A stretch of DNA of 43,797 nucleotides from Lachnospiraceae bacterium (GCA_029052995.1 JAIDHZ010000345.1:1-43797); one strand, 5' to 3'. Shown: positions 1 to 43,797, counted from the stretch's first letter. The notes: generated by a model not told the origin, from the sequence alone. Numbers and translations are program-made.

Positions 1-114
1 CATATAATATAAGAGTGTAACAAAGGTTACACGTTAATAATGCTCTAGGTTGTACGTCTCTCAATATATGAGAATGACCGAATCCTAGGGCTTTTTTAAT
101 TATAGGAGGTACAT

Positions 115-804
115 ATGAAAACGGCAATCCTTGTTGACGGAGGCTTCTACCGAAGACGCGCCCAAAAAGTATTTGGTGATATCAGTGCGCAGGACAGAGC
201 CATCGAATTAGCAAATTACTGCAAAAGACACCTAAATTCACATGGCGAGAACAATAACGAATTATATCGTATATTCTATTATGACTGTCCTCCAACGGCC
301 AAACGAATATTTCATCCTTTTCTGCAAAAGCAAGTGGACTTATCCAAATCTGATTTATACGCATGGATGAACCAGTTCCTTGACGAACTTAAAAAGAAAC
401 GGAAATTTGCCATACGCTTAGGCAAACTTGCTGAAGAACAGGCACACTATACAATTCGTCCACAAATTGTGAAAAAACTCTGCAATGGGAAACTTGCCTT
501 TTCAGACTTAACAGAGGCTGACTTCTATATCGAAATAGATCAAAAAGGAGTTGATATGAAAATCGGTCTCGATATTGCATCGCTGGCCTATAAACAGCAA
601 GTAGAGCAAATCATTCTCATATCCGGCGATAGTGACTTTGTATCTGCTGCCAAACTCGCCCGGCGTGAGGGAATTGATTTTATTTTAGATCCTTTAGGTG
701 CACCAATAAAACCTGACTTATTTGAACACATAGACGGTTTGCGCACCTGTGACCGCGCATACACCCAAAACAACTCGACAATAACACAGTTACCAAATGA
801 GTAA
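115..804 (+). CDS. NYN (LabA/DUF88-like, PIN-fold) domain protein, putative RNase
   Basis: AGGAGG lies 6 nt before the ATG. The N-terminus MKTAILVDGGF carries the acidic beta-1 motif. ILISGDSDFVSAAKLARREG is the typical LabA/NYN C-terminal motif. Confidence 0.7.
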   Translation: MKTAILVDGGFYRRRAQKVFGDISAQDRAIELANYCKRHLNSHGENNNELYRIFYYDCPPTAKRIFHPFLQKQVDLSKSDLYAWMNQFLDELKKKRKFAIRLGKLAEEQAHYTIRPQIVKKLCNGKLAFSDLTEADFYIEIDQKGVDMKIGLDIASLAYKQQVEQIILISGDSDFVSAAKLARREGIDFILDPLGAPIKPDLFEHIDGLRTCDRAYTQNNSTITQLPNE

Positions 805-992
805 GCTATATTGAATGAAATCTGAGGACGGAACAGGCAGCCGTCACGCCCTATGGGTCTTAAAAGTGACCTGTTTACAGTTTCTCGATTTCAAATCGGA
901 AAACTACCACACCATGACAATATAATATGCTTAACCGGGAGCCGAAGGGGCGATTACGTCAGCCACCGGACGAAAGAAAGGGGGCTGGTGCT

Positions 993-1079
993 ATGGTTAC
1001 ATACAGTGACTTATTCACATTCGTAATTATGCTTTGCGCCGTTATAACTCTTGTTATCAACATCAAACGCAAAAAGTAG
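993..1079 (+). CDS. 28-aa hydrophobic peptide resembling Firmicute holin-like (Hol-Tox type) type I toxins
   Basis: This ORF is below the ORF-track size cutoff. GAAAGGGGG lies upstream of the ATG. The peptide is MVTYSDLFTFVIMLCAVITLVINIKRKK: one TM helix plus a basic KRKK tail. The stop codon sits inside the hairpin at 1072-1113. Confidence 0.5.
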   Translation: MVTYSDLFTFVIMLCAVITLVINIKRKK

Positions 1080-1167
1080 CGCCCTTGCTCTGGTAAAGTA
1101 AGGCACTACTTTTAGCAGAATCATATTTGCCGGTGGCTGGCCGCATCCAGCTTTCAACTCTCTTGTT
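1066..1167 (-). ncRNA. Candidate ~100-nt antisense RNA (type I antitoxin-like)
   Basis: It would start about 7 nt downstream of the 1174-1202 promoter and run into the 1113-1072 hairpin. That overlaps the toxin stop codon and 3-prime UTR. The ends are inferred, not observed. Confidence 0.3.
1072..1117. terminator. Hairpin spanning the mini-toxin stop codon; possible bidirectional terminator
   Basis: AAAAGTAGCGCC (1072-1083) pairs with GGCACTACTTTT (1102-1113) at 11 of 12 positions. The A/T runs are built into the stem, so it could work on both strands. Confidence 0.45.
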
Positions 1168-1173
1168 AAACAT

Positions 1174-1202
1174 ATTATATGTCATAAATGCAGATTTTTC
1201 AA
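1174..1202 (-). promoter_or_regulatory. Near-consensus sigma-70 type promoter pointing antisense into the mini-toxin 3-prime end
   Basis: The minus strand reads TTGAAA (1202-1197), then a 17-nt spacer AATCTGCATTTATGACA, then TATAAT (1179-1174). No protein-coding gene lies downstream of it on that strand. Confidence 0.55.
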
Positions 1203-1349
1203 CCACAATTTGAAAATGCCCCGGTACGCCAATACCGGAGCCTTTCAGATAGATACCATAAAGGATTATGATATGCAATATCTCACAAATTCAGTATATC
1301 ACAGTCCTTTATAAAATGCACCTATTTTTAAGAAAGGACTGATTTTTTT

Positions 1350-2402
1350 ATGCCAGCATATTATGACGAATCAACCAAAACATGGTACTGTAAATTCTAC
1401 TATACCGATTACACAGGAGCTAAGAAGCAGAAAAAGAAGCGTGGCTTTAAGCTCCAACGTGAAGCTAAGGAGTGGGAACGTGCCTTTCTTGAACGACTGC
1501 AAGGCACCCCAGATATGACATTTCAATCTCTCTATGACCTCTATATTGAGGATATGAGCCATCGGCTAAGGCAAAACAGCATAGACGGTAAAAAGAACGT
1601 ATTCAAGAACCGCATACTGCCATACTTTAAGGATAAGCCAGTAAATGCCATCACACCAACAGACATCCGGGCATGGCAGAATGAACAGATTGACAAGGGA
1701 TACTCGGATGCATACCTTGACCGCATCCAAAACATGATGACCACCATCCTAAACTATGCCGTCACCTATTACAATCTACCCTCAAATCCATGTGACAGAG
1801 CCGGACATATGGGCAAACGTACACGATCAATGAGCTTTTGGACGATTGAACAATACAATCAATTCATCCAATATATAACAGATATCAGCGCACATACAGC
1901 CTTACAGCTACTTTTCTATTCCGGTATGCGCTTCGGTGAGCTTCTAGCCCTCACACTGGCAGATTTTGACTTTAAGGCGAATACTATACAGATTACCAAA
2001 TCCCTGCAGCACAAGGCAAGTGGTGATATTGTGGGACCTCCAAAAACTGATAATGGTATTCGCACCATTACCATGCCAGACGCCATTATGCAGGAGATTC
2101 AAGCCTATACTACGAAGATTTACGGCATTGAACCTGATGGCAGAGTATTCACCTTTACCAAAAGCCTTATTCGTGGAAATATGAGGCGTGGAGCTGAAAA
2201 GGCTGAAATCCCTTTTATACGCATTCATGATCTGCGGCATTCACACGTATCGCTATTAATTGATATGGGCTTCTCACCCCATCTGATAGCAGAACGTATA
2301 GGCGATACTGTACAGATGGTAAATAGTACTTATGGGCATCTTTACCCTAGCAAGCATAATGAAGTTGCCGAAAGACTAAACCAAATAATAGTACCAAATT
2401 AG
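1350..2402 (+). CDS. Tyrosine site-specific integrase (phage integrase family, Tn916-Int-like N-terminal arm-binding domain)
   Basis: The N-terminus KTWYCKFYYTDYTGAKKQKKKRGF looks like an AP2-like arm-binding domain. Catalytic elements are present: GMRFGELLAL (Arg), HDLRHSH, and the Tyr in NSTYGHLY. Confidence 0.9.
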   Translation: MPAYYDESTKTWYCKFYYTDYTGAKKQKKKRGFKLQREAKEWERAFLERLQGTPDMTFQSLYDLYIEDMSHRLRQNSIDGKKNVFKNRILPYFKDKPVNAITPTDIRAWQNEQIDKGYSDAYLDRIQNMMTTILNYAVTYYNLPSNPCDRAGHMGKRTRSMSFWTIEQYNQFIQYITDISAHTALQLLFYSGMRFGELLALTLADFDFKANTIQITKSLQHKASGDIVGPPKTDNGIRTITMPDAIMQEIQAYTTKIYGIEPDGRVFTFTKSLIRGNMRRGAEKAEIPFIRIHDLRHSHVSLLIDMGFSPHLIAERIGDTVQMVNSTYGHLYPSKHNEVAERLNQIIVPN

Positions 2403-2410
2403 TACCATAA

Positions 2411-2454
2411 GTCACAAATTAAGGGCGAACCCACAACGGGAACGCCCTGTTTTA
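2411..2454. terminator. Bidirectional rho-independent terminator shared by int (+) and tuf (-)
   Basis: AGGGCG (2422-2427) pairs with CGCCCT (2443-2448), with an inner CCC/GGG pairing. It is followed by GTTTTA on the plus strand and TAATTTG on the minus strand. Confidence 0.6.
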
Positions 2455-2467
2455 CTGTATTTATTAA

Positions 2468-3655
2468 TTACTCAATGATAGTAGCCACACGGCCAGAACC
2501 AACTGTTCTACCACCCTCACGGATAGCAAATGTAAGACCCTGCTCCATAGCTACCGGATGAATCAACTCGATTGTCATCTCTACGTTATCACCAGGCATA
2601 CACATCTCTGTACCACCAGGCAACTCGCAAACACCTGTTACGTCAGTTGTTCTGAAGTAGAACTGAGGACGATAGTTGTTGAAGAAAGGTGTATGACGAC
2701 CACCCTCGTCCTTAGTTAAAACGTAAACCTGAGCAGTAAACTTCTTATGACATGTAACTGTACCAGGCTTAGCAAGTACCTGACCACGAACGATCTGGTC
2801 ACGGTTGATACCACGAAGCAATGCACCGATGTTATCACCAGCCTGAGCCTCATCTAACTGCTTACGGAACATCTCGATACCGGTTACAACAGTCTTCTGA
2901 ACCTCTTCCTTAACACCAAGGATTTCTAACTCTTCGTTAAGATGTAAAGTACCACGCTCTACTCTACCAGTTGCAACAGTACCACGACCAGTAATTGTAA
3001 ATACGTCCTCTACAGGCATTAAGAATGGCTTATCTGTATCACGCTCAGGATCCGGAATATAATCATCTACTGTAGACATTAATTCCATAATCTTATCTCC
3101 CCACTCGCCGTTAGGATCTTCCAAAGCCTTAAGAGCAGAACCCTTGATAATAGGGCAGTCTGTAAATCCATACTCCTCTAACTGCTCTGTTACTTCCATC
3201 TCTACTAACTCGATTAACTCCTCGTCATCTACCATATCACATTTATTTAAAAATACAACAATGTAAGGTACACCTACCTGACGAGATAATAAGATATGCT
3301 CTTTAGTCTGAGCCATAACACCATCAGTAGCAGCAACTACAAGTACAGCACCATCCATCTGAGCTGCACCGGTAATCATGTTCTTAACGTAGTCAGCATG
3401 ACCTGGGCAGTCAACGTGAGCGTAATGTCTCTTCTCTGTCTCATACTCAACGTGAGCTGTAGAAATGGTGATACCTCTTTCTCTCTCTTCTGGAGCCTTA
3501 TCGATATTCTCAAAATCTGTAGCTTCATTACCAGCAACTCTAGCTGCTAATACCTTTGTAATAGCTGCTGTTAAAGTCGTTTTACCATGATCAACGTGTC
3601 CAATTGTACCAATGTTACAATGTGGTTTAGTTCTTTCAAACTTAGCTTTTGACAT
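2468..3655 (-). CDS. tuf: Elongation factor Tu
   Basis: 395 aa with G-motifs [17 protein letters not shown] and NKCD. AAGGAGG lies upstream of the ATG. Confidence 0.98.
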
Positions 3656-3707
3656 TTTTAAATTCCTCCTTAAACTTTGCCTCTTAGGCTTTTAATCGCT
3701 AATACTG

Positions 3708-3736
3708 ATTATATTAGATACCAACAATATTTTCAA
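3708..3736 (-). promoter_or_regulatory. Internal promoter for tuf
   Basis: The minus strand reads TTGAAA (3736-3731), a 17-nt spacer, then TATAAT (3713-3708). It lies between the fusA terminator hairpin and the tuf RBS. Confidence 0.6.
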
Positions 3737-3740
3737 GTAC

Positions 3741-3787
3741 TTTATTTTTTATTTTAAAGGAAAGCAATCGACATATATTGCTTTCCT
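3741..3787 (-). terminator. Rho-independent terminator/attenuator after fusA
   Basis: An 11-bp stem, AGGAAAGCAAT / ATTGCTTTCCT (3758-3787), is followed on the minus strand by TTAAAATAAAAAATAAA. Confidence 0.65.
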
Positions 3788-3799
3788 ATATTCTTTGTA

Positions 3800-5920
3800 T
3801 TAGTTGCCCTTCTTGGCAGCAATAACCTTCTCCTGAATATTCTTTGGAGCCGGATCATACTTCTCGAAGAACATAGAGTAGTTACCACGACCCTGTGTAG
3901 ATGATCGAAGCTCTGTTGAGTATCCGAACATTTCTGCAAGCGGTACCAATGCGCGTACAATCTTACCGCCTCCAATGTCATCCATACTCTGAATCTGTCC
4001 ACGCTTCGCATTCAGGCTTCCAATTACATCACCCATATATTCTTCAGGCATTGTAACCTCAACCTTCATGATTGGCTCAAGCAGAATCGCACCACCCTTT
4101 GCCATTGCATCCTTAAATGCCATGGAACCTGCAATGTGGAATGCCATTTCACTTGAATCGACTTCATGGTAAGAACCATCATATACGGTCGCATGAACAC
4201 CGACAACTGGAAATCCAGCAAGGATTCCAGCCTTGGTAGCCTCTTCAATACCCTCGCCAATCGCAGGAATATATTCCTTAGGAATAGCACCACCAACTAC
4301 AGTGGAATCAAACTTGAACAGTTCTTCGCCATTGGCATCCATAGGCTCAAATTTAACTTTACAGTGACCATACTGACCACGACCACCTGACTGCTTTGCA
4401 TATTTGCTCTCTACATCGACAGTCTTAGTAAAGGATTCCTTATATGCAACCTGAGGCGCACCAACGTTTGCTTCAACCTTAAACTCACGAAGAAGACGGT
4501 CAACTATAATCTCCAAGTGAAGCTCGCCCATACCGGCAATGATAGTCTGACCTGTCTCCTGATCGGTATGTGCCTTAAATGTAGGATCTTCTTCAGCAAG
4601 CTTTGCCAAAGCCTCACCTAATTTACCCTGTCCAGCCTTTGTTTTCGGCTCAATTGCAAGCTCGATAACCGGTTCTGGGAATTCCATGGACTCAAGGATA
4701 ACCGGATGTTGCTCGTCACAGATTGTATCACCTGTTGTTGTTACCTTAAATCCAACAGCTGCTGCAATATCACCTGAGTATACCTTGTCTAACTCTTCTC
4801 TCTTATTTGCATGCATCTGTAAAATACGTCCTACACGCTCTTTCTTGTCCTTTGTTGCATTTAAAACATAAGAACCGGAATTAATCGTACCGGAGTAAAC
4901 TCTGAAGAATGCAAGCTTACCAACAAATGGGTCAGCCATAATTTTAAATGCTAATGCTGAGAAAGGCTCCTCGTCAGATGAATGCCGCTCAACCTCATTA
5001 CCGTCCATATCAACACCCTTGATAGCAGGAATGTCAGTCGGAGCAGGCATGAACTCAAGTACGGAATCCAATAATTTCTGAACACCCTTATTCTTATAAG
5101 CTGAACCACAACACACAGGAACAGCTGTACATTCGCAGGTTCCCTTACGCAGTGCTGCCTTCAATCCATCGACAGACGGCTCCTCACCCTCTAAATACTC
5201 CATCATTAAATCGTCATCTAGTTCACAAATTTTCTCGACTAACTCTGTATGATAAAGCTCGGCATCATCCTTCATGTCGTCAGGGATATCAACAATAGAA
5301 ATATCGTCGCCCTTATCGTCATTATAAATGTATGCCTTCATCTCAAACAAATCAATGATTCCCTTGAAATCATCTTCCTTGCCAATCGGTAACTGTGTTA
5401 CGATTGCATTTTTACCCAAACGGTCTCTAATCTGGTCAACTGCACCATAGAAATCTGCACCTAAAATGTCCATCTTATTGATGAAAGCCATTCTGGGAAC
5501 GTTATATGTGTCTGCCTGACGCCATACATTTTCTGACTGAGGCTCAACACCACCCTTAGCACAGAATACACCAACAGCACCGTCAAGCACACGCAGTGAA
5601 CGCTCTACTTCTACCGTAAAGTCAACGTGTCCCGGAGTATCAATAATATTGATACGATGCTCTAATGCACCAGCTTTAGGCTTGCAGCTTTCCTGTAACG
5701 TCCAGTGACAAGTAGTAGCTGCAGAAGTAATTGTGATACCCCTTTCCTGCTCCTGCTCCATCCAGTCCATAGTAGCAGTACCCTCATGAGTATCACCAAT
5801 CTTATAATTAACACCGGTATAATATAAGATACGCTCTGTAAGCGTTGTCTTACCAGCATCAATATGCGCCATAATACCGATATTTCTGGTTCTCTCTAAT
5901 GGATATTCTCTTCCAGCCAA
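3800..5920 (-). CDS. fusA: Elongation factor G
   Basis: 706 aa with [17 protein letters not shown] and NKMD. It uses a TTG start 9 nt after AGGAGG. Confidence 0.97.
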
Positions 5921-6078
5921 GATTTTTTCCTCCTTATTTTTGTATACTCCTTATTACAAAGAAGTTCTGTTCGCTAAGCTCTGCCCGCGCTTTCAGCTCG
6001 GTCTCGCCACTCTCATAGAATGGCTTCGCACTAAGTTTAACCTTTGCATACACCCGGTTTCACTAAGTTGCTTTAAGC

Positions 6079-6549
6079 CTAGAATCTGTAATGTGCAAAT
6101 GCCTTGTTTGCCTCTGCCATCTTGTGCATATCTTCTTTCTTCTTTACAGCAGCACCAGTATTGTTAGCAGCATCAAGCAATTCCTTTGCCAGTCTCTCTT
6201 CCATGGTCTTCTCACTTCTATTACGTGAATATGTTGTCAACCAACGAAGAGCTAATGCTTGTCTTCTATCAGGTCTTACATCTATCGGAACCTGATAAGT
6301 AGCACCACCGATACGTCTTGCCTTTACTTCCAAAACCGGCATAATATTGTTCATAGCCTCTTCAAAAACCTCTAAAGCAGGCTTGCCGGTCTCATTTGCA
6401 ACACGCTCAAATGCACCATATACGATTTTTTGGGCAACGCCCTTCTTACCATCTAACATAATGTTATTGATAAGCTTAGTAACCACTTTACTATTATAAA
6501 TTGGATCCGCTAATACGTCTCTTTTCTGAATATGTCCTTTACGTGGCAC
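6079..6549 (-). CDS. rpsG: 30S ribosomal protein S7
   Basis: 156 aa beginning [20 protein letters not shown], a full-length S7 sequence. It uses a GTG start after AGGAGGG. Confidence 0.97.
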
Positions 6550-6893
6550 GGTACTTCCCTCCTATTATTATTCTAATCTGGTAATATTATACATAACTTT
6601 ATATAAAATTTCCCAGACATGGGAGATTCCTCCCATTACTAAACCGATATTTAACCGGTTTAAAGGTACTCACATTCCGCTCTGGAAACATGTTCGTGCA
6701 GGTTTTGCATAGCTTTCTATTATTAATGAAAAACATTGCCATTACCAGCACTATTAAATTTTGACTTACTGTTTTACTTACCGATACAACATCCACTCCA
6801 CTAAATTCGGTCTGTGCTTTGCTTACCCTCATTAAGTGTTGGGATGAACTTTCGCACTAACCTCAAGCTTTGCTTTCGCTAAGTGCTCAGTGT

Positions 6894-7313
6894 TTATTTA
6901 GCATCCTTTGGTCTCTTAGCACCATACTTAGAACGAGCCTGACGTCTTTTAGCAACGCCTGCTGTATCTAAAGTACCACGGATGATGTGATATCTTGTAC
7001 CTGGTAAGTCCTTTACTCTACCACCACGGATCAGAACAACACTATGCTCCTGAAGGTTGTGACCTTCACCCGGAATATAGCTGGTAACCTCGATACCGTT
7101 AGATAAACGTACTCTGGCAATCTTTCTAAGAGCTGAATTCGGCTTCTTAGGAGTAGCTGTCTTAACTGCAGTACATACACCACGTTTCTGTGGAGCTGCT
7201 GTATCGATTGGCTTTTTCTTTAAAGAATTAAAACCCTTTTGAAGAGCAGGTGCAGTAGACTTCTTCTCAACAGTCTGTCTTCCCTTACGAACTAACTGGT
7301 TAAATGTTGGCAT
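6894..7313 (-). CDS. rpsL: 30S ribosomal protein S12
   Basis: Contains [21 protein letters not shown] and [12 protein letters not shown]. The ORF track starts at an upstream GTG (7322). The ATG at 7313 sits 8 nt after AGGAGG and gives the canonical MPTFNQL N-terminus. Confidence 0.95.
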
Positions 7314-7399
7314 GTTTTTCACCTCCTGTTTTTATATTTCACTGCGCACATTTACGCCGCCAAGGCGCACAAATATATAAAATCCACGCATACTCGAAC

Positions 7400-7428
7400 A
7401 TTATAGCCAAGGAATCCCCTACTGTCAA
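7400..7428 (-). promoter_or_regulatory. Consensus sigma-70 type promoter of the str operon
   Basis: The minus strand reads TTGACA (7428-7423), the 17-nt spacer GTAGGGGATTCCTTGGC, then TATAAT (7405-7400). It lies about 85 nt upstream of rpsL. Confidence 0.7.
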
Positions 7429-7485
7429 GGACTTTTTGCTTTTTAAAATGTTTAAAATTCCTCTGCTCCTATCTTGATATATTCA

Positions 7486-8721
7486 CTAATTCCTTCTCAA
7501 TGCTTCAATCGGGCTCAACTTCGCCGCCTTTCTCGCCGGATATATTCCAAAAAACAATCCAACGGAAGAGGAAAACAGGGATGCCAATAAAATTGTACCT
7601 AGCTTAAGTGCCGGGGTAAAATGCATAGTAGGAACCATCATTCCGATAACTCCGGCTATCAGCCATGCACCAAGCACACCAAATAGAATTCCAATCAGTC
7701 CGCCTAACAATGTAATAAATGCGGATTCTGCCAGAAACTGAATGGTAATAGAACCCGTCTTTGCGCCAAGAGCCTTGCGGATACCAATCTCCCTTGTACG
7801 CTCCGTAACAGATACCAGCATGATATTCATAACCCCGATTCCTCCAACCAGCAAAGAAATTGATGCCACAAATGCTACAAATACTGTTATCAGCTTTATC
7901 ACGGAATTGACCATTTCCATCGTATCATCAAAGCTCTCAAACATATATACACCATCCCCCTTGCAGTGATGGCTTCTCTCCAAATAGTCAATCACCTCAT
8001 CACAAAGCTGCTTGGCGTCTGCATCATCCTCCTTCTTAATAAAAAAATTAGTGATATTGTTAGACATATCAAATCCTAGCTGCTGTGTAAACACTTTTAC
8101 AGGCATAATAACCTGAATGGAAGGATCGGCATACGCAGACATAATTGTATTCTCATCTTCTGACTCTGTCACACCGACAATCGTCACAGTGAGTTCCATA
8201 GCTCCACTCATAGTAAGGTCCATATCCATGCCCACCACATTAGTGGAACCGAACAGTCTCATGGCATCATTTTCACTAATAATACAGACAGGCTTTCCCT
8301 CTTCTGACTCCTGTTCTGTATACGCCCTTCCTTTCACATATGTATTATCCATAAAAGCAAAACCGTCAGCTTCCATTGTTATAATACTTACTTTAAATTC
8401 ATCCTTTTTTGTCTTCATCGTACCTTCCCAGTAGTCCTGGGTTGTAAGTGCCTTTACACCTTCCATTTCCCTGATATAAGAAAGTTCATCCTCTGTAATA
8501 TAGTACTTCTCCTCCCAATTTGTCAGATAGACATAAATCTGACCTTTTCCCAGCTCTCCAAGCTCAGAAGAAATCATCTCTGTAGCACCATTTCCAACTG
8601 AGATGATTAAAATGACAGAAGAAATACCGATAATGATACCAAGCATTGTCAGGAAGGTTCTCACCTTATTGGCCCATATATTTTTCATGGCCATTTTGAC
8701 ATATTCACCGAGCTGTGACAT
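7486..8721 (-). CDS. ABC transporter permease, MacB/FtsX family
   Basis: 411 aa. It has an N-terminal TM, a large extracytoplasmic domain and a C-terminal FtsX-type TM bundle (REIGIRKALGAK motif). Confidence 0.85.
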   Translation of the reverse strand: MSQLGEYVKMAMKNIWANKVRTFLTMLGIIIGISSVILIISVGNGATEMISSELGELGKGQIYVYLTNWEEKYYITEDELSYIREMEGVKALTTQDYWEGTMKTKKDEFKVSIITMEADGFAFMDNTYVKGRAYTEQESEEGKPVCIISENDAMRLFGSTNVVGMDMDLTMSGAMELTVTIVGVTESEDENTIMSAYADPSIQVIMPVKVFTQQLGFDMSNNITNFFIKKEDDADAKQLCDEVIDYLERSHHCKGDGVYMFESFDDTMEMVNSVIKLITVFVAFVASISLLVGGIGVMNIMLVSVTERTREIGIRKALGAKTGSITIQFLAESAFITLLGGLIGILFGVLGAWLIAGVIGMMVPTMHFTPALKLGTILLASLFSSSVGLFFGIYPARKAAKLSPIEALRRN

Positions 8722-8733
8722 ACGTACCCTCCT

Positions 8734-10269
8734 CTACATTCCCGTTGGCATTGCCATAGGAGCAACGTACTCATCACCGGGCTTCATATCCTTAGTTACC
8801 GATGTAATTACTTTGTCCCCTTCCTCTATGCCTTCTTTAATCTCGTAATATTCATCTGAAAAAATGCCGATGGTAACATCCTTCCGTTCTATAAGATTTT
8901 CCTTATTTACCACATAGACATAATCTCCGTCTATATCCGTATTTAAAGCCTCATAGGGCACTACCAGCGTCTGTTTGGATTCCCCTGCAAAAATGTAAAC
9001 CTTCGCAGATACACCGATATAAACGTTATCATCCGGATCGTCTAATACAATTCTTCCTCTTATGCCGGTTGCACCGGAGTTTTCCGAACCAAGCTGTGCG
9101 CCTGCTGATGCCACTCGGCTCACAAAATCCACGGTCCCCTTATATTCATGACCGGAAATGACAATTCTGGCTTTCTGCCCCTGTGCAATGGAGCCCAAAT
9201 CGTCCTTTGAAATGCTAAACTCAACACCAATACTCTTCCCGTTAATCACCGTTAATAAAGTCTGTGTCTCATTAGCAAAGGCACCCTCCACAATTTCAAC
9301 GGACTCAACAATCCCGCCTGCCTCCGCAGTAATTCCGGCCTCTGCCGCATCATATGACTCCTGTGCCGCATTTATATTCATATCTGAAAGCTGGTTTGCA
9401 GCACTAATTTGTGCCTTTGTGCTCTCTGACACCGTCACATCTTCATTGGCAGCCACAATGGATTCCTGCTCTGCCAACTGCTGCTGCTTACTTGCAAGAC
9501 TTTCGTTTTTCTTTTGTAAATCTGATGTAAGTTTTTTATATGCTTTTTTCTCTTTATCGCTTAATCCTGCCGGGGTGTCTTTTTCCTGTAACTCGGCACT
9601 CTCCGTTTCCCCTTCTGTTTCCTTTTCTTCCCCTTCGTTATCTGCCGGCTTTTCAGGGGCTACAGCATTCATTTTTTCCTCATAGACCTCTATTTTATCC
9701 GTAATTTCTTCAATCTCTTTTTTTAGTTTCTTAATATCATCTTTTAAGCTCTTTATTTTTTTATTTGCTTCACTGACCTTACCTGCTGCTTTGTTTGCCT
9801 GCTCATAGCTTTCATTTCCAGCTGCCCTTTCGGACTGCGCCTGAATTTTGACTTTTGCAAGGTCGTCTCCCAAATCCGTGGCATCATAAGTAAGAAGCAC
9901 ATCTCCCTTTTGCACGGTCTGCCCTACTTCAACCCGAACCTGCTCCACTTTTGCACTGACCGGTGATGTATATGCCTTTTTATCTATACCAATAACATCA
10001 CCGGAAGATATTATCTCCTGTTCTATATCCTGACGCTTCACTTTGAAAATACCATCTTCACCCGCCGCAGCTATCTGGTTTTGCATTTCGTTAACACCTT
10101 TAGTAAAATTCATAATTGTTGTTCCGATGATATAAATCATCCCGACTGAAACAATAATTATTGATATAATCAGCGCAGGTTTTTTCTTCTTTTTCTTTAC
10201 CGTTTTTTCTAACATTTGATCATTCAGGGTATTTTCTGTTTCTAACGTCTCATTTTCCTTTTGGTTCAT
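8734..10269 (-). CDS. HlyD/MacA-type membrane-fusion (periplasmic adaptor) protein
   Basis: It has an N-terminal TM anchor after a KKKKKK run and a lipoyl-like motif VEVGQTVQKGDVLLTYD. A long coiled coil carries an acidic low-complexity insert (EKPADNEGEEKETEGETESAELQEKD). The C-terminus is beta-barrel-like. Confidence 0.8.
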   Translation of the reverse strand: MNQKENETLETENTLNDQMLEKTVKKKKKKPALIISIIIVSVGMIYIIGTTIMNFTKGVNEMQNQIAAAGEDGIFKVKRQDIEQEIISSGDVIGIDKKAYTSPVSAKVEQVRVEVGQTVQKGDVLLTYDATDLGDDLAKVKIQAQSERAAGNESYEQANKAAGKVSEANKKIKSLKDDIKKLKKEIEEITDKIEVYEEKMNAVAPEKPADNEGEEKETEGETESAELQEKDTPAGLSDKEKKAYKKLTSDLQKKNESLASKQQQLAEQESIVAANEDVTVSESTKAQISAANQLSDMNINAAQESYDAAEAGITAEAGGIVESVEIVEGAFANETQTLLTVINGKSIGVEFSISKDDLGSIAQGQKARIVISGHEYKGTVDFVSRVASAGAQLGSENSGATGIRGRIVLDDPDDNVYIGVSAKVYIFAGESKQTLVVPYEALNTDIDGDYVYVVNKENLIERKDVTIGIFSDEYYEIKEGIEEGDKVITSVTKDMKPGDEYVAPMAMPTGM

Positions 10270-10414
10270 TTCTTTTTTCTCCTTTTTATTTTGGGGTACA
10301 GTAAATCAGATAAATATTACCATAATTCATCCGGCGGCTGCCATTATGGTAAGATACCTGATAAATTTACTACATTGCAGGTTTAATGCCCGTATCTTGC
10401 TACAGAATTATTTA

Positions 10415-11158
10415 CTATGTTAACAGCACACCTGACACCTGTGAAAGGCTGCTGTTCTTTTCTTCTTCATCAGTTCTTTTCACTGTATCGGATTCTATTT
10501 TTCCATCCATAATCCTGACCACCCTCTTTGCATTTGCTGCAATTGTATCATCATGGGTAATCAGTACAATGGTATTGCCCTTGTCATTTAACCCGTCTAA
10601 AATCTGCATTATATCTTCTGTAGATTTTGAATCCAGATTACCTGTCGGTTCATCTGCCAAAATCAATGGCGGCGCTGCTGCGATAGCTCTTGCAATGGCG
10701 ACACGCTGCTGCTGTCCGCCAGACATCTCTGCAGGCTTATGCTTGATACGTTCTTTCAACCCCACTTTTTCTAATGCCTCTACAGCAAGCTTTCTCCTCT
10801 TTACCTTGTCCACATGCCGATAAATCAACGGGAGTTCCACATTTTCCAATGCAGTTAAATTCTGAATCAGATTAAAGCCCTGAAAAATAAATCCTATTTC
10901 ATTATTTCGGACATCAGAAAGCTCATTATCAGAAAGGCAGGAAACATCTCTTCCATTTAATATGTAAGTACCTTCCGTTGGAACATCCAGACACCCCAAC
11001 ATATTCATAAGAGTAGACTTTCCAGAACCGGAATGACCAATAATAGCCACAAATTCACCCTCTCGAACCGTAAGGCTTACACCGTCTAAGGCACGCACCT
11101 CGTTTTCTCCGGGGTTATAAATCTTGTATAAATCTTTTACCTTAATTAACTCATCCAT
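10415..11158 (-). CDS. ABC transporter ATP-binding protein (MacB/LolD-type)
   Basis: Walker [10 protein letters not shown], signature MSGGQQQR and Walker B LILADEPT are all present. Confidence 0.92.
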
Positions 11159-11425
11159 ATATGGTTTTCACTCCTCCTCTTGGAATTGATATCTTTGGTG
11201 CTCCAATGACTTGCCAAGTATTACCAGACCGGATTCCCACCGTTTATATATTTGGCACCGAACCCGCGCACACCTCCCGTATCTACTTTATATTGTGGCA
11301 AAAGCCGAAAAGGTTCACAAATTTTCTATGAAATCATAATCTAGCAACATCTTTCTGTTTATTGTATCGTTGTAATAATACAACAATGCTTTTTTATATG
11401 CAAGGAAAAATTTCTTAAATTTTTC

Positions 11426-12328
11426 TTAACTATTCTCTAATATCCTTTTTTGCAAATCCGGGTCAAATACCCCCTTCCGTATCATCTCAATCTCATATCT
11501 GTATGGCGGGTAGGACTTCTTCGTATTTTCCGGATCCTTTACATAGGGCGTTTCCAAGATTTTCGGGACATCCATAAAATCTTTATGGTTAATGATATAA
11601 GACAGTGCATCAAAACCAATTTTCCCAAATCCGATATTTTCATGCCTGTCCTTTCCTACCCCCGGCTCATTTTTGCTGTCATTAATATGGAATACTGCTA
11701 TCTGTTCTTTTCCAATCACTCTGTCAAAACAGTGGATTACCTCGTCAAAATCATGAATAATATCATAGCCTGCATCGCTGACATGGCAGGTGTCAAAGCA
11801 GACACGCAGCTTGTCATTATAGACAACTCCATCATAAATCATAGCAAGCTCCTCAAAACTTCTTCCAATCTCACTGCCCTTACCTGCCATAGTTTCAAGC
11901 GCAATACATACCTCTGTATCCTTTGTCAGTACAGAATTAATCCCCTTTACAATCTGGGCAACACCCTTTTCCACGCCTTCTCCTACATGGGAGCCGGGGT
12001 GCAGCACCATTATTTTAGAACCCATTGCTTTTGTCCGCTCCAATTCCTTTTCCAAAAACTCCACCGCAATTTCAAAGGTTTCCGTCTTTACTGTATTGGC
12101 AAGATTTATGATATAAGGAGCATGTACCACAAATTCCTCAATTCCATTCTCCCTCATCAAATCCCATGCCTCCGATATGTGAAGTTCACTGATTTTCTTC
12201 CGCTTTGTATTCTGGGGTGCGCCGGTATAAAGCATAAAGGTATTAGCCTTATAGCTTAATGCCTCCTTTACGGAGCCTAACATCATTTCCTTTCCACTCA
12301 TTCCAACGTGACTTCCTATTTTTAACAT
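11426..12328 (-). CDS. nfo: Endonuclease IV (deoxyribonuclease IV, AP endonuclease family 2)
   Basis: Metal-ligand motifs [28 protein letters not shown] and HINDS are present. 300 aa. Confidence 0.9.
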
Positions 12329-12411
12329 AGCTGCCTCCTGTATTTTTTATTATTTATATGTCACCAATTTTCAAAGAAAATTGATGACCTGCTTGCGCAT
12401 CAGCGCAATTC

Positions 12412-12438
12412 ATTATATCATAAACTTTGCTTATTCAA
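12412..12438 (-). promoter_or_regulatory. Proximal promoter module upstream of nfo (extended -10)
   Basis: The minus strand reads TTGAAT (12438-12433), a 15-nt spacer, then TGATATAAT (12420-12412). It is one of three copies of a conserved roughly 46-nt module (see findings). Confidence 0.45.
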
Positions 12439-12444
12439 TAAAGC

Positions 12445-12480
12445 ACACAAATTCACCCTTGCAAGCAAGTGAATTTGTGT
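12445..12480. repeat. 12-bp perfect inverted repeat between the two nfo promoter modules
   Basis: ACACAAATTCAC (12445-12456) pairs with GTGAATTTGTGT (12469-12480). The 12-nt loop CCTTGCAAGCAA is itself palindromic (CTTGCAAG). Confidence 0.7.
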
Positions 12481-12482
12481 AC

Positions 12483-12509
12483 ATTATATCACAAGCATAG
12501 CTTGTTCAA
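12483..12509 (-). promoter_or_regulatory. Distal promoter module upstream of nfo (extended -10)
   Basis: The minus strand reads TTGAAC (12509-12504), a 15-nt spacer containing the palindrome ACAAGC-ATA-GCTTGT, then TGATATAAT. The 24 nt at 12481-12504 are identical to 32639-32662. Confidence 0.45.
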
Positions 12510-12546
12510 AAACAGGCGTGCAAATCTTTTCAGAGAATTGCACGCC
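12506..12546 (-). terminator. Rho-independent terminator of xth
   Basis: A 9-bp stem, GGCGTGCAA / TTGCACGCC (12515-12546), lies 6 nt after the stop codon. It is followed on the minus strand by TGTTTTTG. Confidence 0.7.
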
Positions 12547-12551
12547 ATCTA

Positions 12552-13307
12552 TTACTCTTCCATAAGAAGCTCCACCGGACAATGGTCAGAGCCCATTACA
12601 TCCGTCAATATACCTGCATCAGTAAGCTTATCTGTCAAACTCTCCGATACAAGAAAATAATCAATACGCCATCCGGCATTCTTCTCTCTCGCCTTAAAGC
12701 GGTAAGACCACCAGGAATACACACCCTCTTTATCCGGATAAAAATGACGGTAAGTATCCACAAATCCATTCTCTAACAGAACAGAAAATTTCTCCCTCTC
12801 CTCATCAGTAAATCCTGCATTTTTCCGATTGGTTTTCGGATTTTTCAGGTCAATCTCTTTATGTGCCACATTCATATCACCACAGACAATTACCGGCTTA
12901 CTCTCCTCTAATCCTTTTAAATACGCAAGAAATGCATCCTCCCATTCCATTCGGTAGGAAAGCCTTGCCAGCTCGTTTTGTGAATTTGGGGTGTAAACCG
13001 TAACCATATAGAAATTCTCAAATTCCAAAGTTATGACACGCCCCTCCTTATCATGCTCCTCTATTCCCATTCCCTTTGTCACGGAAACCGGTTCCTTTTT
13101 GGTAAAGACAGCGGTACCCGAATAGCCCTTTTTCTCCGCATAATTCCAATACTGATGATAGCCCGGCAAATCCAGCTCAAGCTGCCCCTCCTGCATTTTT
13201 GATTCCTGAATACAGAAAATATCTGCATCCGCCTCTTTAAAAAAATCCATAAATCCTTTGCCCACACAGGCACGTATTCCATTTACATTCCACGAAATTA
13301 ACTTCAT
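12552..13307 (-). CDS. xth: Exodeoxyribonuclease III (AP endonuclease family 1)
   Basis: Contains [24 protein letters not shown] and GSDHCPV. The ORF track start (13328) overlaps deoC. The ATG at 13307 lies 2 nt after the deoC stop, with GAGGAG upstream. Confidence 0.9.
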
Positions 13308-13308
13308 A

Positions 13309-14016
13309 TTATTTCTCCTCTGACACAATCTCTACTGTCGCAGAAGTCCCCAGTCTGTCTGCTCCTGCCTGAATCATTGCCCTTGCTGTTGTCAAGTCAC
13401 GAATCCCACCGGATGCCTTTACCCGCACACGCTTACAGGTTTTACCTGTTTCTCTTTCTATAGCCATAGTTTTTGCATCCACGGTTTTTCTCATTAACGC
13501 CACATCCTCCACTGTGGCACCACCGGTACTAAACCCGGTTGACGTTTTAACAAAATCTGCTCCCGCCTCACATGCCAGTTCACAGGCTTTAATTTTTTCT
13601 TCCTCTGTCAAAAGGCAGGCTTCTATAATGACCTTTAAAATTACTTCCCTGCCCATGGTATTATGGACACATACATCCTGTACTTCTTCAATATCCTTTT
13701 TTACGGTATCCCAGTCTCCTTCCTTTACCGCTCCCACATTTATTACCATATCAACCTCAGTGGCACCATCTTCAATGGCAGTCAGTGCCTCTAACTTTTT
13801 TGCCATGCTGCTCATAGCACCCAGTGGAAATCCCACAACTGTACAAACCTCCACATCCGAATCTGCCAGCAGGCACGACACCTGTTTCGTCCTGACACTG
13901 TTGACACAAACAGAGGCAAAATGATACTGCATTGCCTCCATGCAAATCCGTTCCACATCCCCTTCAGTTGCATCTGCTTTTAATATGGTATGGTCAAAAT
14001 ATTTATTAAACTCCAT
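13309..14016 (-). CDS. deoC: Deoxyribose-phosphate aldolase
   Basis: Contains [20 protein letters not shown] (Schiff-base Lys) and KASGGIRD. Confidence 0.9.
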
Positions 14017-14145
14017 GTCTTAATTCTCCCTTTTATTCTTAATAAGAGCAAGTATAACCCTCGCAGCATTCGCCAAATGATGCTTCAAAGCGTTCGGCTC
14101 ATTGCTCGCAGAAATTAATTGCATGCTTAAACTGTTTATTTTATA

Positions 14146-14823
14146 TTATGTGAGTCCAAGAGCTTCTTTTGCCAGTTTGTCAGCCATCTCATTATAAGTA
14201 TCCCCGGTATGGGCTGCCACCTTGCAAAATCTAATCTCAATCTCCTGCCGCTTTGCTTCCACAAACTTCTGATACTCTTTTGTTCCTGCCTTGTTCGCTT
14301 TCCAAATTCCCTCTGCCCATTTTTCTATACCCTCGTAATCATAATAAATCGTAATTTTCTCATAGCCGTGCTCCACTGCCCAGGAAATTGCCTGCTCACT
14401 GCCTAATATCTCTCCAGCGACATTTCGCATACTAACATAATCCTGCCTGTTATCACTTCCATTTAGTGTAACCACTTCCTGCTCAAATACCAGTACACAT
14501 CCATAAGCATATCTTCTCTGGCTATGGTCATAGCTTCCGTCAACATATGCAATTAAATGCCTCCCCGTACTGACAGCCTGATTTTGATTTCCTTCCTCTG
14601 AAACCTTTGGATAATTCCCTTTTTCATACCCTGCCTTGTCATTGTCCGGATGATTTCCTACATCCGTACTATGGCTTGCAAGAAACTCCTCTGCCTCTGC
14701 AATTGCATTAAACCCCTTATAAACTGCTCCCGGGAAATGTTCCACCTGTGCCCTGCAATCCTCCCATGTCAGGTAAATCCCGGGCATTTTTCCTTTAACT
14801 ACCACATAATATTTCTTCGCCAT
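14146..14823 (-). CDS. Ribonuclease HI with N-terminal hybrid-binding (viroplasmin-like) domain
   Basis: The N-terminus KKYYVVVKGKMPGIYLTWEDCRAQVEHFPGAVYKGF is RNase H1 N-terminal-domain-like. The C-terminal RNase H core has IAYVDGSY, GEILGSEQA, IYYDYEG and NEMADKLAK acidic residues. Confidence 0.8.
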   Translation of the reverse strand: MAKKYYVVVKGKMPGIYLTWEDCRAQVEHFPGAVYKGFNAIAEAEEFLASHSTDVGNHPDNDKAGYEKGNYPKVSEEGNQNQAVSTGRHLIAYVDGSYDHSQRRYAYGCVLVFEQEVVTLNGSDNRQDYVSMRNVAGEILGSEQAISWAVEHGYEKITIYYDYEGIEKWAEGIWKANKAGTKEYQKFVEAKRQEIEIRFCKVAAHTGDTYNEMADKLAKEALGLT

Positions 14824-14885
14824 ATATCTCTCCTATACAGTACAATTTTAAACTCCTTGTTTTTGTGTCAAACTGACGCTAACTT

Positions 14886-15227
14886 TCAGTGCTTTGCCCT
14901 GACTGCCTCCCACTCGTGAAACCTTTGTTCATACTGTTCATTTAACCATTCTATCATGGCAGTTTTACCTTCCTCGTCAAATGGGAACTCTGCCCTTGTC
15001 TTTTGTTCTTCCGGAGTCTTTTCAAAACAAAAGGGTTCAGGCCAGATAATAATTTCAAATACTGCCTCACCCTTTTGATCTGCTGGTTTCAATGCCACAT
15101 CCTCCATGGGATTTCTCGCAATCCGAAACCGCATCCCCAAATGGCTGCCCAGATAGGGCTGCGCATGCTCATACCACGAAATGCCGTAGGAATCCTTATT
15201 CTCTATCCTCACAATCTTTCTCTCCAT
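14886..15227 (-). CDS. Hypothetical 113-aa cytoplasmic protein
   Basis: An ORF with GAAAGGGA upstream. I recognise no motif in it. Confidence 0.5.
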   Translation of the reverse strand: MERKIVRIENKDSYGISWYEHAQPYLGSHLGMRFRIARNPMEDVALKPADQKGEAVFEIIIWPEPFCFEKTPEEQKTRAEFPFDEEGKTAMIEWLNEQYEQRFHEWEAVRAKH

Positions 15228-15356
15228 ATCCAGTCCCTTTCCAATCTTTTAAGCCCCGCTTTTGTTACTCTTTATACCCTGACTATCCTGTAAACAGTTA
15301 CATATCTGTACTTTATTGCACCCATGCAGGAAGCTCTATAACCACAGTTAAGCTCA

Positions 15357-16535
15357 TCACTCTAAATTAATATGATAAAGTTCCAGCTCCTGCTTCACCC
15401 GGGGACCCAGTTCCGGATTTAATTTAAGAATTTCCCCTATATCCTTTAAACCATTCATCCTTAATTGTTGATTATACGTAATCTGTTCTCTCAGTTTTTG
15501 CCTGCGCACATTCAGTGAATGCTTCACCTCCACCATTTCACGATTATCCATTAACGCCAGAGATTGTTTAGCCCAAATATCCGGATCCTTTACCCCATAG
15601 GAAAATAACAGCTTTGAAAGTGCAGCCTCACTTTCCCTCAGATCACCTGCCCTGCGCTGATACTTACGCACCTCATCAACCATAATCAAATACTGGTCAT
15701 AGAGATACTCCAATTCCCGCAAACTCTTTATATTATATTTCCCATATAAATATTCGAGTGTTGATGTATTGTTAATATATTTTATTTTAACCTTATTCAT
15801 CAGATTAATAGCCCGGTTTTCTTTGGTCTCGCTTAGCTTATACTCATAGGAAAGCCTTTTATAGGACACAATTACCAGTGCGGCAAATGCCACAACAACC
15901 AATAAAATTAAAAGAATTGGGAAAATCAGATTATATCCTGATAACATACTGGCAATCGCAAGAGTCACTACAGCAAGTACAGCCACCACACCAAATCCAA
16001 TCACAAAGGTTCTAAGCCTTGCCTGTCTGCCTTCAATAGAATTCTGCATGTATTCTAACGAATTTTTCTCTGCCTCAAGATGCTTCATGTCCCGTTTAAT
16101 CTTTAGGTCCATATCCTCTAACTCTTTAAGGCGCCCCATAATCTGTGACAAATCCTTTTCCATGCCCTGAATCATCCGGAAATTCTCATCACTGATTCTA
16201 TCATCTGAATGCAAAAATGTGGACGTCTCATTCTCTAAAAGAGCGATTTTTTTAGCAATTTCCGCAATCTCCCTTCGGGCATCTGCCGGCAATTCCTCAA
16301 TCGTCTGAATATCCGTAAAATAAGAGGTGACCATATCATACTCCACCTTTAAATCCTCCATCTGATAAGTGGCGTCCACAATCTGATCACACTTAAAAAC
16401 AACATCATCTTCAGACCGCCCTTCCTCTTCCTTCTCCCGACCCGTCAAAAAATTATCTATGCTCTCATATTCAAATGTCTCCTCGGTAATCTCTGCTTTT
16501 GTAAAAATATCCTTTACCACATTCAACAATCCCAT
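15357..16535 (-). CDS. Coiled-coil membrane protein (acidic N-terminal coiled coil, TM hairpin, helical C-terminal domain); unknown function
   Basis: AAGGAG RBS. Two adjacent hydrophobic helices (FVIGFGVVAVLAVVTLAIASML and LIFPILLILLVVVAFAALVIV) sit mid-protein. It is the last gene of the four-gene operon. Confidence 0.7.
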   Translation of the reverse strand: MGLLNVVKDIFTKAEITEETFEYESIDNFLTGREKEEEGRSEDDVVFKCDQIVDATYQMEDLKVEYDMVTSYFTDIQTIEELPADARREIAEIAKKIALLENETSTFLHSDDRISDENFRMIQGMEKDLSQIMGRLKELEDMDLKIKRDMKHLEAEKNSLEYMQNSIEGRQARLRTFVIGFGVVAVLAVVTLAIASMLSGYNLIFPILLILLVVVAFAALVIVSYKRLSYEYKLSETKENRAINLMNKVKIKYINNTSTLEYLYGKYNIKSLRELEYLYDQYLIMVDEVRKYQRRAGDLRESEAALSKLLFSYGVKDPDIWAKQSLALMDNREMVEVKHSLNVRRQKLREQITYNQQLRMNGLKDIGEILKLNPELGPRVKQELELYHINLE

Positions 16536-16554
16536 ATTGCTGCTCCTTCTTTAT

Positions 16555-17388
16555 CTACACTGTCTGCTCTCTGAATTCTGCCTTTAACTGTTCAAGCACA
16601 TTGTCAATCCTCTTATTAAAATCAGTCAGATTATTTTTCTGGTAATGGAAAATCGCCTTCTCCATTCTGTGATAAGCCGGCGACCCCAGCACATCTGACT
16701 CAGCATCTTCAATCGCAGTATACAACTGGTCAAACATTTCTGTCACACCATAAAATTTTGCCAGAACCTCCACGTCCTCTCGGGGTTTCAGCATTGCCAT
16801 TAACAGCAGATATTCATAAATGGAGCGTTTATCACCAGTCAGCTCATAAGCTTTCAAATAAGAATTAAGTGCCTGGTCAATTTCAAAATTATGCGCCAGT
16901 GCTACTGCCCTGTTATGATAAATGGAAGCAAGCAATTTTTCATTATTTAAATCCGGATTCTGGTCTAAAATTTCTTCATAAATAGAAGCCGCCTTTAAAT
17001 ACTTCCGATATCTTAAAAATCCATCCGCCTGCATCTTACGAAACTGCGGTGCACTCAATACTTTCATCCGTTCCATCCGTAATATAAATTCCCTAATCTC
17101 GGGAATCGTATAGTACTCCTTAAAAGTAAGTATTGCTGCCAAAAGATCCGTTAAATCATTAGGCTCCTTCTGCTTTTTCTCCTGCAATAGCTTTGCAAGC
17201 TCCGGAAGACCAAGTTCCATCTCAATCCATTGAAATAATTTTGTTGAAATGTATTCCTCTGAGATAAGTGCAATATTGTTATAAATATAATAACAAAGCT
17301 CCTCATAAGAAAATACCTCAATCTTTGTATTTGGAAAAATATATGAAATTGTTGCAGGTTCAGTCTCACATAGTATTACGCGTCCCAT
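16555..17388 (-). CDS. TPR-like repeat protein; unknown function
   Basis: The ATG overlaps the last 13 nt of the upstream gene, with AAGGAG 5 nt upstream. TPR-like helices include AASIYEEILDQNPDLNNEKLLASIYHNRAVALAHNFEIDQALNSYLKAYELTGD. Confidence 0.7.
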   Translation of the reverse strand: MGRVILCETEPATISYIFPNTKIEVFSYEELCYYIYNNIALISEEYISTKLFQWIEMELGLPELAKLLQEKKQKEPNDLTDLLAAILTFKEYYTIPEIREFILRMERMKVLSAPQFRKMQADGFLRYRKYLKAASIYEEILDQNPDLNNEKLLASIYHNRAVALAHNFEIDQALNSYLKAYELTGDKRSIYEYLLLMAMLKPREDVEVLAKFYGVTEMFDQLYTAIEDAESDVLGSPAYHRMEKAIFHYQKNNLTDFNKRIDNVLEQLKAEFREQTV

Positions 17389-18635
17389 ACAATCTCCTTA
17401 CGATAGATTTTATTAGTGGTCGGATAAATCTTTCCAAATCCCAAATCCTTAATCACAATTGCTCCCGTCTTCTCTCCGGAAAGCTCGACCTCCAACGACA
17501 ATTTTGTTGTTTTTGGCGGACGTTTCGGCAATCCGTGTATTTCTATAATTTCTTTCTGAGTCTCCTTTGTCACCTTATCGCGGTACACCATTTCAATCCG
17601 GTTGGTATCATCTAAAAACAATGTAACCTTTCCCTTCATGTTATACCACTCTTTACCGCCTATGGCAATTGGATAAAATTTCTTCCTTCCTTCTGTATCT
17701 CCTATATACAGACCAATATCAAAAGGGATACTTCCTTCTGTGTAGAGAACACAATCTCTGTCTGCCTCATAGGCGCCAAATCTGGCATAGTAGCAGGCAC
17801 CTTTTGTATATATATTCTGACCCATAAACACTCTACGTCCTTCACAAAGTATTTTCGCAGACTCCTCAATCCACTTATCATTAAATCCCGGACCTGTTAA
17901 ATATACTGTAGATATGTAGGTTTCCCGCATCTTAACTTTTGCAATCTCTGCTAAACGATGGTCTAAGGCTTCTATATCCTGAAACAACATGGTATATGGT
18001 AAATCGTTTTTCATATCCTGACGTAAAAGATAATAAAGCTTTGTATTCCCCTGAAATTTTTTGTCAATACGGTAATACTCCATTCCTTCAGCGCCGTACT
18101 CAAACATGGCCACACTATTATTACGAAGCCGTTCATCCTGATGCATAACATACTGAAAAAAAGCATTTTCGTGGCTCATGATATAAAATGTTTCATCCGA
18201 TAATCCCAATTGCGTTTTAAGCTGGTTTAAAACCTTATACACTTTGGCATTATATTGTTCTAATGCCACCGTCAGCCTGTTGAGAATGTACTCTTCTGAA
18301 CGTTCTAAAAAGGCTTCTATATGCAACTTCAACAAGGTCAGCAACAGCTCCTCATAACTATAATCGATTCCGCCTGCCTTAATATGTTCATCCAAATCTA
18401 TATTTCCCACCACATCCTCTACCATAACACCCTTTGTCTGAAAACGAACCTGGCTTACCTGATTGCCTACATACCACTTATTTTCCTCTTCCAAAAAAAA
18501 CATTACATTGGGAAACTGATAGGTCTCTGTATTATTCTGTTGACAAACGGACTCCGGTTCCTGCTTATCCTCTCTGTAGTAGCTAATCTGAATATTCTTT
18601 CTGCACAGGTCAAGTCCCAAATAGATTTGCTTCAT
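17376..18635 (-). CDS. Hsp70/actin-fold (ASKHA) protein with SBD-beta-like C-terminus, no lid, degenerate ATP-binding loops
   Basis: The sequence aligns collinearly to DnaK by eye. IYLGLDLCRKN matches IIGIDLGTTNS. YIMSHENAFFQY matches RIINEPTAAALAY. VAMFEYGAEGMEY matches IAVYDLGGGTFDI. VYLTGPGFN...YTKGACYYA matches VILVGGQTR...EAVAIGAA. IHGLPKRPPKTTKLSLEVELSGEKTGAIVIKD matches [30 protein letters not shown]. Confidence 0.7.
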   Translation of the reverse strand: MKQIYLGLDLCRKNIQISYYREDKQEPESVCQQNNTETYQFPNVMFFLEEENKWYVGNQVSQVRFQTKGVMVEDVVGNIDLDEHIKAGGIDYSYEELLLTLLKLHIEAFLERSEEYILNRLTVALEQYNAKVYKVLNQLKTQLGLSDETFYIMSHENAFFQYVMHQDERLRNNSVAMFEYGAEGMEYYRIDKKFQGNTKLYYLLRQDMKNDLPYTMLFQDIEALDHRLAEIAKVKMRETYISTVYLTGPGFNDKWIEESAKILCEGRRVFMGQNIYTKGACYYARFGAYEADRDCVLYTEGSIPFDIGLYIGDTEGRKKFYPIAIGGKEWYNMKGKVTLFLDDTNRIEMVYRDKVTKETQKEIIEIHGLPKRPPKTTKLSLEVELSGEKTGAIVIKDLGFGKIYPTTNKIYRKEIVWDA

Positions 18636-18655
18636 CTTAATTCCCTCTTTACTGT

Positions 18656-21600
18656 TTACTCTATCAGTTCCAAATTCTCTTCCACTACTGCAGAAAGCTT
18701 TAGATAACGGTCAATCTTATCAATCATAATCTGATTTTCTCCAATCTCCTGATTTAGTAGCATGGAATTTAACATTTCAAACCGGTTCTCATAGTCTTCT
18801 GTCTCTCCCTTTGCCTTCATGCCCTCACTCTCATACACACATGTATGGCTGGCATATTCTTCCGGTATTTCGTAAAGAAGATTCTCCCCATGGAACAGCA
18901 CAAACTCCTTCATATAGTAGCCCGGTAAAACCTCTATCATTCTTGCGGTTTTGTTACACTCCGGCTTATCCACACCGGACTGAATTGCATATTTAAACGA
19001 AATCTGCCTGCCTGCTTTATCCCTTGTTACCATATAGGTCATCATAAACAAATCCTTTGGAAGCTTAACATATTTCTTAAAGCTTCTGAAAAACGGCAGC
19101 ATGATACCACGCCCTATAAAATTTTCGGTCTTTGCCTTAACCCATAAAATCTCAACCTGCTCTAATCTCACCTTACGGCTAAAATACAACAGCATTGCAG
19201 CATAAAGCATGTCATCCGCCAAGTCCTCCGTTAGTATTTGCCTGTATAATGTCTCAAAAAATGATGCCGGAATCTCTTTTTCTTCCACCAGATAAGCAAA
19301 TGAAGCACGCTTGAAAAATGCTTTCATTACCATTCCTCTGCGTTTTTTCTCCGAATAAGCGGCAAAGACTTTATAAACCTCCTCATTCCACTGCTCTGTA
19401 TAAAGTGTTTCACAAATTATATTTTCTTCCAAAGCTTCAAGCCGTGTTAGCTTATTTGCAGCACGTTTCCAAAGCTTTAGCATATCCTTTACACCACTTT
19501 GGTAATAATCCACCAGATATGCTAAAATCTCCAGTGTCTCCTGTCCTTTTTTGTAAATATATACCGCAACAGAAATCAGACATTCCTTTTCCTTATACTC
19601 ATCATATTCCTTTAGAACTTCCACTAATCTTATTAAATGTTCTACTGAGACGCCCTGATAACCAAACCGTTCAATTGCCATAAATGCTTTATCATAAAAG
19701 TTACATTCCAATAAATAATTAATAAATTCCACTGATTGCTTAGGCAAAACATATGCCAAATCTACCCGTTCCAAATAACTTTTTAAAATATCCACATCAC
19801 GATGCTCATGGTAATACCTTACAATTGCATAAATAGCCTGTTGCTTCGTCCCTGTACTAATCTCCGGAAATGCCAAAAGATCCCTTGCTATATTAACCTC
19901 CCTTGCAGACGTGGCTTCAAATGCTTTCATTGCATCATATTGATACAAGGCATATCTAAAATCATCTGCACCATGCTGCCCCAAAAGGTCAATATACCCA
20001 GACTCGTCCACCAGTTTTTGCAGTTTGTATGGAATGGTACTGATAAATCTGTTTTTATCCCTGTCCAACAGAGAAATAACCGCAGATTCCATAATCATGT
20101 CCACATAAGCCACATGATTGACAACCGGATATATTGTTTCTTTTTCCAGCTCATTATGAGACACAATTACTGCTATAATATTATCATTTGCCACAGTAAG
20201 TTTTCTCTTAAAAATTACATTAGTGAGGCTTCCGGCAAAACTTGGCCTGACCGCCTGCGGTCTTAAGAACTCACTGTACAAAACACTTAAATCATCACTC
20301 ATGGCACCCTTTATAATCTGATCCTCCATAAAGGCTTCCATGTTTGGCAGATATTCTTCGTACTGCCCCAGATACTGCCGCTTATTTGTAATAACGTTGG
20401 CATATAAATACGCATACTCTGCGTCCGTTAACGAACTCTTATAATTAAAGTACCGAAGTACAGAATCCGGAATCAATTCATAAATATGCTTATCCATGCT
20501 GCGGAGAAAATTTTCCTGAATCCCCACAATCTTAAAACCACAACGGATTCCCTCCAAATAAAAACCATGATACCGATATTCCAGCCTGCCGCCTTTAATC
20601 AGCATTGCACACATAATTCGAATAATCTCCGGTTGTTTCGTATTGTCATAAATGATACTAAGCAGCTTAAACACCTTCGGCGAAAATTCTTTTTCCCTTG
20701 CCGCAAGCTGTAAAAATCCTTCTACTGCTTCCTTGCTTAAATATTCATTTTTTAAGCCAAAACGCACTGCCACAATTTCGGTTTCAGAAAGCTTCCTCAA
20801 CAATAACGGATCTTCATTGAGCAAATCACAAAGCTCCAAAGCAAGCACAGGTGAATGCATACCACCCATAACCAGTTTCCTAATTTGAGAATACATCCAC
20901 TGTTTATCCCTCTGATATTGTTCATCCAAATAAATCAACAGCCAGAAGTAAAATAATTTGTCCTTTTGTGTTACTAATGATTTCTCAATTTCTTTACAGG
21001 CAGCAACAATCTGCTCTCTCTCTTTAGACAATAACGCCTTTAAATACAGATAGTAGCAATGTTCCTTTTCTCCCCTCATTGCTTTATCCATATCTGCTTC
21101 CATTCTGCGAATCTCTTCCCGTACTATATCCTCTTTCCCCACAAGGATATTCATATGCAAAAGACCTAATTTGTACACGCCTGCATCCGGTTCAAAGTAA
21201 ATCAACTGATTGAGCGAATCTCTTATTTTATCAGCAAAGTCCTGCAAAGAAAGCTTCCCCATTCTATAATTCAAATAGTTGTGTATAAGTGCTGCCATCT
21301 CCTTTTTCTTCAGCCTTCTGTCATGATTCTTATGCACTAATACTCTGGGTTCTTCTTCAGGCTTTTTAATTGAAATATCCACCACTATTTTCTGATATGT
21401 ATTTTCTAATATAATATGTCCTGTTACAGACTCATTTTCATTTAAGAATTCCGGATCAATGCTATAATCTAATTTTCCAACATCACCTTCAAAATCAGTA
21501 CTACATATAACGGTCTGATGCACGCTGATAAATTTGGCATCACTCCTTACTGCCATACAGCAATATCCCCATGTGTTCTTCCTCAAAATCAATTCGTGTT

Positions 21601-22228
21601 CTTCCCGCATTTTAGGAAATGAAAACTGAAAACGGCTGTGTTCCACCTGCAGATTAAGAGCTCTTTTCTTATGAATATAGACTAAAAATTCCTCCAAAGC
21701 CTGATTTTTATTCAATGAATCATTAAGACTTCTATACGCCTGAAGATAATCCTGATTTCCGGTCAGCAAAGTATGCGGAAACTCCTCAGAATAAAAAATC
21801 CCAAGTGCCTTGTCCCAATCTTCCTCTGCAACTGCGCTGAATTTCATCAAATCCTCTAAAGCCACTCCACCGGCATCAATAAACGGAGCCACCACTTCTA
21901 TATTATAGGGAATCACCTTCTCCAATCCATTACCAATCACATGAATTGCACCCTCATAAACATTTCCGCGTTTGCGGCTTGTAGAATCAAAAGTAAACCG
22001 AATTACACCCTTTCTTCCAATAAGGCTGTGTTCTTCAAGGCACAATAAATATGCATCGTCATATACCATCATTTTCATCGGAATATCATTATCCGAACTT
22101 ACTGTAATCTCTCCTGTATATACGCTGCCTGCTTCAATTTTTAATTGTAAATAACTCTTTGAAATTGATACCGCAGGATACTCAATATAAAAGTCTCCTT
22201 TGGCATACTGTTCAACTTTACTTTTCAT
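18656..22228 (-). CDS. 1190-aa protein: two N-terminal beta-sandwich-like modules followed by about 900 aa of helical repeats; unknown function
   Basis: A long uninterrupted ORF and the first gene of the operon. It has no signal peptide or TM, and I found no Walker or other catalytic motif by eye. Confidence 0.75.
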   Translation of the reverse strand: MKSKVEQYAKGDFYIEYPAVSISKSYLQLKIEAGSVYTGEITVSSDNDIPMKMMVYDDAYLLCLEEHSLIGRKGVIRFTFDSTSRKRGNVYEGAIHVIGNGLEKVIPYNIEVVAPFIDAGGVALEDLMKFSAVAEEDWDKALGIFYSEEFPHTLLTGNQDYLQAYRSLNDSLNKNQALEEFLVYIHKKRALNLQVEHSRFQFSFPKMREEHELILRKNTWGYCCMAVRSDAKFISVHQTVICSTDFEGDVGKLDYSIDPEFLNENESVTGHIILENTYQKIVVDISIKKPEEEPRVLVHKNHDRRLKKKEMAALIHNYLNYRMGKLSLQDFADKIRDSLNQLIYFEPDAGVYKLGLLHMNILVGKEDIVREEIRRMEADMDKAMRGEKEHCYYLYLKALLSKEREQIVAACKEIEKSLVTQKDKLFYFWLLIYLDEQYQRDKQWMYSQIRKLVMGGMHSPVLALELCDLLNEDPLLLRKLSETEIVAVRFGLKNEYLSKEAVEGFLQLAAREKEFSPKVFKLLSIIYDNTKQPEIIRIMCAMLIKGGRLEYRYHGFYLEGIRCGFKIVGIQENFLRSMDKHIYELIPDSVLRYFNYKSSLTDAEYAYLYANVITNKRQYLGQYEEYLPNMEAFMEDQIIKGAMSDDLSVLYSEFLRPQAVRPSFAGSLTNVIFKRKLTVANDNIIAVIVSHNELEKETIYPVVNHVAYVDMIMESAVISLLDRDKNRFISTIPYKLQKLVDESGYIDLLGQHGADDFRYALYQYDAMKAFEATSAREVNIARDLLAFPEISTGTKQQAIYAIVRYYHEHRDVDILKSYLERVDLAYVLPKQSVEFINYLLECNFYDKAFMAIERFGYQGVSVEHLIRLVEVLKEYDEYKEKECLISVAVYIYKKGQETLEILAYLVDYYQSGVKDMLKLWKRAANKLTRLEALEENIICETLYTEQWNEEVYKVFAAYSEKKRRGMVMKAFFKRASFAYLVEEKEIPASFFETLYRQILTEDLADDMLYAAMLLYFSRKVRLEQVEILWVKAKTENFIGRGIMLPFFRSFKKYVKLPKDLFMMTYMVTRDKAGRQISFKYAIQSGVDKPECNKTARMIEVLPGYYMKEFVLFHGENLLYEIPEEYASHTCVYESEGMKAKGETEDYENRFEMLNSMLLNQEIGENQIMIDKIDRYLKLSAVVEENLELIE

Positions 22229-22261
22229 AAGTGCTCCATATCAAATAATATCTGATTTCTC

Positions 22262-22291
22262 TTGATGTTTTATCCCATGAAATGATATAAT
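22262..22291 (+). promoter_or_regulatory. Candidate promoter of the aminotransferase gene
   Basis: TTGATG (22262-67), an 18-nt spacer, then TGATATAAT ending at 22291. Confidence 0.45.
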
Positions 22292-22323
22292 CTTGCCATG
22301 TAATAAAAAATACAGATATTTTG

Positions 22324-22352
22324 ATTATATCAAATTTTTCATAATAATAAAA
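22324..22352 (-). promoter_or_regulatory. Candidate extended -10 promoter of the four-gene operon
   Basis: The minus strand reads TGATATAAT (22332-24) within the palindrome TTTGAT-ATA-ATCAAA. The -35 (TTTTAT) is weak. Confidence 0.35.
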
Positions 22353-22394
22353 GCTTAAGTTGTAACCTTATATTACAACGGAAAGAGGTATATT

Positions 22395-23486
22395 ATGGGT
22401 GTCATAGAAGAATCCTTTCACGGCAGTGACTTAGAGGTCATAGCCAGACGTTTTCATATGAATGAAAAAGATATTATTCCTTATGCTTCCAATGTAAATC
22501 CGCTTGGTATTTCTCCACTTGCGAGGCAGGCATTAATTGATCATATAGATGCAATAAGTGCATATCCTGACCGGGATTATGTTTCCTTAAAGGCATCTAT
22601 TTCCCAATATTGCGGAGCAGACAAAAGCCAACTCATATTGGGAAATGGTGTTTCTGATTTAATCCGCCTCATTTTTAAGACACTGGCGCCTAAGAATACG
22701 CTAATCATAGGACCTGCTTATGCAGAGTATGCCAGAGCCGCCAAATTAGAAGGCGGTATTGCTAATACCTACATGCTAAAGGAATTAGATGACTTTGAAA
22801 TGGATGTAGATGAATTTTTAAAAACGTTGGATTCCAGCATTGACATGCTTGTTATATGTAATCCAAATAATCCTACGGGCAAGGCACTTACCAAATCCCA
22901 GATGGATACTATTTTATCCCGCTGCATGTCCCTTAATATCTTTGTCATGGTAGATGAAACCTATGTAGAATTCGTACAGGATGTGGATTCTATCTCCTCT
23001 GTCATGCTTGCAAAAAAGTACGATAATTTAATTGTGCTGCGCGGTATTTCCAAATTTTTTGCTGCACCGGGACTTAGGCTTGGTTATGCCATTACAAATA
23101 ATGCTGACATTTTAAACTCGACCTCTAATGATAAAATCCCCTGGAGTATTAACTCCTATGCTTCTGTTGCCGGTATTATGTTTGAAGATGAACACTATAT
23201 TAATCTGACAAAAAGTTTGATTCAGACAGAGCGAAACCTGATTTGTGCTGCACTGTCCAGCCGGAAAACCATTAAGGTTTACAAACCAACAGCAAACTTT
23301 GTTCTCATTAAATTGTTAAAAGAGGAACAGACCTCTGCCGATGTTTTTGACTATTGTATCAAGCGGGGCTTTATGATTAGGGACTGCACAGATTATGAAG
23401 GTCTTGGAGAGAAATACGTCCGATTCTGCTTCATGAAACCCGAACAGAACGACAATATGGTGAATACGATTTTAGAGATTGTGTGA
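22395..23486 (+). CDS. Class I/II PLP aminotransferase, threonine-phosphate decarboxylase (CobD)/HisC-like
   Basis: FHGSDLEVIARRF...ASNVNPLGISP is a CobD-like N-terminus. Also present are ICNPNNPTG and RGISKFFAAPGLRLGY (PLP lysine). No other cobalamin genes are nearby. Confidence 0.75.
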   Translation: MGVIEESFHGSDLEVIARRFHMNEKDIIPYASNVNPLGISPLARQALIDHIDAISAYPDRDYVSLKASISQYCGADKSQLILGNGVSDLIRLIFKTLAPKNTLIIGPAYAEYARAAKLEGGIANTYMLKELDDFEMDVDEFLKTLDSSIDMLVICNPNNPTGKALTKSQMDTILSRCMSLNIFVMVDETYVEFVQDVDSISSVMLAKKYDNLIVLRGISKFFAAPGLRLGYAITNNADILNSTSNDKIPWSINSYASVAGIMFEDEHYINLTKSLIQTERNLICAALSSRKTIKVYKPTANFVLIKLLKEEQTSADVFDYCIKRGFMIRDCTDYEGLGEKYVRFCFMKPEQNDNMVNTILEIV

Positions 23487-23557
23487 CAAAAATATGCTTT
23501 GACTTCAAAACGGGCAGAACAAACAGTTCCTGAGTATTACTATAAAAATTTTTACTT

Positions 23558-23582
23558 GAGGTGGGTAATAATTGCCCACCTC
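23558..23582. terminator. Bidirectional terminator hairpin between convergent genes
   Basis: An 8-bp stem, GAGGTGGG / CCCACCTC, with a 9-nt loop and A/T-rich flanks on both sides. Confidence 0.55.
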
Positions 23583-23610
23583 ATTGTAAGTCAAATACAG
23601 CATAAACATG

Positions 23611-25347
23611 CTACATCATCTTATCAATCATTGCAAGTACTTCTTCTCCCAATTCCTTGGAAATCTTCTGCGCCTCTTCTAATGAAGCTCCTTTTACACC
23701 ATAGTAAAACTTCACTTTTGGCTCTGTTCCAGAAGGTCTTACGCAAAGCCATGCGCTGTCACTCATATCATAGTAAAGCACATTAGAGCTTGGAAGTCCG
23801 GTGGTGGAAGTCTCTCCTGTCTTCATATCCTTAATCACATCCTGCTTATAGTCTCTTGCAGATAACACCTCATACTTCCCAATCTTAACCGGTGTATTTT
23901 CACGTAGAGTATTCATAATCTCCTGAATTTTTTCAAGTCCCTCGATTCCCTTTAAGGAAACAGACTGAATCGCATCAATACAATAACCGTATTTGTCATA
24001 CATATCTAACATGGCATCCCACAAAGTTTTGCCCTGGCTCTTATAATAAGCCGCTGCTTCACAAAGTGCCATAGTCGCTACAATGGCGTCCTTATCTCTT
24101 GCGTGTGTACCAATCAGACAGCCGTAGCTTTCCTCAAAACCAAAAAGATAGGTTCCCTTGCCGCTTTGTTCGAAACCAAGAATCTGCTGTCCAATATATT
24201 TGAAGCCTGTCAAAACCTCAATCAGCTTGATATTATAATGCTTTGCAATCTCATCAGACAGATTGGAGGTCACAATAGTCTTAATAAGTGCACCATCCTC
24301 CGGAAGCGCCCCCTCCAAAGCTTTCTTCTGTCCAATCTCATACTCTGCCAGCAGACAGCCTGACATATTACCTGTTAATGTAATATATTCCCCTGATTTG
24401 GCATCCTTTACATAAACACCCAGGCGGTCTGCATCCGGGTCCGTTGCCAGCACTAAATCTGCATCCTTCTCCTTTGCAAGCTTTAATGCAAGCTCAAATG
24501 CTTCCTCTGCTTCAGGATTTGGATAGCTTACTGTAGGAAACTCACCATCCGGTAGCTCCTGCTCCGGCACTACATAAACATGCTCAAAGCCGATTTCATT
24601 CAATACACGTCTTGCAGGAATATTCCCTGTTCCGTGCAGCGGTGTATAGACAATCTTAATGTCCTTGCCATATTTATCTATACAGTCCTGATGCAGTACA
24701 AGCTTCTTAAGCTCTGCAATATAAGCATCGTCTACTTCCGCTCCAATGGTCACATAAAGTCCAGCCTTAACAGCTTCCTCCCTGTCCATAGTCTTACAGG
24801 TTGACAAATCGGTAATTGCCTTTACTTCTGACATAATACCACTGTCATGGGGTGGAGTAATCTGGGCGCCATCCTCCCAATAAACCTTGTATCCATTATA
24901 TTCCGGTGGATTATGGCTTGCCGTTACATTGATACCGGCAATACATCCTAAATGGCGAACGGCAAAAGAAAGCTCCGGCGTCGGGCGCAGGGATTCAAAA
25001 CGGTAAGCTTTAATACCATTTGCTGCCAGGCAAAGCGCTGCTTCTTCTGAAAATTCCGGTGACATCCTACGGGAATCATATGCGATTGCAACTCCTTTGT
25101 TTTCACCGCCCTGTTTCTTGATATAATTAGCAAGCCCCTGTGTAGCGCGACGTACCACATAAATATTCATACGGTTAATACCGGCGCCAATCACGCCGCG
25201 AAGACCTGCTGTACCAAATTCCAAATCTGCATAGAATCTTTCTTTAATCTCGTTGTCATCATCCTTGATTGCTTCAAGCTCCTTCTTAGTTTCTGCATCA
25301 AAATATGGATTGTTCAACCACTCCTCGTAAATATTTTTGTAATCCAT
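23611..25347 (-). CDS. Phosphoglucomutase / phosphomannomutase (alpha-D-phosphohexomutase family)
   Basis: Contains TASHNPPEYNGYKV (phosphoserine loop), ATDPDADRLG (metal loop) and FGFEESYGC. The track start at 25407 overlaps the upstream gene. The ATG at 25347 (MDYKNIYEEW) has AAAGGAG upstream. Confidence 0.9.
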   Translation of the reverse strand: MDYKNIYEEWLNNPYFDAETKKELEAIKDDDNEIKERFYADLEFGTAGLRGVIGAGINRMNIYVVRRATQGLANYIKKQGGENKGVAIAYDSRRMSPEFSEEAALCLAANGIKAYRFESLRPTPELSFAVRHLGCIAGINVTASHNPPEYNGYKVYWEDGAQITPPHDSGIMSEVKAITDLSTCKTMDREEAVKAGLYVTIGAEVDDAYIAELKKLVLHQDCIDKYGKDIKIVYTPLHGTGNIPARRVLNEIGFEHVYVVPEQELPDGEFPTVSYPNPEAEEAFELALKLAKEKDADLVLATDPDADRLGVYVKDAKSGEYITLTGNMSGCLLAEYEIGQKKALEGALPEDGALIKTIVTSNLSDEIAKHYNIKLIEVLTGFKYIGQQILGFEQSGKGTYLFGFEESYGCLIGTHARDKDAIVATMALCEAAAYYKSQGKTLWDAMLDMYDKYGYCIDAIQSVSLKGIEGLEKIQEIMNTLRENTPVKIGKYEVLSARDYKQDVIKDMKTGETSTTGLPSSNVLYYDMSDSAWLCVRPSGTEPKVKFYYGVKGASLEEAQKISKELGEEVLAMIDKMM

Positions 25348-25403
25348 TATAAGCTCCTTTCTTAAATGCCTCTGTATTGCCGCCAAAACAGTATATACAT
25401 TAA

Positions 25404-26807
25404 TCACTCAATAAGACTGGCAATTGAATCTAAATCATTATATTTAAGTGTTGTATCTTTTCCGTCATTTGTAAAATTTACTGTATAACTCTTTGACAGA
25501 TAACCAGCCATACTAAATGTAATTATATGACTTCCTGTAACTTTTGTAAAGGAAATCGGTACAATTCCTAAATATTCTCCATCTAAATATACACTTGCAC
25601 CAACAGGCGCAGACACCGTTACCTTATTCTTTGTTTTGTCCTGCTCCGAACTCTCGCTGCCTTTTTCGGTCGTTGCTGTTGTACCTTCTGTTGTTTTTTT
25701 ACTTTCTGTCGCCGTTGTCGTCCCTGTAGTGCTTCCCGTTGTTTTATTTTGACTGCTTCCTGAGGCAGATTGTGTGCTTTCGCTTTTACTGCCCTGTTTA
25801 TTAAGAGTATATTCTTTAATTAAATACGCAAAATTTACATTAAAGGATGCACTGTATGAATCATACCCCTCTGCAGTAATATATATTTTATGCTTACCAT
25901 AAGCCATTTCAACCGCTCCCTCAGTATTGACATGTTTTCCATCGATATATACTGCTGCATCAGCCGGTGTCACCTTGAATAATATGGAGCCCATTTGCTT
26001 TGGTTCAATTGCGATATCTGCCAGAGAAAGTTCCGTTTCCTGATTCTTGATGACCTCCACCTTTTTTGTTCCCACGTCATCCCCTTTGGCAATCCGCAGG
26101 GTATATTCCCCCTCTCTTACTGTCAAGAGCATATTTTCTGTTACCGGAACAATAACATCATATCCAATTTCTACCATTCCTCCGAGGTAAGATGCATAAT
26201 CCTCCAGCTTCACGTATCCATGCCCCAGTTCTACATACATGGAACAAATAACATTATCATAAATCCAAACCGATATCTGATCTTCAGAACAAATCTCGTC
26301 CACTTCAATTTCATTATTATCTGAAAATGCACTAACATTCTTACTCATTTCATAGGTGATTCCATCAATCCGAACAGTCTTTTTTATGTTATCTACAATC
26401 GCACCGGATACACCCTCTAACTTTGCCACCTTTTCGCTATCGCTTAATTTTAAAGAAAGAAGCTTATCCCTGTTATCATCATAAATGATATCCACAATAC
26501 TGCCGAGAGGCACCTGATTCATTGATAAAACATCGCCATATTTATCCACCACATCCGCACCACCATTATAACGAAGCGTAATCTCTGAATCATAACCTAC
26601 TGATTTTAATGTAATCTTTTCATTTATATCATCCAGGTTACTGACAATTGCAAACATTGATACCTCATCTACCGGGTCCGGTTCATCATCATAGGTTGGT
26701 GCTGTGATTTGGTTCCCGCAACCTGCAAGACAAAAAAGCATACCCATAAGAAACAGTATGCTGATTTTCGTTTTCTTTATACAATTGGGTGTAATTTTTG
26801 TGTACAT
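25404..26807 (-). CDS. Lipoprotein with two PEGA domains and a Ser/Thr-rich linker
   Basis: It has a signal peptide with the lipobox LAGC. PEGA-like segments are ADAAVYIDGKHV...YGKHKIYITAEGYDSY and VGASVYLDGEYLGIVP...GSHIITFSMAGYLS. The linker reads SQNKTTGSTTGTTTATESKKTTEGTTATTE. Confidence 0.7.
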   Translation of the reverse strand: MYTKITPNCIKKTKISILFLMGMLFCLAGCGNQITAPTYDDEPDPVDEVSMFAIVSNLDDINEKITLKSVGYDSEITLRYNGGADVVDKYGDVLSMNQVPLGSIVDIIYDDNRDKLLSLKLSDSEKVAKLEGVSGAIVDNIKKTVRIDGITYEMSKNVSAFSDNNEIEVDEICSEDQISVWIYDNVICSMYVELGHGYVKLEDYASYLGGMVEIGYDVIVPVTENMLLTVREGEYTLRIAKGDDVGTKKVEVIKNQETELSLADIAIEPKQMGSILFKVTPADAAVYIDGKHVNTEGAVEMAYGKHKIYITAEGYDSYSASFNVNFAYLIKEYTLNKQGSKSESTQSASGSSQNKTTGSTTGTTTATESKKTTEGTTATTEKGSESSEQDKTKNKVTVSAPVGASVYLDGEYLGIVPISFTKVTGSHIITFSMAGYLSKSYTVNFTNDGKDTTLKYNDLDSIASLIE

Positions 26808-26865
26808 TGGTTATTCCTCCAAAAGTAAGTAATAATTACCTTCACTGGCTTCGCCTTATGTTCAG

Positions 26866-26911
26866 AAAAAACAATACGCACTTTTGTGAGCAAGCTCCCA
26901 ACGTGCGTATT
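26866..26911 (-). terminator. Rho-independent terminator after the CotS-like gene
   Basis: A 9-bp stem, AATACGCAC / GTGCGTATT, is followed on the minus strand by GTTTTTT. Confidence 0.6.
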
Positions 26912-26947
26912 ATTTTTCTGCTGTGTACCTCGCCTACGTGTATTATA

Positions 26948-28147
26948 CTACATATCCAGCAAATGAAAAGCAGAAAATTTGTTCAACATATCCCTTTTTT
27001 CCTTTTCCTGTAATATGACCGTTTCCAGTTTTTCTACATATTTAGGGGATAAAAATGCTTTATTTGTGTTGTAATACCCATTTGCTATTTTCCAAAATTT
27101 TTCAGGATAGGAAAAAAGAATATAAATATATCTGTAATCCTCCCTTTCAAGAGATATCTTTTTATTATATTCTTTTAAAATTGCTTCCAGTAAAGTTAAA
27201 TCAAAATTATTTTTTTCCATTACCTTACGTGAAAACTGATAAAGATCATTTAACTGATTCCCTTTAGAAAATCTTTCAAAGTGAACAATTGCTTCACCGT
27301 CTTCACATAACAACACATTATGCTGGTTATAATTGCCGTGACAGATTCCATAATGTTTATCATAAACCTGTTTTGTAATGTTTTTGTCTTCTAACATTTT
27401 TACACAATCAATTCCCTGCCCGTAGTAATCCCAAAACACCTTCAAAAAGAGATTTTCAAATGCATTTTTTTGCTTTACAGTATTTATAAACCTATAAATC
27501 TTTTTCAATTCTTTATTATGCCTTATAAATATTTCATTAATATCTTTATAAACCATATCCGGCATCTTTGTCTCATTTTTCTTCTGCGCTCCCGGCTCTT
27601 TTGTACCATCTTTTGCACAGGGCCCCTTTAAAATTTCATCTAATACCGTCTCTCTAATATCATAGACATGTGCAATCCTTTCTAACTCCTCGCCATCTGC
27701 AAATGCCTTTCTGATTTCTGAAAATTTTTTTTCTTCCTTTTCATGTTCATACTGTTCCCATGCGGTCTGAAATCTGGAAGCTGCCGCTTTCCCGCAAATA
27801 TGCAGATTGGTTAGTGCCCGCACACTTCTTTTCACATCAGATATGTTTTTCATGCCGCATTCTTCCCCATCAAAATGCTGTTTTAACACAAAAGGCTGTC
27901 TGTATTTATCACAGGTCAGCAATTGCCCATCCCTGTTTGGAATAATTGCGTCTACCTTAGAAAAACCATCCTCAAGTAAAAGTTTTTTCAATACATGCTC
28001 CTGCTCTAAACGGGTAATATTTCCTCTAAAGGGTTCTAAAATCCGATATCCATCAGACGTTGTCAAAATAGTTGCACCGCGTCCCTTTCTTGTGCTTACA
28101 ATATCCATATCATACTGTTCATATACCTCTGCAAGCTTTTCTGCCAT
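26948..28147 (-). CDS. CotS-family spore-coat-like protein kinase/phosphotransferase
   Basis: The N-terminus YDMDIVSTRKGRGATILTTSDGYRILEP is typical of the CotS/YtaA family. The kinase-like core contains ICHGNYNQHNVLL. GAAGGAGG RBS. Confidence 0.65.
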   Translation of the reverse strand: MAEKLAEVYEQYDMDIVSTRKGRGATILTTSDGYRILEPFRGNITRLEQEHVLKKLLLEDGFSKVDAIIPNRDGQLLTCDKYRQPFVLKQHFDGEECGMKNISDVKRSVRALTNLHICGKAAASRFQTAWEQYEHEKEEKKFSEIRKAFADGEELERIAHVYDIRETVLDEILKGPCAKDGTKEPGAQKKNETKMPDMVYKDINEIFIRHNKELKKIYRFINTVKQKNAFENLFLKVFWDYYGQGIDCVKMLEDKNITKQVYDKHYGICHGNYNQHNVLLCEDGEAIVHFERFSKGNQLNDLYQFSRKVMEKNNFDLTLLEAILKEYNKKISLEREDYRYIYILFSYPEKFWKIANGYYNTNKAFLSPKYVEKLETVILQEKEKRDMLNKFSAFHLLDM

Positions 28148-28245
28148 AAAGACCCCTCCTTCACCTCTTTCATCTTATGACAGAATTCTTAATTTAATAA
28201 CATATTTTTAGATTTTAGTATATATCGCTTTTTTTCTATGTGTAA

Positions 28246-28276
28246 CCAAAAACAAGTGTACAAATCTGTACACTTG
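28246..28276 (-). terminator. Rho-independent terminator
   Basis: A 10-bp perfect stem, CAAGTGTACA / TGTACACTTG, with a 4-nt loop lies 6 nt after the stop codon. It is followed by TTTTTGG on the minus strand. Confidence 0.75.
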
Positions 28277-28281
28277 CTTCT

Positions 28282-28875
28282 TTATACCGGGACATCAAAT
28301 TTAGGCATTGCATCAATGATTTCCTGCAACGGAGACCATGACATTGGATCAAACTCTTTATCCTGCTCTTCACCATCTTTTTCAAAATGAGAATTTGTTT
28401 CAGCATTTTTCCTTTTTTGTAAATCTGCTTCTGTGCTTGGAAGCCTTTGATAACCCGGCGCCGACTTATAATCATCCGCAACTTTATTTATCGCAGCCAT
28501 AATATACTCTTTGTAAGGATCTTTATCAGAAACACTGGCAGCTGAGGCCATTATTATATTATTTGCCTGCTGCTTGGTTTTTGCATGCTTTAATTGCTCT
28601 GCCAAAGCTTCTGCTTTGGCTTGGATTCTCATATGTTGAATATACATCTGTGGATTTGTTTCCTTCAGATATTGAGCTTCTTTTTTAGACAATTTCTTTC
28701 CAGACTTCAACTTTTGCTGAATTTTACCATTTAGATTTGTTTTTTGTTCTTCTGTCATTTGATCGCAAATACTATTTCGCATCTTATCTACGACGTATTG
28801 TGTAATTTGTGCTTTTGAAGAAAAATCTACATTCTCATTTTCGTTCTGATTTACAGCTTTCATGCCAATATTCAT
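28282..28875 (-). CDS. Hypothetical 197-aa hydrophilic, Lys/Gln-rich helical protein
   Basis: An ORF with an AAGGAG RBS and its own strong terminator. I recognise no motif. Confidence 0.55.
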   Translation of the reverse strand: MNIGMKAVNQNENENVDFSSKAQITQYVVDKMRNSICDQMTEEQKTNLNGKIQQKLKSGKKLSKKEAQYLKETNPQMYIQHMRIQAKAEALAEQLKHAKTKQQANNIIMASAASVSDKDPYKEYIMAAINKVADDYKSAPGYQRLPSTEADLQKRKNAETNSHFEKDGEEQDKEFDPMSWSPLQEIIDAMPKFDVPV

Positions 28876-29065
28876 TGTATATCACTCCTTAAAAAAGGGC
28901 ACCACATTTTAACAATCTGTTAAAATTATGATGCAATCCTTTACTTTACTATTAATATCGACACTCGGGCAGAAACTCTTTAATTCCGTTAAGATGCCGT
29001 CAAGAGAAATCATTGTTTTTTTCGGCATATTCTGGTATAATTTCATTAATATAACACAACAGGAT

Positions 29066-29290
29066 ACATAGGGAACCAGCATATATGAAGCATCCGGAAA
29101 GACCATGTTTGCCACACAGATTATCGTGTCAAAGGAGCTTACGGAGGATGAGCATATCTGGCTGAATTCCTTAAGACGGGATATTACAAAAGAAACCTAT
29201 AAGAAGCTTTTACTGACAATCGGCAGGTTAAACGGCCGGGAACGGGAAATATATGGGGAAACCGTGCTGGAAGTGGTATTACAAAAATGA
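29066..29290 (+). pseudogene. C-terminal remnant resembling Rpn/PD-(D/E)XK putative transposase family proteins
   Basis: The reading frame opens right after a TAG. The translation is GTSIYEASGKTMFATQIIVSKELTEDEHIWLNSLRRDI...ETVLEVVLQK. It lacks the N-terminal nuclease domain and has no RBS. The family assignment is from memory of the QIIVT.EL..EEH.WL motif. Confidence 0.35.
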
Positions 29291-29487
29291 GTTTAGATTC
29301 TCTTTACGAAATTACCAATTTTTTAAATTGCTCAATTGCAGATATTATAGAAACAGATACTGAAAATGATTCTGCCTATTCCCAATTAGAGTTTAATTCT
29401 ATGTACGAACTGCTTTCTCCCAGGGATCAGAGGTTATTTTACTATATGCTTGAGGTATACTGTAAAAACCGGGATTTAAATGACTAA
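29287..29487 (+). pseudogene. Remnant of an XRE-family HTH gene (last helix plus C-terminal tail only)
   Basis: LSLDSLYEITNFLNCSIADII looks like the end of an HTH_3 domain. The preceding helices are missing. It is fused by an ATGA overlap to the previous remnant. Confidence 0.35.
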
Positions 29488-29595
29488 TACCATTTGCATT
29501 TATATATACAAATGGACATACAGGCATTTTTGCCTGCTGCGCCGAATGCGGTCGCTTTAGCGACATATTTCTTATTGTACGAGTGCGCATAATTG

Positions 29596-29643
29596 TTTTT
29601 TGTATCATAGTAAATGCAAAGCAATTTCCTATGATACAAAAAA
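29596..29643. terminator. 15-bp perfect inverted repeat; bidirectional terminator-like hairpin downstream of cca
   Basis: TTTTTTGTATCATAG (29596-29610) pairs with CTATGATACAAAAAA (29629-29643) across an 18-nt loop. Confidence 0.6.
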
Positions 29644-29714
29644 CATACTGACATTTAGTCTGGTCACAGAAGGATTCATTTATACATATACTAATTATTC
29701 AGCTTAATTCTATG

Positions 29715-31079
29715 CTATTCATTGAACTGCAATTTCTCTTTTACCATTGACAAAAGTATTTCCCTGTCATTCAATTCCGGCTTTTCCAACACACATGCCA
29801 GCAACATATCCAAAATTGCTCCAATCTCTTTTCCCGGCTTCATGCCAAGCTCCATTAAATCCTTACCTGTCACCTTTAAATCCTTAAGGCTTAAGCACTG
29901 CTCCTTCTCTATAATCTGCCGGTAATATTCCTCCAGCTTTTCAAGATTATCAAGCTTTTCCTCACGCTTATATTCACTTTGTGCCAGTATATCTGCCCGC
30001 TTAATATGGACATAATCCTCAAACAAATCTGCGCCCATCTTACTTAGTGATTTTCTAAAAGGGCGCATGGAAGGCTTTTGTCCCATGCCGTAATCATGCC
30101 ACAGCACCAGCCTCTTTACTCTGGCAATGGTATGGTTATCGAATTTCAGTCTTGTAAGAACCTCCTCTGCAATTTTCACACCTGCTTCATTATGTCCATA
30201 AAAATGATCCCCTTTTTGGTCTGAACTCTTTGTGGCAGGTTTTGCAACATCATGCAGCAATGCCGCCCAGCGTAATGTTTCCGTCCCCGGCACCTCCATT
30301 ATCACATGCAGGGTATGCTCCCCCACATTGTACATATGGTGCCTGTTATTCTGCTCCGTTTCCATCATACGGTCGAATTCAGGCAGCACTACCGCTGTTA
30401 CTCCTAATTCATATGCATCCCTTAACCGCTCCGGGTGACTGGAAACCAGTAATTTCGTAAGCTCCACATGAATCCGTTCAGCACTGATATCTTTTAAAAA
30501 CTGTGACTGATTCTGAATAGCGTCCTTTGTCTCCCGGTCAATGGAAAAATCAAGCTGTGCCGCAAACCGAATTGCCCTTAAAATCCTCAAAGCATCCTCA
30601 TCAAACCTCTCCTCAGGCTTGCCGACACAACGAATTACTCCCCGTTTTAAATCTCCGATACCGTCAAAATGGTCTACTATGCCTTCTTTTTCATTATAAG
30701 CCATGGCATTAATGGTAAAATCCCTGCGCTTCATATCCTCTAACAGGCTGGCGGTAAAGGTCACTTCCTTCGGTCTTCTGTGGCCTTCATACTTACCGTC
30801 CACACGGTAAGTTGTCACCTCGTACCCTTCCAAATTTCCGGTATCCACATTTTTCATCATAACCGTTACTGTTCCATGCTGGATTCCTGTATCTATGGTA
30901 CGTCGGAATAATGACTTTACCTCCTCCGGTTTTGCGGAGGTGGTAATATCCCAGTCGTCCGGTTCCCTGCCTAAAACTGCATCCCTGACGCAGCCTCCCA
31001 CAATATAAGCCTCATATCCATTTTCATTTAAAATCTTTATAATTCGTCCGGCATTATCCGGCATCCTAATATACAGCAT
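29715..31079 (-). CDS. cca: CCA tRNA nucleotidyltransferase with HD domain
   Basis: Contains YIVGGCVRD, DWDITT, RRDFTINA and the HD-domain motif LLHDVAKP. 454 aa. Confidence 0.85.
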   Translation of the reverse strand: MLYIRMPDNAGRIIKILNENGYEAYIVGGCVRDAVLGREPDDWDITTSAKPEEVKSLFRRTIDTGIQHGTVTVMMKNVDTGNLEGYEVTTYRVDGKYEGHRRPKEVTFTASLLEDMKRRDFTINAMAYNEKEGIVDHFDGIGDLKRGVIRCVGKPEERFDEDALRILRAIRFAAQLDFSIDRETKDAIQNQSQFLKDISAERIHVELTKLLVSSHPERLRDAYELGVTAVVLPEFDRMMETEQNNRHHMYNVGEHTLHVIMEVPGTETLRWAALLHDVAKPATKSSDQKGDHFYGHNEAGVKIAEEVLTRLKFDNHTIARVKRLVLWHDYGMGQKPSMRPFRKSLSKMGADLFEDYVHIKRADILAQSEYKREEKLDNLEKLEEYYRQIIEKEQCLSLKDLKVTGKDLMELGMKPGKEIGAILDMLLACVLEKPELNDREILLSMVKEKLQFNE

Positions 31080-31096
31080 TCCATTTCCTTCCTTTA

Positions 31097-31137
31097 TGCA
31101 AAAACTGCCACATTCCCTTATATTGATATGTGGCAGT
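31097..31137 (-). terminator. Rho-independent terminator of proS
   Basis: A 10-bp stem, ACTGCCACAT / ATGTGGCAGT, is followed by TTTTTGC on the minus strand. Confidence 0.7.
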
Positions 31138-31175
31138 CTTTTTGAAGCTATACGGTAAATGTAAAACTAACACGC

Positions 31176-32609
31176 TTAATATGCCCGTCCAAAATAAACC
31201 ATCTTCTTAGCAGGCTTTCCGCAATGCACACAGCAATCAGAAAGATTCTCCTGTACAAACGGCATACACCTGGTAGAAGCACCCGTCTCATTTTTAACGG
31301 CTTCCTCACACTCTGTTTCTCCACACCACATAGCCTTTATAAATCCCTGTTTGTTCTCAATTATATTGGTAAACTCATCCCAGTTTTTTGCAGTGTGGGT
31401 ATTTGCCTCCCGGTGTGCCAATGCCTTTTCGTACATATCCTTTTGAATAGTTTGTAACAGCTCTCCAACCTTTGTATCAATTTCATCAAGAGAAACCTCC
31501 AGCTTCTCTCCACTGTCACGCCGCACAATCAACGCTTTATTAGCCTCTATATCCCTTGGCCCAATTTCAACGCGGATCGGAATGCCACGCATCTCAGACT
31601 CGGCAAACTTCCATCCCGGATTTTTATCAGAATCATCTACCTTTACACGATAAGCAGAAAGCTTACTCTTAAGTTCAGCCGCCTTTTCTAACACACCTTC
31701 CTTTTTCTGCATAACCGGAACAATCATAACCTGTGTAGGTGCAATCTTTGGCGGCAATACTAAACCGGAATTGTCACCGTGTACCATAATAATTGCACCA
31801 ATCAACCGGGTTGTCATTCCCCATGAGGTCTGATGTACATATTCCAACTTATTCTCTTTACTTGTATACTGAATGTCAAATGCTTTCGCAAATCCGTCAC
31901 CAAAATTGTGGCTGGTTCCTGACTGTAATGCCTTGCCGTCATGCATTAATGCCTCAATAGTATATGTCGCCTCCGCACCGGCAAATTTCTCTTTTTCCGT
32001 CTTTCTTCCCTTAATAACCGGTATTGCCAACACTTCCTCACAAAAATCTGCATAGACATTCAGCATCTGAATTGTCCGCTCCTCTGCTTCCTCGGCGGTA
32101 GCATGGGCAGTATGCCCTTCCTGCCACAAAAACTCCCTTGAACGCAGGAATGGTCTTGTCTCCTTTTCCCAACGAACAACAGAACACCACTGGTTATATA
32201 CCTTTGGTAAATCCCTGTAGGATTCAATCTCATTTTTATAAAAATCACAGAATAACGTCTCAGAGGTCGGTCTTACGCAAAGACGCTCCTGCAGTTCATT
32301 TAACCCGCCATGGGTTACCCATGCAACCTCCGGTGCAAACCCTTCCACATGATCCTTTTCCTTTTGCAGCAGGCTTTCCGGGATAAACATTGGAAGATAT
32401 ACATTCTCTACTCCTGTTTCTTTAAACCGCTCGTCTAATTGTTTCTGTATAAGCTCCCAAATTGCATATCCTGCCGGCTTGATTACCATGCAGCCTTTTA
32501 CGCTTGTATAATCAATCAAGTCTGCCTTTATTACAACATCTGTATACCACTGCGCAAAATCTTCCTCCATGGAAGTAATCTGCTCTACTAATTTTTTATC
32601 CGCTGCCAT
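31176..32609 (-). CDS. proS: Prolyl-tRNA synthetase, archaeal/eukaryote-like (short, no INS editing domain, C-terminal Zn-binding domain)
   Basis: 477 aa. It has a class II core, a C-terminal CGETECEE...CVHCGKPA segment, and ends in ...FGRAY. Confidence 0.93.
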
Positions 32610-32640
32610 TTTTATTCTCCTTACCTTGATATGATTGACA

Positions 32641-32669
32641 TTATATCACAAGCATAGCTTGCTCAATAA
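32641..32669 (-). promoter_or_regulatory. proS proximal promoter (copy of the nfo promoter module)
   Basis: The minus strand reads TTGAGC / TATTGA, then a spacer containing ACAAGC-ATA-GCTTGC, then TGATATAAT (32649-32641). It lies about 30 nt upstream of the proS ATG. Confidence 0.5.
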
Positions 32670-32692
32670 AGCACACAGATTCATAAAAAAGA

Positions 32693-32721
32693 TTATACCA
32701 ATTTTCCCCACTGGTTGCAAC
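32693..32721 (-). promoter_or_regulatory. proS distal promoter
   Basis: The minus strand reads TTGCAA (32721-16), a 17-nt spacer, then TATAAT (32698-93). Confidence 0.5.
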
Positions 32722-32798
32722 AGCCACTTCTACAACATATGGATAATTTTTAAAATCCTTTACCTGTGCAAATAACGAATCATATACTTTTCCGTTTT

Positions 32799-33884
32799 CT
32801 ATTTCCTGTTGTCAGTGGGTTTGGTCAATTTTTTATCTTTGACAAAATTATAGATTTCCTTTCCAAGCAGAATACCCACAGGCCCTAACAAAAATCCTAT
32901 AACACCAAATAACTGAAATCCCGCATACATACTAATCAATGTGTAAAGAGGCTTCATTCCAATCCTGTTTCCCACCATCCTGGGTTCAATGGTCTGCCGT
33001 ATTACCAGACAACCCAGATATGCAAGAAACAAGACAAATGCCATGCCAAAATGTTTCATAACTAACAAATACAAAACATACGGAATTAAAATCAGTCCTG
33101 CCCCCAAAACAGGCAATGCATCCACAACTGCCACAAGAATACCCAAAACAATCCAATACGGCTGTTTTATTATCCAAAATGCAGCTGTACAAAGTAATCC
33201 ATCCAGGATTATAATTAATACCTGTGCTTTAAAATATGCCTTCAAAGTTTCTTTACTTTTTGTGAGGGTTTTACAAACACAGATACCAACCTCAGATTGC
33301 AGCATCTGCTCCCTAAGGGAATCATAATCATTTATCATAAAAAAGGTTGCAATAACAGTAATGACAACAAACAAAACACCCTGAAATGCCTTCCCGGCCA
33401 TCTGTACAGAATAAGTCGTAATTTTAGGAATCATAGTTTCAGAAGATTGTTGCCACATGGTATCGATAAACCCCGATACTTCTATAAAACTATTCCCCCG
33501 CTGTATCTGCAGCCAGTCATCAACCTGACAACAGCACTGTCTTACAAAATACACTGCTTTTGCCTTGTAAAAAGGAAAATTGAGTAAAATGCTCTGCCCT
33601 TGGCCACACAGATAACCTCCTGCTAAAAGAATACATAAAAACGCAATTACATAGAACAATACAACTGCTCCAATTATAACCCATTTTCTGCATTCCTTTT
33701 CCCATATTCCAAACCTTATACACATTTTTCGTAAAACAGGATAATACAAAACCGAAACAATTCCTGCCAGTAAAAATGGAAAAACCAGCGGCAGCAGATA
33801 ACGGAATAACAAATATATGCACAGCGCAATTCCCGCCACCAGACCCCATTTCTTTACATAACCTGCTATTTCTTCTGTTTGCAT
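32799..33884 (-). CDS. AI-2E family transporter (UPF0118; YtvI-like integral membrane protein)
   Basis: 361 aa with about 8 TM segments. The C-terminal region has the VVDALPVLGAGLILIPY and IEPRMVGNRIGMKPL motifs typical of PerM/AI-2E proteins. Confidence 0.75.
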   Translation of the reverse strand: MQTEEIAGYVKKWGLVAGIALCIYLLFRYLLPLVFPFLLAGIVSVLYYPVLRKMCIRFGIWEKECRKWVIIGAVVLFYVIAFLCILLAGGYLCGQGQSILLNFPFYKAKAVYFVRQCCCQVDDWLQIQRGNSFIEVSGFIDTMWQQSSETMIPKITTYSVQMAGKAFQGVLFVVITVIATFFMINDYDSLREQMLQSEVGICVCKTLTKSKETLKAYFKAQVLIIILDGLLCTAAFWIIKQPYWIVLGILVAVVDALPVLGAGLILIPYVLYLLVMKHFGMAFVLFLAYLGCLVIRQTIEPRMVGNRIGMKPLYTLISMYAGFQLFGVIGFLLGPVGILLGKEIYNFVKDKKLTKPTDNRK

Positions 33885-34023
33885 ACGAACCCCCTTCTGC
33901 CAGCCTCAATCATTATTTTTAACAATTCCAAACTATATCCGTTATTTAATTATCACGTAAACAATAATGCACTATGCATACTTACCAATCATCCTTCGAC
34001 TTTGGCTCGGTTTCTTGGAGTTT

Positions 34024-34061
34024 TACAGTAAAATAAGGCAAGCTGTTTTTAATAGCTTGCC
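34024..34061 (-). terminator. Rho-independent terminator about 210 nt downstream of the sigma-partner gene
   Basis: An 8-bp stem, GGCAAGCT / AGCTTGCC, with a 9-nt loop is followed by TTATTTTACTG on the minus strand. Confidence 0.6.
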
Positions 34062-34270
34062 CATTCTTTTCTATTTTACTATAAATCTTATACACTGTCT
34101 TTTTGCAGCTGAAGGTTGCTGCATATATCATTTCCAAATCTGTCCTTTCAATAATTTATATCATATTCCATGCCTTTCTATCTGGAATTTGTAAAACACG
34201 CTTTATTTCCATAATTAAGTAGTATATTGCGTTTTCCTACAATATACTACTTAATACAATAATCGATACA

Positions 34271-35593
34271 CTACTCAATTGTAATCAGATTGAAACTCTC
34301 AGGACAATCATTCACTACAGCATCATAACTATCTTCAGATACCATCAGATAAGAGAAATCCTCATCATCTAATAAATATTGAAAAGCATACAGGTAACCA
34401 TCCTTTGTAAATAAGTTAATCTGCAGGAACCTGTTATCTGTATAGCCATCCTCACCCTTCACATATCCAACTGTGCCGTTAGTGATCTCAATATCTGGAT
34501 ACATGCTGTTTAATATGCCCTTTGCCTTTTCATATACAGGAGTATAAATCTTTTCATTTATCGGTGCGGGATCTCCAAAGCTTACCTCAAAAGCATCTCC
34601 CTTATGCAGATCAATCATGGCAACTCTGCCTGTCTGCCTTGCTACAACTACCACATAAGACCATCCATCGCTCCCCTTAAACTCAACATCCCACTCTCCA
34701 TACTGATCATTGTCCATGGTAGAGTGGCCCATTCCAAATTCTGCTGATTTATCCATAGCATCAGCATCCACATCATACATTGCCTCCAAATAAGCAGATG
34801 CCTTTGCTACCGCCTCCTCTTTTGACAAATCATTTTCTCCCGGATTAGGATTCTCATCAAATTCTTTCTGTGCAGCTCTATATTTCTTTGCTTCATCAGA
34901 ATTATCTACAACATAGGCAGATTTGTGTTGAAAATCAATAATTTGCAGCATTTCTTCATCTGTAAGCTCACTTGCCGGCAGAAAAATTTCTCTGTTCCAT
35001 GTCTCATGAACCGGAGAACTTATTTCCTCATCCCCTTCTAACTTATCCACAATCTGAAGCTCTCCCTCAGGGAATAAGCCTTCCTCTTCATATTTAACCC
35101 ACAATTCGTCAAAACGCCGCTTTTCTTCCTCTGAAAATTCCCTCGAAAATGTCAGTGCCTCTGTATCATGCTCTTTCGTCATATTGCGATTATCGTTTAC
35201 ATCCAGCAATTTCTGCTGCTCTTTCTTATTCATTTGTTCCATTCGCTTTGTCCAAGCACTGTTAACTCCTGCAACCACTGGTACTGAAACAAGCACCACT
35301 GCACAAAAAACACATGCTGCCAACCCTGCTTTTGATATAGAAAATGTATGTGCACACTTTTCTTCTGTATCATTTTCCTTTTTATTACGTTTTCTTTTCA
35401 TAATATCCATATTGCTTTTCTCCTTTTTCTTAATCTGAAACAAGAAATCATCAGGCATTTTGTCAGCCATGTCCAGCCCTTGAAGCTGACATAGCTCCCT
35501 GCTTGCTTCTTCAATCTTTTCATATTCACCTGTTTCCAGATACTGATCAATTTTTTTATTTAACTCCGTAACTAATGCATTGTTACCGTTCAT
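34271..35593 (-). CDS. Single-pass membrane protein with extracytoplasmic PepSY-like repeats; candidate anti-sigma factor
   Basis: The start is refined to the ATG at 35593 (MNGNNALV), with AAAGGAGG upstream. The TM is LAACVFCAVVLVSVPVVAGV. The PepSY-like segment is LSKEEAVAKASAYLEAMYDVD...WSYVVVVARQTGRVAMIDL. It lies directly downstream of a sigma factor gene. I saw no zinc anti-sigma motif. Confidence 0.55.
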   Translation of the reverse strand: MNGNNALVTELNKKIDQYLETGEYEKIEEASRELCQLQGLDMADKMPDDFLFQIKKKEKSNMDIMKRKRNKKENDTEEKCAHTFSISKAGLAACVFCAVVLVSVPVVAGVNSAWTKRMEQMNKKEQQKLLDVNDNRNMTKEHDTEALTFSREFSEEEKRRFDELWVKYEEEGLFPEGELQIVDKLEGDEEISSPVHETWNREIFLPASELTDEEMLQIIDFQHKSAYVVDNSDEAKKYRAAQKEFDENPNPGENDLSKEEAVAKASAYLEAMYDVDADAMDKSAEFGMGHSTMDNDQYGEWDVEFKGSDGWSYVVVVARQTGRVAMIDLHKGDAFEVSFGDPAPINEKIYTPVYEKAKGILNSMYPDIEITNGTVGYVKGEDGYTDNRFLQINLFTKDGYLYAFQYLLDDEDFSYLMVSEDSYDAVVNDCPESFNLITIE

Positions 35594-35685
35594 ATATTGC
35601 CTCCTTTCTGCATGGTGGGTGCACACCTTCCATTTATATATAAATTTTATAATAAAAAGTAACACAATTACATATTTATTATTTT

Positions 35686-36192
35686 TTAGAAATCATCCAG
35701 TTTTAATTGTGCAACTATATTCTGTACTTTTTTTCTGATTCTCATATATTTCATACGAACTGCCGGTTCACTCATTTCTAATTTCTTTGCTATCACTTTC
35801 ATAGGATTCTTGTCCACATAGTATTCTCTGTAAAGCTCTCTTTCTGACTTGGTCAGCTCCAACAATACCCGTTCCTGATAAAGACTTTCATCAAATAAAT
35901 AAGCCCTCTCTTTACAAATTTCCTCAAAGACATCTTTACTGCTCGATTCTATCTCTATTTCCTGAAAATTAAACTTTGCTGATTGTTTAAAATATTGCGA
36001 GATCAGATTCCTTGCAGTCACATATAAAAAAGCAACAGGTTTTTCATGCTCGAGAAATTTTTTTCCTTTTTTATATGCAATTAAAAACACGTCTTGTGTT
36101 ATATCCTCTGCTACTTCTTTTTTACCCGTCTTCGCTAATATAAAGTTGTATATTTTAGCATAATTTTCACTACAAACGTCTTCAAATCTCAT
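35686..36192 (-). CDS. Sigma-70 family (group 4/ECF-like) RNA polymerase sigma factor
   Basis: The region 2 motif is AEDITQDVFLIAYKK...YVTARNLISQYF. The region 4 HTH is MKVIAKKLEMSEPAVRMKYMRIRKK. 168 aa. Confidence 0.8.
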   Translation of the reverse strand: MRFEDVCSENYAKIYNFILAKTGKKEVAEDITQDVFLIAYKKGKKFLEHEKPVAFLYVTARNLISQYFKQSAKFNFQEIEIESSSKDVFEEICKERAYLFDESLYQERVLLELTKSERELYREYYVDKNPMKVIAKKLEMSEPAVRMKYMRIRKKVQNIVAQLKLDDF

Positions 36193-36593
36193 TGTAAATC
36201 ACCGCCTCTTTTTATATATGTAAATTTTTAATAAATGTAACAGTCTTTCTCAAAATATACAAACAAAAGATTACCAAGTTTATATGCAACCCGATGATCT
36301 TCATAATATTCAAGATTTGTAAATTACTTATACATATATTTTAAATAATAATCTACAATTCTTATTCCATATAAAAAACACATATAAAAATACCATAACA
36401 CAATAATAAAAGATGAGATAAACAATCTTTAATAATTTCATAACAATGACAAGTATCAATATCACAAGTTAAAAGATGTACATTTGTCCAAAACTATTTT
36501 TAAATCTCTTTTTGGGAATTTCTTTTTCAATGCTGCCTCTTATTAAATCATTATCCTCTTTTGAAAGTTCCTTTAAAATCTGTTTTAACCCCG

Positions 36594-37463
36594 CTACGCA
36601 TGTGATAACGTCGGAAACATGATTTCATCCTGTTCAAATTCATTGAATCCTTTTCCCTTCACAAATAACGTAGTATCTTCTTCCTGTATCTTTGAAATAA
36701 TATAATGTTCCGTATCCTGCGGTACAAACCCTAGTGTCACATGCTTAATGTCCTCGCCAAATGCTCTGATAACCTGATTTAAATCAACCGGTGTCTCAAA
36801 AAACACATTGTGAATCAATAGATTTTCCCCCTCTGTTTCTGCAATCACATAGGTATTTTGCTCCTCAATATAAAATACATTTTCCTGCATAAATTTTGTT
36901 ATATAAAACATAATTAAATTCACATTTTTTATCATTTCAAATCTGCTGTTGTTTACGCTCTTTTCCATAATCTGTTCAAACCGTTTCCAATCTGCCTTTT
37001 CTTTCATGGGAAGCTGTTTAACCTTCTTCTCCTCATGGATAGAAACCTGTTTTGAATACTGATACTCTGTGGTCTTTTGAAAACCAAACTTAGGATAAAA
37101 ATCCAAAACACTGTCGTTAGCAAATAAATAAAATCCATCTGCTTTTTCCCCATAGTCCTTTTCGATTTCTTGCATGAGTCGACGAATCAGACCTTTATTT
37201 CTATATTTTTCTTCTGTCATAACTGTTCCAAGCTGTATAAAATGTTTCGTTTCCCCATTCCATACGAAATCTGTAACATTAACCGATACATTAGATACTA
37301 TTTTGTCTCCATCCATTATCGAATAGGGAATATAGTTTTCTCCCCAATATCCGTTTTGATACCAGTCCTCAAAATTTAATCCGAATGTTTTTTGTGCCAG
37401 TTCATTAAAACGAAGTCTCAACGTATCATCATCTTTATATGCTTTTATTATTCTGTAATTCAT
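36594..37463 (-). CDS. GNAT family N-acetyltransferase with extra C-terminal domain
   Basis: The acetyl-CoA motif is QLGTVMTEEKYRNKGLIRRLMQEI. The start is refined to the ATG at 37463 (MNYRIIKAY), with GGAGGA upstream. Confidence 0.7.
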   Translation of the reverse strand: MNYRIIKAYKDDDTLRLRFNELAQKTFGLNFEDWYQNGYWGENYIPYSIMDGDKIVSNVSVNVTDFVWNGETKHFIQLGTVMTEEKYRNKGLIRRLMQEIEKDYGEKADGFYLFANDSVLDFYPKFGFQKTTEYQYSKQVSIHEEKKVKQLPMKEKADWKRFEQIMEKSVNNSRFEMIKNVNLIMFYITKFMQENVFYIEEQNTYVIAETEGENLLIHNVFFETPVDLNQVIRAFGEDIKHVTLGFVPQDTEHYIISKIQEEDTTLFVKGKGFNEFEQDEIMFPTLSHA

Positions 37464-37680
37464 TACCATTTCCTCCAATATGATTATCATTTTTGCGCAT
37501 AATACTGTTTAGTAAATTTTCAAAAGTCAATTTACACTACCATAATACGATATCTACATTCTATCCTGACAGAATCATTTCCACCACCTCAAAATTAATT
37601 CTAAAAAAATATGAGCCTGCCACATTAAGTAAAAATGTCCCTGATTCAAAACATTACTTAATGCAACAGCCTCATATTTC

Positions 37681-37956
37681 TTACACTATTTCATTCATTT
37701 GTCTTACAATACGTTGTATGCTTTTTTCTGACAAATAGTATTTGCATGCCAGTTGTGAAGTTTTCATTCCTTTCCGGTAATCCGCATATATCTGCTCGTT
37801 TCGTACAAATAATACCTGTTTTGTCCCGGTATTGAGTCCCCACTCCTGTCTTTTGCCAGCTTTTCTGGGAATATAAATATTCTTACCATCTACATACTGC
37901 TGTATCAATTCTATTAATTCCATCGGAAGAATCTCTTCCGCCTTTCTATAGCTCAT
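37681..37956 (-). CDS. Small Mor/sigma-region-4-like HTH protein (CD3324-like family by recollection)
   Basis: 91 aa. Contains ILPMELIELIQQYVDGKNIYIPRK and a C-terminal HTH, TSQLACKYYLSEKSIQRIVR. AGGAGG RBS. Confidence 0.5.
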   Translation of the reverse strand: MSYRKAEEILPMELIELIQQYVDGKNIYIPRKAGKRQEWGLNTGTKQVLFVRNEQIYADYRKGMKTSQLACKYYLSEKSIQRIVRQMNEIV

Positions 37957-38331
37957 GTCTGCCTCCTAATATCGTATTTCCTTAGGAATCGCATTGGCTA
38001 TAACAAATTCTTTTTCATATTGCAATAGCCGATGCTATGCAAACATAATATATTTTCTCATATACAACCCTCCATTCGCAATAAATCATTTCCCACCTTA
38101 TATTTTACACCAAAAATTAAAGACCACGCAAGCATTTTTCCTTATTCGGTGTCTCATTCATATCGCCCAATATAAATCCACACAATATCAAACTTTTCCA
38201 ATGCTTCTCGTCCGATTTGTTTCACTGGCTTCATCATAATTTCTTTGCTCTGACTTCTGTTTCGGGTAATAGACTTTTTTAAAATTTAACCTGCTGTTAA
38301 TTTATCCTCTCAATATTTAATAATGGTTCAA

Positions 38332-38360
38332 TTGTTGATTTTATATTAGATTGGTATAAT
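38332..38360 (+). promoter_or_regulatory. Candidate promoter of the XRE-TPR regulator gene
   Basis: TTGTTG (38332-37), a 17-nt spacer, then TATAAT (38355-60). Confidence 0.45.
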
Positions 38361-38405
38361 AAATACAAAGAAAGCAAAACCAGTTACAAAAAGGAGGTCT
38401 CAACT

Positions 38406-39461
38406 ATGCCACTAAACGCTATCATACGCCAAAAACGAAAAGAAATTGGACTGACACAGGAGCAGATTGCAGAATATCTCGGTGTATCTACACCGGCAGT
38501 AAACAAATGGGAAAAGGGAACAACTTATCCGGATATCTCCCTGCTATCCCCTCTTGCCAGACTGCTCCAAGTTGATTTGAACACTCTGCTCTGTTTTAAT
38601 AAGGAATTGACCGAACAGGAAATCAATCATTTTTCCAATAAAATTGTAGAAACCATTTCCCAAGAGGGATTGGATGCCGGATTCAAGCTGGCAACAGAAA
38701 AAATTCTTGAATATCCAAACTGTGCCTTACTCCTGCATTCCCTGGCAATACTCTTAGACGGTTCTCTAATTATGTCAGAATTACTTCCGCAAGAAAAAGA
38801 ACCATATCAAGAACAAATCATTTCATGGTATGAACGTGCGGCAGACTGCAATGATGAGAAAGTTAAAAACAATGCCATTTTTATGCTGACATCCAAATAT
38901 ATCGCACAGGAAAGATATGAAAGGGCACAAGAACTTATCGACAATCTGCCTGAAAAAAGTGCAATTGATAAGCGGGTATTACAAGCTAATCTTTTTTTCA
39001 GACAAAGTAAGACAATGGAAGCAATTGAAATTACGGAACGCCGGTTGCTGCAGGCTATAACCGAACTACACGGAATCTTAGTAATCCTGACGGATTTCGT
39101 GATAGCCACCGGAAATCTGGATAGAGCATCCCAGATTGCAGAAATTGCCTCTGAAACCACAAACCTATTTAATTTGTGGGGATACACTGCATTTGTGGCA
39201 CCTCTTCAGGTCGCTATTGCACAAGAAGATATGAAAAAAAGTCTCTCTCTTTTGAAATCTCTGCTTTCTTCTGCAATTAAACCCTGGAATATACAATCTT
39301 CCCCCTTATATCATTGCTTTCCAGCAAAAAATACTGGAGAATATGGTAAGAAAATCCTGCTTCCATTGCTTACAGAATTAGAAAACAGTCCGCAATATGC
39401 ATTTTTGCAATCAAATGTGGAATTTCAGAAATTGATTGAGGGGTATCGAAAAATGCAATAG
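38406..39461 (+). CDS. XRE-family HTH regulator with C-terminal TPR-like helical domain (RNPP-like architecture)
   Basis: The HTH_3 domain is IRQKRKEIGLTQEQIAEYLGVSTPAVNKWEKGTTYPD. It is followed by about 280 aa of helical repeats. AAGGAGG RBS. Confidence 0.8.
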   Translation: MPLNAIIRQKRKEIGLTQEQIAEYLGVSTPAVNKWEKGTTYPDISLLSPLARLLQVDLNTLLCFNKELTEQEINHFSNKIVETISQEGLDAGFKLATEKILEYPNCALLLHSLAILLDGSLIMSELLPQEKEPYQEQIISWYERAADCNDEKVKNNAIFMLTSKYIAQERYERAQELIDNLPEKSAIDKRVLQANLFFRQSKTMEAIEITERRLLQAITELHGILVILTDFVIATGNLDRASQIAEIASETTNLFNLWGYTAFVAPLQVAIAQEDMKKSLSLLKSLLSSAIKPWNIQSSPLYHCFPAKNTGEYGKKILLPLLTELENSPQYAFLQSNVEFQKLIEGYRKMQ

Positions 39462-39473
39462 CCGTCACCATTG

Positions 39474-40235
39474 CTACATTAAGATACCTTTCTTCTCATA
39501 TCTTTGCAGTTGATATTCCAACACTTCTTTCTCCTTGGACTGTAGCTCTGTATCCAGCCATTTGTGAACCGCCTGACAATCCAGAGAAAAACCATTTCCC
39601 AAATATTCATACATTTTTTCATGGGAACCGCAAAATGGTCTTGCAATTACTCTTTTTACATTTTCTTCTATAGAAAAATTCCAATTCACACTCTGGTTAG
39701 CGGTCAGCAGTGATACCCCATTATCAAAAATGGGAGCACATATAAAATGATCCTCTTTAAAAATCACTGCCAGATTATTCAGATGGCGGTCTTCATTTAA
39801 AACTAACATGTCCAGCATGATGACCCTTTTTAGATAATCTCTCATATCCAAATTACAGCTTTGCTTTATAAACCGCAAAACATATTCAATCCGCTCTTCC
39901 ATGAACTCCAGCCCTGCCAAAACCTGACTCAAATCTTTACCAAACTCATTGTAATACAAGCGGTAAACAGTAACCAACTCTTCCCCCTCCTGAAGAAAAT
40001 TTTTGCTCCGGCAACCCGGAATATCATTAATATACCCTGGCTCATATAACACATAACCTGCAGGCTCTATATCCGAAAAGGTCAATAGCTTCGACACCAG
40101 ATATTCTGCCATCCCCTCTTTTCCACGGCTGTCTTTTTTATACCAATAGTCACCTTTTTTGTATTTTATCTGCGTTCCCTCACTGGTTCCCATCTGTGTA
40201 ACAATATATTCTTCTTCTACTTTTTCATGAAACAT
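39474..40235 (-). CDS. HipA-like Ser/Thr kinase core domain (HipT-like), lacking the HipA N-terminal domain
   Basis: The Gly-rich loop is GTSEGTQIKY. The catalytic loop is VLNEDRHLNNLAV, matching the HipA D-x-H-x-x-N motif. The Mg-binding segment is APIFDNGVSL. The ATG lies 3 nt after the upstream stop, with GGTGAGG upstream. Confidence 0.7.
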   Translation of the reverse strand: MFHEKVEEEYIVTQMGTSEGTQIKYKKGDYWYKKDSRGKEGMAEYLVSKLLTFSDIEPAGYVLYEPGYINDIPGCRSKNFLQEGEELVTVYRLYYNEFGKDLSQVLAGLEFMEERIEYVLRFIKQSCNLDMRDYLKRVIMLDMLVLNEDRHLNNLAVIFKEDHFICAPIFDNGVSLLTANQSVNWNFSIEENVKRVIARPFCGSHEKMYEYLGNGFSLDCQAVHKWLDTELQSKEKEVLEYQLQRYEKKGILM

Positions 40236-40238
40236 ATT

Positions 40239-40925
40239 CTACCTCACCAAAACATCTTTAGCCGTTAGATTCTCACCTGGAAAACGGAACCAGATATAAT
40301 CATTATAAGATACTCCATGTGTTTTTTTCACCATTTCCTGTGGATTATATTCTTTCATTCCTAAATGGTCGAGAATCTGCCTGATATCTCCTCTTCCTTT
40401 CTCAAAGCACCGCATTTCCAAAATCCTATTCAATTGATATCTTGTCATCTTCTCCTGTGAGAATAGCTGTTTTAGTGGGTGGCTGCAATAACGGGAAACA
40501 TGCACCCCGCTCCCCTTGACCGTTACACGTGCTGTAATCTCATCCCGCCAAAATACCTCAAAGGAATAATCCTCAATCACACTCTCTTCCATACGCCGTT
40601 TCTCCATTTTCTGTAAAGTCTGCCGGAGCTGTTCACTTAGAAACTTTTGCTCTTTCTGTAGTGCCAGAAGTTCTTTTCTTCTGGAAATCTTTGCTTCCGC
40701 CTGACAAACTGCGCCGGGATATACCTTTCCCAGACACTTACACTTTATCGTTCCATTCTCTCTCCACTGCTCGTAATAGTATTTCTTTCCTTTAATCATC
40801 TTAATCACAATTGACTTCTGCTTTGTTCCCAACTCATCCAGTTCACTATCTATTCTTTCTAAATCTGCAAGAACCTTTTTCTCTTCTGATAAAATAAACT
40901 GATATATTCGTTCCAGATTTTCCAT
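40239..40925 (-). CDS. Coiled-coil protein whose C-terminal half resembles the HipA N-terminal (HipS-like) domain
   Basis: The start is refined to the ATG at 40925 (MENLERIY), 8 nt after GGAGG; the track used a TTG at 40940. Residues about 1-110 are coiled coil with IKGKKYYYEQWRENG. The C-terminal half (FEVFWRDEITARVTVKG...ILEMRCFEKGRGDIRQILDHLGMKEYNPQEMVKKTHGVSYNDYIWFR) is like N-terminal modules of Firmicute HipA-like proteins. That similarity is from my recollection. Confidence 0.5.
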   Translation of the reverse strand: MENLERIYQFILSEEKKVLADLERIDSELDELGTKQKSIVIKMIKGKKYYYEQWRENGTIKCKCLGKVYPGAVCQAEAKISRRKELLALQKEQKFLSEQLRQTLQKMEKRRMEESVIEDYSFEVFWRDEITARVTVKGSGVHVSRYCSHPLKQLFSQEKMTRYQLNRILEMRCFEKGRGDIRQILDHLGMKEYNPQEMVKKTHGVSYNDYIWFRFPGENLTAKDVLVR

Positions 40926-41056
40926 GAGAACCGCCTCCAATCGGGTATGGGTGTGCTGTGGTTTATTATACTTTACATGTTAACATATATTTTTTATGTT
41001 TTCAATAAGTGTATGTTAAACTTGTTTTATAAAATAATTCTTTATAACAACAACGC

Positions 41057-41086
41057 AAAAATGGAAGACTTTCATCTCCCATTTTT
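41057..41086. terminator. Terminator-like hairpin between the helicase remnant and the hip-like operon
   Basis: AAAAATGGAAG pairs with CTCCCATTTTT at 10 of 11 positions across an 8-nt loop. Confidence 0.45.
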
Positions 41087-41162
41087 ATACTACAATATTC
41101 TCTTTAACTTCTCAATCAGTCCTTCATCTGCCGGCAGCCAGCCTACACTATCTAAGGTCTCT

Positions 41163-41378
41163 TCAAAACTTTGATTCAAAATACTGAATAATCCGTTGAT
41201 AGCTATCGGCTCCGGCACGATGTACCTCATCAATGATAATGGTATCAATTTCATCTGTTTTAAAACGTTCGAGCGTTTCCTTCTTTGCCATCGTTTGCAT
41301 AGTAGAAAATAGATAATCGGCTTTGTAATCTTTGTATCCACCAAAAAGAAGTCCAAAAGTTTTAGTATCGCCAAATAT
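41163..41378 (-). pseudogene. About 70-codon remnant of a DEAD/DEAH-box (type III restriction res-subunit-like) helicase
   Basis: A minus-strand frame different from the track ORF reads IFGDTKTFGLLFGGYKDYKADYLFSTMQTMAKKETLERFKTDEIDTIIIDEVHRAGADSYQRIIQYFESKF. This covers motif II (DEVH) and its flanks. It is bounded by stop codons, with no start, motif I or motifs III-VI. Confidence 0.55.
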
Positions 41379-41434
41379 TCATGCAAGCATGTCTACCCGG
41401 CTCATTGCATGTGGAAATGAAAAACATCTGATTT

Positions 41435-42178
41435 TTATGCTTTCGAAGCACCATCTACAGATAAAATTTCTCCTGTTACATAACTTGCCATATCGCTTGC
41501 CAGATAAAGGAATGCATCTGCTACTTCTTCCGGCTCACCCGGTCTTCCTATCGGAATGCCCGCAGAAATTCTCTGTACTACCTGCTCCGGTAATGATGCC
41601 ACCATATCTGTTTTGGTTACACCCGGAGCTACCGCATTGACACGGATATTGTCCTTTCCAAGCTCTCTTGCTAAAGAAATGGTTAAACCGTTTACTGCAA
41701 ACTTGCTGGCCGGATAGCCTACACCTGCCGGCTGACCGGAGATACTTACCATAGAACTTGTATTAATGATGCATCCACCACCTTGTTCCTTCATAATCTT
41801 TGCTGCCGGTAAAATAGCATAAAAGACTGCCTTGACATTCAAATCAATGACTTTATCAAATTCCTCTGAAGTGTAGTCATATAAAGGTGTACTTTGGGAA
41901 ATACCTGCATTGTTTACCAGAATATCAATTCTTCCAAACTTTTCTTTTACTTCTGAAATTGCTTTCTCCACTTCAGCGGCATCCGTAAGCTTGGGGAACT
42001 TTCCCTCTACTTCCCATTCCGAATTTTCCTCATTTAACTTCTGCAGTGCCTTATCCACTGACTCCTGCCTTGAACCAAATAATACTACCTTTGCGCCATT
42101 CATAAGATATTTGCGGACAACCTCAAAACCAATCCCCCTTGTTCCACCTGTAACAACTGCTACTTTTCCTTTTAACAT
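41435..42178 (-). CDS. Short-chain dehydrogenase/reductase (FabG-like)
   Basis: Contains TGGTRGIG, NNAG, and catalytic Ser plus YPASK. The start is refined to the ATG at 42178 (MLKGKVAVVTGG), with AAGGAAGG upstream. Confidence 0.85.
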   Translation of the reverse strand: MLKGKVAVVTGGTRGIGFEVVRKYLMNGAKVVLFGSRQESVDKALQKLNEENSEWEVEGKFPKLTDAAEVEKAISEVKEKFGRIDILVNNAGISQSTPLYDYTSEEFDKVIDLNVKAVFYAILPAAKIMKEQGGGCIINTSSMVSISGQPAGVGYPASKFAVNGLTISLARELGKDNIRVNAVAPGVTKTDMVASLPEQVVQRISAGIPIGRPGEPEEVADAFLYLASDMASYVTGEILSVDGASKA

Positions 42179-42243
42179 AAATAGACCTTCCTTTCTTTGC
42201 TGCATAACCTATGCCTCTGCAATATACTCTAAATTGTACCCTT

Positions 42244-42272
42244 ATTGTATAACATAATATGCTTTTCTTCAA
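42244..42272 (-). promoter_or_regulatory. Candidate promoter of the SDR gene
   Basis: The minus strand reads TTGAAG (42272-67), a 17-nt spacer, then TACAAT (42249-44). Confidence 0.4.
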
Positions 42273-42399
42273 CTTTATAATTGATCTGAGTAAAATATCT
42301 GTTACAGTAAAGCTGATGAACCTGCGTTTGAACTGTATACAGAAAAAGAATACAAAAAATTAAATTCCTAAAAATTATCTTGCAAACGAAATATAATAA

Positions 42400-43797
42400 T
42401 CACTCCCCATGCCCTGCTGCCCTGGTATAATGCTCTACAATCATTTGCTGCGCCTGTTCATTATAATAAATGTCCTGATATTCCGTTCCTTTTTTACTAA
42501 TCCTCGAACCAAGAGAAAGCCCTGCCAATACTCCTTTTTCCGTGACATTTTTCCTCTGCATCTTTCCATAAAAAGTCTGGACTGCCATTTCCTGCGACAT
42601 TATGTAGCGAAAAATTTCCGCACCGGAAATTTTCTTTGTGATCTCCGGGTCACGAAGCTTATTAAGGTTCTCGGCTATCTCTGTCACAAGATATTTCTCC
42701 TCATACGGAAATTGTGCTGCCTGCCCTGCTGTCAAGAAAAAATCCTGTTTTGCCGTCTCCATTTTCGCATTTTTTTCTTTTTTCAGACTAAAATCCGGCA
42801 TCTCTCCCACTTCCCCAAAATAAAGCTTTTCACTTTTACCATTGGTAAACACTGCAATTTTTTCAGCAAAGCGGTCTCCATATTTTTTAAGCTTATTTTC
42901 ACCCACTCCTGAAACCCCAAGCATTTCTTCCTTTGTCAGGGGAACCTTTATGCACATATCCACCAATGTTTTATCAGAAAACACCAAATACGGTGGAATG
43001 CTTTCCTCTTTCGCTATTGCCGTTCGCAATTCCCTCAATGTATCGAACAAAGAAAGCCCTCTGCTGTTAAGGATATCAGATTTTCTCTGTTTGTTTTTTA
43101 AATGGGCACTCCTGTTTAATGATTCTGCCGAATGAGCTGCATCATTGAGTTCTTCCTTTATTTTTCTAAGGACCACTTTTCTTTCCCCATTTAATAATGC
43201 CCTTCCCTGCGCTGTAATCTTTATCAGGGCATATCTGTCCTTCGTTCTATTTAACAGCCCGTCTGCCGTCATCTGTTCTATAATCTCTTTGATAACCGGT
43301 TCTGTCAGTTCGCTTAAGGTGCCATAGGACCGGTATTGTGACACATTATATTCCCGGAGCTTTGCACGGTTATCCCCCCGTAATGTCCCGCTAATAACAT
43401 TTATCCCATACCGCTGCCTTAACTCCAACACACATTCTACTATTTTGACAGCTTCTCCCGTTACATCGATCTCTTCAAACTCCTTTTCACAATTAGAGCA
43501 GTTCCCGCATTTATGTTCTCCTTGTTCGCCAAAATACTTAAGTATATATTCCCTCAGGCAGTTTTTTGTAGTACAGTACCATACCATCATCTGCAGCCGT
43601 TCCTCATCCCGCTCCCTGACTGCCCTCATTTCTTCCTCCGTAAATTCTGAATTCCCCTCTTTGTTGTTTAGCAGAAAACGATTGATTACAGTATCCTGGG
43701 CAGAGTATAGCAAAATGCACTCCGAAGGCTCCCCGTCCCTTCCGGCACGTCCTGCTTCCTGATAGTAGTTTTCCATACTCTGGGGCATATTGTAATG
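42400..43797 (-). CDS. recQ: ATP-dependent DNA helicase RecQ, 3-prime part (N-terminus beyond the window edge)
   Basis: The reading frame is open to the window end. Helicase motif VI is QEAGRAGRDG. A Zn-binding Cys cluster is CTTKNC...HKCGNCSNC. The HRDC domain is LFDTLRELRTAIAKEESIPPYLVFSDKTLVDMC. About 140 aa follow the HRDC domain. Confidence 0.9.
   Translation of the reverse strand, partial: HYNMPQSMENYYQEAGRAGRDGEPSECILLYSAQDTVINRFLLNNKEGNSEFTEEEMRAVRERDEERLQMMVWYCTTKNCLREYILKYFGEQGEHKCGNCSNCEKEFEEIDVTGEAVKIVECVLELRQRYGINVISGTLRGDNRAKLREYNVSQYRSYGTLSELTEPVIKEIIEQMTADGLLNRTKDRYALIKITAQGRALLNGERKVVLRKIKEELNDAAHSAESLNRSAHLKNKQRKSDILNSRGLSLFDTLRELRTAIAKEESIPPYLVFSDKTLVDMCIKVPLTKEEMLGVSGVGENKLKKYGDRFAEKIAVFTNGKSEKLYFGEVGEMPDFSLKKEKNAKMETAKQDFFLTAGQAAQFPYEEKYLVTEIAENLNKLRDPEITKKISGAEIFRYIMSQEMAVQTFYGKMQRKNVTEKGVLAGLSLGSRISKKGTEYQDIYYNEQAQQMIVEHYTRAAGHGE

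Follow-up and report, generated by a model that had tools for sequence, protein, structure and literature searches.

The window, by which we mean the whole stretch of DNA analysed (43,797 nucleotides of Lachnospiraceae bacterium, GCA_029052995.1 JAIDHZ010000345.1:1-43797), contains an operon of four minus-strand genes, a divergent control region and an oppositely oriented gene for a PLP-dependent enzyme (Table 1). The ORF listing and the junction sequences confirmed the coordinates and spacings given for the four ORFs in the original prediction, together with a Shine-Dalgarno motif 5' of each of the four ATGs. The ATG of the 1190-aa gene is preceded by GGAG. Genes 1 and 2 are separated by a 20-nt gap, with AGAGGGA 7 nt 5' of the 419-aa ATG; genes 2 and 3 overlap by 13 nt, the 277-aa ATG lying ahead of the TAA of gene 2 with AAGGAG 5 nt 5' of it; and genes 3 and 4 are separated by 19 nt, with GAAGGAG 5' of the 392-aa ATG. 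The gene 2/gene 3 junction in relatives is either overlapping too or almost contiguous.

Table 1. Features of the operon, its control region and the divergent neighbour (positions counted from the first nucleotide of the window).
Feature	Position	Strand	Basis or remark
Gene 1, giant scaffold	18656..22228	minus	1190 aa; DUF5717_N + DUF5717 C-terminal; cytoplasmic
Ig-like beta-sandwich 1, gene 1	residues 20-124, nt 21857-22171	minus	AF2 model
Helical linker, gene 1	residues 127-187	minus	AF2 model
Ig-like beta-sandwich 2, gene 1	residues 193-288, nt 21365-21652	minus	AF2 model
TPR-like alpha-solenoid, gene 1	residues 302-1050, nt 19079-21325	minus	AF2 model
Small beta-domain breaking solenoid, gene 1	residues 674-729	minus	AF2 model
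C-terminal beta-domain, gene 1	residues 1063-1132, nt 18833-19042	minus	AF2 model
Conserved, low-confidence segment, then terminal helices, gene 1	residues 1137-1151	minus	AF2 model
Gene 2, reduced Hsp70 homologue	17376..18635	minus	419 aa; DUF5716
NBD without subdomain IIB, gene 2	residues 1-290, nt 17766-18635	minus	AF2 model
SBD-beta, gene 2	residues 296-417, nt 17385-17750	minus	AF2 model
Gene 3, TPR-like partner	16555..17388	minus	277 aa
N-terminal motif M-x-[KR]-[VIL]-I-[LVI]-C, gene 3	residues 3-7, nt 17368-17382	minus	alignment; almost invariant
TPR-like repeats, gene 3	~residues 112-197, nt 16798-17055	minus	TPR_2 and profile matches
Gene 4, membrane anchor	15357..16535	minus	392 aa
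Acidic N-terminal region, gene 4	residues 1-175	minus	net charge -19; probably coiled-coil
Two-TM hairpin, gene 4	residues 176-226, nt 15858-16010	minus	hydropathy
Divergent control region, 166 bp	22229..22394		sequence and consensus scan
Operon-sense extended -10, TGaTATAAT	22332-22324	minus	consensus scan, predicted
Aminotransferase promoter, TTGATG-18-TGnTATAAT	22262-22291	plus	consensus scan, predicted
363-aa CobD/HisC-family PLP-dependent enzyme	22395..23486	plus	divergent from operon; Aminotran_1_2, E 3.4e-50

The control region was aligned between the window and 29 close relatives in which the giant protein is at least 60% identical, and the blocks AAATTTGnTATAAT, ATTATAnCA and AAACnTCAAGA were conserved in at least 80% of the sequences. 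The predicted divergent promoters face each other, each lying inside the predicted 5' UTR of the other, and the predicted transcripts overlap by ~20 nt. The promoters, with their conserved extended -10, look SigA-type.

The 363-aa product of the divergent gene scored 252.6 bits against TIGR01140 (CobD, cut-off 290.55), short of equivalog level, and 218.4 bits against TIGR01141 (HisC, cut-off 276.55); its top PDB match was Salmonella CobD (1lc5, E 6.9e-56). As judged from its sequence, the enzyme is a member of the CobD/HisC subfamily. Of 78 assessable loci, 77 had a homologue on the opposite strand at a distance of 110-450 bp upstream of the giant gene, and the other genes around the operon varied while this neighbour stayed. 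It represents a fifth conserved partner gene, which was overlooked in the original prediction, and because of it the neighbourhood of the operon is not enzyme-free.

Loci in other genomes were collected by a genome scan with one peptide pattern, from which the best 80 of 488 matches were kept, and the sample is therefore biased to relatives that keep the motif. With the scan part consisting of these best 80 of 488 matches, the giant gene was found upstream in 80 of 81 assessable loci, the 277-aa gene immediately 3' of gene 2 in 85 of 85, and the 392-aa anchor in 65 of 76. In 11 of 76 loci the operon had no anchor gene beside it, as in the AC2029-like clade and the clade with gene fusions, and in a CAG:590-like clade the giant gene was split from the other operon genes by insertions. 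Because of these exceptions, a four-part stoichiometric complex is not universal. Comparison of gene neighbourhoods showed the genes to be co-conserved with their order kept, and the recurrence of identical genes in the same order in dozens of species (23-78% identity) bears out the earlier view that they are not a chance juxtaposition. A relative at 23% identity retains the gene order, with products of 1200, 422, 278 and 403 aa. Per-locus identities co-varied among the four proteins (Spearman 0.86-0.93) and with the aminotransferase (0.77-0.87). In gene content and order, the operon is a real, conserved Lachnospiraceae gene cluster. In one clade an Hsp20 gene is inserted into it.

All named carriers of the operon were Lachnospiraceae, a family of gut and rumen bacteria. 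The flanks consist of core genes (valS, gltX, purC, infC, RarA and DNA-repair genes), and no copies of the operon were found in searches of plasmids or of IMG/VR. The 'phage' matches obtained were only unverified faecal scaffolds; MT835486.1 was rejected as a phage copy because the scaffold examined carries bacterial core genes. The distribution of the operon is chromosomal and syntenic, and the synteny suggests a housekeeping role rather than a mobile element.

The 1190-aa protein matched Pfam DUF5717 over its full length with both models above the gathering score (PF18984 and PF18983, 820 and 187.8 bits, cut-off 25; E 2.7e-246 and 3.4e-55). The 419-aa protein matched DUF5716 (PF18980, DUF5716_C) over residues 121-417 with 302.1 bits (cut-off 34.7, E 4.4e-90). 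Both are clear members of families whose Pfam entries carry no assigned function, and the DUF5716/DUF5717 labels suggested in the original prediction were right. The Pfam matches of the operon proteins were limited to DUF5717_N, DUF5717 C-terminal and DUF5716_C, which agrees with the earlier view that they belong to no family of known function, and none of the four passed a curated cut-off in NCBIfam, PADLOC or PHROGs. The literature search found no paper that discusses the four proteins, and the papers found mention neither the operon nor its 277-aa and 392-aa products, the fusions or the conserved PLP-enzyme neighbour.

The AF2 model of the 1190-aa protein (pLDDT 84, pTM 0.55) agreed with the predicted two N-terminal beta-rich modules and long helical-repeat body; the protein models as two Ig-like beta-sandwiches and a long TPR-like solenoid. 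Two small embedded beta-domains were also seen in the model that had not been mentioned before. In Foldseek searches the N-terminal part resembled ASH/PapD/BACON-type tandem sandwiches and the helical part resembled TPR scaffolds (IFT-A, Ctr9, Ski3, Naa15, OGT), with E ~1e-6, low TM-scores and generic folds. Model and matches are consistent with the description of a scaffold-like giant. A PDB sequence search gave no match. The length of the family is 1179-1200 aa, holding down to 24% identity. No signal peptide or TM segment was detected by hydropathy and charge analysis in the 1190-aa, 419-aa or 277-aa proteins, as had been predicted for the signal peptide of the giant.

The best 50 Foldseek matches of the 419-aa model (pLDDT 80.8, pTM 0.78) were all Hsp70, Hsp110 or Ssz1 (E down to 1.1e-16), and PDB 6sr6 and 5mb9 were among the matches. 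The closest structures were SBD-docked DnaK (7kru/7krv, TMq 0.53; 4b9q, 0.50), with undocked states lower (TMq 0.41-0.44). The only PDB family matched by a DUF5716 profile of 83 sequences was DnaK (E 6.8e-7), in an alignment that covers the SBD signature (GLPxRPxKTTRL...DxGFGE in the 419-aa family versus GIPPAPRG...KDKGTGK in DnaK). The protein is homologous to the Hsp70 superfamily, with an actin-like NBD followed by SBD-beta. The order and spacing of its motifs are collinear with DnaK apart from a single gap: ~77 residues are deleted between the phosphate-2 motif and the adenosine motif, which lie 68 residues apart in the 419-aa protein versus 145 in DnaK. By spacing and model, subdomain IIB (the nucleotide cleft wall and exchange-factor site) is absent, and just one strand and one helix pair occupy its position. 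The model has no helix beyond residue 293 and hence no alpha-helical lid (SBD-alpha), and the protein ends 3 residues past the final SBD-beta strand. The 'lidless Hsp70-like' assignment, collinear with the Hsp70 NBD and SBD-beta, was thus upheld by fold, profile and spacing.

Across 83 diverse DUF5716 members the canonical Hsp70 catalytic and phosphate residues (T11/T12, K70, E171 and the D194-GGG-T199 loop) were not preserved, the columns matching DnaK T11/T12, K70, E171 and G196-T199 being variable; the numbering follows a DnaK reference sequence. Residues conserved at 90-100% in the family were G7, D9, G248, F251, W255 and, in motifs of the SBD, G327/W330, R372 and D397-G-F-G401, and at the nucleotide site only G7, D9 and the acidic residue at 179 persist. 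A domain search of the four proteins and ten flanking ORFs found no J-domain protein or GrpE. The 419-aa protein is a genuine Hsp70, though a heavily reduced one. It has probably lost ATPase activity, and without subdomain IIB and the canonical catalytic residues a normal chaperone cycle is unlikely; since D9 and acidic residue 179 persist, nucleotide binding or slow hydrolysis is possible.

The 277-aa protein itself scored 20.9 bits against TPR_2, below the cut-off of 27, and TPR_2 matches were found in 15 of 18 members of its family (best E 2.5e-5). The family profile matched the TPR of NASP (E 6e-4), BtubC (8e-3), and also Tom70 and Tah1 in the PDB, the NASP, BtubC and Tom70 matches ranging from 6e-4 to 3e-2, and the Pfam search gave a weak match of the protein to TPR-S. 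The earlier designation 'TPR protein' therefore held at the level of the family, if weakly, and not at the cut-off for the protein of the window. Besides the motif at residues 3-7, the N-terminal ~60 residues have conserved F18, T21, E29, E30, C32, Y34, N37, N38 and W54. In six 50%-identity clusters, representing at least six lineages, the 277-aa part is fused to the C-terminus of DUF5716, and in the fusions the residues 3-7 motif is kept, following directly on the SBD and an acidic linker. Such Rosetta-stone fusions are direct evidence that the Hsp70-like and TPR-like proteins act together.

The 392-aa protein is the only one of the four with hydrophobic segments (~residues 176-198 and 203-226, with a 4-residue loop between them). 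Hydropathy and charge analysis agreed on the acidic N-terminus and TM hairpin proposed earlier, and the prediction places both ends of the protein in the cytoplasm. Two motifs, NKVKIKYINNTSTLxYLY and DxREMVEVKHSLNVRRQKLREQ, mark the conserved helical domain at the C-terminus. No family in Pfam, NCBIfam, PADLOC or PHROGs matched above its cut-off, and a PDB search found no relative. Weak matches were obtained to DUF2207_C (9 of 14 family members), SLATT_1 (13 bits, cut-off 41), Phage_holin_3_6 (13.6 bits, cut-off 28.4) and the PHROGs holin phrog_689 (E 7e-4, well under threshold); neither SLATT_1 nor Phage_holin_3_6 recurred across the 14 members. The only PADLOC-DB 2.0 match of the protein was LeoBC (E 4e-4, 17.5 bits), and the 1190-aa, 419-aa and 277-aa proteins matched no known defence family there.

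The operon was compared with the closest known systems. Ssz1 of the yeast ribosome-associated complex (RAC, Ssz1-Zuo1) is an atypical Hsp70 and a stable structural subunit, whose SBD-beta holds a pseudo-substrate segment of Zuo1. The likeness lies in the use of an atypical Hsp70 as a structural subunit with a dedicated, mostly helical partner, and the fold matches of the 419-aa model include 6sr6, the structure of Ssz1 with its pseudo-substrate. However, Zuo1 is a J-domain protein and the operon proteins have no J domain; Ssz1 is an ATP-binding protein with subdomain IIB, which the 419-aa protein is without; RAC is eukaryotic and ribosome-bound, whereas the operon encodes a membrane anchor together with a giant Ig/TPR scaffold; and a pseudo-substrate contact is only hypothesised for Lachnospiraceae. 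With canonical DnaK/Hsp70 and its TPR partners (Hop, CHIP, Tom70, Tah1) the operon shares NBD and SBD-beta ancestry and a dedicated TPR partner, and with membrane-anchored Hsp70 partners, such as the E. coli HscC-DjlC system, an anchored component that recruits the system to the membrane. It differs from canonical DnaK/Hsp70 in lacking an EEVD tail, lid, IIB, catalytic triad, J protein and NEF, and in the occasional covalent fusion of the TPR-like partner, which to our knowledge does not occur in canonical systems.

Two bacterial conflict systems have a similar composition. CnuD of type III CoCoNuT also combines a bacterial Hsp70-like NBD/SBD with degenerate ATPase motifs, long helical repeats and coiled coils, but is defined by a linked McrB-like NxD GTPase, McrC-N (DUF2357), HEPN and defence superoperons (PMC11090510). 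Neither the operon nor its flanks showed the linked McrB-like GTPase, McrC-N or HEPN, and the Lachnospiraceae operon keeps a syntenic position in the chromosome rather than residing on islands. The GAP1-N2 systems, which consist of a TRAFAC GTPase with zinc ribbons and a GAP1-N2 protein, have an HSP70 theme, found in Firmicutes and Actinobacteria, that adds GrpE and shares with the operon an HSP70, a beta-sandwich-repeat/TPR fusion and 2TM (SLATT) membrane-proximal components (PMC7159879). No GTPase with zinc ribbons, GAP1-N2 protein or GrpE was found at the operon, its 2TM protein falls below SLATT thresholds, and its distribution looks vertical, not patchy.

At slightly less than an even chance, our preferred reading is that the operon encodes a vertically inherited, membrane-tethered scaffold complex in which a non-cycling Hsp70 serves as a peptide clamp. 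This complex would be constitutively expressed, cytoplasmic and Lachnospiraceae-specific, with a core of the 1190-aa Ig-like/TPR scaffold, the reduced Hsp70 homologue and the TPR-like adaptor, tethered in most lineages to the inner face of the membrane by the two-TM coiled-coil protein. We infer that all operon proteins form one physical complex. The Hsp70-like protein, after loss of the catalytic Lys/Glu/Thr, the glycine-rich phosphate-2 loop, subdomain IIB and the lid, would have no ATP-driven chaperone cycle, and its complete, strongly conserved SBD-beta may have been retained as a permanent peptide clamp. The likeliest ligand would be the near-invariant [KR]-hydrophobic-I-hydrophobic-C strand at the N-terminus of the TPR-like partner, mirroring the Ssz1 SBD filled by the Zuo1 N-terminus; the motif could instead be the first beta-strand of the partner's own domain. 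The TPR and Ig-like modules would be docking surfaces for further proteins at the membrane. The membrane-anchored, chaperone-like assembly of the original prediction is thus supported overall, with the reservations that the anchor is facultative (65/76) and a normal chaperone cycle unlikely.

It is possible, although we consider it rather doubtful, that this membrane scaffold, with its ATPase-dead Hsp70 clamp, TPR adaptors and 1190-aa Ig/TPR protein, represents an unrecognised cell-biological machine of the Lachnospiraceae. Its domain logic (beta-sandwich and TPR solenoid with Hsp70/TPR docking) would then be nearer to eukaryotic tethering and docking assemblies than to any described bacterial system, it might serve a family-specific process such as protein targeting or the organisation of the envelope or division site, and expression of the machine and of the PLP enzyme would be coupled.

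A genuine ATP-driven, specialised chaperone system appears unlikely. It would serve a single client (for example the giant protein, a membrane protein or the neighbouring PLP enzyme), helped by the TPR protein as a co-chaperone and docked at the membrane through the anchor, on the lines of HscC-DjlC or Hsp70-Tom70. Such a role would fit the Hsp70 ancestry with intact SBD-beta and interdomain linker, the retention of G7/D9, acidic residue 179 and the adenosine-motif glycines, the part of TPR proteins as classic Hsp70 co-chaperones or receptors (Tom70 and Tah1 being among the profile matches), and the Hsp20 gene found in the operon of one clade. It is opposed by the unconserved equivalents of the catalytic Lys, Glu and Thr and of the GGG loop, the absence of subdomain IIB and lid, and the lack, in the operon and its flanks, of any gene for a J-domain protein or exchange factor; the strongly conserved polar or aromatic SBD residues (G327, W330) suggest a single fixed ligand rather than promiscuous binding. 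Less probable still is an anti-phage or conflict system modelled on the GAP1-N2 GTPase systems (HSP70, FNIII-TPR protein, SLATT effector) or CoCoNuT CnuD, with a TPR/Ig sensor, an Hsp70-like/TPR threshold or signal relay and a two-TM pore-forming abortive-infection effector. Known conflict systems do contain Hsp70-like NBD/SBD proteins with degenerate ATPases and helical repeats, beta-sandwich-TPR proteins and 2TM effectors (PMC11090510, PMC7159879), and the weak matches of the 392-aa protein to holin phrog_689, LeoBC and SLATT_1 and of the 277-aa protein to TPR-S point the same way. However, these matches lie far under curated cut-offs, SLATT does not recur in the family, PADLOC was blank for the other three proteins (1190, 419 and 277 aa), and no GTPase, GAP1, GrpE, McrB/McrC or HEPN was found in the operon or flanks. 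The locus lies among core genes, its divergent neighbour is kept in 77 of 78 species with co-varying identities, plasmid and viral-contig searches gave no copies, the near-invariant protein lengths are unlike those of fast-evolving sensors, and the putative effector (392 aa) is the component most frequently lost.

We consider it very improbable that the operon serves sporulation or the assembly of the spore envelope in Clostridia. The host does belong to the class Clostridia, a CotS-family-like gene (144 bits, cut-off 172.7) lies ~4.7 kb off at 26948-28147, and coat morphogenesis typically uses large scaffolds and membrane anchors; but the conserved promoters are predicted to be of the SigA-type extended -10 class rather than SigE/K/F/G, the CotS-like gene is not conserved as a neighbour, with flanks differing among relatives, and NCBIfam sporulation models match none of the four proteins. 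The operon is also found in Agathobacter, a genus regarded as non-sporulating. That unrelated neighbours are held together by chance or genome inertia is scarcely credible: order and spacing are kept down to 23% identity despite changing flanks, and genes 2 and 3, besides overlapping, have fused in six lineages.

The four minus-strand ORFs of the operon lie exactly at the coordinates of the original prediction, and its junctions were confirmed as a 20-nt gap, a 13-nt overlap and a 19-nt gap. Each gene had been claimed to have its own Shine-Dalgarno sequence, and purine-rich sequence indeed precedes all starts, with AAGGAG located 5 nt ahead of the ATG of the 277-aa gene. The module comprises about 2,300 codons.

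Positions of the operon, its neighbours and features of the encoded proteins. DnaK positions were counted on what we take to be the E. coli sequence.
Feature	Position	Strand	Basis, counterpart or remark
Giant gene, 1190 aa	22228-18656	minus	ORF
Hsp70-like gene, 419 aa	18635-17376	minus	ORF
TPR-like gene, 277 aa	17388-16555	minus	ORF
Anchor gene, 392 aa	16535-15357	minus	ORF
CobD/HisC-family PLP enzyme, 363 aa	22395-23486	plus	fifth conserved gene, divergent from operon
113-aa ORF	14886-15227	minus	129 nt downstream of operon
Nucleic-acid repair/turnover genes	11426-14823	minus	downstream of operon
AP endonuclease 2-type TIM-barrel protein	in 11426-14823	minus	
Exonuclease III-family ORF	in 11426-14823	minus	20-nt overlap with DeoC-like aldolase ORF
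RNase H with N-terminal Cauli_VI (RNase H1 N-terminal) domain	in 11426-14823	minus	
CotS-family-like spore-coat kinase homologue, 399 aa	26948-28147	minus	144 bits, cut-off 172.7
467-aa protein with C-terminal PEGA domain	25404-26807	minus	adjoins CotS-like gene
Giant protein, beta-sandwich 1	residues 20-124		AF2 model
Giant protein, beta-sandwich 2	residues 193-288		AF2 model
Giant protein, alpha-solenoid	about 750 residues		AF2 model
Giant protein, small beta-domain breaking solenoid	residues 674-729		AF2 model
Giant protein, C-terminal beta-domain	residues 1063-1132		AF2 model
Giant protein, conserved low-confidence segment, then terminal helices	residues 1137-1151		AF2 model
Hsp70-like protein, phosphate-1 motif	7		DnaK 6
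Hsp70-like protein, connect-1 motif	153		DnaK 169
Hsp70-like protein, phosphate-2 motif	177		DnaK 193
Hsp70-like protein, adenosine motif	245		DnaK 338
Hsp70-like protein, NBD end	272		DnaK 366
Hsp70-like protein, SBD start	302		DnaK 393
Hsp70-like protein, GxPxxP motif	368		DnaK 461
Hsp70-like protein, DxGxG motif	395		DnaK 487

Relatives were sought in one genome per species using a single peptide pattern, seeded with a narrower DUF5716 alignment; the most diverse alignment was too divergent to serve as seed and was dropped. At least 488 genomes carry a relative, a lower bound since the pattern is kept by part of the family only. The 80 loci kept all came from Lachnospiraceae-type organisms, and neighbours were counted by tblastn on these and ten loci fetched separately. 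The giant gene was found within 6.5 kb upstream in 80 of the 81 assessable loci, the 277-aa gene directly downstream in all 85, and the 392-aa gene next in line in 65 of 76, so that the genes largely co-occur in the order of the original prediction. The identical four-gene layout occurs in Agathobacter, Lachnotalea glycerini, Anaerosporobacter and a 23%-identity relative. From locus to locus, identity varies in step among the four proteins (Spearman 0.86-0.93). Conservation from 78% down to 23% identity, with nearly fixed lengths, indicates strong selection for some function.

Some clades depart from this layout. An AC2029-like clade and a clade of gene fusions have no anchor at the operon position; in Lachnospiraceae bacterium AC2029 (locus L075) valS follows directly. 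In a clade resembling Clostridium sp. CAG:590, the giant gene is set apart from the remaining three by insertions. In locus L017 (interval 7923-10000) an Hsp20 small heat-shock gene and one for a GGDEF membrane protein have been inserted, and in locus L012 (interval 1-9980) the insert encodes a 1856-aa BspA-type LRR surface protein, a TetR protein and a YhcG nuclease. The arrival of Hsp20 beside an Hsp70-like gene may be coincidence.

The description of the 419-aa protein as a lidless Hsp70 was borne out. Pfam assigned it to DUF5716_C (302 bits), a family for which an exhaustive search gave 918 clusters at 50% identity. The top 50 PDB matches of its AF2 model (pLDDT 80.8, pTM 0.78) in Foldseek were exclusively Hsp70 chains, with E-values down to 1.1e-16 and alignments spanning the NBD and SBD-beta; they included DnaK, lidless DnaK, BiP, Hsc70, Hsp110 and Ssz1. 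A profile of 83 diverse family members had DnaK as its sole PDB match (E 6.8e-7), covering the SBD signature GLPxRPxKTTRL...IxIxDxGFGE against GIPPAPRG.PQIEVTFDIDANG...KDKGTGK of DnaK. Alignment of the DUF5716 profile to a single DnaK sequence with hhalign was weak (E 0.0018, probability 14.6%) and was used for column mapping only, not as evidence of homology. Motif positions are collinear with DnaK, the single large difference being a deletion of ~77 residues between the phosphate-2 and adenosine motifs, the location of subdomain IIB. The protein is called lidless because the model shows no helix after SBD-beta.

The family alignment varies at the columns equivalent to DnaK T11/T12, K70, E171 and the GGG-T199 loop. 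Conservation of 90-100% was found at G7, D9, G248, F251, W255, C264, R268, G272, N274 and G279/A280 of the NBD, and at G327, W330, R372, D397, G399, F400 and G401 of the SBD. The closest structural matches were SBD-docked states of DnaK (TMq 0.50-0.53, versus 0.41-0.44 for undocked states). We infer that this Hsp70 cycles very slowly or not at all and has kept a functional peptide-binding cleft.

The 277-aa protein had been described as TPR-like. Its own Pfam match to TPR_2 fell below threshold; TPR_2 matched 15 of 18 members of its family, and the family profile gave weak PDB matches to the TPR domains of NASP, BtubC, Tom70 and Tah1. The family is most conserved in its N-terminal ~60 residues, beginning M-x-[KR]-[VIL]-I-[LVI]-C. 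In six different 50%-identity clusters this protein is fused to DUF5716 in proteins of about 700 aa. A short acidic linker leads from DUF5716 to the 277-aa module, which is complete (E 6e-21 to 2e-33), with a [RK]-L-I-[LF]-C-type motif kept at the junction. Together with the 13-nt overlap of the two genes, these fusions are the strongest evidence that the 419-aa and 277-aa proteins work as one unit. Pfam found no informative extra domains on unusually long DUF5716 members, and one of 691 aa (P0245) was rejected as a fusion, its tail being acidic low-complexity sequence.

The giant protein consists of full-length DUF5717_N (820 bits) and the DUF5717 C-terminal domain (188 bits), so the DUF5716/DUF5717 labels suggested in the original prediction were correct. 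In its AF2 model (pLDDT 84, pTM 0.55) a conserved helical linker joins the two beta-sandwiches. By Foldseek, the N-terminal part resembles tandem ASH/PapD/BACON-type Ig-like domains and the helical part resembles TPR scaffolds (IFT-A subunits, Ctr9, Ski3, Naa15 and OGT), both with E-values of about 1e-6; at these values and low TM-scores the matches are regarded as generic. A fold search of BFVD likewise returned generic BACON/Ig and TPR/Sel1 matches only, and no enzyme fold or motif emerged from the model or Foldseek. Even relatives at 24-40% identity stay within 1179-1200 aa. The giant protein of AC2029 (5716-9699 of its locus) has 1327 aa, and its DUF5717_N match is broken into two parts, suggestive of an inserted segment of about 140 residues.

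Among the four proteins, the 392-aa protein alone has hydrophobic segments, at about residues 176-198 and 203-226 with 4 residues between them. Its N-terminal 175 residues carry a net charge of -19, and both a juxtamembrane motif (NKVKIKYINNTSTLxYLY) and a C-terminal motif (DxREMVEVKHSLNVRRQKLREQ) are conserved. Pfam gave nothing above cut-offs for this protein, and neither family scans nor profile searches of the PDB detected relatives of known function.

None of the four proteins scored above cut-offs in NCBIfam, PADLOC or PHROGs. Single-sequence PDB searches returned nothing beyond chance matches to histone H2B and PsbQ; profiles of the giant protein and anchor had no PDB match. Rfam detected no family at threshold in the whole 43.8-kb window. 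Since the assignments are to DUFs only, and a full-text search on the DUF names, Pfam accessions or "Hsp70-like" with Lachnospiraceae found no relevant paper, the function of the operon is undescribed in the literature.

Overall, the view of the operon as a membrane-anchored assembly or chaperone-like machine was supported and extended. We tentatively read it as encoding a scaffold complex that is tethered to the membrane and centred on a degenerate Hsp70 clamp with its TPR partner, a reading given slightly less than an even chance; that the proteins act together is held with greater confidence. That they form a bacterial cell-biological machine of a new kind seems rather unlikely. By class, the operon belongs with specialised, catalytically degenerate Hsp70 modules. 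Functionally it comes closest to the Ssz1-Zuo1 ribosome-associated complex, where the SBD of a non-hydrolysing Hsp70 binds an N-terminal segment of its partner; the corresponding partner-SBD contact in the operon is hypothesised, and unlike that complex the operon has no J domain. Hsp70 as a structural clamp is so far best known from this eukaryotic complex, and the operon would add a bacterial case of an Hsp70 turned from ATP-driven chaperone into fixed structural clamp. Lachnospiraceae are among the most abundant human and ruminant gut bacteria and, to our knowledge, their cell biology is almost unstudied. The clamp model yields testable predictions as to the peptide in the clamp, the binding partners and the site of the complex. 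Cultured carriers amenable to experiments include Lachnotalea glycerini, Anaerolentibacter hominis and Lachnospiraceae bacterium AC2029; strains of Anaerosporobacter and Agathobacter, the remaining named genera, may be others, judging by genus-level labels only.

The fifth conserved gene encodes a PLP enzyme that, within the PDB, matches Salmonella CobD best (E 7e-56) and reached 252.6 bits against TIGR01140, below the cut-off of 290.55. It occupies the divergent position in 77 of 78 assessable loci; every other neighbour varies between lineages. In the intergenic region (22229-22394), two extended -10 promoters are predicted face to face, conserved in the window and 29 close relatives, each inside the predicted 5' UTR of the other gene. 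The predicted transcripts of operon and enzyme would therefore overlap at their 5' ends, and could give rise to transcriptional interference. The conserved head-to-head arrangement of operon and CobD/HisC-like enzyme may point to a metabolic connection.

Hsp70-like proteins are used by two published classes of conflict system. In CoCoNuT type III, CnuD joins HEAT-like repeats to an NBD/SBD whose ATPase motifs are degenerate (PMC11090510); the GAP1-N2 GTPase systems contain HSP70 and GrpE together with SLATT effectors and an FNIII-TPR or FNIII-DnaJ protein (PMC7159879). The operon genuinely resembles these systems in some of its parts, but it has neither the McrBC/HEPN components that define CoCoNuT nor the GTPase/GAP1/GrpE components that define GAP1-N2, and its genomic behaviour differs from both. 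No plasmid record matched, and no IMG/VR contig encoded a relative. Five matches labelled "Bacteriophage sp." are unverified faecal scaffolds and were rejected as phage evidence. In the one inspected (L091, MT835486.1, "UNVERIFIED: Bacteriophage sp.", 66.8 kb) the genes around the four-gene operon are RarA/MgsA, a frameshifted valS and glycosyltransferases; this scaffold almost certainly comes from a bacterial chromosome and ended up in a virome data set. Flanking genes elsewhere are housekeeping genes such as valS, gltX, purC-purF-purB, infC-rpmI-rplT and dnaB, and those in the window encode RNase H, DeoC, exonuclease III, AP endonuclease and phosphoglucomutase. Such flanks, the lack of plasmid or viral copies in these searches and the predicted SigA-type promoters argue for a vertically inherited housekeeping function, and against both a defence island and membership of a sporulation regulon. 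That the operon is not a mobile defence system is held more firmly than the scaffold-complex reading itself. A sporulation link through the CotS-like gene was rejected because this gene is not a conserved operon neighbour; nor is the PEGA-domain gene. A weak TCAD9 match on the CotS-like ORF (25 bits, cut-off 40) was also rejected.

The 113-aa ORF downstream of the operon had no family match, and no terminator-like site separates the two. By tblastn, most close relatives whose giant protein is at least about 62% identical have this ORF and no distant relative does; possibly it is a fifth cistron restricted to one clade. Across the window GC skew stays strongly negative (-0.07 to -0.33 per 2 kb) and the minus strand carries nearly all long ORFs, consistent with the plus strand serving as lagging-strand template in one arm of a Firmicutes chromosome.
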